Shown: positions 1-64,000 of the stretch, piece after piece
Layout of the letters: every line of letters starts with the position of its first letter
Position numbering within the stretch: the stretch's first letter is position 1
DNA from: an uncultured Planctomycetales bacterium
Lineage (GTDB): Bacteria; Omnitrophota; Gorgyraeia; Zapsychrales; JANLHA01
Assembly: GCA_964489065.1 (NCBI GenBank)
Contig: CAZAXH010000001.1
Coordinates: forward strand, 155,460-219,459
Direction: 5' to 3'
Length of the DNA: 64,000 nt
Made by a program: the position numbers and the translations under genes
Notes under the pieces: generated by a model
Database searches by the model: none
What the model saw: the letters and a program-made list of their open reading frames with translations, nothing else
What the model was told of the DNA's origin: nothing

Positions 1-727
1 GGACATCAACCTGAATGCCGTCGGCCATCAGGGCAGACGATTTCGTGGGGCCATGAGACTGAACGGTTTTCACTGTAGGCAGGGAGACAAAAGCGTCCAT
101 CACCGGCCCGCTGTCCAAAGCCGCGACCAGGATGTCAATATCGCGGACCGCCTCTTTACGGCGCCTGACACTCCCCGCGGCCTCAATCTGTTTGACCTGC
201 GGCAGCCTCTTCAGCTCCTCAACAATATACGAAACCATAACGTCGGCTTCTGCCGGGGTCAAATAGGACTGCGCCTGCCGTATAATCCGGATTCCCGCCA
301 AAATATTCTCGACCGCCTTCGTTTTTATCCCGGGGAGTTCCGCCAAAGCCCCGGACAGGGCGGCTTTCTCCAACCCGTCGATATCTCGGATATTCAGGCG
401 CTCAAAAAACAACTTCGCCTTTCGGGGGCCGACGCTGGGAACCTGCACGACAGCCAGAAGGCTTTCCGGAACCGCTTCGATGAGTCTTTCATAAGCGGAT
501 ACCCGGCCGGAATCCAGATACTCTATGATTTTGTCTTTTAAAGCCGTTCCCACCCCCGGGATTCCGGACAGCCGGTCCTGGTCCCTGAGGATCCGGACAT
601 CTTCAGCCAGTTGGGACAGCCGGTCCGCCGCCTGATGATACGCGCGGACTTTAAAGGTGTTTTCCCCCCGGATTTCAAGGAGCGTGCCCATGCGATTAAA
701 TATCCCGGCCAGTATTTGATTGTTCAT
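1..727 (-). CDS. polX: DNA polymerase X (Pol beta-like) family protein, N-terminal portion; the gene runs off the window start
   Basis: I translated the reverse strand in one frame from ATG 727-725 with no stops: MNNQILAGIFNRMGTLLEIRGENTFKVRAYHQAA...GIPGVG...AGSVRRRKEAVRDIDILVA. These match the PolX N-terminal 8-kDa and finger motifs. The ATG overlaps the TGA of the upstream PilZ gene (ATGA). This ORF is absent from the ORF track. Confidence 0.8.
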   Translation of the reverse strand, partial: MNNQILAGIFNRMGTLLEIRGENTFKVRAYHQAADRLSQLAEDVRILRDQDRLSGIPGVGTALKDKIIEYLDSGRVSAYERLIEAVPESLLAVVQVPSVGPRKAKLFFERLNIRDIDGLEKAALSGALAELPGIKTKAVENILAGIRIIRQAQSYLTPAEADVMVSYIVEELKRLPQVKQIEAAGSVRRRKEAVRDIDILVAALDSGPVMDAFVSLPTVKTVQSHGPTKSSALMADGIQVDV

Positions 728-1089
728 TTCTCAGAAACTTCCTTTAGTTTCTCGGCGTAATATCGGACAAAAACACTCTCATCCTCCGCCACCGGTCCGG
801 TAATTTTAAAACCGATCTTATATTCCTTAAACCCGCCCATCACTTCCATGCCGATCATCTCTTCCACCCGGATGACAATCACGTGAATAACCGGTCTCTT
901 CCCCGTCGGGAGTTCTACCTGCACAGCCAGTTCCTGCCCGATCTCCAACGGCTCTTTTGTCACCAGACAGATGCCTGTCGCGCTGATATCCATCGTGGCC
1001 GCCAGGACTATTTCCTCTTGATTCAGCGGAGAAGGAAAACTCACCGGCAACTCCACCTTTAAACGATGACAACGTCTTTTATCATTCAT
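724..1089 (-). CDS. PilZ domain protein (putative c-di-GMP receptor)
   Basis: RRxxR-like KRRCHR and DISATGI motifs. AGGAGG lies 6 nt upstream of the ATG at 1089. Confidence 0.6.
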   Translation of the reverse strand: MNDKRRCHRLKVELPVSFPSPLNQEEIVLAATMDISATGICLVTKEPLEIGQELAVQVELPTGKRPVIHVIVIRVEEMIGMEVMGGFKEYKIGFKITGPVAEDESVFVRYYAEKLKEVSEK

Positions 1090-1121
1090 TTCCTCCTCCT
1101 TAAATGAACTCACCCTCAAGA

Positions 1122-2756
1122 TTATCCCAACCCGTAGAACCGGGCGAGCGTAACTAAAAAAACCTGCAGAACGATAAAAACCGGCAACAGCAAATACTGC
1201 AATATTCCGAAAAAAACCAGGAGCGCAACTAAAATAAGCCCGAAAGAGCTCAACCGCGCAAAAATTTTATCAAGCCAGTGCCAAGGCAGCAACGCCCTTA
1301 AAACATGCGACCCGTCCAAGGGAGGAACAGGCAGCAGGTTCAGCCCGGCCAAAAACATATTCATCACCATCCCGTATTTGCAGATATTCACGCCATAGGT
1401 CAGCAACAGTTCCCGGCCATGTCCTCCGGCGATAATCGTCCCGGACCCCAGAGAACTAAAGCCGTAAGAGACATACCCCTGGCTTTTAAGATAATACCCA
1501 AGCGCCCCCAAAACACTGCCGAATATGAACGCGATCAGGATATTAACACCCGGGCCAGCCAGTGACACCAGCGCGTCATCCCACCGGGGATTCTTGTAAT
1601 TCCCCGGATTCACCGGAACCGGCTTGGCCCACCCAACCAGGACCTGGGCCCGGCTCAGAAGAAGGGCCAGGGGGAGGAGAACAGAACCGAACCAATCCAT
1701 ATGAACCAACGGGTTAAGCGACAGCCGGCCCAGGGCGCGCGCCGTTGGGTCCCCCCTCTTAAAGGCGACCCAGCCATGCATGTATTCATGAAGGATAACG
1801 GAAAAAATCAAAATTAAAAAAGCGGTGATATGGTAAACCCAGGGCTTGACGCGGTCCTGCGTTTTGGTGATCTTAAGCAGCGTTTCAATGGAGCGGTCAT
1901 ACCCGCCAATTCTGTCCAACGCTGTCAGACTTTTTTTAGCAATGACAAAATGCCGCCGGGCTTCTTCAAAATTTCCCTCCTGCAGATAGACCGCAGCCAA
2001 CATCATATGAAGCCGGCTGTCCAACGGCGCCAAGGCAATCGCCCGGGTCAATAGCTCCTTGGTCTGCTCCAGGTTCCCGGCCATAAGCGCACCGGAAGAC
2101 AAAAAATAATACGGTGTAATGGAATACGGCCTCCGGGACTGCGCTTCCCGGGCCACACGCATCGCCAGATTCAATTTCGTAACTGCCCCTTCCGGAGAGG
2201 GCTCCTTTTCAGCCAAAAACAGATAATACCTGGCCTGCCCGACAAAATTCAGATAAGACTCGGGGCCTTGCTTCGCAAGTTCTTCCAAGTAACGGAAGAT
2301 GGCAGGGTCATCCGGCGTATATTTCAGCTTAAGATTCAAGAGCGCCAGATATATCTCCCCAGGCTCGGGCGCCGACGTTAACGCCGCCTCATAATACGGC
2401 ACGGCGGCATCCGGATCATTTTCTAAATCCGCCATAACGCCCAAGCTGAATAAAATCTTATAATCCCGGGGATTCTCTGCGAGTTCCGCCTTAAGTGCGG
2501 CCTGTATCTTTTCAACAGGCTCTCCGAGGTTGATCGCAGACAGCCATAAGCCGCTGCGGGCCTCAAGATGAGAAGGGGCCTCTTCCAAAACGACCCGGTA
2601 AAAATCATAAGCCGATTCAAAATTCTGATGATTAAACGCCTCAACCGCCTGCTGAAAGAACGGCCGGGTATCGGCGGGCTCTGCCACCGGGCTCATCAAA
2701 CCTAACAGGAATAAAACAAGACCAACCGTCCTTTTGCCTCGAGATGTGGCTCTCAT
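1122..2756 (-). CDS. TPR-repeat protein fused to an M50 site-2-protease domain, with N-terminal signal/TM segment
   Basis: TPR-like repeats in the N-terminal half. C-terminal HEYMHGW (HExxH) and LNLLPVPPLDGSHV (LDG) M50 motifs. AAGGAG precedes the ATG at 2756; the ORF-track start at 2777 is a TTG. Confidence 0.75.
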   Translation of the reverse strand: MRATSRGKRTVGLVLFLLGLMSPVAEPADTRPFFQQAVEAFNHQNFESAYDFYRVVLEEAPSHLEARSGLWLSAINLGEPVEKIQAALKAELAENPRDYKILFSLGVMADLENDPDAAVPYYEAALTSAPEPGEIYLALLNLKLKYTPDDPAIFRYLEELAKQGPESYLNFVGQARYYLFLAEKEPSPEGAVTKLNLAMRVAREAQSRRPYSITPYYFLSSGALMAGNLEQTKELLTRAIALAPLDSRLHMMLAAVYLQEGNFEEARRHFVIAKKSLTALDRIGGYDRSIETLLKITKTQDRVKPWVYHITAFLILIFSVILHEYMHGWVAFKRGDPTARALGRLSLNPLVHMDWFGSVLLPLALLLSRAQVLVGWAKPVPVNPGNYKNPRWDDALVSLAGPGVNILIAFIFGSVLGALGYYLKSQGYVSYGFSSLGSGTIIAGGHGRELLLTYGVNICKYGMVMNMFLAGLNLLPVPPLDGSHVLRALLPWHWLDKIFARLSSFGLILVALLVFFGILQYLLLPVFIVLQVFLVTLARFYGLG

Positions 2757-2780
2757 AAAAAACAACTCCTTTATCAAAAT

Positions 2781-2812
2781 GGCGCCCCACGCCTGCGGGC
2801 GTGGGCGCCATG
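2781..2812 (-). promoter_or_regulatory. Near-perfect 14-bp-arm palindrome (hairpin) directly abutting the RBS of the TPR-M50 gene, followed by AUUUUG on the transcript
   Basis: atggcgccccacgcc tgc gggcgtgggcgccat. It is part of a 207-nt structured leader spanning 2757-2963. Confidence 0.4.
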
Positions 2813-2963
2813 AACAATTCGCTTCGCGGAATGATCAGCCGTCTTGACATCCCCGAAGCAGAAAACCTTGTTAACCTCCGGTATTCATCCACGGGCTCAC
2901 GCCCGTAGGCTTCCGGGGGTCTACTAAAATACGCACAAAGCAGGGCCACCCCGGAAGCCTGCT

Positions 2964-3653
2964 TTATAATTTTTCTCCTCTTAAGACGGCGGGGATCGGC
3001 TGGGTGTCAATCCTGATCCCGCCGTCATGCTCGATTTTCAAAGTATAAAGGATCCCGGGCACGAATTTTGTTCCCGGCGCCTCAATCTGGGCGTTCTTGA
3101 TCCCTTGGGAAATCGCCTTTTTAGAATCCAGGGCGAACGTCCAAAATTCCCGCCAGAGTTTTTGTTCAAGCGCATTCTCCCCTCCCGGAATTTTATATCC
3201 TTCCGGGATTTCGTGAAGAGGGGTGACAATATATTCTTCCGTATTTTTTCCATCCAGCATAAAAACTTTCCAGAAAAGATACGCGCTCTTCCCCTTTAAA
3301 GGGTCGCCCTGTTTAACGTAAATATCATCGAAACGGACAACCAGGGACTGGAATTGAATAATATTGCCGTTAAACGTAAAATACCTGGGTGCCATAGGCT
3401 GCTGAAGGGCATCATATTCCAGAAACTTGAGGGTCGTCATGTGCTTCTGGGTCATGGGATTAAAAACAACCTCTGTCACAAGAACCTCCGCGATCCGGGA
3501 ATCCGCTTCCAGGCGACTGATCATCAACTCCAAAATTTTATTTTTATGTATATACGCCTGATAGATCTGCATCCCTCCCCAGGCCGCCAACGCCAGAACC
3601 CCGCCCAGCAAAACCTGGAAAACAATCCGTCCGGGTTTAATGTTCGAGGACAT
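2964..3653 (-). CDS. hypothetical membrane-anchored protein
   Basis: N-terminal TM segment. AGGAGG RBS. No recognisable domain. Confidence 0.5.
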   Translation of the reverse strand: MSSNIKPGRIVFQVLLGGVLALAAWGGMQIYQAYIHKNKILELMISRLEADSRIAEVLVTEVVFNPMTQKHMTTLKFLEYDALQQPMAPRYFTFNGNIIQFQSLVVRFDDIYVKQGDPLKGKSAYLFWKVFMLDGKNTEEYIVTPLHEIPEGYKIPGGENALEQKLWREFWTFALDSKKAISQGIKNAQIEAPGTKFVPGILYTLKIEHDGGIRIDTQPIPAVLRGEKL

Positions 3654-3871
3654 ACAGAACCTCCTTACTTATCATAAAAACATTCCGGATAATACTCACT
3701 CAGGTCAATTTTTGAAAGCTTGCTGATCAACTGCAGTGTCGCGGATCAAAGGAAGACTGGCCATAGAAGCAAAATACACAGCCGGAACAGGACAGATTAA
3801 CCGAACCAACGGCATGACAACGGATGTCCCTGGATTTTCATCATCAAAACCAGCCGAGCCGTCTCCGTTAC

Positions 3872-4246
3872 TTATGATACAGGTGCCTCCTCTGAAAAAA
3901 CAGTCCTGGCCGTAGAGAGCGCATTCAGGGCCTTCGGGAACCCGGCATAAACCGCCATCTGCAAAATCACCTCCACGATTTCTTCGCGGGAACACCCCAC
4001 CTTTAACGCATTATGGATATGATTCTCCAACTGCTGGGCAATCCCCTGAGAAGTCAACGAGGCAATCGTCAGGAGTTCCCGGGTCTTCAAATCCAGTCCG
4101 GGACGGGAATAAATTTCCCCAAACGGGAATTCAATGACCCATCGGGCCATTTCCGGAGAAATATCCTCCAACATTTTCATAATCCGCTCTGCTGAAGACG
4201 GATCGATCTGCCGCAGGGTTTCCAACCCTTTTTGAAATGAATCCAT
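3872..4246 (-). CDS. carboxymuconolactone decarboxylase (AhpD-like) family protein
   Basis: CMD-family pattern [22 protein letters not shown]. Typical length of about 124 aa. Confidence 0.7.
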
Positions 4247-4257
4247 AGCACCCCCCT

Positions 4258-6585
4258 TTATTTGATTTTCAGGAATCCTTGCATTTCAATAAGTTTAGCC
4301 CCGACATTCACCTTGGCCGAAAACGTAAGGATCTGCGCGACGGCCTGAATGAGCGGCTTAATGAAGCCCTGCGCCACATCTTCCCTCTGTTCCGCCGTCA
4401 ATATTTTCCGGGAATCCATCTCGGTGAGCAAGGCTTCCAACTCGGTCTGGGTTTCTATCCCGGTTTTGATATCAGCCTGCAGCCGTTCAATCTCCGCTGT
4501 TTTTTCCGCAACGGTCTGGTCTATTTTGGCTTTCTTCTTATCCACAGAGGTAAGATCCTCCCGCTGGTTCACGAACGCCTGCTTTTCTTCTTTCAAGGAA
4601 TCCATCTTCGTCTGTTTCTTTTTAATGCTGTCCTGAATAAACTTCAAACGGGCCAACCCTTCCGGCGGCAGTTGAAAATTTTCGTCTTCCTGAACCGCCT
4701 TAAGTTGACGCTCTTCCTCAAGATCAGGCTCGAGGGTTTTTTCCAAATTTTCCAAAAATTTATCTATCCGGTCAATCTCCTTATTGACCTTCTCCACTTC
4801 TTCAGGGCGCTCCACAATCGCTTCTTTCTGTTCCTTCAGGGTTACGATCTCCATTTCCAGACTGGTCACCCGATCCTTGTCGGAAACAATCTCCGAGATC
4901 ACATCCTCCATCCTTTTCTCTGTTCCATCACGAAAAGCTTTCTGTTTGGCAATCTGCTGATCCGCCCACCCCAGGCTCCATTCCAGCAAAGCATCAGCCT
5001 TCTGGGCAATCTTCTCCACGTTGAAAAAAACCACCGCATTGTTCTTCCCGGACAGGCCTAAATCCGGCTGTTGAAAATCCGGCTGCTGCAGGATCGAAGG
5101 CTTTTCACCTGCCTGTGTCTCCAGGGCCTGCTTGATCAAATCCCGGCTGGTCGCTACAATCAAATATTCATTCACAAAAGAATAAGACGGCTCCAAATTC
5201 CCCACCATGGGGATCTTAAAGTAATTGATGTCTTCTCCCCGAACCATTTCGGTTTCCGCCCGGACAAAAGGTTGTTGGGCAATCAGGCCTTGAATCATAG
5301 TTTTAACTTTTTCCTTGTCCGCGGTCTTAATATAAAAAGCCCCTTGCGGAACAGGGACAAGCTGGTCGATCGAAACATCCGTCCAAAACCCTCCCAACTC
5401 CCGGCCCAAAGCAGGAATAACATCATTTTTAATACTAATCCCAAGCCCCTCTTCCAACCCGGAAAGCAACTCCTGTGGATCGGCCTGAACGCCTTTTGCC
5501 AGCAAGGCATCCCCCATTTTCTCAGGGGCCTGCTGCCAATAATAATCCAAGTTATAACAAGGACTCCACTGATACGCCAGCACGTCTTGCGGGATGAACT
5601 GAAGTGTCGCGTTCTCTTGAGGTTCACACTCATACAACGGCCTGACATCCGGATCAAGCGACTGCCGGTCGTAATGGATATCAAACTTCAACCGTGTTTG
5701 AGGACCGGACAGGGCAGAAAAACTCATCAGCTGAAATCCCTTGGCCTGCCTGAAGCTCTCCTCCACCTGCTTTTGAAGCAAGTCACTGTTTTCCTCGTTA
5801 GCGGCGAGCCAGTTGGTGAGTTGATCCTTAAGGTCCCCTACAAGTCCGGCGAAATTCATATACCCCAAGAAATCCGCCTCCGCCTCAGAATGTGAACTCA
5901 CCAGGAGATAATCCGTGTCCTCTTTCAGCGCCACACCCTGCTGTTTATAAATATCAATACAGCGGCGGGCCGCCTGATCATTAATACCCACCACCAGAAG
6001 GTCCCTAATCCGTGTATACCCGATTTTAAAAGGCGCGCCCTTCACCGAAATCAAATAAATCTTGTTTTTCTCATAATTGACTTCTTCCACGCTAATATTC
6101 GGATCTATCCGTCCCAGCAGACCGGAGAATTTTTCCGCGAACTTCAGTTCCGGTTTAAGCCGGGTGACCACAAAGGTCTGAGAAGCGACATTCATGGCAT
6201 TTTGGGGCTCAAGGCTGTTTTCCGCCCCCGGATAAATAACCAGGACGACTTCTTTCCCTAAAAACGTTTTGACAAAAACTTTCATTTCTTCTGAGAACAG
6301 CTGTTTTTTAAGGGTGCTATAACGTTCTATGGACTTTTCATCCACACCCGTTTCTTTCAGGTATTTTATATAATCAATCCCTTTTAAAATCTGCCAAAAC
6401 CGGGTTTGCGAAAACCCATCCAGATTCTGTTCGATATTTTTCATGCGGACATAAATAAGCGGCTGCGCAGGCAGAATCGACTCCACGGCCAAGGGAGGAC
6501 GTGTTTTTTGCCAAAACATAAATATCCCACCGGCCAGCAGGGCAATAACGACAAGGATTAAAACCACAAACAAAACTTTTTTCAT
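4258..6585 (-). CDS. hypothetical membrane-anchored protein (775 aa) with a long C-terminal coiled-coil region
   Basis: N-terminal TM. C-terminal 250 aa rich in E/K/Q heptad-like sequence. AAGGAAGGGAG RBS. Confidence 0.5.
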
Positions 6586-6682
6586 GACTTTCTAACTCCC
6601 TTCCTTAAACAAGAATCCCTCAAATTCATCACCAAACCCTAAATAATTATACATAAAAAATTTATAAATAAAAGACTGATTA

Positions 6683-7450
6683 TTATAAGGCAAAAAACCG
6701 GCGGGCGTTTTGGTTTAAAATCTCCGCGGCCGCTTCTTTCGGTAAATTTCTTAGCCGGCAAACCCATTCCAGGGTTATCAGGACATCTTTGGGGGAAGCG
6801 ATAAAACCAGGGCCGTCATCCCCCCCGTTACGGTAAAATACCGGGCTGTCTGTTTCAATAAGCAGCCGGTCTAAAGGAGTAGCCCGGACAACGGCTTGTG
6901 ACGGCTGACTATAAGAAAGGCTCGGTGAGCATGACACGTAATACCCTTGCGCGAGGATCAGGTTCAACACATCTAAAGGCCCGCTGTACCAATGAAAAAC
7001 CGCTTTCTGAATACCCTCGTCCCGGGCCATATCCAGGCTCTCCTGCCAGGCGCCTCGGGAATGAATGACAGCCGGCAGGTCCCTCTCTTTTGCCGCCTGC
7101 AGCATCCGGAGGAAAACCGCCTTTTGTTTTTCTTTAAGGGCGGGCTCTTTCTTCACCCATGGATACCAAAAATCCAGGCCGATTTCTCCGATCGCCACCG
7201 CCTCCTTGATATGCTCCTGAATAAACTCCAAGCACGGCCCCGGGTCCTGGCGGTGCACGCGGTCAGGATGAAAGCCAAAGCCAGGGTAAATCCTGGGACG
7301 GGAAACAGATTGGCTTATATGTAAATTCTTCTGGTTAGAGACAAGGTCTTCCCCCACCGCAATAACGGCCGTGACCCCGGCCCGTACGGCGGCCGCTAAA
7401 ACCTCGGGGAGATTTTCGACATGATCCAAATGCGCGTGGGTATCAATCAT
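6683..7450 (-). CDS. tatD: TatD-family metal-dependent hydrolase
   Basis: [10 protein letters not shown] start and GEIGLD motifs. ATG at 7450 lies 3 nt from the dtd stop. Confidence 0.85.
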
Positions 7451-7925
7451 CTTGAACGGTTTGCTCCCTCCCTCCGCCGAGCCCTTCCCGGCTGTCGAGG
7501 ATAAAAGTAACCGGACCGTCATTCAACAGCGTGACGTCCATCATGGCCCGGAACCGGCCGCATTCAACTTTAAAACCCTGGGCCCGCAACTGTTCCACAA
7601 AACGGTTATAAAAAATTTCTCCCTGAGCCGGATCCGCCGCCTTGTCAAACGACGGGCGGCGTCCTTTCCCGCAGTCGCCCAGCAACGTGAACTGGGACAC
7701 CACCAGGAATTCCCCGGAGACGTCCCCGGCAGACAGGTTCATCTTGCCGGAGGTGTCCTCAAACATCCTTAAATGCGAGACCTTCCGGACCAAATACAAA
7801 ATATCCCCCTCCGCGTCCCCCCTGGCCACGCCTAAAAATATCAGCGCACCCTTGCCGATCGACCCCACGCGTTGGCCTTCGACGTCCACACGGGCATATT
7901 TCACTCTCTGTATGACAATTTTCAT
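7443..7925 (-). CDS. dtd: D-aminoacyl-tRNA deacylase
   Basis: SQFTL and NDGPVT motifs. Length is typical. Confidence 0.9.
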
Positions 7926-8133
7926 AATATTGATATTAAATAATTTTATTGATTATAGTAACCCCTGCCGGACTGGTCAACTGAATAATGCGATGAACCC
8001 GCGGGGGAAATAATCAAATTTCTTCCCTATTTACTAACAAAAAAAATTATGACAAAATAAGCTGTAAAAAACAGCTGTGCGCCGATGAATGGGATCCTTA
8101 TACCGGGTCCGAAGAAGGACGCGGGCCATTGTT

Positions 8134-10296
8134 ATGACTATCGAAAAAATTTTTTCCAAATACAAATTTCCGGAAGAATTAAAAAACATCTTTATTCATA
8201 CGGGAATCCACGCGCTGTATCCTCCGCAGGCCCAGGCCATCGAGGCCGGCGCCCTGGACGGCCGGAATATCCTGCTGTCTGTCCCGACCGCGGCCGGGAA
8301 AACTTTGGTGGCGGAACTCTGCATGCTGCGCTCGCTCTTATCGGCCCCGGGGCGCTGCCTTTATATCGTGCCTTTAAAAGCCCTGGCCAATGAGAAATAC
8401 GAGGACCTGAAAAAAAAGTATTCTTCCGTGGGGATCAAGGTCGGCGTGGCCACCGGAGACACCGACATCCCTAACGACATCTTAAGCGGATACCACATCC
8501 TTATCGCCACAGCCGAAAAAATTGATGCCCTTCTGCGGGCCCGCACACAATGGCTCCTCAACCGTCTTAATGTCGTGGTCCTGGATGAGATCCATTTTCT
8601 GAACGACCAGGAACGCGGCCCGACGTTGGAAATCCTGACGGCCCGCATCAAACAACTGAATCCCAAGGTGCAGTTCCTCGCTTTGAGCGCGACGATCAGC
8701 AACGCTCCGGACATCGCGGCGTGGCTCGGCGCCCAGCTCGTCGAGAGCCACTGGCGGCCCATCCCGTTGCGGGAAGGCATTTATTGGAACGAAAAAATTC
8801 TCTTTAACCGCGGGCCCAGCCGCCTTATCCAGGGGACGGGGCCCGACCTGAACAAACTCGCGGACGATACCCTGCGCGGAAAAGGGCAAATGCTCGTGTT
8901 CACCAACTCCCGCCGTTCTTCGGAAGCCGCCAGCCGGCTGTTATGTTCAACGGCCGGAGTATTCCTGTCGGAAAATGAGCGCCGGACGCTGACCCGGCTG
9001 GCGGAAATCCTGCGCGGCCCCGAAAGCAGCATGACGCGGATATGCCGCAGGCTCGGCGATACGGTTGAGCACGGAGTGGCGTTCCACCACGCCGGGCTCA
9101 AACCCGAGCAGCGGAAACTGATCGAAGAAAATTTTAAAAACGGCCTGTTAAAAATCATCTGCTCTACCCCCACGCTGGCGGCCGGCGTCAATCTGCCAGC
9201 CCGGCGGGCAGTCATCCGGGACGTCAAACGGTTCGAAGGCGGCCTAGGGGCGAGCTTCATCCCGGTCTCCGAATACAAGCAATGCGCCGGCCGGGCCGGC
9301 CGGCCGCAGTATGACGAATTCGGGGAATCGGTCCTCATCGCCAAAACGTCGGGAGAGGCCAAGGCCCTGATGGATCGGTATATCAACGCCCGCCCGGAAC
9401 CCGTCATCAGCCGGCTCGGGTCAGACAGCGCCCTGCGGACCCATATCCTCGCCTCCATCGCCGGAGATTATGTCCACGATATCAATGACACTTTTGATTT
9501 CATCTCCCACACGTTCCTGGCCCATCAAAAACGGCCCCTCAATCTGATTGAAATGATCGGCCATGTTTTTGATTTCCTTCAGGAAGAAGATTTCATCGAA
9601 AAGCAGGGGTTCCGATTTTTCGCGACGCCGTTCGGCCAATACACCAACCGGCTTTACATTGACCCGGCTTCCAGCATCATCCTCCGGGACGGCCTGCATA
9701 AAATCGCCAAAGGCAAATCGTTTTCCAATATAGGGCTGCTGCACCTCACCTGCTGCTGCCCCGATAGCCCGCTTTTAAGAAACTGGAAAAGCCAGTGGGA
9801 AGAAATCGAGGCCTTTGCCTACAACTGCCAGGACGAAATTATCCTCCAAGAAGAGGATTTCCCCATGCTGACCGATATGGGCCTCCATATGGCCATCATG
9901 AAAACGACAATGATGCTCTGCCGCTGGATCGACGAAGAAAGGGAAGAAAAAATCTGCGATGATTTCAATATCGGCCCGGGAGACATCTACCGGCACCTCG
10001 AGGCCGTCCAATGGTTGCTTTACGCGGCCACCACCTTTGCGGAACTTTTTCAGTACAAAAAACTCACATTTCTGTTATCCAATTTAAGAAGCCGCGTCAA
10101 ATACGGGATTAAAGAGGAGCTGATCTCCCTGTCCCATCTCAAGGGAATCGGCCGGGTCCGCGCCCGCCTCCTTTATGAAAACGGCTACAAACACGCCACT
10201 GACCTGAAATCCGCCTCGGTCGAAGATTTGGCCAGAATTGACAAAATCAACCTCCCCCTGGCCCGGGATATCATCAATCAAGTCAGCCGTCCCTGA
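8134..10296 (+). CDS. Hel308/Ski2-like superfamily-2 DNA helicase with C-terminal helix-hairpin-helix domain
   Basis: Walker A AAGKT, DEIH box, STPTLAAGVNLPA motif VI region, and C-terminal HLKGIGRVRARLLYENGY HhH. The ATG at 8134 is preferred over the ORF-track start at 8089. Confidence 0.8.
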   Translation: MTIEKIFSKYKFPEELKNIFIHTGIHALYPPQAQAIEAGALDGRNILLSVPTAAGKTLVAELCMLRSLLSAPGRCLYIVPLKALANEKYEDLKKKYSSVGIKVGVATGDTDIPNDILSGYHILIATAEKIDALLRARTQWLLNRLNVVVLDEIHFLNDQERGPTLEILTARIKQLNPKVQFLALSATISNAPDIAAWLGAQLVESHWRPIPLREGIYWNEKILFNRGPSRLIQGTGPDLNKLADDTLRGKGQMLVFTNSRRSSEAASRLLCSTAGVFLSENERRTLTRLAEILRGPESSMTRICRRLGDTVEHGVAFHHAGLKPEQRKLIEENFKNGLLKIICSTPTLAAGVNLPARRAVIRDVKRFEGGLGASFIPVSEYKQCAGRAGRPQYDEFGESVLIAKTSGEAKALMDRYINARPEPVISRLGSDSALRTHILASIAGDYVHDINDTFDFISHTFLAHQKRPLNLIEMIGHVFDFLQEEDFIEKQGFRFFATPFGQYTNRLYIDPASSIILRDGLHKIAKGKSFSNIGLLHLTCCCPDSPLLRNWKSQWEEIEAFAYNCQDEIILQEEDFPMLTDMGLHMAIMKTTMMLCRWIDEEREEKICDDFNIGPGDIYRHLEAVQWLLYAATTFAELFQYKKLTFLLSNLRSRVKYGIKEELISLSHLKGIGRVRARLLYENGYKHATDLKSASVEDLARIDKINLPLARDIINQVSRP

Positions 10297-10398
10297 CTCC
10301 GGACAGCTATCCGGCCCAAGCATTGCGATATTTATCGTTGATCCCCGGGACAGAGCACGATAGAATTGATACAACATATTTTTTAAAAATTCTTTAAA

Positions 10399-12060
10399 AT
10401 GACGACACGCCTAAAAAACATCCAGCCCTTCAGCCCTGCGATAGCGTTCCTAGTGGCTTTCTGCCCGCTGTGTTACATGCTCCTGATCGCATCCCGGCTG
10501 TCAAAAATTTTCGGAGAGGACCTCTTCGTCTTTCCAACTGTGACCGCCCTTTTCATTCTTTTCCTGGGGTTGGGTAGCACGTTCCGGCACGCCCGGTCTC
10601 CGGGTCCGGAGGCCGGCGAAAAAGTCATATGGCTCGAACTGGGGCTGACATTCTTAGGGTTCTTCTGCGTCCTGGGCATTGATGCCTTTCTGTTTGATTC
10701 CCTGTCCGTTATTAACCTGGAGGCCGGCGTTATCGGGCTGGGCCTGACCGCGGGCATCGGATTTTTAAGCGGACAAACCTTCGCGCTCTTTTATCATTCA
10801 TCGTCTCCCCTGTTTGAGAAAAACCAGAACCGGATTCTGGAAAAAGTTTCCGTACTGCTCGCTGCCGGCAGCGCTTCGCTCCTTTATGCAACCGTGTTTT
10901 CCCCGGCTCTGGGGGACATCAAAACGGCCATCCTGATTTCCTTTATAAATTTCCTGTTGACTGTCCGGCTGTTTTTAACCCAAGAAGAGCGGCCCCGGGG
11001 ACGGCTCTGGATTTCAGCCGGAGCTGTCCTGAGCGGATTCTTTATCGCCGTTTCCCTTTATAGCGACAGGATAGAGAACAGGATTCTTCAACGGGCCTAC
11101 CTGGGACGCCAACCGGCCCAGCTTATAACCAAAAATCAATCATCCTCCCAACGGATTTTACTCTACCTGGCCCGCAAAGACGGCTGGCCGATTGTGGAGA
11201 CACAGAAGGAAATCCTCTCCAAACCCAGCCAATATTTCATCCTGGGGATGACAAACGGATTTATGCAGTTTTCCCTCCCTTTCGAATCCCAGATGGACCC
11301 GGAGCATGTGTTTCTGTTCGACCCTTACATAACTCTGCTGCCCTATATCAAAAACATCCTCATCCTCGGGGGAGGGGACGGGCTGGCCGTCCGTCAGGCG
11401 GTCCAGTATAAATCCGTAAAAAACATCACCGTAGTGGAATCCGGGCCGGCCTGGGTGACCACGGTCAAGAATAACCCCTATTTACAGAAATTAACCCGTC
11501 ACGCCTTTGAGGATCCGCGCGTTAAAACCCATTTCATGGATCCCCTAAAATGGGTTTTACGGGACAGCAGGCGTTACGACCTCATTATTGTTAACGCCCC
11601 ACCGGGTGGGACAAGGAATTTAATAAAAATAAAAACCCTTAGCGTTCAATTCCTCCGGGACCTCAAACGCTTGGTTTCAAAACACGGAATGATTATCCTC
11701 ACATCCTCCCGCACGGTGTCGTCTCCATCCAAAATTTCTGTTCAAGCGCGAACGGCCTGGGAAGCCGGCCTGACGGCTCTAGTAGGAACCTATGGCGGAA
11801 AAAAAGGCGCCTGGGGCAAAACGGAACAACTCGTCCTTTTCCATTCAGAAAAGACCCTCGCCTCTTTTCTGGATAGTTATAAAAAAGACTATTTGCCCCG
11901 CTTAAAATACGGGCGGAAAGACTTGGCCAAGTTCGGGATCATAACCTACTCCCTGCCCAGCCCGGCAGACCAATACCTCAGTGTCTATGACCCGTTTATT
12001 TCAAAGTTGCCGTTTAAAACAAAACTTAAACTCATAATGGAAGACTATGCCTCCCCCTAA
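10399..12060 (+). CDS. spermidine-synthase-family (aminopropyltransferase-like) domain fused to a polytopic membrane domain
   Basis: Multiple N-terminal TM helices. C-terminal ILILGGGDGLAVRQAV...VVESGP...DLIIVNAPPG polyamine-aminopropyltransferase fold motifs. Confidence 0.65.
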   Translation: MTTRLKNIQPFSPAIAFLVAFCPLCYMLLIASRLSKIFGEDLFVFPTVTALFILFLGLGSTFRHARSPGPEAGEKVIWLELGLTFLGFFCVLGIDAFLFDSLSVINLEAGVIGLGLTAGIGFLSGQTFALFYHSSSPLFEKNQNRILEKVSVLLAAGSASLLYATVFSPALGDIKTAILISFINFLLTVRLFLTQEERPRGRLWISAGAVLSGFFIAVSLYSDRIENRILQRAYLGRQPAQLITKNQSSSQRILLYLARKDGWPIVETQKEILSKPSQYFILGMTNGFMQFSLPFESQMDPEHVFLFDPYITLLPYIKNILILGGGDGLAVRQAVQYKSVKNITVVESGPAWVTTVKNNPYLQKLTRHAFEDPRVKTHFMDPLKWVLRDSRRYDLIIVNAPPGGTRNLIKIKTLSVQFLRDLKRLVSKHGMIILTSSRTVSSPSKISVQARTAWEAGLTALVGTYGGKKGAWGKTEQLVLFHSEKTLASFLDSYKKDYLPRLKYGRKDLAKFGIITYSLPSPADQYLSVYDPFISKLPFKTKLKLIMEDYASP

Positions 12061-12766
12061 ACACCTTTCATCCCTGCCTTCATGCGCCGCCGGCCACGGG
12101 GCTTTGACATATACAGCCCTGGCGACCGCTTTCAGCTACATTTTTTGTGACCCGGTTTTCGTGTTTTCCTTATTCTCAGGCCTCTATCTGATGGCCTGGG
12201 GCCTGGGAACGCTGCGGGCCGAAAAATCCCGCAGAAGCACGGAAGGGACTGTCGCACTGATCCTGTTTCACAGCCTTGCCGGCATTTTAATGGCCAACCC
12301 GGGCATCTGGGCGGTCCTCGCCGCCAACGAGACGGCCCGCGTCCTTCTCCGAACCCAGCATCAGGATCTGCTGTTTTTAATATTGCCTCTCGGGATCATC
12401 CTAACGGTCTGCTGCGGGTGGATTTTCGGGGCTAGGCAGGCGGCTATTTCAAAATTAATCAAAACTCAAAAATATCCAGAAGCCAAACCCAGAAAAAAAT
12501 TCTGGGAACAGGATTACTGCGGAGCATTCGCCGGGATCATGATCTTCGCTTTTATTTTTAATCCTTTATGGGGACTTATCCGCGGCATTCTGTTATCACA
12601 GGTTATCGCTCTGGGGGTGACCGATCTTGTTTTCTTACGGGCATCCCCGAAAAGCAATCCCCCGCTCCTTAAAATATTGCTCTTCCTCACCCATATTTAC
12701 ATACTGATCTCTATAGGGGCGCATCCTTTCGTCAGCAAAGGGTTGGACACAATCTCCGGATTTTAA
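12047..12766 (+). CDS. hypothetical polytopic membrane protein, overlapping the upstream gene by 14 nt
   Basis: Hydrophobic throughout. Likely co-transcribed with the upstream spermidine-synthase-like gene. Confidence 0.5.
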   Translation: MPPPKHLSSLPSCAAGHGALTYTALATAFSYIFCDPVFVFSLFSGLYLMAWGLGTLRAEKSRRSTEGTVALILFHSLAGILMANPGIWAVLAANETARVLLRTQHQDLLFLILPLGIILTVCCGWIFGARQAAISKLIKTQKYPEAKPRKKFWEQDYCGAFAGIMIFAFIFNPLWGLIRGILLSQVIALGVTDLVFLRASPKSNPPLLKILLFLTHIYILISIGAHPFVSKGLDTISGF

Positions 12767-12809
12767 TCTCCCGCGACCTGGGCCAGCCGGACTTTTCAGC
12801 CGCTTTCTT

Positions 12810-14160
12810 CTACCCTCCATGCCCCCGCCAAAAAATAAAATACGCCAACAGCAAGACCGCAACAACGGCCATAAGCCAGCTCACATCCCGTCCCCGGCCG
12901 CTCAACAGCTTAATAACCGGGTAACTGATAAATCCCAGTGCCAAGCCGTCTGCGATGGAATAACAAAACGGGATTCCGATCATGGTTAAAAAAGCCGGGA
13001 TGCTTTCCGAAGCATCGTCCCAGTCAATCTTTTTGACACTTTTAATCATCATGACCCCCCACGATAACCAAGGCCGGGGCCGTGATCGGGGAATAATTCC
13101 CGATCATCCCGATAAAAGGCCCGAAAAACAAAGCGGCGAGGAAGAATATCCCGACGGTCACGCTTGTTAAGCCGGTCCGGCCGCCGAAAGCGACCCCAGC
13201 CGCGCTTTCTATATAGCTGGTGACCGTGCTCGTGCCCAGGCAGGCGCCGCCCACGGTTCCGGCGGCGTCCACGATCAGGACCCGGCCCGCGCGCGGCAAC
13301 TGATTGCCGTCCATAAAACCGGCGGCCTCCGCCACCCCCACCAGGGTCCCCACCGTGTCCAACATATCCATAAACAAAAACACCATGATAAACGGTAGAT
13401 AGGACACCTGAAGAGCCTCGACAATATTCATTTTAAAAACGAGAGACTGCCGGATGTCCGGGAATCCCAGAATCCCACGATATTGGATCTTCCCCAAACA
13501 CAGGGCCAGGAGAGCGCCGGACAAAATTCCCCAAAGAATGGCGCCGCGGACTTTCCGCACGGTCAGGACGCTGGTCACAACAAGTCCGGTAAAAAAAATC
13601 AAGATATCCGGAGCCGCAAAATGGGTATTCAGGCCCACCAGGGTTCCCGGCTTGTCAACAATCAAACGACCGTGCTGCAGCCCGATAAACGTTATGAACA
13701 GGCCGATCCCCACCGCAATACCGTTCCTCATGCTGGGGCTGATCGCGTTCAGGATCGCTTCCCGGACCCGGAGGGCTGAAAGGATTAAAAATAGCACCCC
13801 GGAAATAAAGATAATCCCCAGGGCGGTTTGCCAGGCGGAAGCGACCCCCATCGCGGTCAGGGCCATGATCACAGAAACAAAAAAGAAATTCTCTCCCATC
13901 CCGGGAGCCAAAGCGATGGGATATTTCGCGTAAAGACCCATAAAGATGGACGATCCGGCGGAACTCAGGCAGGTCGCCAAAAGGACCGCTCCGAAATCCA
14001 TGCCCGTGGGGTTCCCGCTGAAGTCCCGGGAAAGCACGGCCGGCTGCAAAAAAATAATATACGACATCGTTAAAAAAGTCGTCAATCCGGCGAGGATTTC
14101 TTTCCGGGCGGACGTCCCGTTTTCCCTTAACTGAAACACCTTGTCCAAAAAACCGGCCAT
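12810..14160 (-). pseudogene. AzgA-family (NCS2) guanine/hypoxanthine permease split by a frameshift in a G6 homopolymer (minus-strand sense)
   Basis: ORF 13042-14160 starts MAGFLDKVFQLRENGTSARKEILAGLTTFLTMSYIIF (AzgA N-terminus). ORF 12810-13052 carries the conserved C-terminus MMIKSVKKIDWDD. Removing one G near 13046-13051 restores ...IVGVMMIKSV. Confidence 0.8.
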
Positions 14161-14171
14161 AGCACGTACCC

Positions 14172-14882
14172 CTACTGGCTTTTGCGCATCATGTTAAAAA
14201 ATTTCATCGCATCTTCCCGCATCTCTTCCGTGAGGGCCTGCCCCGTTTCAGGATATATTTTAAAAGTCACGTCATACCTTGTCACTTTAAGCAAATTATA
14301 AAACTTTTGCGCCTTGGCAACCCGGTTATCTTTAATAAAGTCGTCTTTCTCCCCGATCCCAACAAAGAATTTGACCTGCCGGTTCCTCATCAGGGTCGGG
14401 GGGGGATCATACTCCCCGGGCGCGAACACGCACACCCCCTGCACGATATTCGACCTTTTAAAAGCGATCCGGTGAACACATTCAGCGCCTCCGGAGAATC
14501 CGACAAAATACACCTTATTCTGGTCATAAGGGAAATCAGCGCGCAGTTCCAGCAGAATATGCATGAGCCAGAGGTCCTCTTTGTTCTGCAGCCGTTCAAA
14601 CCCGGAGGGAAACGACGGGCATATTAAAACATAATTGTCCCTGTCCGCGAGCGGCCCCCAGATATCCACGGCATCGCGGGCCGTTTCTTTTTCCGAGTGA
14701 ACCGCAACCAGGAGCGGATATTTTTGATCCGGGTTATACCCCTGCGGCGTCTGCACGAAATACGTCTGCGTGATATTTTTCTGCAACCGACGCTCGAAAA
14801 GTCGGGGCGGCGCGGCCTGTCCGTCCGAAACAATCCCCCACAAAACACTGACCCCAAGAAATAGAATCCTGATTTTTTTCAT
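14172..14882 (-). CDS. secreted alpha/beta-hydrolase (PHB-depolymerase-like esterase family)
   Basis: Signal peptide and GFSGGA (GxSxG) nucleophile elbow. Confidence 0.6.
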   Translation of the reverse strand: MKKIRILFLGVSVLWGIVSDGQAAPPRLFERRLQKNITQTYFVQTPQGYNPDQKYPLLVAVHSEKETARDAVDIWGPLADRDNYVLICPSFPSGFERLQNKEDLWLMHILLELRADFPYDQNKVYFVGFSGGAECVHRIAFKRSNIVQGVCVFAPGEYDPPPTLMRNRQVKFFVGIGEKDDFIKDNRVAKAQKFYNLLKVTRYDVTFKIYPETGQALTEEMREDAMKFFNMMRKSQ

Positions 14883-15235
14883 GCTTCTGTTGCCCCTCCC
14901 CTAAAATTACGCGCCCAAATGCGTTTGGATACTCCGGGCACTCCCGCCCTTTATCCGTCATTATATTGTGTCTGGGCCTAAAAATCCAACGCCTTCTTTA
15001 AAAAGGACTTTATCCCAGGCCCGGCGCCGGCGGATATCCCCGCTCCGGTAATAAATAAAAGGATCAATTCGCATTTCTAGTTTACGCTCCCTCAGGTCGC
15101 GTAAACTAAATGCTCATTGAATAAACAAAATGCTTTTCGCCATTTTTAAAAACCCGCCCGCTCAAGCGCGCGCTGTTGCGCCAAATTTTCCTGCATAAAT
15201 TTTCTCTCCCCCGGGAACGTCACGCCATCCAGCCA

Positions 15236-15751
15236 TCATCCCCAGCCCAGAAAACTCTGCACGGAGGCCCAGAGGGCTTGAAAATATTCGATAGCGGCAG
15301 GATCTTTAAATTTTAACGACCACACATGTTCCCCCACCCCAACCTGCGCTAAAACATACCGGCCAAACGCAAGTTGGCCGATGGCCGTTTGCCCCACCGC
15401 TATCTGGCCAAGAGCCAGGGCATAAGTCAACGCGACCTGCGCCACAGCCGTGGCCCCGACCATAAACTGGCCCAAGCCGAACAGCAGGCCGACACCGACC
15501 TGAGCGACGGTGATCAGACCAACCCCAAACTGCCCGATGGCGATCACGCCCCTGGCGACCATGAACCGGCCGCTTTGCTTGTCGCGGCCAAAGGCGATAT
15601 GTACCAGCGGCCAGCCTCCGACCCGCTGGGGGCTCTTCCACTCAAACCCGTAATATCGCCGGACCGGATGCCCGCACCGCGGACAAAGGCCCGCCGCCGG
15701 GCTCAAAAGGTTATCACACTGCGGACAAGGCACAAAATGTTTGTCTTCCAT
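15236..15751 (-). CDS. zinc-ribbon protein with about nine tandem 8-residue Gly/Ala/Val (glycine-zipper-like) repeats
   Basis: CPQC...CPRCGH zinc ribbon. Then IAIGQFGV GLITVAQV GVGLLFGL GQFMVGAT ... LAQVGVGE with 8-residue periodicity. Confidence 0.55.
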   Translation of the reverse strand: MEDKHFVPCPQCDNLLSPAAGLCPRCGHPVRRYYGFEWKSPQRVGGWPLVHIAFGRDKQSGRFMVARGVIAIGQFGVGLITVAQVGVGLLFGLGQFMVGATAVAQVALTYALALGQIAVGQTAIGQLAFGRYVLAQVGVGEHVWSLKFKDPAAIEYFQALWASVQSFLGWG

Positions 15752-15792
15752 AAAGATATCCTCGCGCAGGGGCCACCCGCGGCCCGATCGGT

Positions 15793-17112
15793 TTATAAAT
15801 GCTCCACGGCCAGAGACGCGAGCTTGGACCGCTCACTCTGGGTTAAAAGAACATGTCCGAATAAATTAAATTTTTTGAGACGCTCCACCACGTACGCCAG
15901 GCCGTTGGAATTGGCGTCCAGATACGGGTTATCAATCTGGGCCGGGTCACCAGTCAGGACAATTTTTGTCCCTTCCCCGGCGCGGGAAATGATCGTCTTG
16001 ATTTCATGAGGCGTCAGATTCTGCGCCTCATCCACGATAAAAAATTGATTCGGAATGCTCCGCCCGCGGATATACGTCACCGCGTCAATCTCGATTAACT
16101 CCGACTTATGCAAATTATCCAGCGTCAGGTCGCTGGTCGACCAGTCTTTATTTTGTGCATTCATGGATTGTTTCAGCAGAAAGACAAGGTTATCAAAAAT
16201 CGGCTGCATCCAGTAATTGAGCTTTTTCTCCTTGGTCCCGGGGAGATACCCCAGGTCTTTGCCCAACGGGACAATCGGCCGGACGACAAGCAGTTTTTCA
16301 TAAACCGGATGCCTGGCGAGGATCTTTTCCAGGGCCGACGCCAAAGCCAGCAGGGTCTTGCCGGTCCCCGCCTGCCCGACCAGCGTGACTAATTTGATCC
16401 GGTCATCCAGCAAAAGGTCCAGGGCGACCCTTTGCTCGACATTCAAAGGGACGATGCCCATAACATTGCAGGCGGCCGGGAGCGCGCACAAGGCGTCCTC
16501 TGCGTCATCATATTTACACAAAACCTGCGCGTCCGGATCTTTTTGAGCGGACACCAGGGCGTATTCATTGCAGTTAAAATGAAGGCCTTTGGGTTTCAGC
16601 GTCTGCCCCTGCCGCAATTTCTGAATATCCCGCTTCGGCAGAACAACCGGCTTCCACCCTTTATACAGAGTTTCATATTCGACCTTTTCCTTCTCATAAT
16701 CCGCCGACCGGATCCCCAGGGCTTCCGCTTTAATGCGGGCGTTCACATCTTTTGAAATAAAAAAAACCGTTTCCCCCCGCTGCTGCAGGTCCCAGGCCAC
16801 GCTTAAAATCTTGTTATCATTAATATTGGCGTCCAAATGGGGGAACTCCTCCGGCGGAGCGCCCAGGGAAACCACCAATACGCCCCGGTTGGGCATCTTG
16901 GAGCCCTGTTTTAACGCGCCGTGCTTAATGTGGATATCAATCTCCCGCAACACCTGGCGGGCGTGCATTCCTTTTTTATCGACGCTGTTTTTCAAATTAT
17001 CCAGCTCTTCGATAACCGTGATGGGAATGACCACCTTATTATCCGCAAACGAATACAGGGCCATCGGGTTATGAATCAAAACATTGGTGTCCAGCACAAA
17101 AATTTTTTTCAT
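15793..17112 (-). CDS. PhoH2-type protein: N-terminal PIN domain fused to PhoH-like ATPase
   Basis: VLDTNVLIH PIN acidic motif. GQAGTGKT Walker A. Conserved PhoH C-terminus. Confidence 0.85.
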   Translation of the reverse strand: MKKIFVLDTNVLIHNPMALYSFADNKVVIPITVIEELDNLKNSVDKKGMHARQVLREIDIHIKHGALKQGSKMPNRGVLVVSLGAPPEEFPHLDANINDNKILSVAWDLQQRGETVFFISKDVNARIKAEALGIRSADYEKEKVEYETLYKGWKPVVLPKRDIQKLRQGQTLKPKGLHFNCNEYALVSAQKDPDAQVLCKYDDAEDALCALPAACNVMGIVPLNVEQRVALDLLLDDRIKLVTLVGQAGTGKTLLALASALEKILARHPVYEKLLVVRPIVPLGKDLGYLPGTKEKKLNYWMQPIFDNLVFLLKQSMNAQNKDWSTSDLTLDNLHKSELIEIDAVTYIRGRSIPNQFFIVDEAQNLTPHEIKTIISRAGEGTKIVLTGDPAQIDNPYLDANSNGLAYVVERLKKFNLFGHVLLTQSERSKLASLAVEHL

Positions 17113-17172
17113 TGCAGCTCCTTTAAAAAATCCCTTTCCTAATTAAATATTTTCCAAACGCCACCCGGCTTT

Positions 17173-17661
17173 TTAAACCCGCGTCCTTAACGTGTACATT
17201 TTAGGATGCAACCGGGCGGGGTCGGCGTGATCCAGGAACAGATCGACAATCCGTCGGATATCCTTGGTGATCTTAGGAGACCGCCAGTGCTTTTCCTCCG
17301 GACGGACATACAACCGCCGGTAACTCAAATGCACGACTTCCTTGTTCCGTTTCCGGGTGAACCCCCCGAACTTTTGTTCAAACGGCGGCAACGCTTTATA
17401 AAACGCCCCGGTGTCGCGTACATAATGGACCGCGCGGGCGTCGTCGGGTTTCACCGCCGGTTTGTAAAAAAAGTCCAGGATAACGCTCGCGTGCAGGACA
17501 AACGCTTCCAGCAGGGCATTGTAAAGATAATCATCGTCAACCCCTTTAAGCAGGAGATCCATGACCCCGTAGAGCATGTGGACCTCATACCAGAGATGCT
17601 CCCCGGAAAAGGCGCGCAAAGTATGCGGGGGGATTTCCTTGCCCCCTCTTATTCCGTTCAT
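17173..17661 (-). CDS. hypothetical protein; start ATG overlaps the upstream stop (TGATG)
   Basis: ORF with coupled start at 17661. No recognisable domain. Confidence 0.4.
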   Translation of the reverse strand: MNGIRGGKEIPPHTLRAFSGEHLWYEVHMLYGVMDLLLKGVDDDYLYNALLEAFVLHASVILDFFYKPAVKPDDARAVHYVRDTGAFYKALPPFEQKFGGFTRKRNKEVVHLSYRRLYVRPEEKHWRSPKITKDIRRIVDLFLDHADPARLHPKMYTLRTRV

Positions 17662-19169
17662 CAGACAGCGGCCTCCACCCGGATCGCCCGCTGAAGGCTG
17701 ACCGGGCATTTATTCTGGCAGATCCCGCAGCCGACGCAAAGCGCGGCATCCACCACCGGGCGGTAGACATCGTGCCCGTCAATCCGGGCGATATCCAGCT
17801 TAATGGCCTTATCCGCGACCGGGCAGTGCTCTTCGCACACGATACACTGCTTGTTATGCGCCCAGGCTAGGCAAAGCGCGCGGTCCACTCTCGCCAGCCC
17901 CAGACGCGCCTGTTTTTTCTCCTCGCGGCTCAGCCGCGGGATAGCTCCCGTCGGACAAACCTGGCCGCACAGATTGCAGTTATACTCGCAGTACCCGATC
18001 TCCGGGACCAGCCGCGGCGTCCAGAGTCCCTGCCAGCCGGATTCCAGCATCACCGGCTGCAGCCCGTTGGTCACGCAGACCTTCATACAATTCCCGCAGC
18101 GCACGCAGGTATTCAAAAACCTATTTTCTTCTTCGACCCCGGGCGGGCGAATCACCGTCGGCCGGTTCGCCGCCGGAACCCCGCGCGCGCCCAGGGATAA
18201 AAGCGAGGATGCCATGAGCCACAAAAACGACCGGCGGGTCATGCCTTTTTCTTCCGTCCGCGGGGCGGCCAGAGCCGCTTCTTTGACACCCCGGAAAACG
18301 AACCGGGTCTTCCCCTCCGGACAGTCATACACGCAATCCATGCACAGGATGCATTCCCCTTTATCATATTCCCCCTCTTTGTTGATCGCGCCCATGCGGC
18401 AGCGCCGGCCGCACAGCCCGCATCCGTTGCAGGCTTCGGCCTTACGCTCCAGCCGCGAAAACGACGCGACCAGACTGTAAAACGCGCCCAAAGGACACAA
18501 CAGACGGCACCACAACCGCGCGACCACAAACGACGCAAACCCTATGGCCAAGAAATAAACAAAGGTAACAAAAGCGTTGGCGAAGAACGCAATCCTTACC
18601 CCCAGGAAACCCGCTTTCAGATCGCGGTAAAAATCATAAAATCCTCCGTAAAGGCCGAACTTCTGAATGAGCCAGATAAACCCGCGGTCCACCGCATAAG
18701 TTGCCGACGGGATCAAGTTGAAGGAAACCACGCGGGCCGCCGTGACAATGGGGTCCATCACCCAGGCCGCCTGCACCCCGGCCACCGCCAGCAGAAAGAA
18801 TACTCCCAGAAATAAATATTTAATACTTTTCAGACGCTGGTTCTGCGGATAGGTGGGGCCCCAGGGCTTCTTCCGGAAAGAACCGAAAAAATCAATGACC
18901 GTTCCCAGCGGACACATCCAACCGCAGAAAAAACGGCCCAGAAAAAAAGTCGCAACGGTCATCAGGAGAGCAAACACCAATCCCGGGATAAAGGCCCTTT
19001 CGCTCAGAGCGGTGGACAGCATAAGCAGGGGGTCCAGCTTAAACAAGACTCCCGGCGGGATCCCGCCCGACAAAGGATAGGTGGTGGACCAGAGGATATA
19101 AATAAAAAGTCCTAAAAAAATAATTTGTGAGCCACGTCTTAAGAATACAAGTTTTCTCATAAACCCCAA
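17661..19169 (-). CDS. membrane-bound polyferredoxin (NapH/MauN/CcoG-like) with about six 4Fe-4S cysteine clusters
   Basis: N-terminal TM region with the CGWMCPLG motif. Repeated CxxCxxCxxxCP motifs: CNGCGLCGRRC, CILCMDCVYDCP, CVRCGNCMKVC, CNLCGQVCP, CIVCEEHCP, CVGCGICQNKCP. Confidence 0.8.
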   Translation of the reverse strand: MGFMRKLVFLRRGSQIIFLGLFIYILWSTTYPLSGGIPPGVLFKLDPLLMLSTALSERAFIPGLVFALLMTVATFFLGRFFCGWMCPLGTVIDFFGSFRKKPWGPTYPQNQRLKSIKYLFLGVFFLLAVAGVQAAWVMDPIVTAARVVSFNLIPSATYAVDRGFIWLIQKFGLYGGFYDFYRDLKAGFLGVRIAFFANAFVTFVYFLAIGFASFVVARLWCRLLCPLGAFYSLVASFSRLERKAEACNGCGLCGRRCRMGAINKEGEYDKGECILCMDCVYDCPEGKTRFVFRGVKEAALAAPRTEEKGMTRRSFLWLMASSLLSLGARGVPAANRPTVIRPPGVEEENRFLNTCVRCGNCMKVCVTNGLQPVMLESGWQGLWTPRLVPEIGYCEYNCNLCGQVCPTGAIPRLSREEKKQARLGLARVDRALCLAWAHNKQCIVCEEHCPVADKAIKLDIARIDGHDVYRPVVDAALCVGCGICQNKCPVSLQRAIRVEAAV

Positions 19170-19249
19170 TCCCGTCCCCCCTCAAAAAAGCCTGTTCCTC
19201 AGCGATACGGAGTGAAGCGTCACAAAAACATTTTACGACGGGGCCGTCC

Positions 19250-20230
19250 TCAGGACTGAATACTCAGGATATCCGCTTGGGTCAAATCGCTGCGGCCGAA
19301 CCCCCGGGCCATAGCGGCTTTTAAATACGGGATATCCGCCGGATCCACCTTGACCAGGGAACAGGCATAAACGTCAGCCAAGGTCGGGTCAGTCGCGGCG
19401 ATGACCGTATTGAACACCTGCACGTCGGCTTCATTCCCGCCGCTGGGACCGTTACGCACCAGCACCCGGGTCGCATCAATCACCGTCAAATCCGGGCTGA
19501 TAAAATCAGCCATGTCCACCAGTTTGGGGCCGATATCCAAATGAATCAGCCCGCGCTTGCCGCTGCAGACGCCCATCAGGTTTTTCATCGACAAAGTCAA
19601 TTTCGTGTAGCCATGATGCTTCAGAACCGGAACATTGATGAAAGTATCACACTCGACCGCGTCCCGGAGGACCGGCCAGCCTTCCATAGAGCTGTTGTAA
19701 GCGAATTTCGCCTTCACGACATTCCAGTGGTCCGCGAAATAAACAAACGCCCCTTTTTCTTTGGCCGCCGCCGCTATCCCGGAGTGTTCGTAAACAGGGC
19801 GGTCCTCGTTACAGGGGATATCGAACACGTTCACGCGTTTAGCGCCGGCTTGATAACACATCTCCACCAGAGCGGCCACCACTGCCGGCTCGGTATTCGC
19901 CGCCTGCCGCGGGGCGCGGTCCCAGGCCATATTCGGCTTGACGACGACCACGTCCCCTTTTTTCACGAAACGGCCCATCCCGCCCATCGCTTCGACCGCC
20001 TTGACCGTGTTCTTATACGCGTCCTCGCCCTTGACCGCCACGACATCATGCGCACCCTTCAGGCCTTTTTTAGGGCGACCGGACGAAACCTCGCTTTTAG
20101 CAAAAGCCGCCTTCAGGAATTGGTTCCCGGCGATAAATGACAACAACGCCGCGCAGCAGACTTTCAGAAATCCTTTGCGGGTCATTTGTTTTTTTAAAAA
20201 AATTTCCAAATGATAAAGAAATCTTTCCAT
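19250..20230 (-). CDS. DUF362 domain protein with Tat-like (RK-variant) signal peptide
   Basis: DUF362-like core. N-terminal MTRKGFLKVCCAALLSFIAG signal. AAGGAAGG RBS before ATG 20230. The ORF-track start at 20299 would overlap tatC. Confidence 0.6.
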   Translation of the reverse strand: MERFLYHLEIFLKKQMTRKGFLKVCCAALLSFIAGNQFLKAAFAKSEVSSGRPKKGLKGAHDVVAVKGEDAYKNTVKAVEAMGGMGRFVKKGDVVVVKPNMAWDRAPRQAANTEPAVVAALVEMCYQAGAKRVNVFDIPCNEDRPVYEHSGIAAAAKEKGAFVYFADHWNVVKAKFAYNSSMEGWPVLRDAVECDTFINVPVLKHHGYTKLTLSMKNLMGVCSGKRGLIHLDIGPKLVDMADFISPDLTVIDATRVLVRNGPSGGNEADVQVFNTVIAATDPTLADVYACSLVKVDPADIPYLKAAMARGFGRSDLTQADILSIQS

Positions 20231-20271
20231 AGCGCCCTTCCTTTCCGCCCCCTCGTTAAAAGAGCCGGGGC

Positions 20272-21057
20272 TCACTTTCCTCTTGAAGGACTTCCGCACG
20301 TCAGCACCCTGTTAAACTCTACGTGTTTCAATTTCTCAATGAACCGGGATACGACGATACCCACCTCAAAAAGCAAAACCATGGGCACGGCAAAGACCAG
20401 CATGTTAAACATATCCTGCGTCGGAGTGATCACCGCGGAAAACACCATGATGAACAAAAAAGCGTATTTCCGCTTGCTGCTCAGCGTCCGGGCACTTAAA
20501 AACCCCATATCCGTGAACAACCCGATCAAGACCGGAGTTTCAAACACGACCCCTCCGATCACCATAAACGCCACAAAAAAAGAAATATATTTGGCCAGCG
20601 TGATTTGCGGGGTGGCGATATCCTGCCCGAACGCGAAAAGGAACCGCAACGCCGCCGGCAACGCGATTTTGTAAGCGAACCCGATTCCGCCCAGAAAAAA
20701 CAGCATCACCAGTGTCAGCCAGAATACGGCCCGCTTTCTAAAACCCTGAGAGGCAGCAGGAGCAAAAAACGCCCACGTTTCATAAAGGATAACGGGAAAA
20801 GACAGCACAAACGCGAACAAAAGGACGACTTTAAGATACGAAACAAAAACCTCGGTCGGCGTAATAAAAATCAAATCATCCACCAGGCGCGCGACCGGCT
20901 GCTTCACCCATTGGATCAGAATTCCCCCCTTGGCAAACAACGCCGCGGTGCACACGGCTAAACACCCCAGGCACACAAGGATACGGCGGCGCAACTCTTC
21001 CAGATGGCCTATAATATCAAGATGTTGTGATTCGGGAGGATAAAGGTCATTCATCAA
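20272..21057 (-). CDS. tatC: twin-arginine translocase subunit TatC
   Basis: HLEELRRR signature and 6 TM segments. Overlaps tatA by 4 nt. Confidence 0.9.
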   Translation of the reverse strand: MMNDLYPPESQHLDIIGHLEELRRRILVCLGCLAVCTAALFAKGGILIQWVKQPVARLVDDLIFITPTEVFVSYLKVVLLFAFVLSFPVILYETWAFFAPAASQGFRKRAVFWLTLVMLFFLGGIGFAYKIALPAALRFLFAFGQDIATPQITLAKYISFFVAFMVIGGVVFETPVLIGLFTDMGFLSARTLSSKRKYAFLFIMVFSAVITPTQDMFNMLVFAVPMVLLFEVGIVVSRFIEKLKHVEFNRVLTCGSPSRGK

Positions 21058-21239
21058 GCGGAATCTTGGGGAGAGTCTTTTTTCTGGGAATTATCTTCCC
21101 CGATGTCATGCATCCCTTTTTTAAATTCGCTCAGAGCTTTACCCAAAGCGCGGCCGATTTCCGGCAAACGGGCCGCCCCGAACAGCAAAAGCGCCACGAT
21201 CAGGATTAAAAGTACTTCCTGGAAACCCAGTCCAAACAT
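21054..21239 (-). CDS. tatA: twin-arginine translocase subunit TatA/E
   Basis: MFGLGFQEVLLILIVALLLFGAARLPEIGRALG is the canonical TatA TM plus amphipathic helix. GGGAGGG RBS. Upstream TATAAT. Confidence 0.9.
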   Translation of the reverse strand: MFGLGFQEVLLILIVALLLFGAARLPEIGRALGKALSEFKKGMHDIGEDNSQKKDSPQDSA

Positions 21240-21411
21240 ATGCAGTCCCTCCCATTTAGCCCCTCATCAGAATTCTCTTGAGGCATGTTAATTATACTGC
21301 CAGCGGGGGGAAACCCCAAATGAAATGTGTGTAAAAGCACTTCTGATATCTTCGCAGATGGGCAGAGGACAGCCCTGCAGCCCCCCTTCCCCGGCGAATA
21401 CACAGATGTCT

Positions 21412-22011
21412 TTATGGCTGATCGGCGGGTACGGATGCTTTCTCTTTTTCAGAAAGGTAAAATGACAAAAGGGATGTCCCTCCGGACGGCCCTTCCGGCA
21501 GCGAGAAGTCAAAAACAACCGCCTCTTGCGGCCAGACGATAAAACAATTCTTCTCCGTTACTATTTTCTTACCGGAAGAGGAGGTGATATTCTTATTCCC
21601 ACTCACCAAGAAAATCTCTCCTTTTATGGCCAGGAATTCCAAGTCCTGATCCGTATCCGCAAGCAACCGTTCCAGAATGGCAACCTTGGAGGGGAACGCT
21701 TTGGGCGACTGGACCGTGAATGTTTCCCGGCCGGAAAGGACCTCCCCTTCCTGAAAAAGCTCGGCCCGTACCGGCTTTATGACGTCCGGGTCATATTCCT
21801 TGCCAAAATCCTCCCCGACCCGCGCCTTAAGCAGCTCCCAGTCTTTCCCGGGGCTGTATTCCTCATCGCCCCCGCCTTTCTGCGTACGGATGTCGGAGTA
21901 TTCTTTTATAACGTCTCCGGTATTAAAATCAAATTTAAACGTGTACTGCTGGTAGCTTAAGCATCCGGCAGAGCCCAAACAAAGGGCCAAAATAAAAAGC
22001 ATCCTTTTCAT
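21412..22011 (-). CDS. hypothetical lipoprotein
   Basis: MKRMLFILALCLGSAGC lipobox. GAGGAGAGG RBS before ATG 22011. Confidence 0.55.
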   Translation of the reverse strand: MKRMLFILALCLGSAGCLSYQQYTFKFDFNTGDVIKEYSDIRTQKGGGDEEYSPGKDWELLKARVGEDFGKEYDPDVIKPVRAELFQEGEVLSGRETFTVQSPKAFPSKVAILERLLADTDQDLEFLAIKGEIFLVSGNKNITSSSGKKIVTEKNCFIVWPQEAVVFDFSLPEGPSGGTSLLSFYLSEKEKASVPADQP

Positions 22012-22028
22012 CGTTCCTCTCCTCATGA

Positions 22029-22919
22029 TTATAACGGCCTAATATCCGACGACCAGGAAACGATCGTCCCCGGGGGCAGACGGGTTCCCTCATGAACCGC
22101 CACGCCCTGGTCCGGGATGTTTTTAAAGGATGGGCCCACGGGCCCGAAGACCACAGCTCCCCCCGGCCCGGTCATCGCCCCCCTGGGCCCCACCACATTC
22201 CTCTCTGACATTTTTTCCCCGAACACCAGAGCCTGATAAACCTGAACATGGATATGATCATATTCCCTGCGCCACGTGTCCGCCGGCGCCCCGTGCTTTT
22301 CGCAAAGGCTGGAAAGGAACGCTTCCTTGCCGGGGAACATGTCCCAGACCTGCGGCAGGTAGGTCGAACTCCCGTAGCGCGTGGAAAGGATCACCCCATC
22401 AATTCCCGGACGGAGCTTGTCCATCAAATCCCGGGGCGAATCAAATTCTAGGGGCCGCGGCTCGGTCAGGACGCTGATTTCTATAATGATGTCTTTCATT
22501 TCTTCATAGGACACCGGATTGAACTGAAAACGGCTGTCCTGCGACGCCGCCACCGCGCGGCTGATCACATTCTTGTATAAAGGCCGTGTCCGTTCAAAAA
22601 TGCCGATGCACCCGCGCAACCCGGTCCGCGTGTTGGACAAAGTGACGAAGCACCCCGCGTTCCGGCGGACATCAACGCTCAGGCCGCGCTCGGAGGGGTT
22701 CGGAAGGGCGTGATCCCGCAGGTGCCAAACCAGCGTTTGCCGCGCCAGGGCAAGCAGATAAACCTTGCTCTCCGGGGAAAGCGGTTCTTCTTTTGCCGTT
22801 TTCAGCATAACAATCCTTAATCCCATCAGCATGAGCAACAGCAGCAGGATAATGGTTCGCGTCATCTCACTATCGAAAAAAGATGACAATTTTTTCAACA
22901 CAGAATGCGCGGATATCAT
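22029..22919 (-). CDS. AMMECR1 domain protein with N-terminal TM segment and C-terminal extension
   Basis: AGCFVTL...RGCIG AMMECR1 motif. ATG at 22919 overlaps the upstream TGA (ATGA). Confidence 0.7.
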   Translation of the reverse strand: MISAHSVLKKLSSFFDSEMTRTIILLLLLMLMGLRIVMLKTAKEEPLSPESKVYLLALARQTLVWHLRDHALPNPSERGLSVDVRRNAGCFVTLSNTRTGLRGCIGIFERTRPLYKNVISRAVAASQDSRFQFNPVSYEEMKDIIIEISVLTEPRPLEFDSPRDLMDKLRPGIDGVILSTRYGSSTYLPQVWDMFPGKEAFLSSLCEKHGAPADTWRREYDHIHVQVYQALVFGEKMSERNVVGPRGAMTGPGGAVVFGPVGPSFKNIPDQGVAVHEGTRLPPGTIVSWSSDIRPL

Positions 22920-23476
22920 GTTTGCCAACTTATGATAAATTCACTGTATTCCTTGCCGGCACCGATAGACGTCTGGACTTGAAAGTGGACGGCCTTTTTG
23001 CCGATCAGCTCCAATATCTTTATCCACCAGCCTTTCAAAAGCAGCTCAAAAACCCGGTGCCGCGCTTCAAAGCCTTTATAAATCAGGAGAAATTTATTTT
23101 CGTCTATTTTACTTACTTCGGTCGAAACACCTTGAAAATACTGTTTATTAATGTTACTCAGCCGCGACATGATCTGCTCCGGCCCCCCGAACTGGAGGAA
23201 TATCTTGTATATCATTTTGAATTGCTGTTCCACGCCCGTGAACACCCGTTGTTCCAGAAATTCAAGTTCATTCCCCCGGCAAAAATCCCTTAACTCCGCG
23301 CTTAAGAGGTTCACATAAGCATCTAAAGAATACCACCCGGTGCTAATGGTGGTTGACAAAATTTCCTTATCCTCCTTGCTTAATGAATCCAAAACTTTTT
23401 GCAACCCGGATTCCCCGTGAGTCTGGCGCGCCAGGTTCATGGACGTTAAAATAGCCGAGCCTTTTATATTCACCAT
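22916..23476 (-). CDS. hypothetical protein
   Basis: GGGAGG RBS before the MVNIKGS start. No recognisable domain. Confidence 0.45.
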   Translation of the reverse strand: MVNIKGSAILTSMNLARQTHGESGLQKVLDSLSKEDKEILSTTISTGWYSLDAYVNLLSAELRDFCRGNELEFLEQRVFTGVEQQFKMIYKIFLQFGGPEQIMSRLSNINKQYFQGVSTEVSKIDENKFLLIYKGFEARHRVFELLLKGWWIKILELIGKKAVHFQVQTSIGAGKEYSEFIISWQT

Positions 23477-23588
23477 CCGAAACCTCCCGTTATGGCTACC
23501 CCCCCCGGACACCCATTTCTCTAGATTATATCCTTCTCTTTCCCCGCTGCCAGCGATAAAGATTTTTTTATGATAAAGCTTCCCAAGA

Positions 23589-25133
23589 TCAAAAAATTTT
23601 CTGGAATAAATCCACCCGGGCCCCTTTTCTTGAAAAGCCGTCCAAACGCCTGGCCACGTCGTTCATGGTTTTCATGATATACGCGTTATCATCGGGGCTG
23701 GCATGGGTGCGGAACATCCAGACTTTCGCCCCGGCAGGGAGTTCCCCCATCTTTTCCTCTATATTGTTCCGGCTAAACGTCAAAAAGGCATCCGGGAGCT
23801 CCTGCCCCTGCAAAAAATTCATTCTTTTTGAATAATACTGAAATGGCGGAACCGCATCCTCAAAGACAAACACCGGCTCATCCTGCTGCTTATTTTCTTT
23901 AATATACTGAACCACCGGGCGGCTTTCTTCAAAGAAATAAATCTGCGGGTCTTTCAGGCGAAGGCATTCCGAGCAGAACGCCGGAGCGACGAATATCAGG
24001 ATCAGTATCAAAACCGTTGTCCCCCGGGGGACAACCCTGAGAAGATAATCCACGCCCCCGCCGATAAAAATGACATAAACCGGCATCAGGAACAAGATCA
24101 ATCTTTCAAAAAAAGGATAAATATGCAGAACCGAGGCCAGCAGCGTCACCCCGACCGGCCCCATCAACAAAAAAAAGTCATCCCGTTTTCTGAGAAACAT
24201 CTCCCGGCACCCCGCCAGAAACAGGAGGCTGCTGATAAAAGGAACCCGGAGATGAAGGTAGTAACGGAACACGTCCTGGAAAATAGTGTAATGAAAAATC
24301 AAATTCTTCGCCGACACGGGGAATACCGGCAAAAAAAAATTCGACCAGTATTCCCCGAGAAAAGTCTGCCCCCGAAATGTCCTGATGATCAGGAAATAAT
24401 TCACGCCGAAAGCACCCAGCCCCCATAAGGCGGCGATAATCACCCGCCCGAGTTCTCCCCATTTCCCTTGAAAAGCCTTCATCGCCGCCAATGTCAGCCA
24501 TACGCCGGCCAGGGTAAAAATCGCCGGATAAGAAAACCAGGGCAAAACCATGCCAAGAACCCCCAGCAAAACCATGGCCCGGGCCGAGAAATCTTTATGA
24601 GCCGTTTTCTGAACCGCCAGAAGCAGAAGCAACGTCCAGGCGATATCCCCCGAATAAGGTTTCGCTTCCGCCGAGTATAAAATCAACGAGGATGACGATG
24701 CGAAAAGGCAAAGCGCAACAAACCTGGCCTTGGCGGAAAGGATGTTTTCGATAACAAAATAAAAAAGGATGACGGACAGGACGCCCAAACAGGCCGGGAC
24801 AAAGCGCAGCACATACTCGCTCCCTCCGAACAGGAGCATCATCATTTTTTCCGCGGCCAGGAATCCGGGAGGATAGGCCAGGGATTTTGAGGCGTCGGCT
24901 CCGTTGATCAATTCTAAGAAAGAATATCCCCCGATTTTATTGGCAACAACCGCTTCATCAAACCACAGCGAACGGTTGTAAAAATACTGAACGGCCCGAA
25001 AAATGACCCCCGCGGCAACCACAGCGATATGGGTGACGCGGCTTGACAACAAAACGTCAAGGTTCCTCAAGGTCAACCCCGCATATTTTACAGCCGTACT
25101 CCAAAAATCATTTTTCGAACCGTTTTCTTTCAT
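23589..25133 (-). CDS. ArnT/PMT-like membrane glycosyltransferase (GT39/GT83 family); start uncertain (25133-25319)
   Basis: RSLWFDEA motif near the first periplasmic loop. More than 10 TM helices. Confidence 0.7.
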   Translation of the reverse strand: MKENGSKNDFWSTAVKYAGLTLRNLDVLLSSRVTHIAVVAAGVIFRAVQYFYNRSLWFDEAVVANKIGGYSFLELINGADASKSLAYPPGFLAAEKMMMLLFGGSEYVLRFVPACLGVLSVILFYFVIENILSAKARFVALCLFASSSSLILYSAEAKPYSGDIAWTLLLLLAVQKTAHKDFSARAMVLLGVLGMVLPWFSYPAIFTLAGVWLTLAAMKAFQGKWGELGRVIIAALWGLGAFGVNYFLIIRTFRGQTFLGEYWSNFFLPVFPVSAKNLIFHYTIFQDVFRYYLHLRVPFISSLLFLAGCREMFLRKRDDFFLLMGPVGVTLLASVLHIYPFFERLILFLMPVYVIFIGGGVDYLLRVVPRGTTVLILILIFVAPAFCSECLRLKDPQIYFFEESRPVVQYIKENKQQDEPVFVFEDAVPPFQYYSKRMNFLQGQELPDAFLTFSRNNIEEKMGELPAGAKVWMFRTHASPDDNAYIMKTMNDVARRLDGFSRKGARVDLFQKIF

Positions 25134-25188
25134 CCGCCGGTTTAAATTCCCGAAATGCCCGGTTAATTTCTCAATAACAATTAAACAT

Positions 25189-26157
25189 TTATTGCGCTCG
25201 CTGTTTTTTAAAAAATGCCCAAATGACTTCATTCGCATCCATATCCCGGCTTGTCTTGCCGACGATCCTTTCATCCAAATACTGGTAGCCGCCGGGCCAA
25301 GTGTGGCCGCCGCCTTCAACCGCGTAAAGAATTACTGTAACATTATTTTCACCGTTGCGGTACACTTCTTTTCGTGTCCGGGTACCGTCCCGCGGGTCCC
25401 GGTCCGGCTCGTACCCCGAGGCCGGCGGCAGCGAACAGCGGTTGTGCCGCGCCCAGAACCGGACCGTCTCCGCCGTGGATAAAACCTCTCCCAACTTCTT
25501 CCTCCCCCAGGGGCCGGTCACCGACCCGCCGGCGAAAGGCACAAGCGGATCCTCAACATTATTAATGATAAGAACAGATACAGGGCGGGAGGGAGAACAT
25601 GACGGATACAGGTTCCTGGGGAAATTCCCGGACACCGGGGCGATAGCCGTTATCTTATCACTCAACTCGCAGGCCAGGCGGTGGGACATCATCGCGCCGT
25701 TCGACATCCCGGTCACATAAACCCGCCGGGGGTCAACGTTCAACTCCCGGACCAGACGGTCGATCAAGGCAGAGATAAACCCGACATCATCCACGTTGTC
25801 CTGGTGGGCGCGATAACTTACTTCTTCCCGGCTCCGGCCGTCATTCCAGTTTCTTTCAATCCCGTCCGGGTACACCACGATAAAACCCTCCCGGTCCGCC
25901 AGCCGGTCAAACCCGCCCTGTGTAAGCCTCCGCATGTGCTTCCCCTTTCCTCCTCCGCCGTGCAGCGCGATCAAAAGCGGCGCCAGGACATCTCTGTCAC
26001 GGGAAGAAGGGACATACAGAAGATACGTTCTTTTAACTCCGTTTAAAATGATTGAGCCGGGATAAGTTATATCGGCGGGAACCGCCGGCGAGAGTTTGCC
26101 GGACAGGGCAAAAAAAACACAGAGGACAAACAGCATCTTAAAATTCCGTTTGTTCAT
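25189..26157 (-). CDS. secreted PHB-depolymerase-family esterase (LpqC-like)
   Basis: Signal peptide. LIALHGGGG oxyanion region and GMSNGA (GxSxG). GAGGT RBS before ATG 26157. Confidence 0.7.
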   Translation of the reverse strand: MNKRNFKMLFVLCVFFALSGKLSPAVPADITYPGSIILNGVKRTYLLYVPSSRDRDVLAPLLIALHGGGGKGKHMRRLTQGGFDRLADREGFIVVYPDGIERNWNDGRSREEVSYRAHQDNVDDVGFISALIDRLVRELNVDPRRVYVTGMSNGAMMSHRLACELSDKITAIAPVSGNFPRNLYPSCSPSRPVSVLIINNVEDPLVPFAGGSVTGPWGRKKLGEVLSTAETVRFWARHNRCSLPPASGYEPDRDPRDGTRTRKEVYRNGENNVTVILYAVEGGGHTWPGGYQYLDERIVGKTSRDMDANEVIWAFFKKQRAQ

Positions 26158-26299
26158 CGGGCTGACCTCACAAAAAATACAATGCCTGAACCACATTAAA
26201 GGACCCGGCTTAACCAGGGTCCTTACAAACCTTAAAAAATTACGGCCGCCGGGACAGAAAGCGCATTCCCGCCGTCAACCTGTCCCAACCCCCATCCGC

Positions 26300-26725
26300 C
26301 TACCGCTTAATCTCCTCGGCTTCCAGCGAAAAGCACTGCCGGCCCGCCCCGTGCGCCCAGAAATTTCTGTAATAATAATTCTGCTGACCGGATGTTGATT
26401 CACGGTCGAAAACGGCGCAGACTTCATAACCATTGCCGCCGCGTGTCCTGTATTCGTAGGGCTGATTCGTGACAGGGTCCGCCCGTTTCGCGCTGGTTCC
26501 CGGTTCGGCCGTCAGTTCCTCCATCGAGGCTGGAAGCCGCTTATGGCGCGTCCAGTAAAGGTCAACCGCGCCGGCCATCGCGCCCAGGTCAGAAACCCTT
26601 TGGCTGTCTATCCGCCGCGCCCGCTCCTCGGACGGGGACCCGAGCAGGGACAGCCCGCCGGCCACCGCAGCCACCACCACAACGACGACCGCTGCGGCGA
26701 AAACACCCGACCCCGGCCCTCTCAT
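26300..26725 (-). CDS. hypothetical membrane-anchored protein with pilin-like periplasmic domain but no prepilin cleavage motif
   Basis: Hydrophobic N-terminus. The following ARRIDSQRVSDLGAMAGAVDLYWTRHKRLPASMEELT resembles the type IV pilin/pseudopilin alpha1-C region. Confidence 0.35.
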   Translation of the reverse strand: MRGPGSGVFAAAVVVVVVAAVAGGLSLLGSPSEERARRIDSQRVSDLGAMAGAVDLYWTRHKRLPASMEELTAEPGTSAKRADPVTNQPYEYRTRGGNGYEVCAVFDRESTSGQQNYYYRNFWAHGAGRQCFSLEAEEIKR

Positions 26726-27366
26726 GGTTTGATCTCCGTTTCTTCCGCGCGCATGTCCCGCAGATAATACCCAAAGACAGCGCCGGAAATACTGCCCACC
26801 GTCAGCACTTTCAGGAAAAAGCGCGTGGTCATCTCCCCGCCCAAAAAATTATAAATAAGGGCCGTCAAGTCCCCGATAATCACGCTGGCGGTAATAAACA
26901 GCGTTATGTACGTCAGCCATTTGCGGACTTTCGACGCGCGTTTAGCCGGATCGCGATTCACCGCGCGGTTCAGCAACCGGGAGAGATACAGGAAAACCGG
27001 GAACGCGATGATAAGGGACGACACCGCCCAGCGGACCGCCTCCCGCGTGTAATCGTAACCGGAGGACGCGGCCGAGTCCGGGAAAGCACGGTCGATGAAT
27101 TGGAAAATCAGGCTCCCGAGATTGAACGCGCTGATATACAGCGTTGTGAAAAGGACGAGGTACATGAACGCCTCGCGCGCGGAGAGGTAGGGCTTGGGCC
27201 TCGGCACCGGGATCGGGAATGAAATTTCCGCGTAAGCGGTCATCGCGCTTTTCACTTGAGCGGATTCCCACCCCGCCTTCAGCAAAGCGTCTTCGATCTG
27301 TTCCCGGGGAAGCCCGCGCGCCAGGGCATCCCGGACAAAGTTCAACAGCTCTTCATTGATGGCCAT
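26722..27366 (-). CDS. hypothetical membrane protein (about 4 TM) with small N-terminal helical domain
   Basis: ORF with hydrophobic helices. Overlaps the downstream gene by 4 nt. Confidence 0.45.
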   Translation of the reverse strand: MAINEELLNFVRDALARGLPREQIEDALLKAGWESAQVKSAMTAYAEISFPIPVPRPKPYLSAREAFMYLVLFTTLYISAFNLGSLIFQFIDRAFPDSAASSGYDYTREAVRWAVSSLIIAFPVFLYLSRLLNRAVNRDPAKRASKVRKWLTYITLFITASVIIGDLTALIYNFLGGEMTTRFFLKVLTVGSISGAVFGYYLRDMRAEETEIKP

Positions 27367-27917
27367 TGCTTTTCCTCCTTATTGTTAACACAAGGTTCCC
27401 GGCGGGGCGCCGTGCCAAGCGGCTTGTCAGGCTTTTATTTTCTTATTAAAAAAGTTTTTTATTTTCAGGTCCCGAACACGACAGATTGTTTTCACGCCGA
27501 TAAATAACAGCAGGATATTTAACGCGATAAACCCCGCGGATATTTCATTGACCACAACATGAAAATATAATCCATAGGAAAAAACCGAAAAAATAGAAAG
27601 CGCTGAAATACACCAGGCAAGAAAATACCCGGCTTTTTCTCTACTTTATAATGAAAAATATACAAAGGCCGATAAAAATTATAGATACTACCGGGACTTT
27701 CGCGCTGTCCCCCACAATCTCATCGCGCATTAGGCAAGACGGGGGTATTTTATCAATGTAGATAAAATGCCGGATTAATTTCAGGATATACTGGGCCACT
27801 AAAAGTATTGATACTTCTGTCATTGTTGCTCCAGTTCCTTAACCTTAACGCCAATAATGAGCGACCCGGAGGCGGCGCACAGCCGCCAGGATCATTGTAT
27901 CCCTCTTCAAGAATTCA

Positions 27918-28619
27918 TCAATAATTCACCAGCCCCCAATACACGCAATTCACAAACCCCGTGTAAACAGGATAAAAAATAAAATCTATCACGCGCCACG
28001 CCACCAAAAGGCCCAGGATCTGAAAGGGCGGATTGCTGATGAAATGCAAATACCTCACCGCCGCCTCTTCTCCCCGGAAAAACAACGGGATAACGCCGCT
28101 GCCGTCCAGCGGCGGGACAGGCAGGAGATTAAAAACGAACAACAAAATATTGAGAGAAAAAATAATACTTAATAAAAACGCCAGGGAATGTGCGAGCCCA
28201 CCGGAAGGGGCGGACACAACCGTTTCAAAAGTCATATAATCCGGCGAGGAGAACACGTTGAGCCAAAGCCCGGCGCGGATGATGATTCCCGCGATAACGG
28301 CAAGGCCGAAATTGGCCAAAGGGCCGGCAAGGCTCGCCCAGGCCGCGGACCTGGGATAACTGAAGGCCCAACGGGCGTTATAAGGCGCGCTGCCCCACCC
28401 CATCATCCAGCCGTTTAAAAAATATGTCAACAGCGGGACAACGACCGTGCCTACCGGTTCCCGGCGCATATGGGGGATGGGGTCCAGCGTCACCTGCCCT
28501 TCCTCGTAAGCGGTATAATCCCCCAGCTTCATAAACGCCCAGGCATGGCTCGCCTCGTGCGCGACCAGGGAAATCAGAAAAACGAAATACCACAATAACA
28601 TCACATAAAGGCCGTCCAT
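27918..28619 (-). CDS. M50 site-2-protease family peptidase (paralog of the 1122-2756 gene)
   Basis: HEASHAW (HExxH) and NLLPVPPLDGSGV (LDG) motifs. Confidence 0.75.
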   Translation of the reverse strand: MDGLYVMLLWYFVFLISLVAHEASHAWAFMKLGDYTAYEEGQVTLDPIPHMRREPVGTVVVPLLTYFLNGWMMGWGSAPYNARWAFSYPRSAAWASLAGPLANFGLAVIAGIIIRAGLWLNVFSSPDYMTFETVVSAPSGGLAHSLAFLLSIIFSLNILLFVFNLLPVPPLDGSGVIPLFFRGEEAAVRYLHFISNPPFQILGLLVAWRVIDFIFYPVYTGFVNCVYWGLVNY

Positions 28620-29299
28620 CAGATTCCTTTCTTCGCAATCTTCTTAAAAAATTTGTCTTTCAATAAATCCTGTTTTTCATCATCGGTGAGATCAAATAAT
28701 TTTACGGCCAATTTGCGGCTTCCGCAGTGCGGGCACCCCCGGGGAATGCTGCCGGCCACCGGCACGGAGCCGGCCGACAAGGCCGCGACTTCCAGTAGAA
28801 CGTCCGGGTCCATCTTCGCGGCGCAGCGGGGGCAGTGGGCTTCAAAAAATTTAGCCGCGTCGGTATTCTCAAGACCCCGCGGCCGGCAGACACACATCAT
28901 AAGCGGGAACGTGAGGTCGGACAATTCCTTGAATTTCAACAATAACGTTCCGGGAAACGGGGCTTGCCCGGGATTCCAGAAAAACCGTTTCTTCATCCGG
29001 CCCAGGTGAAAACCGAGAAAGCCATAAACAGGCCCCCACACGATACCGTTTGTGATCACAAAATGCAGATAGCCGGCCCGCCCGCCTGGCGAGAGGGCCT
29101 CGAAAGCGTTCTGATGAAAAAAATAAATCCGCGCGAACATATCGGAATACCTTAATAAATTCTCGCTGACAGGCGTGATGATCACACCCACGCAGGCCCC
29201 GGTCACAGCCCAGACGAATTCCGGATAAAACCGTTTCACCGCACAATACGCGCCAACCGGCAGAAGCAGAAACAGCAGGACAGGGATCAGGTTCATCAT
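28619..29299 (-). CDS. hypothetical membrane protein with C-terminal Cys4 zinc ribbon
   Basis: N-terminal TM helices. CPRC...CPHC. Confidence 0.45.
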   Translation of the reverse strand: MMNLIPVLLFLLLPVGAYCAVKRFYPEFVWAVTGACVGVIITPVSENLLRYSDMFARIYFFHQNAFEALSPGGRAGYLHFVITNGIVWGPVYGFLGFHLGRMKKRFFWNPGQAPFPGTLLLKFKELSDLTFPLMMCVCRPRGLENTDAAKFFEAHCPRCAAKMDPDVLLEVAALSAGSVPVAGSIPRGCPHCGSRKLAVKLFDLTDDEKQDLLKDKFFKKIAKKGI

Positions 29300-29358
29300 T
29301 TTAAAATCCTTTTACATTCCCTCTCGAGGGTTCAGCGGACCAGCGCCGCCGAAATGGT

Positions 29359-29784
29359 TTATTTCTCCCAAACCTCCGGAGCCATGCTCCCCGGGCTGTT
29401 GAATTCCACGCGATAAGGCTCAATGAGCATAAGCGCGTAATTCGGGTCTTCCGGCCCGCTGAACACGGCCGAAAGCATTTCAAACCAATAACGGTTCTTC
29501 TCCTGCTGATCCGTCGTTATGCTCGCCGTCCCCTGAATCTGAACATACGGCTTATCCATGTCCCGGGGGTCGTTTATCCCGAAGGTCAGGTGCACTTCCG
29601 GATTTTTCTCGATCTGTTTTACTTTCCTGGATTCCAGGCAGACCGCCGAACGGATATTAAAATTTTCGTCAGCGCTGATCATGACATAACGGGTCCAGGG
29701 CTTCCCATCCAGGGTAATCGTCGCGAGGCTGGACAACTGCGGTGTTTTCAAGAGTTCAATAACTTTTCGTTTAACGTCTGACAT
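29359..29784 (-). CDS. pyridoxamine 5'-phosphate oxidase-like (general stress protein 26) family FMN-binding protein
   Basis: LKTPQLSSLATITLDGKPWTRYV PNPOx-like split-barrel N-terminus. GGAGGG RBS. Confidence 0.7.
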   Translation of the reverse strand: MSDVKRKVIELLKTPQLSSLATITLDGKPWTRYVMISADENFNIRSAVCLESRKVKQIEKNPEVHLTFGINDPRDMDKPYVQIQGTASITTDQQEKNRYWFEMLSAVFSGPEDPNYALMLIEPYRVEFNSPGSMAPEVWEK

Positions 29785-29835
29785 TTTCCCTCCTTAATTA
29801 AACATTCTTCTTACACGATATAACAGCGCAAAAAA

Positions 29836-31011
29836 TTATATTTCATCGTCCAACACGAGGTTCTTGATAATGACATCCCCCGCGGCCCATTCCGCGTCCC
29901 AGGCGGCGACAGGGGCTTCAAAAATAATTTGAAACAATGTCCCGGTCCGGTCATTGGCCACCAAAGAATGAAATATCCTGACCGGCTCCATCCCCGGCGA
30001 ATTCTCGACATATTGATAAAGGCAGCCCCAAAACGGCCCCTTCGGGCCATGCTCCCGCCTTTCAAGTTTATACCGGCTTTGAACTTCATCGGCCATGGCT
30101 TCCGCGAATTGCGACGGCAGAACACGGCCCTGCGGCTGCGTGGCGACATTTTGAAAAGATATAAATGTCAGGCCGGTTTGAAAATGGCCCTGCTCATCGG
30201 CATTTTCCTTGCTGACAGCCCAAATCTTTTTATCCCCCAGGTCCTGATGATTGACATGCCAGCCCTTCGGGGCAAGGATGGCGGCCTTGATCTCCTCCAT
30301 TTTGAGCCATTGAAACCCATTGGGCGGAGGGGGCAGTTGAGCCAGAAAAGAGTCAAGGGCCGTCGCGTCCCGTGCCGCTTGGGGCGACGGCTTAAGTTGC
30401 GATGCTTTCGGCGCGGCGCCCGCCTGCCCGCCTAACGATATCGTGATATCCTTCCCCTGGCTGTCTTTTAACCTGACGGAGAACTCTTCTATTTCAACGA
30501 TCTTGCAGCCGGCCACCTCATCACCGACGCCTGCCACTTCGCCGTTGATCACGGCCATGGCCGGGTCCCCCAAACTGACGCCTTCCAGCACCAATTTATT
30601 TTTAAAAAAGCCGGGGTCGCGCTTTTTAATTTCCGGCTTTTTAATTCCAGGTTTCTTTGCCGCAGATTCTTGATACGCCTTAACGACCTGGTCCATGGGA
30701 GGCCGGATAAAAATTTTCCCGTTCACGTCCAACACCGGCAATTCATAGCGCGAGGTGTCAAGCCCCGCCTTTTCCATGCGGCTATGCAAGACATCGGCCG
30801 TCGCCGGGTCGTCAATATCTTTCGAATAAGAGCGCATGCTCAAAGCGCTGATGTCCTGCCGGTATTTTTGGGTATATCCGCAGGCTTCCCGCCCGTAAAC
30901 CGCCACGTAAGGCGGCGGATAAAGCGGTTCTAGCTGGCTGCGGCTGCGGGCAAAATAATAAGCCCCGGCGCCGGCCGCGATAATAAGGATGCCGATAAAA
31001 ATATTTTTCAT
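29836..31011 (-). CDS. hypothetical membrane-anchored periplasmic protein with a GspB/PilP-like beta domain
   Basis: N-terminal TM. AVINGEVAGVGDEVAGCKIVEIEEFSVRL resembles the C-terminus of the 62455-63018 protein. Confidence 0.45.
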   Translation of the reverse strand: MKNIFIGILIIAAGAGAYYFARSRSQLEPLYPPPYVAVYGREACGYTQKYRQDISALSMRSYSKDIDDPATADVLHSRMEKAGLDTSRYELPVLDVNGKIFIRPPMDQVVKAYQESAAKKPGIKKPEIKKRDPGFFKNKLVLEGVSLGDPAMAVINGEVAGVGDEVAGCKIVEIEEFSVRLKDSQGKDITISLGGQAGAAPKASQLKPSPQAARDATALDSFLAQLPPPPNGFQWLKMEEIKAAILAPKGWHVNHQDLGDKKIWAVSKENADEQGHFQTGLTFISFQNVATQPQGRVLPSQFAEAMADEVQSRYKLERREHGPKGPFWGCLYQYVENSPGMEPVRIFHSLVANDRTGTLFQIIFEAPVAAWDAEWAAGDVIIKNLVLDDEI

Positions 31012-31026
31012 GGGTTCCTTTCGGGA

Positions 31027-32190
31027 TTACGGTTCGCTGATCTTGAACCAGATTGGATTCGAGCACAAAGAACCGGCATATTGGGCTTTGACATAAATGG
31101 TATCCGGCTCCTTCAATAATACGGGCATCCGCGACAGAACCGCCCCATGAAACCGCAGGATCAGGTTGCCGCCCCTCCGCTGGATTTCCTTAAGGTACGG
31201 CTCTTCTAAATCTTCTCGGAGGATTTCCCCGGTGAGCCGGTATTCATAAACGCCCTCCGGCTCAAGCGGCACCCGGTGCTCAACATCCTCCTCCCCCTGA
31301 ACAGGCCTCACGATAAAGGCCTTGTCCTTGCCGTCCGTCAGCCGCACCATGCGCCGCAGCACATCGCTTTCCTTAAACGCCAATTCAACCCGGCTCCCGC
31401 CCGCGTTATGCCACCGCAATGTCAGCGCGACCTGATCCCCCGCCTGATACGCGTCCTTATCGGCGGAAAGGCCCAGGGTTAACCCGGGCTGAAGGTTCCG
31501 GCAATAAAGTATGCCCGGCGAGGCCCCGAGAATACTTTGCAGGTTCGACACCTCGATCGGGAAATTGGAAGAAGGGCAATCCCGGCCGGCGCAACACGGC
31601 GCCGCTTCCGAGAGGATTTCCAGGGCGGTGACCGCCTCGTCACCCAAACGCTGATAAAATTCCCGCGCCAGCTTTTTATTTTTCTCATCGCCGCCCGAAT
31701 AAAAATCCAGTCGGTTGAACACGTCCATGGCCAGGCGACGCAGGGCGTAAACGCGGATCATTTCCTCCCCGCGGGCCAGGGCCTGCCGCATGTCCGGGAT
31801 TTTTTCCGCCTTTGTATACGGATAGGCCAGGACAAAAATATCGGTCCGGCGGTGATTCTCGAACACAAGCACCAGGCTGTCATCCTGCCCTAAAAACATA
31901 TTGGCGGCGATATTCTCCCGGTAGTTCTTCCGCATGATATCCTGCCCGGCAGAGGACACCAGAGAATATCTTGTGTAAAGGGTGTCTGTAAAATACCCGT
32001 CCCCACACCCGTAACTTTTCACTTTCTTCTCCTGATGAAGAGAATACGCCTCCCCCCGGGAGTTGGTGACGGTTCCGGCGTTAGATTGAACCAGGGTCAC
32101 CCGCACATCATAATACAGCCCCAGCATGTACGCGCATCCGCACGCGCCCAAGCAAACGGCGAGCAGCCAGGGGATTTTTCTTTTAATCAT
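31027..32190 (-). CDS. hypothetical lipoprotein; ATG overlaps the stop of the upstream 42-aa ORF (ATGA)
   Basis: MIKRKIPWLLAVCLGACGC lipobox. Confidence 0.5.
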   Translation of the reverse strand: MIKRKIPWLLAVCLGACGCAYMLGLYYDVRVTLVQSNAGTVTNSRGEAYSLHQEKKVKSYGCGDGYFTDTLYTRYSLVSSAGQDIMRKNYRENIAANMFLGQDDSLVLVFENHRRTDIFVLAYPYTKAEKIPDMRQALARGEEMIRVYALRRLAMDVFNRLDFYSGGDEKNKKLAREFYQRLGDEAVTALEILSEAAPCCAGRDCPSSNFPIEVSNLQSILGASPGILYCRNLQPGLTLGLSADKDAYQAGDQVALTLRWHNAGGSRVELAFKESDVLRRMVRLTDGKDKAFIVRPVQGEEDVEHRVPLEPEGVYEYRLTGEILREDLEEPYLKEIQRRGGNLILRFHGAVLSRMPVLLKEPDTIYVKAQYAGSLCSNPIWFKISEP

Positions 32191-32315
32191 GAATTAGACC
32201 TTTCAGGGGTGGACGAAATTTGGTTCTTAGGCTTCCCGTCCAAGGTAACCGTCGCAAGGCTGGACAACTGCGGTGTTTTTAACAAATCAATTACTTTTCG
32301 TTTAACGTCTGACAT
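32187..32315 (-). other. 42-aa ORF: duplicated 5' end of the PNPOx-family gene (27/29 aa identical) with 13 unrelated residues, translationally coupled to the downstream lipoprotein gene
   Basis: MSDVKRKVIDLLKTPQLSSLATVTLDGKP versus MSDVKRKVIELLKTPQLSSLATITLDGKP at 29698-29784. About 88% nt identity over about 95 nt including the CCTCC RBS. Differences are mostly synonymous. Confidence 0.6.
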
Positions 32316-32423
32316 GCCCCCCTCCTTGGTTTCCTATACCCGACACAAAATACTTCCCAGGGCCGCACAGGCGGCCGGCGGCCGAAGGTAGCGGAGCGCC
32401 CCTAATGTTGTTATAGGATTAGT

Positions 32424-33143
32424 CTATCTTTCTAAATCCTTAATATATTTTTTTGCCAGTTTATCGCATTCGGCTATTAACCGATTAGGAAAATTTTCTA
32501 GCCCGCTATCCGTAGAAGCATATATCAATGTAAAATTTTCAGGTAAGAAGAATTGAGTATCTATCGGCGATTCTCTTGAATTATATTTTTCAATATTTCC
32601 ATAATCTGAATCCACAATTATTGCAATCTTAAAATTGTCCCTATATTCCTTTTGATGAATGATATCCTTAATGAGTTCCCGCCAATTAGTCTTTTCAGTT
32701 ACATCGGGATTATTTTTAAAACAAATCGGACCCCTCATTAATAGTTCACGAGTCGATGGTTTGTATTTTACACAATAACATACAGAGATAAGGTCACCGT
32801 TGACTTCTTTCGAATTTGTATCTATTGCATATATATAGTCAAACTGGTTTAAATAATCGAGTGTTAAATCATTGGGATCTATAGATATATCATACAAAAT
32901 CTTTGGCCCCTTGCTTCTGTCATACCATTTTCTTAATAATGCTCGTAAAGGATGGGCTTTTATACCATTAGTTTTAAATTCTATTTTACCTTTTGGCCCA
33001 ATAGTCAATCCATTGATAACAGTTGGGGTTCCCATATCTACCGAAATGCTTTCGTGCCGCGATTTTTTATTCATACAACACTTTTTATATTTCATGCCAC
33101 TGCCACATGGGCACAATGCATTTTTATTTATTTGTTTATCCAT
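32424..33143 (-). CDS. SEC-C zinc-motif protein with C-terminal putative metal-dependent nuclease-like domain (low-GC island gene 3)
   Basis: N-terminal CPCGSGMKYKKCC SEC-C motif. Downstream strand/acidic pattern YIYAIDTN...IAIIVDSDYG...LIYASTDSG. AT-rich codon usage. Start is at ATG 33143 or GTG 33179. Confidence 0.55.
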   Translation of the reverse strand: MDKQINKNALCPCGSGMKYKKCCMNKKSRHESISVDMGTPTVINGLTIGPKGKIEFKTNGIKAHPLRALLRKWYDRSKGPKILYDISIDPNDLTLDYLNQFDYIYAIDTNSKEVNGDLISVCYCVKYKPSTRELLMRGPICFKNNPDVTEKTNWRELIKDIIHQKEYRDNFKIAIIVDSDYGNIEKYNSRESPIDTQFFLPENFTLIYASTDSGLENFPNRLIAECDKLAKKYIKDLER

Positions 33144-33214
33144 ATTTTGTCTATAACATCCAAGCTCACCTGCTGCCACACGCGCAGCGGGTGGCCGTCA
33201 GGTGAAGCGCGTTG

Positions 33215-33766
33215 TTATGAGTCACTTTCAAAACCTATTATATTTTTATAATTTTTTACCATGTCACAAACGACAAACAAAATCAAAATTACGCCAAGAA
33301 AATGAGGTATCTTCAAACCAACTCCAACACCTATTGCTCCCGCCAAAAGATTACCCAAAGTTCCGATTAGCCATCTATGTAATGTATAAGAAGCAATTTT
33401 ATTCTTGGCTCCTATATATTCAACGTCATTAATATTTTCAATTCTTTCTGGAATCCTCATAATAGCGGTCCAGGTCTGCCATTTTGATGCTAATTTAAAA
33501 GTCAACCAACCTGCAATCAATTCTGGTTTCCCACAAGCAAAAGAAATATAAGAAAACAATGCCTCAAATATTCCTAATATCTGATTAGTTTTAATTGTAT
33601 ATTCGAATGCTTCTTCCCATATTTTGGGGTCAATATTACTTGGAGGATGAAAATTCTTAACTTTCTCAATTTTTTTCATCAACCAGTTTACGGCTCTAGA
33701 AGCAAACCACATAGCGCACAACCCAAACACAAAATTCCATAATTGAAAAATATCTTCAAGTTTCAT
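33215..33766 (-). CDS. hypothetical multi-pass membrane protein (low-GC island gene 2)
   Basis: 4-5 predicted TM helices. GAGGGAAG RBS. Confidence 0.55.
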   Translation of the reverse strand: MKLEDIFQLWNFVFGLCAMWFASRAVNWLMKKIEKVKNFHPPSNIDPKIWEEAFEYTIKTNQILGIFEALFSYISFACGKPELIAGWLTFKLASKWQTWTAIMRIPERIENINDVEYIGAKNKIASYTLHRWLIGTLGNLLAGAIGVGVGLKIPHFLGVILILFVVCDMVKNYKNIIGFESDS

Positions 33767-33816
33767 TATTCACTTCCCTCATAACGCAAAGTTCACTCGC
33801 CAGAAGCCGTGTCCAG

Positions 33817-34449
33817 TCAGGCGCGGGTTCCGGTCGAGTGTAACGGCTCGTTAGGTCTTATTATTACGGTTTCACAGTTCAGGCTGACATCATTTTTCTT
33901 ATATGAACCTAATCCAATGCCGCTCAGCAACCATTTAGTAGTGCTTTTATCTAATGGAGTGCCTCTGCCTTTGAAACCACGCAAATCACCAAATGGTTTA
34001 AATCCAGCTGTCTTATCAAGTTCTTTATTCATTGATTCCGCATAATCGAGAACATCTGAAATTGCCCTTCGTATGTTGGCATCCGATACATTTTTCCCAT
34101 GAATAACTTTATCTCGAATTCTTTCGGCCTCTTTAATTAGAGAAGTTGTTTCTTTGGGTAATTGAGAACCAAATATATTTTTGTATAATTCTAGAAATCC
34201 TTCACGCGTCATATGGTGTGAATTAATAATATTCGAGGCAATTTCAGCGTGGGCACGATGCAATTTTACTACTCCACAATATATTGTTCTGTTTTGAGCC
34301 TTTTCTGTTTGAAGAAAGATGTATGCTAAGTTTACCTCGTAAGGACAATTTTGTATCAAATTTGGTAGGTGTTCAAAAAAAAATTTTACATCTTCTGTGC
34401 ACGACTCATATTTCTTAAGAATTCCTTTATAAGATGCTGGATCAGTCAT
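33817..34449 (-). CDS. hypothetical protein with HEPN-like Rx4HG motif (low-GC island gene 1)
   Basis: EAERIRDKVIHGKN matches the Rx4-6H HEPN catalytic motif in a helical context. GGAG RBS before ATG 34449. TATAAT-containing promoter-like AT-rich region upstream, around 34560-34590. Confidence 0.5.
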   Translation of the reverse strand: MTDPASYKGILKKYESCTEDVKFFFEHLPNLIQNCPYEVNLAYIFLQTEKAQNRTIYCGVVKLHRAHAEIASNIINSHHMTREGFLELYKNIFGSQLPKETTSLIKEAERIRDKVIHGKNVSDANIRRAISDVLDYAESMNKELDKTAGFKPFGDLRGFKGRGTPLDKSTTKWLLSGIGLGSYKKNDVSLNCETVIIRPNEPLHSTGTRA

Positions 34450-34789
34450 AAATTGTTTCTCCGAACAATTCTTTAACGCCCCATCCATTTGCTGGTAAGC
34501 TTTGTTGCTTAGCGCTGGAATAATTTAATTTTTGCCCTGATTTTTTATTATTATAGCCCTGTTTTTTATAAAATGGTATCCATTTGCCCTGTAATATCAC
34601 TTATACGGAACGTCGTATATCAGGGGTTTTTGTTCATGTCCTGTATCAAATCATAAAGTCAGTCTTTGGAAAGCTGAAAAAAGTTATTTTTATTATACTT
34701 CAATTTATCAAAAAATCCCCGCTTTAACCCCATTTTCTAAACATCAGGGCCGCCTTCCTTATTATTAATATTCGTCGTCCGGGATAAGC

Positions 34790-35359
34790 TCACGCGCCCA
34801 GGCAGAAGACATACCACACGCCGGCGGCGATGTGGGTGCCGTTTTCTTGCTCGCGCAGAAGGGAAGCTTTGATGTCGTGCTTTGGGATAAGCAGGACTTC
34901 GATCTCTTCGGAAGGGTCAAGCTCCTGAAGGGGGTTCTGATTGCGGGGATCGTTTTCATCCACGTCAACGGTGATGACCTGGCAGTCCTCATCCGTGATG
35001 CCGATCGTGGTCTTTAAAACCGGGCTCGCGCTGGTCAGCCGCCCGGTAAACCCGGTTTCTTCCTTCAGCTCCCGCAGGACATGGGTAGCGTCCGAGTACG
35101 ACACGCCGGCCGGGAACCCGATCACAAAACCGTTCAACGCCTGCCGGAACTGTTTGATCAGGATATAACGCTGTGAAGGCATCAGCCGGGCGACCGCCAC
35201 GACGGTCAGGCCTTTTTCCCGGCGCGCCACGCTTTCCCAGAAAACCTCCTCGCCTTTCGCGTTGACGAAGACGGACCTCAAAAATATCAGCCAGCGGCCT
35301 TCACACAGAATCTCTTCTTTTATTTTTCGCACAGCGGATTCTCCCGCGGTTGAACACAA
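34790..35359 (-). CDS. NUDIX hydrolase
   Basis: Nudix box GFPAGVSYSDATHVLRELKEETGF. Confidence 0.8.
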   Translation of the reverse strand: MCSTAGESAVRKIKEEILCEGRWLIFLRSVFVNAKGEEVFWESVARREKGLTVVAVARLMPSQRYILIKQFRQALNGFVIGFPAGVSYSDATHVLRELKEETGFTGRLTSASPVLKTTIGITDEDCQVITVDVDENDPRNQNPLQELDPSEEIEVLLIPKHDIKASLLREQENGTHIAAGVWYVFCLGA

Positions 35360-35362
35360 AAA

Positions 35363-35818
35363 TCAAAACACGCCCGTCAGGCCTAACACCCCCACCACCC
35401 CAAACATCCCTCCGACAATAAAAAGAATCATAATCCCACCCATTTTCCCCGGCTCGAGAACCGCTTCTTCCGGCTGATCCGGGTTATAATAAACAACGAC
35501 TTCCGCTCCCGGGGGATAACGGTCAACCGTGGCTTGGGCCGGCCCGCGGCTATGCGTGCGGTATTCGCCGAAGGAGATTTTATCGGACGAATATTGAACA
35601 CCATTGACGGTGTATTCATACCTGACATTCGCGCCGTAGGTCGTCCTGTGGTGCCCTTTCTTCGAGCGGGAACGGTGGGCCGTCACCTCGGAAGAGACCA
35701 CGCTCCCCTGCGTTGTCGGCCAGCTCTTGCTGGCCTGGGACTTCACATAAGACAGATAGCCCAGATAAACGATGCCTCCGCCGATAACGGCGAACAATGA
35801 AAAGATTAACGTTTCCAT
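35363..35818 (-). CDS. DUF3592-like membrane protein
   Basis: TM - beta-rich domain - TM. Basic stretch HRSRSKKGHHRTTY typical of DUF3592. Confidence 0.5.
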   Translation of the reverse strand: METLIFSLFAVIGGGIVYLGYLSYVKSQASKSWPTTQGSVVSSEVTAHRSRSKKGHHRTTYGANVRYEYTVNGVQYSSDKISFGEYRTHSRGPAQATVDRYPPGAEVVVYYNPDQPEEAVLEPGKMGGIMILFIVGGMFGVVGVLGLTGVF

Positions 35819-35927
35819 GCTCTGCTCCCTGATTCAAACCCAGCCGTATTATATGCCCGGGGGGAAGACTCCGCCATAGAAATCAAGGAAGATCCGCTCC
35901 TCCAAGCCCTTTGGGCCCGCTAAATTT

Positions 35928-36056
35928 TTAAATTAAATCCGCGAATATGATCCCCAAAGACCTGTTCTCCCCGTCCCAATCCTGGAGGGGGCCCCGTTCT
36001 CCTAAAGCGTACCCCGCCCAGAGGAAAATCGCGTAGCACAGCGCCAGTTTATCCAT
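35928..36056 (-). CDS. small ORF (42 aa), hydrophobic N-terminus; absent from the ORF track
   Basis: GGGAGGAG sits 3 nt upstream of the ATG. MDKLALCYAIFLWAGYALGERGPLQDWDGENRSLGIIFADLI. Confidence 0.3.
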   Translation of the reverse strand: MDKLALCYAIFLWAGYALGERGPLQDWDGENRSLGIIFADLI

Positions 36057-36181
36057 GGTCTCCTCCCTGCCGAAGGCCCCGTTTACAGTACACCATCTTC
36101 AACCGGCCGCCGGCGCCGCGCCGCAACCCAACCGGCGCCCGCCGCAGTTTATCGCTTCGTCCGCCGCCAATCCGCGGCGAC

Positions 36182-36217
36182 AAAAAAAACCCGCTGTTCC
36201 TTTTTAAACAGCAGGCT
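36182..36217 (-). terminator. rho-independent terminator downstream of the YceI-like gene
   Basis: On the minus strand, GCCUGCUGUUUAAAAAGGAACAGCGGG stem-loop followed by UUUUUUUU. Confidence 0.55.
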
Positions 36218-36363
36218 CCTTCACGCGATTCGCTTTACGCTTGATGGCAGCTGGCTGTCCGTGTCTGAAGGACCCTCTAGCTTTGTGTCCCACCCTTACG
36301 GATGGTTTACCTTTTCATCAAAACGAAACTACTCCAGAGTATACAATTCCCGCCCGCCCCGTG

Positions 36364-37026
36364 TCAAGGCACAGAGGCGGCCGGAGCCGCTGCCGGCTTG
36401 CTGACCGCCGTGATCTCCCAATCCACGGTCAGGTGGTTGCCCACCACGATTCCGGCCTTATCCAGAAAACGGTGCCAATACATATTGTAGTCTTTACGGG
36501 CGATCACCCATTCGCCTCTGGCCAGGATACGCTTCCGGTCCCGCTGGGGAAACGGCCCTTCCGCCGTAAAAGGGAACGTGATTTCCCGGGTTACGCCGTG
36601 CAATGCCAGTTCCCCGGTCACGCTGTACTCATCTTTTTTGTCCGTCGGTGTGATCGATTTGCTCTTAAACAGGGTTCGCGGGTATTTCTCCACATGCAGA
36701 ATCCGGGGAGAAAGAATAATCCTGTCCAGGGACTTATAAGAAGAACAGAGCGAGCGGTTATCAATCCGCAAATTCACGCCGGTCAACTGCTTTTTCGCCG
36801 GATCGAAATAAAGCTCGCCCTCAAATTTCTCGAACTTGGCCTGATACCGGCCTATGACCGAATATTTAATTGAGCCCTCGATCCGGGACTGAACATGATC
36901 AATGCTGTATTCCTCCTGGCCCGCCGCAGACACCACGCGGGTTAGAAAAAACACGGCAGCCAAGGCCGCCGCGGCCGCGCATACGGCCGGGCGCGGACCA
37001 AAAAACCGCCGCTGTCCTCCCTCCAT
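36364..37026 (-). CDS. YceI-like periplasmic polyisoprenoid-binding family protein
   Basis: Signal peptide. YceI-like beta-barrel motifs (HGVTREITFPF). Confidence 0.7.
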   Translation of the reverse strand: MEGGQRRFFGPRPAVCAAAAALAAVFFLTRVVSAAGQEEYSIDHVQSRIEGSIKYSVIGRYQAKFEKFEGELYFDPAKKQLTGVNLRIDNRSLCSSYKSLDRIILSPRILHVEKYPRTLFKSKSITPTDKKDEYSVTGELALHGVTREITFPFTAEGPFPQRDRKRILARGEWVIARKDYNMYWHRFLDKAGIVVGNHLTVDWEITAVSKPAAAPAASVP

Positions 37027-37060
37027 TATCTTGTCCGTCCTCGCGCGCATGCGATAATCC

Positions 37061-38104
37061 TCAAAAACAGTTCTGCCCCTTTTGCCTCCGGCAGGGGCCG
37101 TCGCACCGGTAACAAATCTCGTTCTCGATAAACCCGCCTTTTAAAAAGATGTTTATGTTCCGCAACGTCGTTTCAGCGATATTCGTCAGGGCCTCCCGGG
37201 TGAAGAACCCCTGGTGCGAAGTGATCAAAACATTGGGGAACGTCAACAGCCGCGCCAGGACATCATCGCCGATCATCGACATGGAAAAATCCTCAAAAAA
37301 ATATTCGCTCTCTTCCTCGTAAACGTCAAGCCCGGCCGCGCCGATCTTGCCTTTCTTCAGGCCGTTGATCAGGGCCCCTGTCTTGATCAGCTTGCCCCGG
37401 CCAGTGTTAATGAGCATCACCCCGTCTTTCATCCGGCTGATGCTCTCCTCGTTGATCATGTGCTGTGTCTCCGCGGTCAGGGGGCAATGCAGGGAAATAA
37501 CGTCCGCCCGTTGGTAAAGCTCCGGCAGGTCGACGTAGGAAACGTCTTCCATGGCCTTCAGCGATTCATCAGGGCGCACGTCATAAACCAGGATCTTCAT
37601 CCCGATGCCCCGCAGGATATGAATCAGGCATTTCCCGATCTTCCCCGTGCCGATGATCCCGGCGGTTTTCCCGTGCATATCAAACCCCAGAAGCCCGTTG
37701 ATCGAAAAATTGCCGTCCCGCGTGCGGAAATAGGCCTTATGGGTCTTCCGGTTCAGCGTGAGCATCAGGGCCGCGGCGTGCTCGGCCACCGCGTACGGCG
37801 AATACCCCGGCACCCGCACCACATGGATGCGGCCGAACGCCGACCGGAGGTCCACGTTATTATACCCCGCGCAGCGCAGGGCGATCAGCTCGACGCCGTT
37901 TTTCTTGAGTATATCCAGGGTCGCGGCGTCCAGCACATCGTTCACGAATGCGCAGACCGTTGGATATCCGGCCGCGAACTCCGCGGTCTCCCGTGTCAAA
38001 TGCGTTTTAAGATAATGAATATCAAAATTATACCCCTCATTCGCCCGGGTAAAAAATTCCTTATCATAAGGCTTGGTGTCAAAAAAAAGCACTTTTGCGT
38101 TCAT
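37061..38104 (-). CDS. ldhA: D-isomer-specific 2-hydroxyacid dehydrogenase (D-lactate dehydrogenase-like)
   Basis: NAD-binding GIIGTGKIG. Catalytic R/E/H region. LdhA-like N-terminus MNAKVLFFDTKPYDKEFF. Confidence 0.85.
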   Translation of the reverse strand: MNAKVLFFDTKPYDKEFFTRANEGYNFDIHYLKTHLTRETAEFAAGYPTVCAFVNDVLDAATLDILKKNGVELIALRCAGYNNVDLRSAFGRIHVVRVPGYSPYAVAEHAAALMLTLNRKTHKAYFRTRDGNFSINGLLGFDMHGKTAGIIGTGKIGKCLIHILRGIGMKILVYDVRPDESLKAMEDVSYVDLPELYQRADVISLHCPLTAETQHMINEESISRMKDGVMLINTGRGKLIKTGALINGLKKGKIGAAGLDVYEEESEYFFEDFSMSMIGDDVLARLLTFPNVLITSHQGFFTREALTNIAETTLRNINIFLKGGFIENEICYRCDGPCRRQKGQNCF

Positions 38105-38317
38105 GTTGCCCCTCCTCTTTAACAGGAAGTCGGTTAAAACTCAAATTCCTTACAATACAAAAGGAAACCTATCGCCGGCTTATACAATCAAAAAGGACAG
38201 GGGCTTTCTTATGGACTTAAAAACCATAAGCGCCGCCTGTCCCTCAAGAAACATCCTTCTCCACCAGCAGGAAACCCAATGGGCAGCAACCCCGTCCGTC
38301 TGGTTGTCGGACCGGAA

Positions 38318-39010
38318 TTATTTCACGGGCGCTTTGCGCACGTTACGGATACGCAAAGCCTGAAGCGTCAGTTGCCCGTCCTTGTTTTCCACCGCCACGT
38401 CCACGCCCAGCAGCTCGCCGCTGTCCGCGTCCTTAAATTCCCCGCGGCAGTTATAAAAAATCCCCAGCCGCCGGACTTCCGCTTTCAGTTCGAGGAGAAG
38501 CAGGTTGCGCATCCTGGCCGCGTCCTCGTCAAACAGCATAATTTTGCCGTCGCTGAACTGGCCCTGCTTTTCAAGAGATTGGCGCATGAAGTCCCGGATT
38601 TCATCATCGCTGTAAGTCTTATCCTTCAGCGATTCGTCCTGCTTAAGCGCCTTCACGGATTTAATCCTGATGTCCCGGGCCTTATAGCCGTCACCCTCGG
38701 CGGCCAAGACAACTTCAAGCGTCACAATATCGCCGTTGTTCATGTCCCGGTAATCCGCCAGAACCGTGTACACGCCGTCCGCCTCGCTCACCTCATCCGA
38801 AACGTCGATCCGCTGCAGGTTCCTGACCTCGTTGAGGCCCGCGTCATAAATATCCAATGTCCCGCTTTGAATCGTCTTCTCTCTTAACGCCGTCTGCGCG
38901 GCTTCCAGCACCGCCGCGTTGGCGGAAGCCGCGGGCTGGGCGGACAAGCCGCCGGCCGTCACCAAAACAAGCACCGCGCCCACACAACAAGCCATCACTG
39001 TCTTCATCAT
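38318..39010 (-). CDS. hypothetical secreted protein
   Basis: AAGGAG RBS before MMKTVMACCVGAVLVLV signal peptide. Confidence 0.5.
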   Translation of the reverse strand: MMKTVMACCVGAVLVLVTAGGLSAQPAASANAAVLEAAQTALREKTIQSGTLDIYDAGLNEVRNLQRIDVSDEVSEADGVYTVLADYRDMNNGDIVTLEVVLAAEGDGYKARDIRIKSVKALKQDESLKDKTYSDDEIRDFMRQSLEKQGQFSDGKIMLFDEDAARMRNLLLLELKAEVRRLGIFYNCRGEFKDADSGELLGVDVAVENKDGQLTLQALRIRNVRKAPVK

Positions 39011-39021
39011 TTCTCCTTTAC

Positions 39022-39765
39022 TCAGTTGGTTGTTAAAACATATTTCGCGGATCTGATCTTCTTTCCCAGGTGAAAAACCAGAAACGTGTTGAGAATATAT
39101 TTTAACTCTTTTTGCACAAATGGGGAATACTTTAATCGCAGGCACCCGTCCCACGGGCTGTTCTCCACATGCAGGATCGACGCCACGGTCCCCTGCGAAA
39201 TCACCCGCGCGTTCGGATCAGCTGAAAAGCATTTCGGGCAAATCAGGCCCCCTTCCTGAGGGCTGAACTTGACCCGGCCGGACACGGTCCGGCGGCACCG
39301 CAAACAAGCGTCCAAGTGGGGCCGGAACCCCGAAAACGACAGCAGCTTAATCTGGAACACGTGCACCAGCTGGTTGACATCCGTCGCCGTTTCCAGGGCT
39401 GAAAGGAAAGCCTGCATCAGCCGGTAAATTTCAGGGTTAGGCGACTCAACCGGCATCACGACGGCGACGAGCTCCAGGATATAATTGGCCGCCAGGGATT
39501 TTTTAAGATCCTGACGAATGCCGGGGAAGTAATGGCTGAGGTCGCACTGGCTCACCAGATGCAGGTCGGAATTGCGGTACTGGTAATACACGATATCGTT
39601 GATAGAAAACTTTTCCACACTGGACCCGAACTTCTTATAATCCTTGCGGATCCCTTTCAGCACGCCGCTGACCTTGCCTTCATCTTCCGTGAAGAAAGTC
39701 GCGATGCGGCTCGTTTCCCGGAAATCAAAAGACTTCAACACAATCGCTTTTGTTTTAATAATCAT
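39022..39765 (-). CDS. recO: DNA repair protein RecO
   Basis: RecO N-terminal OB fold MIIKTKAIVLKSFDFRETS. C-terminal CxxC...CxxC zinc motif. Confidence 0.85.
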   Translation of the reverse strand: MIIKTKAIVLKSFDFRETSRIATFFTEDEGKVSGVLKGIRKDYKKFGSSVEKFSINDIVYYQYRNSDLHLVSQCDLSHYFPGIRQDLKKSLAANYILELVAVVMPVESPNPEIYRLMQAFLSALETATDVNQLVHVFQIKLLSFSGFRPHLDACLRCRRTVSGRVKFSPQEGGLICPKCFSADPNARVISQGTVASILHVENSPWDGCLRLKYSPFVQKELKYILNTFLVFHLGKKIRSAKYVLTTN

Positions 39766-39815
39766 ACCTTCCTGCCTGCGTGTCTCGCCGAATGACTTGT
39801 CTTAAAAACCGCGCG

Positions 39816-40289
39816 TCAAAGCGGCAGGATCCGGCTCTTCTCCAGAATCGCCATAATCTCCCGCTCTCTCGCCCTCATTCTCTTGATATTCTGCCGGCCG
39901 TGATCATCATACCCGCACAGGTGAAGGATGCCGTGCACGACATATAAAACAATCTCCTGGGCCGGGGTGGCCCGATATTCTTTGGCCTGGCGGGCCGCCG
40001 TCATCGCCGAAATGACAATTTCGCCTTCCACCTGTTTTCCTTTCGCGGCGCCACGCGGCCGGGAGCCGTCCGCTTCCCGCAGGTCAAAGGCCAAAACATC
40101 CGTCGGGTGGTCGTGCTGGAGATAACGCCTGTTCAGGACTCTCATCTGGCTGTCCGTCACGAAGACAACCGAAAGCTCCGCCCGGGTCACGCCTTCGGCC
40201 TTAAGCACCGTCCGGATCAGGGGGAGAATCCGATGAAGAGGGAGAGGAACTTTTTTCTGCTGGTTTCTGACTTCGATTATCGCTGCCAT
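39816..40289 (-). CDS. ybeY: rRNA maturation endoribonuclease YbeY
   Basis: HGILHLCGYDH zinc-binding motif. Confidence 0.9.
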   Translation of the reverse strand: MAAIIEVRNQQKKVPLPLHRILPLIRTVLKAEGVTRAELSVVFVTDSQMRVLNRRYLQHDHPTDVLAFDLREADGSRPRGAAKGKQVEGEIVISAMTAARQAKEYRATPAQEIVLYVVHGILHLCGYDDHGRQNIKRMRAREREIMAILEKSRILPL

Positions 40290-41676
40290 TCTTTTTATCC
40301 GGATATCTCACCCGGCTGTGATACATCGCGCTTAACCCCCGGGTGAACGCAAGCGCGATCAGCTCAATTTCTTTGAGGGTTAGATCACACTCATCCAACT
40401 GCCCGTCAATAAATTTATTGTTGATAATCTTCCGCACGGTCTCTTCGATTTTCTTCGGCGTAGGATCTTCCAGGGCCCGGGTCGCCGCCTCCGTAGAATC
40501 GGCCAACAGCACGATCGCCGTTTCCTTGGTCTGCGGCTTCGGGCCGGGATAACGGAAAGCGTCCTCCTTGACGGCATCCTGACCTCCCGAATCTTCCAGC
40601 GCGCGCTGATAAAAAAAGTACATGAGCCCGGTCCCGTGATGCTGCACGATAAAGTCGTGGATCTTCGGGTTTAATTTATACTTCCGGGCCAGTTCCTGCC
40701 CTTCCTTGACGTGGTTCAAAATCACCAGGCGGCTGATGTTGGCCTCCAGCACGTCATGCTTGTTCTCGCCGCCGCCCAGCTGATTCTCGGTAAAATATTC
40801 CGGTTTAAGCATTTTCCCCACATCATGGTAATACGCGCCCACCCGGGTCAAAAGCGCGTTGGCCCCCACCGCGTCGGAGGCGGCCTCGGCGATATTGCTC
40901 ACCACGAGGCTATGATGATACGTGCCCGGCGCTTCCAAGATTAGCCGCTTTAACAACGGCTGATTGAAATCCGCCAGTTCCAGCAGGCTGAAATTGGTCA
41001 GCACCCCGAACCAGGTTTCAAAAACTTTCAGCGTGGCCATAACCACAAAAGAAGAAATCACGCCGCTCACGACTAAGGGCCGAATATATTTCAGGACAAA
41101 ATCTGAACTGACGAGAAGTTCGGTTTCATGATGAAAAATCAAGAACGCGATAATCTGAATAAGGCTCACATAAAGACCGGCGGCCATGATGTGCCCCCGG
41201 GTGCGGGCGCCTTTCACCGTATAGACCGCGCTCAGATTCCCGAGGAAGAAAACCAGCATGATGTCCATCCCGGCAAAAACATAACCGACGTCGCCGGCGT
41301 AAGAGCTGCTGGTCAACAGGAGGCTCGTGATAACGCTCGATATAAAAGCCATCAAAAACGCCAATTCCATGTCGTTATACAACAGCATAACCAGCATGGA
41401 AAAACTGGCCACCGGGACGAACAAAGCCTGAATCTCCGTCTGCTGAATGATATAATTCGTGCCGGCGACATTTAAAGATAAGAGCAGCCCCAATTGCAGG
41501 AACAGCCGGAAATCCGCTTTCTTAAGGAAAAAAATATGGACGCCCAGAAAAAGAAGCAGAAGCGGGATAATAAGGGAAAAACCCACCACCTGGCAAAACA
41601 AAATCAGGATCAGCAGGGTGAAAAAGACCAGGACCGCGTCTTTCCAAGAAACATGTGCCTGAATAAATTCTTTCAT
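40201..41676 (-). CDS. 7TM-receptor-associated HD-domain phosphohydrolase (7TMR-HD); start uncertain (41676 or 41760)
   Basis: Seven TM helices. HHSLVVSN...YHDVGK HD motif. Sits between phoH and ybeY as in many bacteria. Confidence 0.8.
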   Translation of the reverse strand: MKEFIQAHVSWKDAVLVFFTLLILILFCQVVGFSLIIPLLLLFLGVHIFFLKKADFRLFLQLGLLLSLNVAGTNYIIQQTEIQALFVPVASFSMLVMLLYNDMELAFLMAFISSVITSLLLTSSSYAGDVGYVFAGMDIMLVFFLGNLSAVYTVKGARTRGHIMAAGLYVSLIQIIAFLIFHHETELLVSSDFVLKYIRPLVVSGVISSFVVMATLKVFETWFGVLTNFSLLELADFNQPLLKRLILEAPGTYHHSLVVSNIAEAASDAVGANALLTRVGAYYHDVGKMLKPEYFTENQLGGGENKHDVLEANISRLVILNHVKEGQELARKYKLNPKIHDFIVQHHGTGLMYFFYQRALEDSGGQDAVKEDAFRYPGPKPQTKETAIVLLADSTEAATRALEDPTPKKIEETVRKIINNKFIDGQLDECDLTLKEIELIALAFTRGLSAMYHSRVRYPDKKNGSDNRSQKPAEKSSSPSSSDSPPDPDGA

Positions 41677-41704
41677 ACCGGTACCCCCCTCAAGACCGCG
41701 GGGA

Positions 41705-42661
41705 TCAAGCGACAGCCCCGCTGCGGCTGTACGCCTCGATAATCCTCTGCACCAGTTCATGGCGGACCACGTCCGCAGAGGTCAGCTCGACGAATTTGAT
41801 CCCTTCAATCCCTTCCAGAATTTTCCGCGCGTGAACCAGGCCGATTTCCTTTCCCGGAGGCAGGTCGCTTTGCGTGATGTCCCCCGTAATCACGGTCTTG
41901 GAATCAAACCCCAGGCGGGTTAAAAACATTTTCATCTGAAACGGCGTGCTGTTTTGAGCTTCGTCAAGGATCACGAAGGCGTCGTTCAAGGTGCGGCCGC
42001 GCATAAACGCCAAAGGCGCCACCTCAATAATCCCCTGTTCGGTGTATTGCTCCACCTTGTCGGGATCCATCATGTCATACAGGGCGTCATACAAGGGGCG
42101 CAAATACGGGAGGACTTTTTCGATCATGTCGCCGGGAAGGAACCCCAGGCTCTCTCCGGCCTCGATCGCCGGGCGGGTCAGAATAATCCGGCGGACCAGC
42201 CCTTTCTTCAAAGCGTTGACCGCCATGGCCATCGCCAGGTAAGTTTTTCCGGTCCCCGCCGGCCCGATGCCGAAAACAATATCGTAACGCTTGATAGCCT
42301 CGATATACTCAATCTGTCCTTTGGTTTTCGGGGTGACCAGCCCCCCTTTGGTAGGGACTTCGATCTTGCCTTTGGACAGAAGCTTAAGGTCCACGCCCTG
42401 TTCGGGTTTGCTTAACTGCAGCGCGTAAAAAATATCCCGTTTCTTCAGCTCCCGCCCGTCGGCAGCAATACCGAGCAAATAATCCATCAGCTCGTGGACC
42501 TTCTGCACCTGATCTTTCTTGCCGATCACCTTCAAACCGCTGTCATCCCGGACCAGGCGCACATCCAACTCATGCTCAATCAACCGCAGATTCTGGTCAT
42601 ACGGGCCGCACAGGACCTGCATGTCCCGGATGCTGTTTAAATAGAAGATCTTTTCCATCAC
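41705..42661 (-). CDS. phoH: PhoH-like ATPase (YbeZ)
   Basis: GPAGTGKTYLAMA Walker A. KH-like N-terminus. Confidence 0.9.
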   Translation of the reverse strand: MMEKIFYLNSIRDMQVLCGPYDQNLRLIEHELDVRLVRDDSGLKVIGKKDQVQKVHELMDYLLGIAADGRELKKRDIFYALQLSKPEQGVDLKLLSKGKIEVPTKGGLVTPKTKGQIEYIEAIKRYDIVFGIGPAGTGKTYLAMAMAVNALKKGLVRRIILTRPAIEAGESLGFLPGDMIEKVLPYLRPLYDALYDMMDPDKVEQYTEQGIIEVAPLAFMRGRTLNDAFVILDEAQNSTPFQMKMFLTRLGFDSKTVITGDITQSDLPPGKEIGLVHARKILEGIEGIKFVELTSADVVRHELVQRIIEAYSRSGAVA

Positions 42662-43263
42662 TCGACAGGAATACGGATCGTTATCCCCGGCTTGATACGG
42701 TTAGGGTCCTTGATCTTATCTTTATTCGCTTCGTAGATCTGCGGCCATTTCCGGTAGGTGTCGTAAAACTTTTTTGATATCTTCTGCAAGGTGTCGTCTT
42801 TTTCTATGGTGTATTCCGTATAGCTTCCGGCGCGGGGCGCTTCCCGGCGGGGCTCCGGCTCCCGCATTTCCGGTTCTTCGTCAAAATTCGGCAGGACCAC
42901 AGGCTCATATTTTTCCTCAACCGGCGGCCGGCGTCTTTCTTCCCGGGGCGGCGGTGTCGTGCGCTGAGGACGGGGCGGCGGCGGAGGCAAAAGCGGCTCG
43001 CTCATTTCTTCCGGCTCTTCCTCCTTGGTAAACTCCAGGACGTGCATCTGCCGGGTCTTTTTGAATTGGCTCCGGTCTTCCGGCACAGGGGTCCCGAAAA
43101 TATATCCGTAATTTCCCCCTTCCATATTCTGGTCCACCCGTTCTTTTTCCATGACATACGCGCGCGTGCGGACCGAACCCGTCCCGCTGGCGCAGCCGGC
43201 CAGGAACAAAACAACGACAAAAATACTTAGCCCGTGACTCAATTTCTTGAACATTATGTTCAC
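42658..43263 (-). CDS. LysM-domain lipoprotein
   Basis: Lipobox LAGC. Pro-rich linker. C-terminal LysM YTIEKDDTLQKISKKFYD... Confidence 0.75.
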   Translation of the reverse strand: MNIMFKKLSHGLSIFVVVLFLAGCASGTGSVRTRAYVMEKERVDQNMEGGNYGYIFGTPVPEDRSQFKKTRQMHVLEFTKEEEPEEMSEPLLPPPPPRPQRTTPPPREERRRPPVEEKYEPVVLPNFDEEPEMREPEPRREAPRAGSYTEYTIEKDDTLQKISKKFYDTYRKWPQIYEANKDKIKDPNRIKPGITIRIPVE

Positions 43264-43292
43264 CTCCTGAGTTTAACCTTTAAATATTTAAA

Positions 43293-44690
43293 TTAGCGTT
43301 CTTGATTAAGAGTCATAATATTTAATTCGGCCAACTGACGTTCACCGACACTGGATGGGGCGTCTGTGACCAGGCACGTGCCTTTCTGCGTTTTAGGAAA
43401 AGCAATGGTGTCCCGGATGGAATCAAGGCCGGCTAAAAGGCTGACCAGCCTATCAATGCCGTATGCGACTCCGGCATGAGGCGGCGCCCCGTATTCAAAT
43501 GCGCGCAAAAGGAACCCAAAACGGTCCTCAATTTCCTCCGGCTGCAATCCGAGAATATCAAACACTTTTTTCTGTATCTCCCGGCGGTGAATACGCACCG
43601 AACCGCTTCCGATTTCGTTGCCGTTCAGCACCAAGTCGTAAGACATTGCCCTTATTTTATCATACTCATTGCTTTCAAGATAGCATAAGTCTTCTTCTTT
43701 CATGGAGGTAAACGGATGGTGTTCGCTCTCCCAGCGCTGTTCCTCCTCATTATATTTAAACATCGGGAAATCCACAACCCAAAGAAAAGCGAATTCGTCT
43801 TTTTCTTTATTCTTGCGGATATCCGGTTTGTCCGATTGGTAAAGCCGTTTCGCCTCCGCGTGTGTCATGCGCGGGAACGGGACAGGCAGGTCGATGCCCT
43901 TCACTTCCTTGAAAATAAACCGGAACAACTCTTCGGTGAGGGCAAAAATATCTTCCGCCGTGACGAACGACATTTCCATATCCAGCTGGGTGAATTCCAG
44001 CTGGCGGTCGGCCCGGAGGTCTTCATCACGGAAACATTTCACAATCTGGTAATACCGGTCGATCCCCGCCACCATCAACATCTGCTTAAACAGCTGGGGC
44101 GACTGGGGCAGGGCGTAAAAATGCCCCGGGTTCAGGCGGGCCGGGACAAGAAAATCCCGTGCGCCTTCGGGAGTGGACTTGGTTAAAACCGGCGTTTCCA
44201 CGTCCATAAAATCCTTGCCGTGCAAAAAACTCCGGATGGCCGTACACAGGTTGTTCCTTAATTTAAGGGCCTCCCGCAATTTCGGCCGGCGTATATCCAG
44301 ATAGCGGTAAGTCAAACGAAGTTCTTCAGCGACCTCCACCTGATCATCAATTTCAAAGACCGGGAGCTTGCTGGGATTAAGGATGACGAGATCATCAACG
44401 CACATTTCAATTTCCCCGGTCGGGATATCCGGGTTCACATTTTTCGGCGGGCGCACGCCCACCTTCCCGGTAATCTGAATGACATATTCCGGCCCCAACT
44501 GCTGCGCCCGCTCATGGGACTCACGGCTCACCGACGGGACAAAGACAACCTGCGTGATCCCGTAACGGTCCCGGATATCGATAAAAATCAGCTTCCCATG
44601 ATCGCGCCGCCGGTGCACCCAGCCGCACAAAGTCACGGTCTGGTCTTTGTGCTCTTTCCTTAATTCTCCGCACGTGTGTGTTCTTAACAT
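43293..44690 (-). CDS. aspS: aspartate--tRNA ligase (bacterial-type motifs, lacking the GAD insertion domain)
   Basis: FRDEDLRADRQLEFTQLDMEMSF motif 2. Anticodon-binding N-terminus. Only 465 aa. Confidence 0.85.
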   Translation of the reverse strand: MLRTHTCGELRKEHKDQTVTLCGWVHRRRDHGKLIFIDIRDRYGITQVVFVPSVSRESHERAQQLGPEYVIQITGKVGVRPPKNVNPDIPTGEIEMCVDDLVILNPSKLPVFEIDDQVEVAEELRLTYRYLDIRRPKLREALKLRNNLCTAIRSFLHGKDFMDVETPVLTKSTPEGARDFLVPARLNPGHFYALPQSPQLFKQMLMVAGIDRYYQIVKCFRDEDLRADRQLEFTQLDMEMSFVTAEDIFALTEELFRFIFKEVKGIDLPVPFPRMTHAEAKRLYQSDKPDIRKNKEKDEFAFLWVVDFPMFKYNEEEQRWESEHHPFTSMKEEDLCYLESNEYDKIRAMSYDLVLNGNEIGSGSVRIHRREIQKKVFDILGLQPEEIEDRFGFLLRAFEYGAPPHAGVAYGIDRLVSLLAGLDSIRDTIAFPKTQKGTCLVTDAPSSVGERQLAELNIMTLNQER

Positions 44691-44710
44691 AATTCCTCCG
44701 CTACCTTTCT

Positions 44711-46003
44711 TTAAGAGAGTGACCGTCGGACCACCGCCACAAGGTCTGAACGAGGGATATCTTTCTGGCCCCCGTGAACCATGTCCTTAAGCGTCACGAC
44801 CCCCCTTTGCCGTTCATCTTCCCCTATAATTAAAACCAGCCTCGATCCGCTTTTCCCCGCCTGTCGCATCTGGCTCTTCATGGACGCCGGGCGGTATCCC
44901 ATATCACAGGCTATCCCCTCCCCTCGCAAAACATGCAGAAGCCGGAACGCCTCTTCACAGGAACTTTGATCCAGGGCAATCATATACACATCCATGCTTT
45001 GCGGCACCCCCGGGATCGTATTCCCCGGTACCGCCAACAGAAGCCGTTCTATGCCCAAAGCAAACCCCATCGCGTCCACTTCCGCGCCCCCGAGTTCATG
45101 GACGAGGGTGTTATACCGCCCCCCGGCGCCAAGCGCGTCCTGGCTGCCCAGGGACGGGTCGGAAATTTCGAAGACCGTGTGCGTGTAGTAATCCAGCCCC
45201 CTGACCATGGACGGCGTGCGTTCATAGCAGACGCCCAAACTGTCCAGAATACGGCAGACATCCTGAAAATACTGGCGGCTGGCCAAAGACAAATGCGTAT
45301 CGCTGATATTCAGGTGCTGAACTGTTTTTTTGCATTCTTTGTTCTTGCAATCGAGGATGCGGAACACGTTGCGGTCATAACGGCTCCGGCAGTCCTCACA
45401 GAGGGCGCCCAGAAAAGGTTTCAACGCCGAACGCAGAATCCCGGAAAAATTTTCTTTATCTTCTCTGGTTCCCAAAGAATTGATCTTCAGCCGAAAATTT
45501 TTTAAACCGAGGGCTTCAAGGATACGGACGCTCAAGGAAATCACTTCCGCATCCAGATAAGGGGTGCCGGATTGCGGCCCCATGGCCTCCACCCCGATCT
45601 GATGAAACTGCCTGAGCCGTCCTTTTTGCGGCCGTTCTCCCCGGAACATGGGGCCGATATAAAACAATTTTGACAGGGGCTCAATTTTATCTAAATTATT
45701 TTCTATATAAGCCCTGGCCACAGCGGCTGTCCCTTCCGGACGCAAAGCCAAGCCGCTTAAAGCATTATTCTCATCCTCCCCGCCCTGAGCGGCCAGTTGA
45801 AGCATCTGCTTCTGCACCACATCTGTCGCAGCCCCGATTGACCGGATAAAAAGCCCGGTTTCTTCGAAAACCGGCGTCCGTATTTCTTTGTAACCGTATG
45901 TATAAAGGGTCTTTCTAACAACTGTTTCCAGCGCTTGCCACGTCCCTGTGTCAGATGGCAGGATGTCGGAGGTGCCTCTTGGAACAAAAAATTTCTTAAC
46001 CAT
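44711..46003 (-). CDS. hisS: histidine--tRNA ligase
   Basis: GPMFRGERPQKGRLRQFHQ motif 2 and HisRS anticodon domain. Confidence 0.9.
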   Translation of the reverse strand: MVKKFFVPRGTSDILPSDTGTWQALETVVRKTLYTYGYKEIRTPVFEETGLFIRSIGAATDVVQKQMLQLAAQGGEDENNALSGLALRPEGTAAVARAYIENNLDKIEPLSKLFYIGPMFRGERPQKGRLRQFHQIGVEAMGPQSGTPYLDAEVISLSVRILEALGLKNFRLKINSLGTREDKENFSGILRSALKPFLGALCEDCRSRYDRNVFRILDCKNKECKKTVQHLNISDTHLSLASRQYFQDVCRILDSLGVCYERTPSMVRGLDYYTHTVFEISDPSLGSQDALGAGGRYNTLVHELGGAEVDAMGFALGIERLLLAVPGNTIPGVPQSMDVYMIALDQSSCEEAFRLLHVLRGEGIACDMGYRPASMKSQMRQAGKSGSRLVLIIGEDERQRGVVTLKDMVHGGQKDIPRSDLVAVVRRSLS

Positions 46004-46020
46004 AAGGTACTATTAATCTT

Positions 46021-46055
46021 AAAGGCGGAGGATGTATCACCCTCCGCCCTTTAGA
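46021..46055 (-). terminator. hairpin (8-11 bp GC-rich stem) followed by U-rich tract downstream of the HU gene
   Basis: aaaggcggagg atgtatcac cctccgccctttag; the minus-strand transcript forms the same stem followed by UUUAAGAUU. Confidence 0.4.
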
Positions 46056-46127
46056 TATGACTAAAAATATTATCTAAAGCGGCGCTTATAAAAATAAGCA
46101 GCCAATTACTATGAATGCAAAAGGAAT

Positions 46128-46400
46128 CTACTTGATCCTCTGTTTCATCTCGAGGCCAGGCTTGAAAACCACGACTTTTCTCGGCGGAACAGGCACGCTG
46201 TCCCCGGTCCGGGGATTGCGTCCAAAACGGGCCTTGCGTTCCTTCACCTTGAACACGCCGAAGTTGCGTAATTCAACCTTCTCATTACGCACCAAGCTCT
46301 CAACGATCACATCGAAAGTCTTTTGGACGATCGTTTTGACATCCACCTGCTTGATTCCGGTCATGTCGGTTATTTTTAAAACGATATCCTTTTTGGTCAT
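46128..46400 (-). CDS. hup: DNA-binding protein HU
   Basis: Canonical HU sequence with RNPRTGDSVPVPPRKVVVFKPG arm. Confidence 0.95.
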   Translation of the reverse strand: MTKKDIVLKITDMTGIKQVDVKTIVQKTFDVIVESLVRNEKVELRNFGVFKVKERKARFGRNPRTGDSVPVPPRKVVVFKPGLEMKQRIK

Positions 46401-46424
46401 TTAGTTCACCTCCTAGTCCTAAGT

Positions 46425-46453
46425 ATAGTACCAACATGATGTTAGGATGTCAA
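46425..46453 (-). promoter_or_regulatory. sigma70-type promoter for the HU gene: TTGACA-N17-TACTAT
   Basis: Minus-strand reading: cTTGACAtcctaacatcatgttggTACTATacttagg, about 25 nt upstream of the GGAGG RBS. Confidence 0.6.
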
Positions 46454-46510
46454 GCACATTTTGTGAGGCGGGTTTCATTCATACTAATCAATTTCTTTAA
46501 AAATCACCGC

Positions 46511-49500
46511 TTAAACATTCACTTTTAAACGGCTTTCTCCAACGAGTTCTTTAATTTCATTCATCAAAGTTTCGTTAGGAGTGACAAAAAGGTCTTCCCC
46601 AACAAGTATTTGGACGCTTTTTCTTGATTTTGTATTAAGATTTAAATATACCGGCGTCTTTCCCGGCGAGAGCGATAATTTACTTTTTAATTTTTCCAGG
46701 CTCTCTTCATTCAAACCCGATAAATCAACCTTAATGGCCTTGATAACTTTATATATTTCATCTATTTTCTTGATATCTTTGGCGACCAGCCCCGCGACAT
46801 CATCGCGGAAACTCACCCGACCCACCACCACAACAACATCCCCTTCCACAAGACTGGGAGCAACAGCCTGATAAGTAGAAGGAAATATCACAATCTCAAT
46901 GCCCCCTTCCAGATCCTCAAGTTTTATAATCGCCATCCGTTCATTTGTTTTACGGGTGGTCGTGTATTTAATACCGGTGATAATGCCGACCAACTTAATC
47001 TCCTGCCCGTCTGTCGCCTGCTTAAGCGTTTTAGTTGTAAAATCAGCAAACTCGCGGATTTCCGCGTGATAATGAGACAACGGATGTCCGGAAATATAAA
47101 ATCCCAACGTTTCTTTCTCATACGCAAGAATCTGGGGCTGCGGCCACTCCCGAATGTCAGGGACAGGCTCTTTTTCCTTGGAAAACCCGTTCCCCGTTTC
47201 CTCCATGTTAAAAAAAGAAAACTGTCCCGAGGCTTTATCCCGCTGCGCCTTGGCGCCCATATCCAAAACCTGGTCAATCATCGCCATAAGCTGTGCCCGG
47301 CGCAGGCCAAAACAGTCGCAGGCCCCGCTCTTGATCAAACTTTCTATGACCTTACGGTTCACAAGCCTTAAATCCACGCGCTCACATAAATCATAAAGAC
47401 TATGATAAGGGCCGTCCGCGGTGCGGTTCGCGACAATCGACTCTATCGCAGTCTGCCCGACATTTTTCACGCCCAAAAGGCCAAACCGGATCGAGAGGTT
47501 ATCCACAACATGGAATTCCGTCACGCTTTCATTCACGTCCGGGGGCAAAACCGTGATCCCCATATGGGTCGATTCCTTGACATATTCCACGATTTTATCC
47601 GTGTTATCTTTTTCGCAGGTCAGCAGGGCGCACATAAATTCCACGGGATAATTCGCTTTCAGATAAGCGGTCTGATAAGAAATCAGCGCGTAAGCAGCCG
47701 AGTGGCTGCGGTTAAAACCATACCCGGAAAAATAATCAATGAGGTCAAAAAGCTTGTTCGCATCCGATTCTTTGATGGCCGAGCTCTTCTGACAGCCGTC
47801 CACAAAAGTCCGCCGCATTTCTTCCATAACCTCTGGGATCTTTTTACTCATGGCCCGGCGCAAATGATCGGCCTGTGTCATGGTAAACCCGGCCAGGATG
47901 CTCGCCATCTGCATAACCTGTTCCTGAAAAATAATAATCCCAAAAGTTTGTTTCAGGATGGGTTCCAGCTTGGGGTGCGGGTACTTAATCTGAATCTCCC
48001 CCCGTTTCCTTTTAATAAAATCATCCAGCATCCCGCTGCCCATGGGCCCGGGGCGGTACAAAGCCAAAATAGAGATAAGATCTTCAATTTGACTGGGGCG
48101 GATTTTCTTAAGCAGTTCCCTCATCCCCGCACTTTCCAGTTGGAAGACCCCGAAGCTGTTGGCGTCGCTCAAAAGACCATACGTCCTTTTATCATCCAGC
48201 GGGACACGGCTGATATCCAGGTCTACCGAATGACGGGCCCGCACAAGCTTGACCGCCTTATCGATCACCGTCAGCGTCCGTAACCCCAAAAAATCCATTT
48301 TTAACAACCCGATCTTAGCGATCCCGTCCATGGAGAACGCGGTTGTTATCTGGCCGTCGGTCGTTTTAAACAACGGGACATATTCCGTTAACGGCCGGTC
48401 GGCAATTACCACCCCGGCGGCATGGATAGAGGCGTGCCGGTTTAAGCCTTCCAGAACCTGTGCTGTCTCCAAAATTTCCGCGGCCGTCTCATCCTCCTGG
48501 ACGATTTTTTTAAGCTGCGGCTCGACCTGCAGAGCCTGGTCAATCGTCATACCCAGCTCCGCCGGAATCAGCTTGGCGAGCTTGTCCACATCTGCGTACG
48601 GAACGCTCATGACTCTGCCGACGTCACGAATAGCCGCCCGGGCCTGCATCGTCCCAAAGGTGATAATCTGGGCCACGTTGTCCTTTCCATACTTGTTCGT
48701 CACATATTCGATGACTTCAGGCCGCCTTTCGAAACAGAAATCAATGTCAATATCCGGCATCCCCGAGCGTTCCGGGTTCAGGAACCTTTCAAACAAAAGG
48801 CCGTATTTCAAAGGATCCAAATCCGTAATACCGATCAAATAACTGACCAGGCTCCCGGCCGCCGAACCCCGCCCCGGACCGACAGGGATCCCGCGCTGCT
48901 TGGCGTAATGGATAAAATCCCATACAATAAGAAAATAGGACACAAACCCCATTTTTTTAATAATCTTAAGCTCATACTCCAAACGCTCCTGAATCGCCGG
49001 GTCGTTCCGGCCCGCGAAACGCCGCTGAATACCCTCCAAACACAACTTGCGCAGAAAATCCTCTTTGCTCTCGCCGCTGGGGATAGCATAATGCGGCAGA
49101 TGATACTGGTCAAACCTCAGTTGAAGATTACATTTATCCGCGATTTCAAGCGTGTGGCTCAAAGCTTCGGGGACCCAGCTGAATTCCCTCATCATCTGCT
49201 CCGGGTCTTTAAAATAAAACTGATCGGATTTCATCCGCATATGGTTAGGATCATTGAGAAAAGATTGAGTCTGAATGCAGAGAAGCGCTTCATGGGCTTT
49301 GGCCTGAGATTGCTCCAGGTAATGAACGTCATTTGTCACCACGCAGGGGACATTCAGTTCCGCGGAAACTTTCAACAGGCCTTCGTTCACGGTCTTTTGC
49401 TCAGGAATCCCGTGCTGCATCAGTTCCAGATAAAAATTCCCTTTTCCGAATATCTGCTGATAGTCATCGGCCGATTTCAGCGCTGCCGCGAAATCTCCCT

Positions 49501-49951
49501 GGATGAGTTTCTGGGCGACTTCGCCCTTCAAGCAGGCGGATGTTCCGAGCAGCCCTTCTTTTAACTCCGACAGAATTTCTTTATCAATGCGGGGTCGGTA
49601 GTAAAATCCTTCCAGGTATCCGGAAGAAACAAGTTTAAGCAAATTCCGATACCCTGTCTCATCTTTAGCGAGAAGGACAAGGTGGGACGGGCCGGGCTGC
49701 TGGGCCCCTTTATCAAGCCGGCTGCCGGGGGCGACATACGTTTCACAGCCAATAATCGGTTTCACGCCGTGCTTGACAGCCGTTTGATAAAAATCAATCG
49801 TGCCGAAAAGGTTGCCGTGGTCCGTTATGGCCAGGGCCGGCAGTTTATATTCCACGGCCTTTTTCACCAGCTCTTTCACCCGGCAAGCCCCATCCAGCAG
49901 ACTGTACTGGGTGTGGACGTGCAAATGGACAAAATCGGCATGATACTTCAT
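46511..49951 (-). CDS. dnaE: DNA polymerase III alpha subunit
   Basis: PHP domain FVHLHVHTQYSLLDG and polymerase core; 1146 aa. TATAAT box about 60 nt upstream. Confidence 0.95.
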   Translation of the reverse strand: MKYHADFVHLHVHTQYSLLDGACRVKELVKKAVEYKLPALAITDHGNLFGTIDFYQTAVKHGVKPIIGCETYVAPGSRLDKGAQQPGPSHLVLLAKDETGYRNLLKLVSSGYLEGFYYRPRIDKEILSELKEGLLGTSACLKGEVAQKLIQGDFAAALKSADDYQQIFGKGNFYLELMQHGIPEQKTVNEGLLKVSAELNVPCVVTNDVHYLEQSQAKAHEALLCIQTQSFLNDPNHMRMKSDQFYFKDPEQMMREFSWVPEALSHTLEIADKCNLQLRFDQYHLPHYAIPSGESKEDFLRKLCLEGIQRRFAGRNDPAIQERLEYELKIIKKMGFVSYFLIVWDFIHYAKQRGIPVGPGRGSAAGSLVSYLIGITDLDPLKYGLLFERFLNPERSGMPDIDIDFCFERRPEVIEYVTNKYGKDNVAQIITFGTMQARAAIRDVGRVMSVPYADVDKLAKLIPAELGMTIDQALQVEPQLKKIVQEDETAAEILETAQVLEGLNRHASIHAAGVVIADRPLTEYVPLFKTTDGQITTAFSMDGIAKIGLLKMDFLGLRTLTVIDKAVKLVRARHSVDLDISRVPLDDKRTYGLLSDANSFGVFQLESAGMRELLKKIRPSQIEDLISILALYRPGPMGSGMLDDFIKRKRGEIQIKYPHPKLEPILKQTFGIIIFQEQVMQMASILAGFTMTQADHLRRAMSKKIPEVMEEMRRTFVDGCQKSSAIKESDANKLFDLIDYFSGYGFNRSHSAAYALISYQTAYLKANYPVEFMCALLTCEKDNTDKIVEYVKESTHMGITVLPPDVNESVTEFHVVDNLSIRFGLLGVKNVGQTAIESIVANRTADGPYHSLYDLCERVDLRLVNRKVIESLIKSGACDCFGLRRAQLMAMIDQVLDMGAKAQRDKASGQFSFFNMEETGNGFSKEKEPVPDIREWPQPQILAYEKETLGFYISGHPLSHYHAEIREFADFTTKTLKQATDGQEIKLVGIITGIKYTTTRKTNERMAIIKLEDLEGGIEIVIFPSTYQAVAPSLVEGDVVVVVGRVSFRDDVAGLVAKDIKKIDEIYKVIKAIKVDLSGLNEESLEKLKSKLSLSPGKTPVYLNLNTKSRKSVQILVGEDLFVTPNETLMNEIKELVGESRLKVNV

Positions 49952-50088
49952 AAAATTTGAAAACCGTTTACAAGGGTTAAACGGCCTGACGGCCGGCAGT
50001 TATTGGGTTGTATTATAGCACACTTCAGGCGGCGGTAAAAACATCGCAGACAACGACGGGACATAGGGGCCTCGAGGGCAGGCCCGGG

Positions 50089-51807
50089 TTATTCCCATTC
50101 AATAGTCGACGGCGGTTTTGAACTGATGTCATACACGACCCGGTTCACTCCGGGGACTTCATTAATGATCCGGTTTGAAATTTTTCCCAGCAGGTCATAG
50201 GGAAGTTTGACCCAGTCCGCGGTCATGCCGTCCACGCTCGAAACACAGCGGATCGCGATCACATTTTCATAAGTCCGCTGGTCCCCCATGACGCCGACGG
50301 TCTTGATAGGGAGCAGGATGGCAAAAGCCTGCCAGACATCATGATAAAGGCCTGCTTTCTTAATCTCTTCAATGACACGTTCGTCTGCTTCCCGGAGAAT
50401 GTTGGCGCGCTCTTCGTTAACTTCACCGATAATCCGGATGGCCAGCCCCGGCCCCGGAAACGGCTGACGGTGGATAATATTCTCAGGCAGGCCAAGGTGT
50501 TTGCCGATCACCCGCACCTCGTCTTTAAAAAGTTCGCGCAACGGCTCAATGAGCTCGAAGTCCATGTTTTTCGGAAGCCCGCCGACATTATGATGGCTCT
50601 TGATAACCGCGGACGGCCCTCCGAGAGGAGACATCGATTCTATAACATCCGGATACAACGTCCCCTGCGCGAGAAAATCCACTTTCTTCATTTTCTTGGC
50701 GGTTTCCTGAAACACTTTAATAAACTCTTCCCCGATGATTTTGCGTTTTTGCTCCGGGTCTTCCACGCCTTTAAGCCGGGTGAGAAAACGTTTCGAAGCG
50801 TCCACAGTGACGAGATTCATGTGGAAATTGCCCTTAAATGTTTTCTGGACAGACAGCACCTCATTCTTCCGCAGAAGGCCGTGATCGACAAAAATACAGG
50901 ACAGCTGATTCCCGACGGCTTTCTGTAACAGCATCGCGGTCACAGAGGAATCCACCCCCCCGCTCAAGCCCAGGACGACCTTCTTTCTCCCGACCGTGTC
51001 CTGAATCTGCTTGACGGAAGCGTTGATAAATTTATCCATTGTCCACCGCGGCAGGCATCCGCAAATCTGATAAACGAAATTAACAAGAATCTGCGTACCC
51101 CGTTGCGTGTGAATGACTTCCGGATGAAACTGAACGCCAAAAATCTTTTTATTACGGTTGGCCATAGCGGCCATCGGCGCGTTCAATGTATGCGCTATCG
51201 ACACAAAACCCGGCGGCAATTTTGTCAGAGAATCAGAATGGCTCATCCAGCAGGTCAAATTGCTCGGCATGTTGGCAAACAGGTCCTTATTGCTATCAAC
51301 AAATAGTTCCGCCTGGCCGAACTCCCGTTCTTTGCTTTTCTGCACCTTCCCGCCGAAGACATGAGAAATAACCTGCATCCCGTAACAGATCCCCAGCACC
51401 GGCAGCCCTATCTTGAATATGTCCGGGTTCGGCTCCGGGGCCCCTTTATCATAAACACTTAAAGGCCCTCCGGAAAGGATAAGCCCTTTAGGGTTAAGCT
51501 TGCGGATCTTTTCAAGGTCAATATTGTACGGAACAATTTTGCTGAAAACCTTATTCTCCCGAATACGGCGGGCTATCAGTTGGGTATACTGGGAGCCGAA
51601 ATCCAACACCAAAATAAGGTCCTTATAGCGGGGCTTGGTAATTTTAACCGTAAACTTGCTTTTACCCTGGGGCAATTTAAGGCGCAAGGTTTTTTTCTTT
51701 TTGATCGCCTTACCAAAGGCCTTGGAGGACAGGACTTTCTTTTTGGATATTGTTTTTTTGGTTTCTCTCATGGGACCCACCTTATTTTGCTCTCTTTTAA
51801 AAAACAA
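50089..51807 (-). CDS. guaA: GMP synthase (glutamine-hydrolysing) with about 55-aa lysine-rich N-terminal extension
   Basis: GATase [24 protein letters not shown]-PPase SGGVDSSV. Dimerisation domain. The N-terminal KKK-rich tail is in frame with no stop. Confidence 0.9.
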
Positions 51808-51819
51808 GCCACAACGAAT

Positions 51820-52980
51820 TTATTTCCCCATGCCGACACGCTGCCCGACCTGAAACATCTTACCTTCGGTCTGAATGGAAGGGGCAATAATGATTTCAAC
51901 ATCGTGCATTTCCCTGATGTTGCGGGCCCCCAGCGATCCCATCGAGGTCTTCAACGCGCCGACCAGATTCTGTGACCCGTCGTCGACTTTGGCCGGGCCG
52001 TTAAGGATTTCATCCAGCGTCCCGGTTGTCCCGACCTTAATGCGCGTTCCGCGGGGAAGATTCGCGTGGGATGTCGCCATGCCCCAGTGGTAACCTTTTC
52101 CAGGGGCCTCTTCCGCTTTGGCAAAAGCCGATCCCACCATGGTGGCGTCGGCTCCGGCGGCAAAGGCTTTGCATATTTCACCGCCGATCCGCATACCGCC
52201 ATCGGTAATAATCGGAATATACCGCCCTTTCCTCTTAAAATAAAAATCCCTGGCGGCCGCGGCATCCACCGTGGCGCTGATCTGCGGGACCCCGATCCCT
52301 AAAACGCCCCGGGTGGTGCAGGCAGCTCCCGGGCCAACGCCGACAAGGATCCCGGACGCCCCGATCTCCATCAACTCCAATGATACATCATACGTGACAC
52401 AGTTTCCGATAATGACCGGAATATCCATGGAGGCGCAAAAATCTTCCAAATCAAGAATTTTATACTCTGTAGAAATATGCTTCACCGCCGCCACCGTTGA
52501 CTGGACGACAAAAATATCACACCCGGCTTCTTTGGCAATTTGGCCGTATTTCTGGGCGTTCTGCGGGATACAACTCACAACAGCGGGCACCTTAGCCTTT
52601 TTGATTTCTTCAACCCGGGTGGCGATTAATTTCTCTTTGACCGGCTTCAGATAAATACTCTGCACAAGTTCTGTCGCTTCTTCCGGGTTAGCTTGTGCGA
52701 TTTCTGTTAAAACTTCCTCCGGATTATCATAACGGGTCTGAACCCCGTCCAAATTAAGCACCGCAATACCGCCTAGTTTCCCCATGGCGACTGCAAACCT
52801 AACATCCACAACACCATCCATGGCCGCAGCCATAATAGGGACTTTAAACTCCACGCCTCCCAGAACAAATTGCGTATCGACTTCATTAGGATTTACAGTC
52901 ACCATCCCCGGGACCAAGGCGACTTCATCAAAACCATAACATCTTCTCGCCCTTCGACCTATACCAATCCATTCTGCCAT
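51820..52980 (-). CDS. guaB: IMP dehydrogenase family protein lacking the CBS subdomain
   Basis: Catalytic loop GVGPGAACTTR. TIM-barrel motifs. 386 aa. GGAGG RBS. Confidence 0.8.
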   Translation of the reverse strand: MAEWIGIGRRARRCYGFDEVALVPGMVTVNPNEVDTQFVLGGVEFKVPIMAAAMDGVVDVRFAVAMGKLGGIAVLNLDGVQTRYDNPEEVLTEIAQANPEEATELVQSIYLKPVKEKLIATRVEEIKKAKVPAVVSCIPQNAQKYGQIAKEAGCDIFVVQSTVAAVKHISTEYKILDLEDFCASMDIPVIIGNCVTYDVSLELMEIGASGILVGVGPGAACTTRGVLGIGVPQISATVDAAAARDFYFKRKGRYIPIITDGGMRIGGEICKAFAAGADATMVGSAFAKAEEAPGKGYHWGMATSHANLPRGTRIKVGTTGTLDEILNGPAKVDDGSQNLVGALKTSMGSLGARNIREMHDVEIIIAPSIQTEGKMFQVGQRVGMGK

Positions 52981-53096
52981 AGCTCTAAAACCTCCAAATC
53001 ATTATCAGTTTAATAGAGATTGTACAATTTTATATTTTTAGATGCCTTAATATAATGGAATTGATGGATAATGTCAATACTTTATATATAGATATT

Positions 53097-53132
53097 AAAA
53101 AAACGGCAGGGTTGCCCCTGCCGTTTGATTTT
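53097..53132 (-). terminator. bidirectional rho-independent terminator downstream of groEL
   Basis: A7 - CGGCAGGG ttgc CCCTGCCG - TTTGATTTT; on the minus strand the stem is followed by UUUUUUU. Confidence 0.8.
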
Positions 53133-53152
53133 CCAAAACTGATCTAGCGGTA

Positions 53153-54814
<1,662 letters not shown>

Positions 54815-54900
54815 TTATTTCTCTGAAATTTCGGCCACGCTCTAAAAGGGATCCCCCTTTCAAACGCAAATCTGCTTTATGGCCAAAGGACAGTTCTGCC

Positions 54901-55203
54901 TTAGTTCTTTGCCTTCTTGACAATGGCCAGGATATCATCTTCCCGCATAATAAAAACATCGTCCCCTTCGCGAGTGGTAATTTCCGTTCCGCTGTATTTG
55001 CCGTAAAGGACATGATCCCCGACTTTAACTTCCAGGGCATGGACTGTACCGTTATCCAAAACTTTGCCTTTACCGACAGCCAGGACTTGTCCTTCCTGGG
55101 GTTTCTCTTTAGCGGTATCCGGCAAAACAATCCCGCCTTTGGTTTTTTCTTCGGCTTCCAGGGGTTTAATAATAACTCGGTCGGCTAATGGTTGAATATT
55201 CAC
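54901..55203 (-). CDS. groS: co-chaperonin GroES
   Basis: Cpn10 sequence with mobile loop and GGIVLP motif. Confidence 0.95.
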
Positions 55204-55254
55204 TTCCGCACCTCCTTAAAAGATAAATGAACCGGTTACGTTTAATTCATTGAT

Positions 55255-55281
55255 TTAGCACTTCATTCGGCAGAGTGCTAA
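55255..55281. promoter_or_regulatory. CIRCE operator (HrcA-binding inverted repeat) upstream of groES
   Basis: TTAGCACTT-N9-GAGTGCTAA. It overlaps the -10 region of a TTGACA-containing promoter. Confidence 0.85.
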
Positions 55282-55308
55282 TTTAATAAAATTCGGTTTT
55301 TTTGTCAA
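55281..55308 (-). promoter_or_regulatory. sigma70-type promoter of groESL (TTGACA -35; AT-rich -10 overlapping CIRCE)
   Basis: Minus-strand cTTGACAaaaaaaccgaattttaTTAAAT. Confidence 0.5.
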
Positions 55309-55341
55309 GAGTTTTTTTAAAAAATTTTTTTTGTCGTCGGT

Positions 55342-55374
55342 AAAAAGAAACCCCGCACCCATGATCACGGGGCC
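55342..55374 (-). terminator. rho-independent terminator downstream of coaX
   Basis: Minus-strand CCCCGUGAUCAUGGGUGCGGGG followed by UUUCUUUUU. Confidence 0.5.
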
Positions 55375-55536
55375 GACCAGCCACTCACGGCGCAAAATGG
55401 CCTGACTTCTTAACATGCACGCGGACATCCCCGGGACAGAAGACCACGGGCATGCCAAAGGTCTTCGGCGAAGGCGGATAAAAACAACCGGCCACACCCC
55501 GCTGCAACCGCCCTCGACCTGGAAAATAAAAAAATT

Positions 55537-56334
55537 TCAGGAGGATGAAGGAACTCCTGTTGACCACATCAGCGCCATCCCTTTAAAGATCAATGTTTCG
55601 TCTAGGTGAGAAACATTCTTTTTCACATAAGGGTAATACAGCGGAGCATAGCCCCCGGTCAGGATCACCCGGGGCACCGAAGGCATTTCCTTTTCAATCT
55701 TCCGGATCAGGCCTTTGATCATTTCTCCATAGCCATAATATAAACCGCTTACAATGCTATTCTCGGTATCACGGGCGATCAGGTTTTGCGGTTTGCGCAC
55801 CCGGACCAAAGGCAAAAGCGCCGTGCGGCAGGACAGGGTTTCGGCGGAAAGCCCAATACCGGGGACAATCACTCCCCCCAGATAATCACCGCGCGCAGAG
55901 ACAATATCAAACGTCGTGGCCGTGCCCAGGTCAATGACAATCAACGGCGGGCCGTAAAGACATTTTGCCGCGAAGGCCCCGACCAGCCTGTCCTGTCCGA
56001 CCTGGCCTGGAACCCGGTAACGGTTTTGAATCGGCGGGATGACATTCTTCCCGACAATAACGGGCTTACAGCCAAAAGCCGTCCGGCATACCGAACCGAC
56101 GCGGCCGGTCAAAGGAGGGACAACGCTGCAGATCATAACACCGCTCACGCCCGGCGCCTTTCGCACCCACCCCTGGCTGACCGCGGTGATTTCTTTTTTC
56201 ATCTGACGAGCGGTCCCGCGAGAAGAAATCCTGTGTTCTGCCACCACCCGCAAGCCCTTCAAAAAGGCCAGGTGAACGGCCGTATTGCCGATATCCACCG
56301 CGACAAGATATTGATCTTTTACATTCTTAATCAT
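55537..56334 (-). CDS. coaX: type III pantothenate kinase
   Basis: VAVDIGNTAVHLA N-terminus. ASKHA-fold motifs. Confidence 0.85.
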   Translation of the reverse strand: MIKNVKDQYLVAVDIGNTAVHLAFLKGLRVVAEHRISSRGTARQMKKEITAVSQGWVRKAPGVSGVMICSVVPPLTGRVGSVCRTAFGCKPVIVGKNVIPPIQNRYRVPGQVGQDRLVGAFAAKCLYGPPLIVIDLGTATTFDIVSARGDYLGGVIVPGIGLSAETLSCRTALLPLVRVRKPQNLIARDTENSIVSGLYYGYGEMIKGLIRKIEKEMPSVPRVILTGGYAPLYYPYVKKNVSHLDETLIFKGMALMWSTGVPSSS

Positions 56335-56368
56335 AGAAAAATTATTCTAACACACGGTTGAGAGGATG

Positions 56369-56473
56369 AAAATAAAAACGGCTCGGGAGGTTGATTGAGT
56401 GAATTAGCCCCTGATTCCTTAATAACGATTTAGAGCAGCAGGGGCGCTTGAACGAAATCAACCTCCCGAGTCG
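56369..56473 (-). terminator. long nested stem-loop (15-18-bp outer stem plus an inner 7-bp stem) followed by a U-tract, between uvrB and coaX
   Basis: cggctcgggaggttgatt ... (gcccctg ... caggggc) ... aatcaacctcccgagtcg; the minus strand ends in UUUUUAUUUU. Confidence 0.45.
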
Positions 56474-56494
56474 TGTAATCCCCTCGCTTCCCCC

Positions 56495-58525
56495 TCATGA
56501 TTTCTTCCTCCGCGTTTTCTTACGGAACGTGTCCACCGGGTCGCTCGTCCCCAACACCCGCAATTCCTGAATGCGGTCCCTTAAAAGCGCCGCTTTCTCA
56601 AACTGCAGATTCCGTGCCGCCAGCTCCATCTGCCGTTCCAGTTCGGAAATCGTACTGGAGACATGAAAGATTTCTTCATCCAGGCCGGCAGTTTCCCAGA
56701 CAAGCTTTTCCGCGTCCTCATACGCCAGGTCCGCGATTCCCGATGTGTTCACCGCTTTCTCAATCGTACGGGGGATAATATTATTCCGGCGGTTAAACTC
56801 CAGCTGAATGGCCCGGCGGCGGTCGCATTCCTCCATCGCCTCCCGCATCGCCGCGCTGATCGTATCCGCGTACATAATCACCTCGCCGTTGATGTTGCGC
56901 GCGGCCCGGCCGGACACCTGAATAAGCGAGGTCCGCGAGCGCAGGAATCCCTGTTTATCCGCGTCAAAGATGGCCACCAGCGAAACCTCCGGCAAGTCCA
57001 GCCCTTCCCGCAGAAGATTGACCCCGACCAGGCAATCGAATTTTTTCATCCGCAGATCCTGCAAAATCTTGGCCCGGTCAATCGTCTGAATGTCCGAATG
57101 CAGATACTTGACTTTAATGCCCTGCTCCTGCAAATAATCCGACAAATCTTCCGCCATCCGCTTGGTCAGCGTCGTCACCAGCACCCGCTCATGCCGCTGA
57201 GCCCGCTGACGGGTGACCGCGACAAGATCGTCCACCTGCCCCGCCGTTGGCTTAACGATAATCGGGGGATCCACGATCCCGGTCGGCCGGATAATCTGCT
57301 CGGTCATCCGGCCCTGGCTGTCCCGGATTTCATAGGGCCCGGGCGTGGCCGACACGTAAACGCGCTGATGGATGGTCTGCAGAAACTCCTCAAAACGCAA
57401 CGGGCGGTTATCCAGGCAGGACGGCAGGCGGAACCCGTATTCCGACAGGGTCTCTTTCCGCGCGCGGTCGCCTTCATACATCCCGCGCAACTGGGGGATG
57501 GTCACATGCGACTCATCGATGATGACCAGAAAATCCTCAGGAAAATAATCCAGCAGGCAAAACGGGCGGCTGCCCGGCGGACGCCCGGACAAGGCCCGGG
57601 AATAATTTTCTATACCGTGACAATATCCGATCTCCCGCAGCATTTCCATATCAAAACGCGTCCGGGTGTTCAGGCGCTGCGCTTCCAGCAGCTTTCCCTG
57701 CCGCTTAAAATACTCGACCCGGGCTTCCAGTTCCGCTTCAATCTCTTTGAGCGCCGTCTCAATCCGGGGGGACGACACAATAAAATGTTTGGCCGGATAA
57801 ATCGCCACCTTTTGCAGGGCGGCCTTGATGTCCCCGGTCAGCGGGTCCAGCTGGAATATCTTTTCGATCGTGTCCCCGAAGAACTCGATCCGCACCGCGT
57901 CCTGACGGTAGGCCGGGAACACCTCCACGCTGTCCCCCCGCACCCGGATTTTCCCCCGGGAAAAATCATAATCATTCCGTTCGTACTGGATGTCGATGAG
58001 CTGGCCGATCAGCTGATCCCTGTCCAGTTCCTGCCCGCGTTCCACAAACGTCAGGCGGCCCTGGTAATCCTCCGGAGAACCCAGGTTATAAATGCAGGAC
58101 ACGCTGGCCACGATCAGGACATCCCGGCGGGTCATCAGCGATGTGGTGGAGGCGAGGCGCAGACGGTCCAGACGGTCGTTGATGGACGCGTCTTTTTCGA
58201 TATACAAATCCGTCTGCGGAATGTACGCTTCCGGCTGATAGTAATCATAGTAGCTGACAAAATATTCCACCGCGTTCTCCGGGAAAAACTCTCTGAATTC
58301 GCTGTAGAGCTGGGCAGCCAGCGTTTTATTATGGGAAATCACCAGGACCGGCCGGTTAACCCGCTCGACCAGATTCGCCAGAGTAAACGTCTTACCGCTG
58401 CCGGTCACGCCCAAAAGCACCTGGGAAGGGGCCCCGGATTGAATCCCTTCCGTGAGTTTGTCAATCGCTTCGTTCTGCTCGGTGACCGGGCGGAATTTGC
58501 TTTTAAGAATAAATTTATTCATCAT
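56495..58525 (-). CDS. uvrB: excinuclease ABC subunit B
   Basis: GVTGSGKT Walker A, helicase motifs and C-terminal UVR domain. First ATG is at 58525. Confidence 0.95.
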   Translation of the reverse strand: MMNKFILKSKFRPVTEQNEAIDKLTEGIQSGAPSQVLLGVTGSGKTFTLANLVERVNRPVLVISHNKTLAAQLYSEFREFFPENAVEYFVSYYDYYQPEAYIPQTDLYIEKDASINDRLDRLRLASTTSLMTRRDVLIVASVSCIYNLGSPEDYQGRLTFVERGQELDRDQLIGQLIDIQYERNDYDFSRGKIRVRGDSVEVFPAYRQDAVRIEFFGDTIEKIFQLDPLTGDIKAALQKVAIYPAKHFIVSSPRIETALKEIEAELEARVEYFKRQGKLLEAQRLNTRTRFDMEMLREIGYCHGIENYSRALSGRPPGSRPFCLLDYFPEDFLVIIDESHVTIPQLRGMYEGDRARKETLSEYGFRLPSCLDNRPLRFEEFLQTIHQRVYVSATPGPYEIRDSQGRMTEQIIRPTGIVDPPIIVKPTAGQVDDLVAVTRQRAQRHERVLVTTLTKRMAEDLSDYLQEQGIKVKYLHSDIQTIDRAKILQDLRMKKFDCLVGVNLLREGLDLPEVSLVAIFDADKQGFLRSRTSLIQVSGRAARNINGEVIMYADTISAAMREAMEECDRRRAIQLEFNRRNNIIPRTIEKAVNTSGIADLAYEDAEKLVWETAGLDEEIFHVSSTISELERQMELAARNLQFEKAALLRDRIQELRVLGTSDPVDTFRKKTRRKKS

Positions 58526-58618
58526 TCCCTTTGAAAAAAGTCGCTCAAGGATAGACACCCGGCGGGAGATACCGGCTATCTGAAGACAGGAAGAATCGCA
58601 ACCGCGCAAGCCGGGCCG

Positions 58619-59152
58619 CTACGGCGCGGCCTTCCCCCCCAGAGATTGTGCGATTCGATCAAAAATCCCTTTCACGAGAGGATCTTCCCGGTAACGGGTC
58701 CCGGATCTGAACCAGCCCTCTGTCACGGTGGCCACCCGGATTTCAATTTCCGCGATGTCGTTTTTGTGCCGGAGGAACACATTGGCAATGGCGTGCCGCC
58801 GGCCCCAAACAGACCAGGAGGCCCGGTCATTGGAAATGAAGAGGACCTGCTGGGCGTCCAGGTCGTTGAACGGATGACGTTCGTAAACGACCGGATCGGT
58901 TTCTTCTTCCACGATCCAGCCTTCCTCGGCCAAAGCCAAAATGACCGCCCGCCGGGCTTGTTCAAACGCGGAATGAAACCGGCGGACATACGGATTCCGG
59001 CTTTGCAAATAATGCGGGATATAAACTTTAGCGCAGCCGCCAGAAGCAAAAATCAAGCAGGCGGACAGGACAACAACCCAAAACGGCCCCAGGCCCACAC
59101 TCGGGGCGGCCGCGATGTTTTTCCAAAAACGCATTTCAGCAAATCTTCCCAT
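58619..59152 (-). CDS. hypothetical lipoprotein
   Basis: VVVLSACLIFASGGC lipobox. Confidence 0.5.
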   Translation of the reverse strand: MGRFAEMRFWKNIAAAPSVGLGPFWVVVLSACLIFASGGCAKVYIPHYLQSRNPYVRRFHSAFEQARRAVILALAEEGWIVEEETDPVVYERHPFNDLDAQQVLFISNDRASWSVWGRRHAIANVFLRHKNDIAEIEIRVATVTEGWFRSGTRYREDPLVKGIFDRIAQSLGGKAAP

Positions 59153-59447
59153 GCTTATACGGCCGGTCTTTATTCTTTAAAGATTTTTTTACAATCTCCT
59201 GTTCGATATCAATTTTCAACCCCCCGCAAAAATCCAGAAGCCGGATAAAAGTATCCGCCAGCTCCTCTCGGAAATTTTCGTCATCTTGCTTCCGGTAAGC
59301 TTCCATGGCCTCGGCCAGCTCAGTCACGATAAGCATCAGCGCCTCCCCGACATTCCGTTTTTGGTCCCAAAATCCTTTTTCCACGGCGATCGCATGGCAA
59401 ATATCCGCCCATTCATTCATGGTTTTCTTCTCGGCAGTGATAGCCAC
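59136..59447 (-). CDS. MazG-like nucleotide pyrophosphohydrolase (small all-alpha NTP-PPase)
   Basis: EALMLIVTELAEAMEA and ELADTFIRLLD EExxE/D-type motifs. Confidence 0.7.
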   Translation of the reverse strand: MAITAEKKTMNEWADICHAIAVEKGFWDQKRNVGEALMLIVTELAEAMEAYRKQDDENFREELADTFIRLLDFCGGLKIDIEQEIVKKSLKNKDRPYKHGKIC

Positions 59448-60159
59448 CCTTTACCTCCTTAGTCAAACCTACGGGTTGATATTGTTTTAAGAAATCCCTC
59501 ATGTCCTTGGGCAGCGGAGCCTCGTTCCTGACTGTCCGGCGGGAAACCGGATGCACCCAGACGAGCAACCCGGCATGCAGGGCGCAGCGCCGGAAGTGCA
59601 CAGGCAAATCTTTCCGGAACGCATACACCCGTTCCCCCACCAAAGGATGCCCGGCGTCCCGGAAATGGATACGGATCTGGTTCTTGCGCCCGGTTTCAGG
59701 GACGACGTCCACGACCGAAAACAGCGGATATTCCGCGCGGACTTTATAATGGGTCACGGCGCTTTTCTTCGCGCTGTTCCCGGACGGTTTCCGGTAACGG
59801 TCTTCAATGCCCCGGCGGATCGTGCCCTGGCGGGGGGAAACCCGCCCGCAGACAAAGGCGGTATATGTCTTTGTCACTTCTCTGCGGCGGAACGCCTCCA
59901 TCATGGCCTTCTGATTGGCTTTGCCTTTGGCAAAAAGAATCACCCCGGATGTTTCCCGGTCTAGGCGATGGCAAGGATAAAGCTTACGTTGATCACGGCC
60001 TCGGGGAGCCTGACCAGTTAAGTGTTCCGCCAGAAATGAAGGGGCGTTGACCAAATCAATCATGGACTTCTTTTCCTGTCCCGGAGACGGGATGACCACA
60101 AGACCGGAAGGCTTATTAAAAACCACGTAATCATCATCCTGATACACGATTTCAATCAT
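59413..60159 (-). CDS. RluA-family pseudouridine synthase
   Basis: HRLDRETSGVILFAK catalytic Asp motif. Confidence 0.85.
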   Translation of the reverse strand: MIEIVYQDDDYVVFNKPSGLVVIPSPGQEKKSMIDLVNAPSFLAEHLTGQAPRGRDQRKLYPCHRLDRETSGVILFAKGKANQKAMMEAFRRREVTKTYTAFVCGRVSPRQGTIRRGIEDRYRKPSGNSAKKSAVTHYKVRAEYPLFSVVDVVPETGRKNQIRIHFRDAGHPLVGERVYAFRKDLPVHFRRCALHAGLLVWVHPVSRRTVRNEAPLPKDMRDFLKQYQPVGLTKEVKGGYHCREENHE

Positions 60160-60213
60160 GGCAAAGACGCTTCATGGCGGGGTGAGAAGAGAGGACAACA
60201 GCATAACAACATT

Positions 60214-60381
60214 TCACGCCGATCCGCTGTCCTGCTCATTTTCCACGTACAGGCCTTCCAAGAGATCGGTCATATAATTGAGTTTCTTAAGGACAAGAAC
60301 CGGGAAGACCACAAAAATCCATATTTGCAGCAACATCGCAAACAGCAATTGCGCAGGGGACAAATTTAATATATTTTCCAT
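60214..60381 (-). CDS. small membrane protein ORF (55 aa); absent from the ORF track
   Basis: GGAG lies 7 nt upstream of the ATG. MENILNLSPAQLLFAMLLQIWIFVVFPVLVLKKLNYMTDLLEGLYVENEQDSGSA contains one clear TM helix. Confidence 0.4.
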   Translation of the reverse strand: MENILNLSPAQLLFAMLLQIWIFVVFPVLVLKKLNYMTDLLEGLYVENEQDSGSA

Positions 60382-60441
60382 ACGGAAACTCCAAAATAAA
60401 AAACGTTCGGCGGCTCATGCCGGATTCCCGGCGCCGATGGG

Positions 60442-60825
60442 TTATCCGGCCGATTCCGTCCCTTGACCCAACGTGGTTTCAATAAAGTCGGCGATGCTTT
60501 CCGCATCGCGGCTCTTGATGTCGTTAAAATAAATCGCCACGTTAAAAATATCCGTGCCGGGGACAGATTCCGTCCGGACAATAACACCTTGACAAGAGAT
60601 TTTCTTTGTTTGCGTCTTCCCCTCTTTTTTGCTGGAAAGCAAAAGATGGATGTTCAACTTGGTCATGGGTTCGATATACTTATCAACCTGACAATAAACC
60701 CCGGCACGGCTCAAATTCTTAGTCTCTGTCACAACGTCAAAGTCATCGCTGTAAATTTTGACAGGGATATTCCCCTGCGTTCGAGGATACTTCCTGCGAT
60801 CCATTCCGCTGAATTGTTGATTCAC
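60442..60825 (-). CDS. PilZ domain protein
   Basis: RKYPR and NLSRAGV motifs. Confidence 0.55.
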   Translation of the reverse strand: MNQQFSGMDRRKYPRTQGNIPVKIYSDDFDVVTETKNLSRAGVYCQVDKYIEPMTKLNIHLLLSSKKEGKTQTKKISCQGVIVRTESVPGTDIFNVAIYFNDIKSRDAESIADFIETTLGQGTESAG

Positions 60826-60855
60826 AAATCCTCCTTAAAGCAAAAGGCGGCGTGC

Positions 60856-61008
60856 TTATTCTGCCGGTTGTGCGCCAGCCGCGGCCTTGGCTTTTTTCCA
60901 ACAGTTTTGATTGCAATAATATTTACCGTTTCGGTAATACCGTTTTGCTTTCATAACGGCTTTTTTGCAGGCCGCGCAATTCTTCAAAGCTTCATCTTGA
61001 TCTGCCAT
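60856..61008 (-). CDS. small TRASH/YHS-like zinc-binding protein (50 aa); absent from the ORF track
   Basis: AAGGAG lies 13 nt upstream. MADQDEALKNCAACKKAVMKAKRYYRNGKYYCNQNCWKKAKAAAGAQPAE follows the C-x2-C-x17-C-x3-C pattern. Confidence 0.5.
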   Translation of the reverse strand: MADQDEALKNCAACKKAVMKAKRYYRNGKYYCNQNCWKKAKAAAGAQPAE

Positions 61009-61048
61009 AACGTCTTCCAGCTCCTTTCCCTAAGATTAACCATGACAC

Positions 61049-61561
61049 TCACAAAGGTTTCCTTTGAGGATATAAGTATTTCATAAGATACCGGTGAAGG
61101 ACCTTTTGCCCGTGAATATTTTGCGGAGTCTTGGCAAATTCCAACCCCAAATTATATTGCTCGGAATGCGGCAATTTCTGAATCCACACAACACGGCCAA
61201 CCAGTTTGACCGTACGGTCATTTTCCACGGAGAACTCCACGGACAAATCCGTGTTAAGCGGGATAAAACTGTATGCGCGGAAACGCAACCCCCCTTCGCT
61301 TAAATCCCAACTCAAACACCCTCCAAAAGACGGAAGCGGGGCGCCGTGTGCCGGAGCCCCGGGCAAAACATGAAATTCCACTGCCTCCCGAAAGGCAATT
61401 CGTTTGTATCTTCTTTTCTCAAACACTAATCGTATAAAGTCTTTTAATTTTTCTTTTGCTGAATTATAACATAGAATATTCCACTGACAATTATTTTTTT
61501 CTGCTTCCCATCCGATTCCTCCCGCCCGGCCCCGGTCGAGCCAAAGGGACGGGGCCTTCAC
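61049..61561 (-). CDS. PilZ domain protein
   Basis: EKRRYKRIAFREAV (RxxxR) and DLSEGGLRF (DxSxGG) c-di-GMP-binding motifs. Confidence 0.7.
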   Translation of the reverse strand: MKAPSLWLDRGRAGGIGWEAEKNNCQWNILCYNSAKEKLKDFIRLVFEKRRYKRIAFREAVEFHVLPGAPAHGAPLPSFGGCLSWDLSEGGLRFRAYSFIPLNTDLSVEFSVENDRTVKLVGRVVWIQKLPHSEQYNLGLEFAKTPQNIHGQKVLHRYLMKYLYPQRKPL

Positions 61562-61603
61562 AACCGGGAGCGATACAACAGGCTAATATTCCGCAATTCC
61601 TCG

Positions 61604-61632
61604 TTTACCGCATTTAGACAGCATGATATAAT
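61604..61632 (+). promoter_or_regulatory. sigma70-type promoter TTTACC-N17-TATAAT giving a leaderless or near-leaderless transcript of the ExeA-like gene
   Basis: The TATAAT box ends 7 nt before ATG 61640. No SD sequence. Confidence 0.5.
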
Positions 61633-61639
61633 TGTGCCC

Positions 61640-62452
61640 ATGTATATAGAATTTTACGGTTTTAAAGACCCCCCCTTCAATATGACATCTGATCCTGAAT
61701 ATTTTTTTGGCAGTTCGCAACATAGGGATGCCTTTTCCCATCTAATGTACGGTGTGCAACAGCGAAAAGGGATTATGGTCGTAACCGGCGAGATCGGGAC
61801 AGGAAAAACGACCCTGTGCCGGACCCTGCTCACCCGGCTGGACAGCAATGTCCGCACCGCACTCATCCTCAACCCTTCTTTTTCCGAAATCCAGCTGCTG
61901 CAGTTGATCCTGAAAGATTTCGGAATCAGAGGGGACCATAAAAACAAACTCGCGCTGGTCGGCGCCTTAAACGCCTTTCTCATCGAAGAAAATGAGCTCG
62001 GCCGCAATGTGGTGATTATCATTGACGAAGCCCAAAACCTGAAAGCCAGCCAACTGGAACAGATCCGGCTCTTGTCCAATATAGAAACGGAAAAACACAA
62101 ACTATTGCAAATCATCCTTGTTGGACAACCGGAATTGCTGGACAAACTCAAACTGCCCTCCCTGCGGCAGTTAAATCAAAGAGTCGCCGTCCGTTTTCAT
62201 CTCCTGCCCCTGGACAAGGAGGATCTGCGTCCTTACCTGGCTTTCCGCCTGCAGGTCGCCCGAAAAGAGGACAACGGGCCGCAGCCCGTTCAATTCACGG
62301 ACAAAGCCATTGACGCGATTCATCTTATATCCAAAGGCACGCCCCGGGTCATCAATATGCTCTGCGACCGGGCCCTGTTAGCCGGCTTTGTTCAGGAAAC
62401 ATTTTCTATTGACGAAAAAATAATATACAAATGCGCCAGAGAGGTAAATTAA
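61640..62452 (+). CDS. ExeA/GspA/MshM-like AAA ATPase
   Basis: MYIEFYGFKDPPF N-terminus. GEIGTGKTTLCR Walker A. IIDEAQNL Walker B. The first ATG at 61640 is preferred over the GTG at 61634. Confidence 0.8.
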   Translation: MYIEFYGFKDPPFNMTSDPEYFFGSSQHRDAFSHLMYGVQQRKGIMVVTGEIGTGKTTLCRTLLTRLDSNVRTALILNPSFSEIQLLQLILKDFGIRGDHKNKLALVGALNAFLIEENELGRNVVIIIDEAQNLKASQLEQIRLLSNIETEKHKLLQIILVGQPELLDKLKLPSLRQLNQRVAVRFHLLPLDKEDLRPYLAFRLQVARKEDNGPQPVQFTDKAIDAIHLISKGTPRVINMLCDRALLAGFVQETFSIDEKIIYKCAREVN

Positions 62453-62454
62453 CA

Positions 62455-63018
62455 ATGAGCATTATCAATGACGCACTGAAAAAGACCCAGAATACCATGA
62501 GCCCGGACGGAAACCAAAAAGGGGATCCGGAGGGTTCGTCATCCAGAGCTATCCAGGGATCATCTCCCCAACTTGGCGATGAACGTTTTGCCAAGCCCCC
62601 GGCGGGGAAAAACAGCGGCCCGGCAACACCGCCAGCCGGGCACCAGCCCAAGCCGACTCCCTCTGTCTCCCCTCAAGCGCCGCTTAAAATCCGGAAAAGC
62701 AAAACCCCTCTTTGGATAGGGCTTGTTGTGGTGGTCTTTTTGGCGCTTACCGCCGGATTATTAAAATTTTTCGGCCAAGGCCCCTTCGCCGCAAAAAACC
62801 GCCAGGCCTCTTCCGCCCCGGGGCAGGAATCTCCCGACGGGCTACAGGTTTCCGGAATCATGACCATGGAGAACAAACGCGTCGCTTTAATCAATAATGA
62901 AATTTATGAGGTAGGGGACATCGTAAACGGAATGCGTATCGTGGAAATCGAACGGGATAAAGTCCATCTTTCCTACGGGAACCAGAACATAAAGATCCTT
63001 AAAGTCCTCGGACATTAA
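62455..63018 (+). CDS. GspB-like protein (partner of ExeA), single TM plus C-terminal beta domain
   Basis: GAGAGG RBS. TM segment LWIGLVVVVFLALTAGLL. C-terminal ALINNEIYEVGDIVNGMRIVEIERDKVHL. Confidence 0.5.
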   Translation: MSIINDALKKTQNTMSPDGNQKGDPEGSSSRAIQGSSPQLGDERFAKPPAGKNSGPATPPAGHQPKPTPSVSPQAPLKIRKSKTPLWIGLVVVVFLALTAGLLKFFGQGPFAAKNRQASSAPGQESPDGLQVSGIMTMENKRVALINNEIYEVGDIVNGMRIVEIERDKVHLSYGNQNIKILKVLGH

Positions 63019-63034
63019 AAATCCGGAGGCACGG

Positions 63035-64000
63035 TCACATAACGTCCTGGATAGCGGCCTCGATTTCCTTAGGCTCGACGCCATCGGCCACCTTCACGCT
63101 GCCGATGGCGGTCAGAAGAACAAAACGGTTTTTCTTCCCCGAGAATTTCTTGTCGTGCTCCATATATTTCATAATATCCGTTAACGACACATACTTGATC
63201 CGCTCAGGAAGGCCCGCGGCCGTGATAACGGCATTGAGTTTCTCTACACTGTTGGGGCCGATAAATCCCAAGCGGACGGAAAGGCCGGCCGCGACCCTCA
63301 TGCCTAAGGCCACGGCTTCCCCGTGTTGATAATCTTTATATCGGTTGGCCGTTTCAATAGCATGGCCGATCGTGTGCCCGAAATTCAGGATCGTCCGCAT
63401 CCCTTTGATTTCACGCTCATCCTTCATGACAATCCTGGCCTTAATACGGCTGCAGCTGGCGATGACTTCCTGCAAAGCCTTTGCGTCAAGCGCCAGTAAT
63501 TTTTCCATGTTGTTATGGATATATTCGAAAAAATTCCGGTCGCAGATCGCCCCGTATTTAATAACCTCCGCCAAGCCATTGCGTATCTGCCGTTGGTCCA
63601 GGGTAGACAAAAGCGACACATCGCTGAAAACCAGCCTGGGCTGGTAAAAAGCGCCGACCAGGTTCTTTCCCGCGGGCAGGTCAATCGCCACTTTCCCGCC
63701 GATAGCGGAATCAATCTGCGCGAGAAAAGTGGTCGGGACCTGCACATAAGGAATCCCCCGCCGGTACGCAGCGGCGACATACCCCGCCAGATCTCCGATC
63801 ACGCCGCCGCCGAACGCCAGGATAAATATTTTTCTTTTTACGTTATAGCTGGCGACCTGTTCGATCAGGTTAAACGCCTGAGCCGCGGATTTGCTTTCTT
63901 CCCCGTCCGGGACCTCAAAAAATTTGGTCGTAAACCCGCCTTTCTTCAACGAGGCACTTAATGCCCTCCCGTGCAACTGCCGGACAACCGGATTAGTGAT
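63035..64000 (-). CDS. aroB: 3-dehydroquinate synthase; N-terminus lies beyond the window end
   Basis: FGGGVIGDLAGYVAA glycine-rich NAD motif. Metal-binding His residues (HTIGHAIE). Confidence 0.9.
   Translation of the reverse strand: MTNPVVRQLHGRALSASLKKGGFTTKFFEVPDGEESKSAAQAFNLIEQVASYNVKRKIFILAFGGGVIGDLAGYVAAAYRRGIPYVQVPTTFLAQIDSAIGGKVAIDLPAGKNLVGAFYQPRLVFSDVSLLSTLDQRQIRNGLAEVIKYGAICDRNFFEYIHNNMEKLLALDAKALQEVIASCSRIKARIVMKDEREIKGMRTILNFGHTIGHAIETANRYKDYQHGEAVALGMRVAAGLSVRLGFIGPNSVEKLNAVITAAGLPERIKYVSLTDIMKYMEHDKKFSGKKNRFVLLTAIGSVKVADGVEPKEIEAAIQDVM

Follow-up and report, generated by a model that had tools for sequence, protein, structure and literature searches.

A strain-specific PNPOx gene fragment upstream of a lipoprotein gene in Candidatus Omnitrophota, a probable scar of cassette exchange

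How did the ribosome-binding site and first 29 codons of a PNPOx-family gene come to recur immediately upstream of an unrelated envelope lipoprotein gene, and is the extra copy maintained for a function of its own? We addressed these questions in a 64-kb stretch of DNA from an uncultured bacterium (64,000 nucleotides, hereafter the window), in which the two copies bracket a block of two genes. An earlier note on this DNA had proposed an old duplication and gene-capture event, after which a truncated paralogue survived as a translationally coupled leader peptide under selection at the protein level. The features of the locus, all on the minus strand, are listed in Table 1.

Table 1. Features of the locus, in window coordinates
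Feature	Position	Strand	Basis
PNPOx-family gene (general stress protein 26-like), resident, full-length, 141 aa	29359-29784	-	Pfam
Copy A: SD AATTAAGGAGGGAAA and codons 1-29 of the resident PNPOx gene	29698-29801	-	repeat, alignment
391-aa protein with N-terminal membrane anchor, conserved backbone	29836-31011	-	ORF list
387-aa lipoprotein gene, conserved backbone, clade-restricted	31027-32190	-	signal peptide and LGAC lipobox
42-aa ORF: 29 PNPOx codons and 13 unrelated codons	32187-32315	-	ORF list
Filler, 34 nt, between end of PNPOx homology and lipoprotein start	32195-32228	-	
Copy B: ~17 nt of 5′ UTR with SD AACCAAGGAGGGGGGC and 29 codons of a non-resident PNPOx allele	32229-32332	-	
GC-rich spacer (58% GC, 91 nt) between SEC-C gene stop and copy B	32333-32423	-	
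Low-GC (35%) three-gene cassette, strain-specific	32424-34449	-	composition, Pfam
AT-rich non-coding leader downstream of the NUDIX gene, common to strains	34450-34789	-	alignment
NUDIX hydrolase gene, conserved backbone flank of the variable slot	34790-35359	-	Pfam NUDIX

A repeat search paired 29699-29784 with 32230-32315 as a direct repeat of 86 nt with 90% identity, by far the longest repeat within 28-36 kb. Over the coding part, 77 of 87 nt and 27 of 29 residues are identical between the two copies (the replacements are E10D and I23V), and the Shine-Dalgarno (SD) sequence AAGGAGG precedes both, confirming the recurrence that had been described. Copy B contains neither indels nor stop codons relative to copy A, its specific k-mers include GTAATTGATTTGTTAAAAACACC and CTTGCGACGGTTACCTTGGACGGGAAGCCT, and the longest perfect runs shared by these 10% diverged repeats span only 23 nt. 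The homology of copy B to PNPOx orthologues extends upstream to about -17 (AACCAAGGAGGGG), with a score equalled by 0-1 of 500 shuffles, which places copy B at about 32229-32332. Beyond codon 29 it reads KNQISSTPERSNS, and the frame stops, as the earlier note had correctly stated, after 13 unrelated codons at a TGA inside the ATGA of the lipoprotein start. Most of this 13-codon tail is encoded by the filler, which also has a weak SD-like GAAAGG.

The resident 141-aa protein is a genuine family member, with matches to PNPOx_N (E=2.5e-16) and Pyrid_ox_like (E=2.4e-11) in Pfam, a score of 60.6 bits against PF01243 over residues 7-128 (cut-off 28.1), and orthologues at 96% aa identity in Candidatus Omnitrophota MAGs. 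Gene calls in two Logan assemblies include the 42-aa ORF; its homology is confined to residues 1-29 (tblastn), and it has no Pfam match.

The junction recurs in L028, which was assembled independently from a different sample (SRR21822500). From the 3′ end of the SEC-C gene through spacer, copy B and filler to the lipoprotein start, L028 and the window are identical, and four SNPs separate them deeper in the lipoprotein gene. The junction is not an assembly artefact. L003 (SRR15237810) carries it too, with 100% identity across 13.5 kb. The L028 SNPs (0 in ~650 nt versus 4 in the adjacent 390 nt) had been considered as a sign that the cassette and copy B are younger than the backbone. We dropped this argument because the SNPs of near-identical strains cluster in the lipoprotein gene, at a background of 0.1%.

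We compared the window with seven related loci of the same Candidatus Omnitrophota clade, at 89-95% nt identity (L004, L005, L006, L007, L019, L020 and L021). The order lipoprotein-391aa-PNPOx is in place without copy B in all seven, so that the two-gene block is backbone rather than captured DNA, and the fragment is a strain-specific gain. The 391-aa gene, whose product has no Pfam match, lies in the equivalent position in L004, L006, L007, L019-L021 and L030, and homologues of the lipoprotein form only two clusters among 5.8 billion proteins (95% and 88%). The related loci are collinear with the window up to 32194, just upstream of the lipoprotein ATG, where homology ends. At least the last 47 nt of the native lipoprotein leader are common to six relatives and the last 25 nt are present in L005; none of it is found in the window, where the filler stands in its place. 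The backbone tree groups the window with L007, its sister lineage at 6% backbone divergence, with the L4 type as outgroup. Both sister and outgroup have the native leader and lack copy B, indicating one gain. Copy B, known only from the window strain and its roughly 99.8% twin, is thus strain-specific and sits at the cassette edge of a strain that has lost its native leader, which is at odds with the survival of an old truncated paralogue. Contexts of more distant PNPOx orthologues (L008, L009, L032 and L034) were non-syntenic and therefore carried no information on ancestral order.

The gain falls in a variable slot. Related strains have at least four different cassettes between the lipoprotein gene and the NUDIX gene with its AT-rich leader, among them unrelated low-GC HEPN genes, Fic/Doc toxin-like genes and other small genes, and the recombination hotspot that the earlier note had suspected is therefore real. 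Its statement that copy B abuts the low-GC cassette needs correction, as the GC-rich spacer intervenes. Copy B lies within a window-specific segment, 32195-34463. The cassette of the window, which encodes a HEPN (Swt1-like) protein, a 183-aa membrane protein and a SEC-C-motif protein, is missing from all seven related loci, which have other cassettes. The outer edge of the slot is fixed: an alignment of the window, L007, L006 and L021 remains similar to about 34462 and stops before the first gene of each cassette. The inner edge is strain-dependent, at -125, -47, -25 and, in the window, -4, an irregularity that illegitimate joins would produce. From 34711 onward the window is collinear with L007 (91%), and the outer flank at 34722-35096 is 93-96% identical to it, with no divergent donor tract seen; the flank therefore does not demonstrate a simple one-step event anchored in divergent DNA. 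The cassette had no meaningful match in plasmid and phage collections, and Pfam revealed no integrase domain in the cassette or the two-gene block; no tRNA was found. As in defence/toxin hot spots, the same intergenic position is occupied by unrelated low-GC HEPN, Fic/Doc or other small genes depending on the strain. Unlike in known defence hot spots, the cassette proteins matched no described defence system in PADLOC, where only the SEC-C motif was recognized.

Where copy B came from can be judged from its substitutions, within the limits of the 87-104 nt on which all phylogenetic inference rests. Over the first 87 nt, it differs from copy A at 10 positions and from four other orthologue lineages at 9 to 12, and those five differ mutually at 4 to 7. 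Copy B, with nine differences from the L4 type, is thus no closer to the resident copy. It has none of the private states of copy A (33C, 78T, and TT in place of CC in the UTR), and at site 73 it has the outgroup state T, where all five clade lineages have C. Its identity to the PNPOx 5′ ends of the relatives is 89-92% over 84-102 nt, against 89.5% over 86 nt to copy A, and its translation matches clade members at 26-28 of 29 residues and all others at 24 or fewer. Copy B thus neither is closer to the resident gene nor shares its private changes, as an intragenomic duplicate would, and it does not occupy the same position in any of the seven related loci, as an old duplicate would. The resident copy is not its source, and it has changed in the manner of an orthologue.

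The fragment and the PNPOx 5′ end are genuinely homologous. The pairwise comparison called for by the earlier note gave a dS of 0.44 and a dN of 0.047 (Nei-Gojobori). The ratio, 0.11, lies within the range of intact orthologue pairs (0-0.30). Ten random substitutions would leave at most two aa changes with a probability of 5e-4, so the synonymous excess is real. The two aa changes of copy B fall at residues 10 and 23, two of the three N-terminal positions at which orthologues vary; the third is residue 9, which varies in one lineage. Copy B is the more distant sequence (dS 0.44-0.70 versus 0.16-0.28), by an excess that is not statistically secure over 87-104 nt. An orthologue-like dN/dS and changes at orthologue-variable sites are expected if copy B evolved inside a full-length gene elsewhere. 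The synonymous bias is thus best read as inherited from the full-length gene of another lineage, and not as the mark of selection on the peptide or its coupling that had been claimed.

We consider that copy B is probably, though by no means certainly, a leftover of the DNA exchange that placed the strain-specific cassette, and that it came from a related strain. In the window lineage, the slot would have been refilled with the low-GC HEPN/membrane/SEC-C cassette. The incoming DNA would have ended with the GC-rich spacer and ~104 nt (SD and 29 codons) of the PNPOx gene of a different lineage within the clade. This donor lineage probably lies just beyond the strains sampled, and in it the cassette would be located directly upstream of PNPOx. 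The outer end would have joined at the conserved leader. The inner end would have joined illegitimately, ~4 nt ahead of the lipoprotein ATG and with 34 nt of filler in between. This inner join would have removed the native leader and left the resident lipoprotein-391aa-PNPOx genes intact. The 42-codon ORF would then be an accidental by-product of the inner join; it would be translated from its strong SD and, through a coupling that is plausible on geometric grounds, might pass ribosomes on to the lipoprotein start by termination-reinitiation. The synonymous excess would have arisen while copy B still belonged to an intact donor gene. The donor gene order, the co-transfer with the cassette and the recombination mechanism are what we infer from this arrangement. 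The unexplained DNA on both sides of copy B, spacer and filler, suggests that the event may have been more complex.

Events of this kind have precedents. Homology-facilitated illegitimate recombination, in which one end is anchored by homology and the other is joined illegitimately, is documented (PMC3240628), and so are displacement events after which orphan pieces of genes stay behind at variable loci (PMC5361080). The layout here resembles the former, with one edge in the conserved leader at about 34462, the other at position -4 relative to the lipoprotein start codon, and loss of the native leader; the filler at the inner join makes any microhomology there unreadable. The locus is similar to such scars and to orphan-piece loci such as T6SS effector-immunity arrays and Rhs/CDI orphan modules in having a variable cassette between conserved flanks, one fixed and one irregular edge, lost resident sequence and a truncated gene piece at the join. 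In those systems the orphan usually comes from the displaced resident gene, whereas here it is a non-resident allele of the 5′ end of a neighbouring housekeeping-type gene. The filler at the join is a further difference, as is the fact that donor and anchor tract were not found in the searches made. A full-length B-type PNPOx allele was present neither in the 90% protein cluster, nor in a metagenome scan with a 23-mer common to copies A and B, nor in scans of GTDB genomes and viruses. Adjacency of the cassette to PNPOx was likewise absent from the protein cluster, the metagenome and GTDB scans and the inspected contexts of SEC-C homologues elsewhere (62-70% aa). The filler and the spacer matched nothing beyond chance in the window and all fetched loci (blastn-short, local alignment).

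The reading of the earlier note is unlikely. It supposes an old intragenomic duplication that left a truncated paralogue, which selection then retained as a leader peptide translationally coupled to the lipoprotein gene. It draws on real features. The strong SD, the intact 42-codon frame and the TGA overlapping the lipoprotein ATG (AAGGAGGGGGGC-ATG ... ATGA at 32187-32190) make coupling geometrically possible. The synonymous excess between the copies (dN/dS 0.11, P about 5e-4) also fits this reading, and with the native leader gone some substitute for translation initiation is plausible. However, the related loci, including the sister, have a different leader in common in place of the fragment, and the divergence between A and B exceeds that of the clade crown, so that an old duplication needs at least two independent losses. 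Coupling would constrain the frame and the stop rather than the amino acids, the aa changes of copy B lie at sites free to vary in the full-length protein, and the 29-aa piece spans only about 23 of 120 PNPOx_N positions and therefore has no autonomous fold. Like coupled uORFs and ATGA gene pairs, the arrangement combines a strong SD, a short ORF, a TGA over the downstream ATG and a downstream SD that is weak at best. Classical regulatory leader peptides are conserved together with their operon; unlike coupled uORFs, the 42-aa ORF is kept in no relative beyond the ~99.8% twin and is extremely young relative to the clade. The spacer has no significant predicted structure (z=0.85), and no consensus promoter or terminator, Rfam match or tRNA was found near copy B.

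Copy B might instead have been copied from a second, diverged PNPOx paralogue elsewhere in the genome, outside the window. Either ectopic recombination or a templated insertion, made while repair was installing the cassette, could have produced such a copy. Such an origin would explain the synonymous bias equally well as horizontal transfer, and it agrees with a copy B that does not come from the resident gene yet falls within the same tight clade. We regard it as improbable: tblastn found no second PNPOx copy in the 64-kb window, and the search of 5.8 billion proteins, which include those of the organism's 470-kb NCBI contig, returned one clade PNPOx per genome and no B-type N-terminus. The gene is single-copy at the related MAG loci.

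Very improbable is an in-lineage copy of the resident gene, made for instance by templated insertion, that drifted neutrally and acquired its synonymous excess by chance. The source lies just 2.5 kb away on the same strand, and 10 differences in 87 nt could build up neutrally since the split from L007; against this stand the low probability (about 5e-4) of so few aa changes, the absence from copy B of all four private states of copy A, and its freedom from indels and stops. An assembly chimera of co-occurring strains is hardly credible even though the window belongs to a metagenome-assembled genome whose source population is diverse in strains. The junction recurs in L003 and in the slightly different strain of L028, and PNPOx codon 29 has no k-mer in common with either the filler or the start of the lipoprotein gene that could drive a mis-join.

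Two further arrangements were rejected. As in attL/attR island repeats, two direct-orientation copies of a gene 5′ end bracket a 2.4-kb segment; unlike in such islands, the bracketed DNA is conserved backbone and the mobile DNA lies outside the repeats, which, with the lack of an integrase domain and a tRNA and the 10% repeat divergence, argues against an att-flanked site-specific island. Campbell-type integration of a circular lipoprotein-391aa-PNPOx 5′ segment does not account for the locus, as both flanks and PNPOx codons 30-141 are of clade type and collinear with L007, with only copy B deviant.

Overall, the fragment is probably an ordinary recombination scar. It is conceivable, though unlikely, that exaptation has given the scar a function, and that ribosomes now reach the lipoprotein start by termination-reinitiation at ATGA from the PNPOx ribosome-binding site and 42-codon ORF that were imported. 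If so, a horizontally acquired piece of an unrelated gene would now serve a resident envelope operon as its translation-initiation module. In a weaker variant, the 86-nt repeats might allow occasional RecA-mediated loss of the envelope block, giving a cassette-PNPOx arrangement.

The case is a caution for reasoning from sequence alone. A gene fragment may show a strong signature of purifying selection (dN/dS about 0.1) without itself being under selection, if it was recently cut from the intact gene of a diverged relative and inherited that signature. The locus also illustrates, in compact form, a variable slot for putative toxin/defence genes in the uncultured phylum Candidatus Omnitrophota. 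Cassette turnover in this slot leaves irregular inner junctions and, in one strain, has given the adjacent envelope operon a new 5′ end.

The 5′ end of the PNPOx-family gene recurs on the minus strand upstream of the lipoprotein gene, where it opens a 42-codon ORF. This repeat between the resident 5′ end (copy A, the SD and first 29 codons) and its second occurrence (copy B), 86 nt long with 90% identity, is the longest in the region. AAGGAGG lies upstream of both copies, and 77 of 87 nt and 27 of 29 residues are identical in the coding part. We obtained a dS of 0.44 and a dN of 0.047 (Nei-Gojobori), and the probability that 10 random substitutions yield two or fewer amino-acid changes is approximately 5e-4, confirming the excess of synonymous differences reported in the earlier note. 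After the homologous part, the ORF continues with 13 unrelated codons and ends with a TGA overlapping the lipoprotein ATG (ATGA). Of the 120 positions in the PNPOx_N domain, the 29 residues of copy B reach only about 23, so this piece is not an autonomous fold. A chimeric assembly was ruled out as the source of the junction, since the near-identical twin locus L028, assembled independently from another sample (SRR21822500), has the identical junction yet SNPs in the adjacent gene.

The window and the ~99.8%-identical strain of SRR21822500 differ by 19 SNPs, 11 of which are at 31288-32151, within the 1.16-kb lipoprotein gene. Those in codons 14 to 117 are all synonymous (4/4), and those in codons 228 to 301 are all non-synonymous (7/7: L228F, N232K, G240A, G265R, G299V, and two changes in E301). 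As the latter cluster lies at most 254 nt from a contig end, it may result from a mixture of strains or an artefact at the assembly tip and not from diversifying selection.

Features of the region and contents of the variable slot between the NUDIX leader and the lipoprotein gene
Feature	Coordinates	Strand
NUDIX hydrolase gene	35359-34790	minus
AT-rich non-coding leader	34789-34450	minus
Low-GC cassette, 3 genes: HEPN Swt1-like protein, 183-aa membrane protein, SEC-C-motif protein	34449-32424	minus
GC-rich spacer, 91 nt	32423-32333	minus
Copy B and its 42-codon ORF	32332-32187	minus
Lipoprotein gene, 387 aa	32190-31027	minus
Membrane-anchored protein gene, 391 aa	31011-29836	minus
PNPOx-family gene, 141 aa	29784-29359	minus
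Slot content, window: HEPN_Swt1-like/TM/SEC-C cassette	32195-34789	
Slot content, L007 and L019: membrane protein + HTH_17 and Fic/Doc pair	L007 5402-7597	
Slot content, L006, L020 and L021: HEPN (Cthe_2314-like, HEPN_Cthe2314) protein + four unknown genes	L006 3940-7478	
Slot content, L004: >9 kb of other genes, including HTH_31/Peptidase_M78	L004 1-9465	

Transcription proceeds from high to low coordinates, as every relevant gene lies on the minus strand. Homologues of the lipoprotein form only two clusters among 5.8 billion proteins searched; the block is therefore confined to one clade, identified by genome and metagenome scans as Candidatus Omnitrophota. Seven related loci (L004, L005, L006, L007, L019, L020, and L021; 89 to 95% nt identity) are collinear with the window over the lipoprotein, 391-aa protein, and PNPOx genes and the genes downstream, and copy B is absent from all of them. 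In all seven, homology ends at window position 32194, 4 bases 5′ of the lipoprotein ATG. Where the related contig extends far enough, homology picks up again towards the NUDIX gene, at ~34711 in L007 and ~34786 in L006 and L021. The relatives share a native leader upstream of this ATG, ...CAGAGATT...TAGATTTACAGAAATGACGATCC-ATG, over at least 47 nt in six loci, 125 nt in L004, L007, and L019, and 25 nt in L005. None of it is found upstream of the lipoprotein ATG in the window.

The backbone tree groups the window with L007 (6.2% divergence) versus the L4-type loci at 7 to 9%. Since both sister and outgroup show the native leader and no copy B, the fragment is a gain in the window's lineage, which argues against the old duplication envisaged in the earlier note. 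By the same comparison, the two-gene block, thought to have been captured between the copies, is part of the conserved backbone and no insert. The native leader of L004 (9455-9472), L007 (7587-7604), and others also contains a six-codon mini-ORF, ATG ACG ATC CAT GAC TAA, which overlaps the ATG of the lipoprotein gene in another reading frame and has no obvious SD. It was lost in the window along with the leader and may be due to chance.

The slot harbors different DNA in each lineage, with low-GC cassettes unrelated between strains; that of the window has a GC content of 35%, versus ~54% in its surroundings. The outer edge is identical in all lineages (~34462, immediately before the first gene of each cassette), and the inner edge is lineage-dependent (-125, -47, -25, and -4 in the window), which speaks for repeated replacement through illegitimate, irregular joining at the inner end rather than for a site-specific recombinase. 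The searched region contains no integrase, tRNA, or Rfam element. Copy B, the spacer, and a 34-nt filler (32195-32228) all lie within the window-specific segment, at its inner edge. The slot looks like a toxin/defence hot spot, but PADLOC recognized no known defence system in its cassettes.

In L005, TTATTTATTGTGAATTAAGTATTGTGTCCCTGGAATTA, located ~1 kb upstream in L007, runs straight into the final 25 nt of the native leader (L005 1-63 versus L007 6568-7597). Compared with L007, this is equivalent to a ~1-kb deletion removing the HTH and Fic/Doc pair, and it represents another irregular inner junction. The AT-rich leader downstream of the NUDIX gene (~140 to 330 nt) is common to the strains at 87 to 92% identity and ends precisely where the first gene of each differing cassette starts; it may be a promoter region they have in common or the slot's recombination anchor. 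An extra segment of ~80 to 105 nt within it is present in the window and L006 but absent from L007. The SEC-C-motif ORF of the window (32424-33179) encodes 251 residues from a GTG start, and the product in public annotations, started at an internal ATG, is only 157 aa long (P0124, L003). This call is probably truncated, because the closest full-length homologues are 233 to 235 residues long (P0123, P0125).

We traced the origin of copy B using the first 87 coding nt of five orthologue lineages (window copy A, L7 type, L4 type, L030, and L031). These differ from one another by 4 to 7 nt, and copy B differs from each by 9 to 12. All private states of copy A (33C, 78T, and AATT in place of AACC in the SD region) are missing from copy B, which shares D10 and 36A with the L4 type, 31T with the L7 type, and 18A and 69T with copy A and L030. 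At site 73, copy B has T, the outgroup state, and all five clade lineages have C. Its protein sequence clearly places it in this clade, matching members at 26 to 28 of 29 residues and everything else at 24 or fewer. It differs from copy A at residues 10 and 23, and clade orthologues vary only at residues 9, 10, and 23 within this stretch. The simplest reading of these ~100 nt is that copy B evolved for nearly all its history as the 5′ end of an intact PNPOx gene, in a different lineage positioned at the clade's sampled crown or just outside it, and was cut off only recently.

If copy B was lately part of an intact gene, its synonymous bias would be inherited and thus uninformative on selection for the 42-aa peptide. 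Its dN/dS relative to any orthologue (0.05 to 0.11) is the same as that of intact orthologue pairs (0 to 0.30), so that the proposed retention of a truncated paralog as a selected leader peptide finds no support there. Nor can coupling explain the amino-acid conservation, as the frame and the position of the stop codon are all that it would constrain. A donor with a full-length PNPOx of the B type was not found in protein cluster, genome, metagenome, or viral scans, or in the contexts of SEC-C homologues. Copy B might instead derive from a second, diverged PNPOx paralogue elsewhere in the same genome, outside the 64-kb window, but this is improbable, as the protein collection contains none of the B type. 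In L032, a more distant relative (79% identity in PNPOx), the orthologue is directly preceded by another PNPOx-family gene in tandem (L032 146-1068), which belongs to a very different subfamily and is unrelated to copy B.

For a copy B cut off from an intact gene of another lineage, we propose that the cassette came from a relative that carried it immediately upstream of PNPOx, so that the incoming DNA would have ended with the upstream spacer, SD, and first 29 codons of the donor's PNPOx. Recombination would have occurred at the conserved leader on the outer side, and an illegitimate join at the lipoprotein start, with the 34-nt filler, on the inner side. The latter would have removed the native leader and left the resident lipoprotein, 391-aa protein, and PNPOx genes in place, whereas a homologous crossover in PNPOx would have deleted them. 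A mechanism of this kind, with one homologous and one illegitimate end, has also been put forward for displacement events in which orphan genes remain at variable T6SS and Rhs loci (PMC5361080). An attractive if speculative corollary is that the end of homology of copy B at about -17 may mark where the lipoprotein-391aa block was once inserted in the crown ancestor, in which case the spacer would be the ancestral PNPOx upstream region kept in the donor. The slot-adjacent flank is 93 to 96% identical to L007, and hence no divergent anchor tract is visible. As the filler and spacer on either side of copy B match nothing in the window or the fetched loci, the event may have had several steps. Divergence from L007 peaks locally at 35100-36190 (75 to 88% identity, versus 93 to 97% on either side), a stretch that spans the NUDIX gene's N-terminal half and, next to it, the gene for a 151-aa membrane protein, and that may be a separate recombination tract.

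From the slot leader through PNPOx, all genes point the same way and are separated by short gaps, and nothing resembling a terminator is seen between the SEC-C and lipoprotein genes. Given its strong SD at good spacing, the 42-codon ORF should be translated, provided that the region is transcribed. Termination-reinitiation coupling to the lipoprotein start is plausible from geometry only, because the stop of the ORF overlaps that start and the lipoprotein gene's own SD-like sequence, GAAAGG, is weak. Such coupling may compensate for the loss of the native leader.

The homology, the overlap geometry, and the recombination hot spot, with different cassettes in the same slot across lineages, thus stand from the earlier interpretation; old duplication, gene capture, and selection on the peptide do not. 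On the sequence evidence, copy B is most likely a strain-specific recombination scar of a kind already known, and it illustrates that a dN/dS signature, when inherited, can look like selection on a gene fragment.

Follow-up and report, generated by a model that had tools for sequence, protein, structure and literature searches.

The low-GC block near the middle of the window (the whole 64-kb stretch of DNA analysed here) is very probably, at a rough probability of 85%, a small array of integron-type cassettes that lacks an integrase (a CALIN) and lies in a strain-variable hotspot. The three genes of the block, g1, g2 and g3, are best explained as unrelated stacked cassettes and not as one new defence system. 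In this arrangement g1 and g2 would each form a cassette of their own, closed by an attC, and g3 would lie directly after the second attC, without a recognisable attC of its own. The genes and the two predicted attC sites are as follows:

33817–34449, minus strand: g1, a 210-aa HEPN-like protein (family length ~183 aa)
33779–33856, plus strand: predicted attC1, directly 3′ of g1; the folding 'bottom' strand is the plus strand, and the gene strand reads ACCTAAC...GTTATGA
33215–33766, minus strand: g2, 183 aa, hydrophobic, from a rare family with 5 homologues found
33151–33220, plus strand: predicted attC2, directly 3′ of g2; the gene strand reads TCATAAC...GTTATAG
32424–33143, minus strand: g3, 239 aa; SEC-C zinc motif at the N terminus, then a beta-rich part, and an RNase H-like domain (D108, E150, D178/D180) at the C terminus

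The block is of foreign composition and occupies a strain-variable site

A GC profile of the 64-kb window gave values of 0.33–0.40 at ~32400–34750 versus 0.53–0.61 in both flanks, and the GC3 of g1, g2 and g3 was 0.27–0.28 versus 0.63–0.74 in four neighbouring genes. This contrast marks the three genes as foreign in composition, and it bears out the original prediction of a low-GC block with AT-rich codon usage that holds three co-oriented genes, all of which lie on the minus strand. The block lies on a Candidatus Omnitrophota chromosome (the host is a MAG), with a NUDIX gene on one side and a conserved 387-aa gene on the other, where we delimited three further features:

32195–34465, minus strand: strain-variable cargo segment (the low-GC block and a GC-richer tail) with conserved host sequence on both sides, from blastn against the sister genome and the GC profile
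34466–34760, minus strand: AT-rich leader preceding g1; its sequence is conserved in the sister genome except for a 106-nt insertion specific to the window
32187–32331, minus strand: duplicated 5′ fragment of a host PNPOx-like gene at the distal end of the cargo, with the RBS and ~32 codons running into a 42-aa ORF; a gene call in L001

The sister genome, JAGOJP010000013.1 (L007), has flanks 92–93% identical to those of the window up to position 34466 and again from 32194, and blastn found nothing alignable between them. Its cargo at the same site consists of a 263-aa membrane protein and an HTH/Doc pair. The cargo site is a strain-variable hotspot in this comparison of two genomes, the window and one relative found by a genome-contig scan. 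No attC was found in the cargo of the sister genome; therefore, the hotspot itself is not an integron platform, and simple attC × attG insertion does not explain the whole segment. At the left junction, the identity of the leader with the sister genome stops at ...CGTTAAAGAATTG/TTCGGAG (the slash marks the break), ending at G/TT in the window and at G/AT in the sister genome, a GWT-type site. The PNPOx-like fragment at the distal end matched L007 positions 12389–12489 (blastn, 89% over 102 nt) and also aligns to window positions 29700–29800. As originally stated, neither an integrase nor a tRNA flanks the block: a scan of 40 window ORFs, reaching at least 29 kb to either side, gave no Phage_integrase (PF00589) or other tyrosine recombinase, and no tRNA was found in the 64-kb window. 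A phage origin was rejected, with 1 and 0 matches in 2.9 million viral contigs.

Alignment with the sister genome placed the 106-nt insertion of the leader at ~34605–34710, and an inverted repeat pairs positions 34556–34576 with 34730–34750. Searches of the leader returned no attC-like match and no Rfam family, and its short TAACAA...GTTAAAG element was rejected as an attC by DNA folding and covariance-model search. The block had also been credited with its own promoter. This was not confirmed, as promoter-like matches were no more frequent than in shuffles, and the leader (minus the 106-nt insertion) is shared with the sister genome, whose cargo is different. Since integron cassettes are usually promoter-less, we infer that expression of g1, g2 and g3 would rely on read-through from the conserved AT-rich leader.

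The palindromes after g1 and g2 are predicted to be attC sites

In an attC, which is an imperfect palindrome, the bottom strand folds so that an unpaired spacer separates an R box from an L box carrying extrahelical bases, and integron integrases use this folded bottom strand as their substrate. Judged by sequence and predicted fold, the short, GC-rich imperfect palindromes after g1 and g2, which had been overlooked when this DNA was first read, are attC sites.

Two covariance models (CMs), R1 and R2, were built in this analysis, only from attC sites of unrelated metagenomic arrays; neither is the attc_4 model of IntegronFinder. The first model, R1, was limited to 11 sites of one geometry with trimmed centres because MAFFT failed on full-length or mixed-spacer sites, and R2 was trained on 28 non-window attC sites. 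In the training alignment 93.7% was paired and 15 of 19 pairs were compensatory, with none of 500 shuffles as high. Using these models, both of which describe attC ends with trimmed centres and are roughly calibrated, we found that R2 matched attC2 with 38.9 bits (E = 1.3e-6; top match in the window) and attC1 over its full length with 31.0 bits (E = 7.9e-5), and that R1 matched attC2 with 27.8 bits (E = 1.1e-4). The two sites were the best R2 matches in the 64 kb on both strands (128 kb of strand searched), the next match reaching 16 bits (E = 0.2).

The predicted folds show the features of an attC. attC1 (DNA fold z = −4.7) folds into R and L stems separated by an internal loop, the L stem being bulged on its 3′ arm, and its L box has 11 of the 12 pairs of the canonical 3 bp-EHB-6 bp-EHB(T)-3 bp arrangement. 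attC2 (z = −3.4) has 6/5 spacers and a 3 bp-A-6 bp-T arrangement, again with 11/12 pairs. In both, an unpaired central spacer separates an R box with AAC/GTT cores from an L box whose ″ arm has extrahelical bases, and, as in the reference sites, two bulged bases lie 6 bp apart with a T as the distal one. They are GC-rich (0.58–0.59; attC1, 0.58), and their orientation relative to the gene is that of all 34 significant sites in g1-family loci. The R′ core of attC2 ends 7 nt ahead of the g3 ATG. Two simpler searches were dropped: a regex-and-pairing attC finder was non-specific (10 matches versus 2–10 in shuffles), and a geometry scan at 10/12 pairs was noisy.

Homologous genes elsewhere are accompanied by unmistakable attC sites. 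At least 15 of the 73 g1 homologues directly adjoin an attC, and in L003 the g2 homologue is a cassette of a clear array, followed directly on its 3′ side by a canonical attC (GCCTAAC...GTTAGAT, 56 bits). These loci weigh against the alternative in which generic hairpins (terminators or REP-like repeats) account for the GC-rich palindromes and the block is an ordinary horizontally acquired islet unrelated to integrons, which we regard as very improbable. That alternative would account for the absence of an integrase from the window ORFs scanned, for the lack of attC features in the palindrome after g3 and the sister cargo, and for R′ cores (GTTATGA in attC1, GTTATAG in attC2) that depart from the GTTRRRY consensus. 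However, neither hairpin has a T-tract or a match in the terminator scan, while the CM from independent attC sites fits both far above anything else in the 128 kb of strand. Generic hairpins would also leave unexplained the attC-specific asymmetry (5–6 nt/5 nt spacer, same-arm bulges 6 bp apart, AAC/GTT cores), and a sequence-only HMM of the L″-R″ half gave the two sites the top two ranks, though at E = 0.27 and 0.85.

A third palindrome follows g3:

32325–32423, minus strand: GC-rich imperfect palindrome after g3 (CCTATAACAAC...GGTATAGG; DNA fold z = −1.4)

This element was rejected as an attC on its fold and on the lack of a CM R2 match when the region was searched alone (best 2.3 bits), and may be a decayed attC. 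No attC was found at the g3 relatives L005 and L088–L091. Because g3 has no detectable attC, we assign it cassette status from its position only.

A CALIN is defined by two or more attC sites that share a strand, with less than 4 kb between them and no integron-integrase nearby (PMC4889954), and genome-inserted cassettes have been defined by Loot et al. (SALIN; 10.1101/2022.09.11.507474). Two-site arrays are the commonest class, with 1362 of 2961 CALINs. The window has two sites on the same (+) strand, found with our own CMs, 559 nt apart and with no PF00589 in the 40 ORFs scanned. As in CALINs and SALINs, each attC follows a short, promoter-less-looking ORF of foreign composition, no intI was found among the window ORFs scanned, and the left junction is at a GWT-type site. 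Unlike those arrays, the sites were detected with our CMs and not those of IntegronFinder, the third gene (g3) has no attC, the site is a hotspot with attC-less alternative cargo in the sister genome, and the host is an Omnitrophota MAG. No complete integron (intI gene, attI site and Pc promoter beside the array) was recognised in the window: the 40 ORFs scanned include no integrase, and the leader has no attC-like match.

The three gene families were not found together at other loci

Searches with tblastn found no g2 or g3 homologues in 74 distinct g1-family loci (51 with at least 700 nt downstream and 34 with at least 1500 nt); they found neither g1 nor g3 at the 2 g2 loci and neither g1 nor g2 at the closest g3 locus (L005/L006). 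The g3 sample comprised 5 places; in the gene tables of the remaining ones (L088–L091 and P0131, the latter by gene table only) no g1 or g2 family was present, and the neighbours vary in size and family. No family recurred as a neighbour in three or more of the 74 g1 loci. Gene-neighbourhood comparison gave no indication of a multi-gene defence system, the trio or any pair being absent from every other locus examined, and the PADLOC run matched no system component, only the SEC-C zinc motif of g3. Other informative database matches for the genes were absent from PADLOC (beyond SEC-C), NCBIfam and PHROGs, and Rfam gave none.

The genes had been predicted to form one undescribed defence or abortive-infection operon (HEPN RNase, membrane effector and SEC-C/RNase H-like nuclease) acquired as a unit. 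They are co-oriented, tightly packed and of the same foreign composition behind one AT-rich leader, the HEPN-like and RNase H-like assignments hold, and defence genes are known in integron cassettes (10.1101/2024.07.02.601686). However, a predicted attC separates g1 from g2 and another g2 from g3, no other locus examined combines two of the three families, g1 lacks a conserved neighbour, and the PADLOC matches are limited to the SEC-C motif, all of which make a single operon highly unlikely. Least probable of the alternatives is that g1 is the toxin of a HEPN/MNT-type toxin-antitoxin pair with g2 or a small upstream ORF as antitoxin: HEPN toxins are commonly paired with antitoxins and the sister genome carries an HTH/Doc toxin-antitoxin pair at the same site, but no MNT (nucleotidyltransferase) gene or other recurrent partner adjoins g1 homologues in the 74 loci, g2 has no such domain and has homologues that occur without g1, and the upstream 52-aa ORF lies inside the leader common to the sister genome, which lacks g1.

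As stacked cassettes, the three genes would have been assembled by cassette stacking or recombination from AT-rich donors, would not have been selected as an operon, and would each be expected to act alone. Each of the proteins could be a stand-alone defence or toxin cassette. The co-occurrence evidence comes from other loci, and the trio could in principle interact functionally in this one genome. More generally, the block cautions that a tight, co-oriented group of foreign genes encoding nuclease-like domains can consist of unrelated stacked integron cassettes.

Predicted functions of g1, g2 and g3

We compared g1 with the HEPN superfamily (Swt1-like HEPN, PF18731; and the HepT, Csx1/Csm6, AbiA and Roquin HEPN domains). 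The proposed Rx4-6H HEPN motif of g1 was upheld: within ERIRDKVIHGK, all 30 family members compared share E109, R112, D113, H117 and G118, giving an invariant R112-x4-H117. HEPN_Swt1 (PF18731) matched g1 at E = 1.2e-5 to 1.3e-5 (25.9–26.1 bits, below the gathering score of 27.5) and matched only 5 of the 30 family members. No match to g1 was found among PADLOC-DB 2.0 profiles or by a PDB sequence-profile search, and Foldseek of its predicted model against the PDB returned nothing below E = 1. We predict that g1 is a stand-alone HEPN-type RNase, which could serve as a toxin or as an effector of abortive infection. In the window copy, the C terminus is extended by 27 aa and reads into attC1. Members of the g1 family, which is found across many phyla, have a conserved, unique C-terminal tail.

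Profile searches, PADLOC included, found no known domain or family in g2. The claim that it spans the membrane four to five times held in part: a 19-residue Kyte-Doolittle scan found strongly hydrophobic stretches only within residues 132–177, and the N-terminal segments (~8–30 and ~62–80) are weaker by eye. g2 is predicted to be a small membrane protein.

As predicted, g3 has an N-terminal SEC-C motif (PF02810; 36.1 bits versus a gathering score of 20.4, E = 5.7e-9). In a sequence-profile search of the PDB this motif was the sole match, to the SecA and YchJ C-terminal peptides (E = 1e-6), and in PADLOC-DB 2.0 the zinc motif region alone matches the E2 and PDC-S12 models. The acidic residues singled out earlier (AIDTN, IVDSD) proved invariant or nearly so in 35 family members. 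D108 (strand 103–114), E150 (first residue of helix 150–162) and D178 (just after strand 173–177) are invariant and D180 nearly so, and the domain has an RNase H fold with candidate catalytic carboxylates on beta1, alpha1 and beta4. Compared with the RNase H-like superfamily (RNase HI, retroviral RNase H, RNase HII, Argonaute PIWI, UvrC C-terminal domain and EndoV), g3 has no sequence-level match to any Pfam/NCBIfam RNase H-like family, and it adds a SecA-type SEC-C zinc motif and a beta-rich domain. Proteins of this architecture carry no annotation beyond 'SEC-C domain-containing' or 'YecA family'. We infer that g3 is a metal-dependent RNase H-like nuclease with a SecA-type zinc knuckle.

Relation to known anti-phage cassettes

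The anti-phage cassette system 'Esos' of the V. cholerae SCI was described with only a HEPN-like domain (10.1101/2024.07.02.601686), and the BRiCs of mobile integrons are single-protein anti-phage cassettes (10.1101/2024.07.02.601719). By description only, g1 resembles Esos in being a small stand-alone HEPN-like protein, often an integron cassette, with no partner gene. Unlike Esos and BRiCs, the g1, g2 and g3 families are at most candidates for a role in defence, and they match no PADLOC system. We put forward, as a tentative idea with the odds against it, that the g1 family is a new partnerless anti-phage or abortive-infection RNase spreading as an integron cassette, with the g3 family as a second stand-alone nuclease effector. 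If true, the window would hold a tiny 'defence biobank' in an Omnitrophota genome. The array documents, in Candidatus Omnitrophota, predicted attC-bounded cassettes at a chromosomal site that varies between strains, and the two uncharacterised, widely distributed families, one cassette-prone and HEPN-like and the other combining SEC-C and RNase H-like domains, are cheap candidates for single-gene toxicity and phage-defence screening.

A low-GC block in the window carries integron attC sites

The GC profile of the window drops sharply at ~32400-34750, to 0.33-0.40 versus 0.53-0.61 in the flanks. The block holds three genes whose composition is foreign to their surroundings, with a GC3 of 0.27-0.28 versus 0.63-0.74 in four neighbouring genes, bearing out the original prediction of a low-GC three-gene block:

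33817..34449, minus strand: g1, ORF, 210 aa
33215..33766, minus strand: g2, ORF, 183 aa
32424..33143, minus strand: g3, ORF, 239 aa

The rest of the window is housekeeping in character (RecO, two tRNA synthetases, GroEL, GMP synthase, TatC, PhoH and others). As had been stated, neither an integrase nor a tRNA flanks the block: there was no tyrosine recombinase among the 40 window ORFs scanned, and no tRNA genes were found in the 64-kb window. Two PhoH-like ATPase genes are present (15793-17112 and 41705-42661), one with a fused N-terminal PIN_4 domain.

Short, GC-rich (0.58-0.59) imperfect palindromes, overlooked earlier, lie after the g1 stop region (attC1) and after g2 (attC2). Their gene-strand ends are ACCTAAC...GTTATGA and TCATAAC...GTTATAG, respectively; integron attC sites have this R''...R' layout. 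When folded as DNA, the plus strand ('bottom' relative to the genes) of both palindromes was predicted to form a terminal 5-6 bp stem, a 4-5 nt internal loop and a longer stem beyond it, with single-base bulges confined to the 3' arm (z-scores of -4.7 for attC1 and -3.4 for attC2).

Reference sites came from loci elsewhere. A metagenomic g2 homologue (L003) sits in a series of small co-oriented ORFs, each followed by a textbook attC (for example, GCCTAAC AAATC GCTTGAGAT...ACCTCAGC TTTAGC GTTAGAT), and many of 80 metagenomic g1-family loci have attC-like sites directly after the stop codon. On the bottom strand these sites run in a constant order from xxxxAAC through a spacer of 5-6 nt, an L' arm of 12 nt and a variable loop to the L'' arm, a 5-nt spacer and GTTxxxx; the L'' arm pairs over 3, 6 and 3 bp, separated by two bulges, the second of which is almost always T. 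attC1 and attC2 each match this geometry at 11/12 pairs, with bulges T/T and A/T. The L003 region itself (5100-10950; Logan SRR7589087) is a clear cassette array with at least six attC-like sites, whose cassettes encode, among others, an acetyltransferase, an AAA_33 kinase-like protein and the g2 homologue. The array is flanked by an arsenic-resistance-like ArsP/thioredoxin cluster on one side and DsbD genes on the other, and no integrase was found in the 12.5 kb of sequence examined.

A covariance model, R1, was trained on 11 non-window attC sites of a single geometry with trimmed centres (alignment A5). It recovered 28 sites from g1-family loci, many outside the training set and all on the strand expected of cassettes co-oriented with the g1 homologue. 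The 28-site alignment was fitted to R1, so that its pairing statistics, namely 93.7% standard pairs and compensatory changes at 15/19 pairs (0/500 shuffles as high), are biased towards the structure. With filters off, the best R1 match in the whole window was 33152-33219 (27.8 bits, E = 1.1e-4), followed by 33784-33851 (14.8 bits, E = 0.19). A second model, R2, trained on the 28 recovered sites and likewise without window sequence, matched both full-length, at 33151-33220 (38.9 bits, E = 1.3e-6) and 33779-33856 (31.0 bits, E = 7.9e-5). Its third-best match (16 bits, E = 0.2; 1631-1750, minus strand) has a very long loop, falls inside a TPR/M50 peptidase gene and is most likely due to chance. 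R2 found no attC after g3 or in the leader upstream of g1, even when the search was confined to those stretches. The block thus combines two attC sites, 559 nt apart on one strand, with the lack of a nearby integrase, as in the published definition of a CALIN, an attC array without an integron integrase (PMC4889954); it is a small CALIN, a known kind of element.

The three gene families are independently distributed

The original prediction had treated the three genes as a single module. Using all three proteins as tblastn queries, we found no g2 or g3 relatives in 74 distinct g1-family loci, with downstream sequence of at least 700 nt in 51 and at least 1500 nt in 34. By the same method, the two g2 loci contained no g1 or g3 relatives, and the closest g3 locus (L005/L006) none of g1 or g2; at other g3 places co-occurrence was judged from gene tables only. 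When ORFs located up to 1.5 kb from g1 homologues were clustered all against all, no neighbour family was common to three or more loci. An attC lies directly beside at least 15/73 g1 homologues (R2, E <= 0.01, default filters). The g3 relatives are solitary genes with varied housekeeping or toxin-antitoxin neighbours, and R2 detected no attC in the g3 loci searched. The three families are therefore independently distributed, and two demonstrably move as integron cassettes. With attC sites between the genes, and families that never occur together in the other loci examined, the single-module reading is not supported.

The g2 locus L004 (5480-6810) has a lone homologue inside a polysaccharide-biosynthesis cluster; by eye, it adjoins an apparent tRNA gene on the other strand and several GGATTCCCG...-type hairpin repeats, and no attC was found there.

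The block occupies a strain-variable hotspot

The sole relative found in the species-representative genome collection was a Candidatus Omnitrophota MAG (JAGOJP010000013.1; L007), 92-93% identical to the window across 7.8 kb on the upstream side and 5.8 kb on the downstream side. In this genome the same NUDIX and 387-aa genes enclose ~2 kb of different, likewise low-GC DNA, in which no attC was detected. The site is a variable hotspot.

L007 7945-9996, equivalent to window 32195-34465: sister cargo; 263-aa membrane protein, ~400 nt non-coding, HTH/Doc pair (HTH protein, 89 aa; Doc/Fic-like toxin, 143 aa, HPFQNGNKR)
Window 32230-32331, with a 42-aa ORF at 32187..32315, minus strand: PNPOx duplicate; original at 29700-29800

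The AT-rich leader upstream of g1 is common to both genomes. Identity stops at ...CGTTAAAGAATTG, past which the window reads TTCGGAG...ATG(g1) and the sister genome ATGGGCA. The G|TT junction of the window, facing G|AT (a GWT site) in the sister genome, is of the kind produced by IntI-mediated insertion into genomic attG sites (10.1101/2022.09.11.507474). A single insertion is insufficient to account for the locus, since the cargo is wholly different between the genomes. At the distal end, ~100 bp duplicate the RBS and first ~32 codons of a host PNPOx-like gene, which stands intact 2.5 kb further on. This duplicate shares 89% identity with the gene as it stands in the sister genome, which has no such duplicate, and appears to be a scar left by rearrangement or recombination. 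The cassettes may owe their assembly to integron-type recombination in a donor, or to an IntI acting in trans, and would at present be carried without an integrase; expression, if any, would come from the shared leader.

The window copy of the leader alone has a 106-nt AT-rich insertion (~34605-34710), enclosed by the two arms of a 21-nt inverted repeat (34556-34576/34730-34750; 86% complementary) that is present in both genomes. Both genomes also have, directly downstream of the hotspot, two neighbouring conserved genes (391 and 387 aa) without a Pfam match (29836-32190).

Predicted functions of g1, g2 and g3

The domain guesses made from sequence were largely right. For g1, 129 homologues were found (~183 aa, many phyla, all annotated hypothetical). 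In 30 family members E109, R112, D113, H117 and G118 are invariant (AExxRDxxxHGK), which includes Rx4H, in line with the proposed HEPN motif, and a C-terminal motif, FKPFGDLRGFKGR..LDKSTTRW, is strikingly conserved. Pfam HEPN_Swt1 matched g1 just under threshold (E = 1.3e-5) and 5/30 family members. AF2 gave g1 a confident (pLDDT 89.8), all-alpha model, and Foldseek against the PDB returned nothing below E = 1. Unrelated helical bundles were mixed in among the matches. We regard g1 as HEPN-like with moderate confidence; it may work as a stand-alone HEPN RNase. The window g1 lacks the stop codon of its family and runs on for 27 codons into attC1 (33817-33897). The same read-through occurs in two metagenomic homologues (L024 5001-5720; L039 1242-1949), whose extensions align with that of the window g1; conservation of the attC sequence itself presumably accounts for this.

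Only five g2 homologues were found; the protein has a strongly hydrophobic C-terminal third, and no known domain was found in it. For g3 (164 homologues, ~270 aa), the SEC-C motif was a significant Pfam match, and D108/T109, E150, D178 and Y208/A209 are invariant in 35 family members, with D180 nearly so. In the confident AF2 model (pLDDT 92.6) a b-b-b-a-b-a-b-a core comes after a beta-rich middle part. The conserved carboxylates lie on beta1, where alpha1 begins and where beta4 ends, an arrangement known from RNase H-like nucleases. This fits the acidic pattern noted before, and g3 could work as a metal-dependent nuclease.

PADLOC models gave no match for the three proteins beyond the g3 zinc motif, and PHROGs none. 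The viral contigs searched held one g1 relative and no g3 relatives. As integron cassettes often encode compact anti-phage proteins, one with a HEPN-like domain only (10.1101/2024.07.02.601686), an individual defence role for g1 or g3 is plausible by analogy, if rather unlikely.
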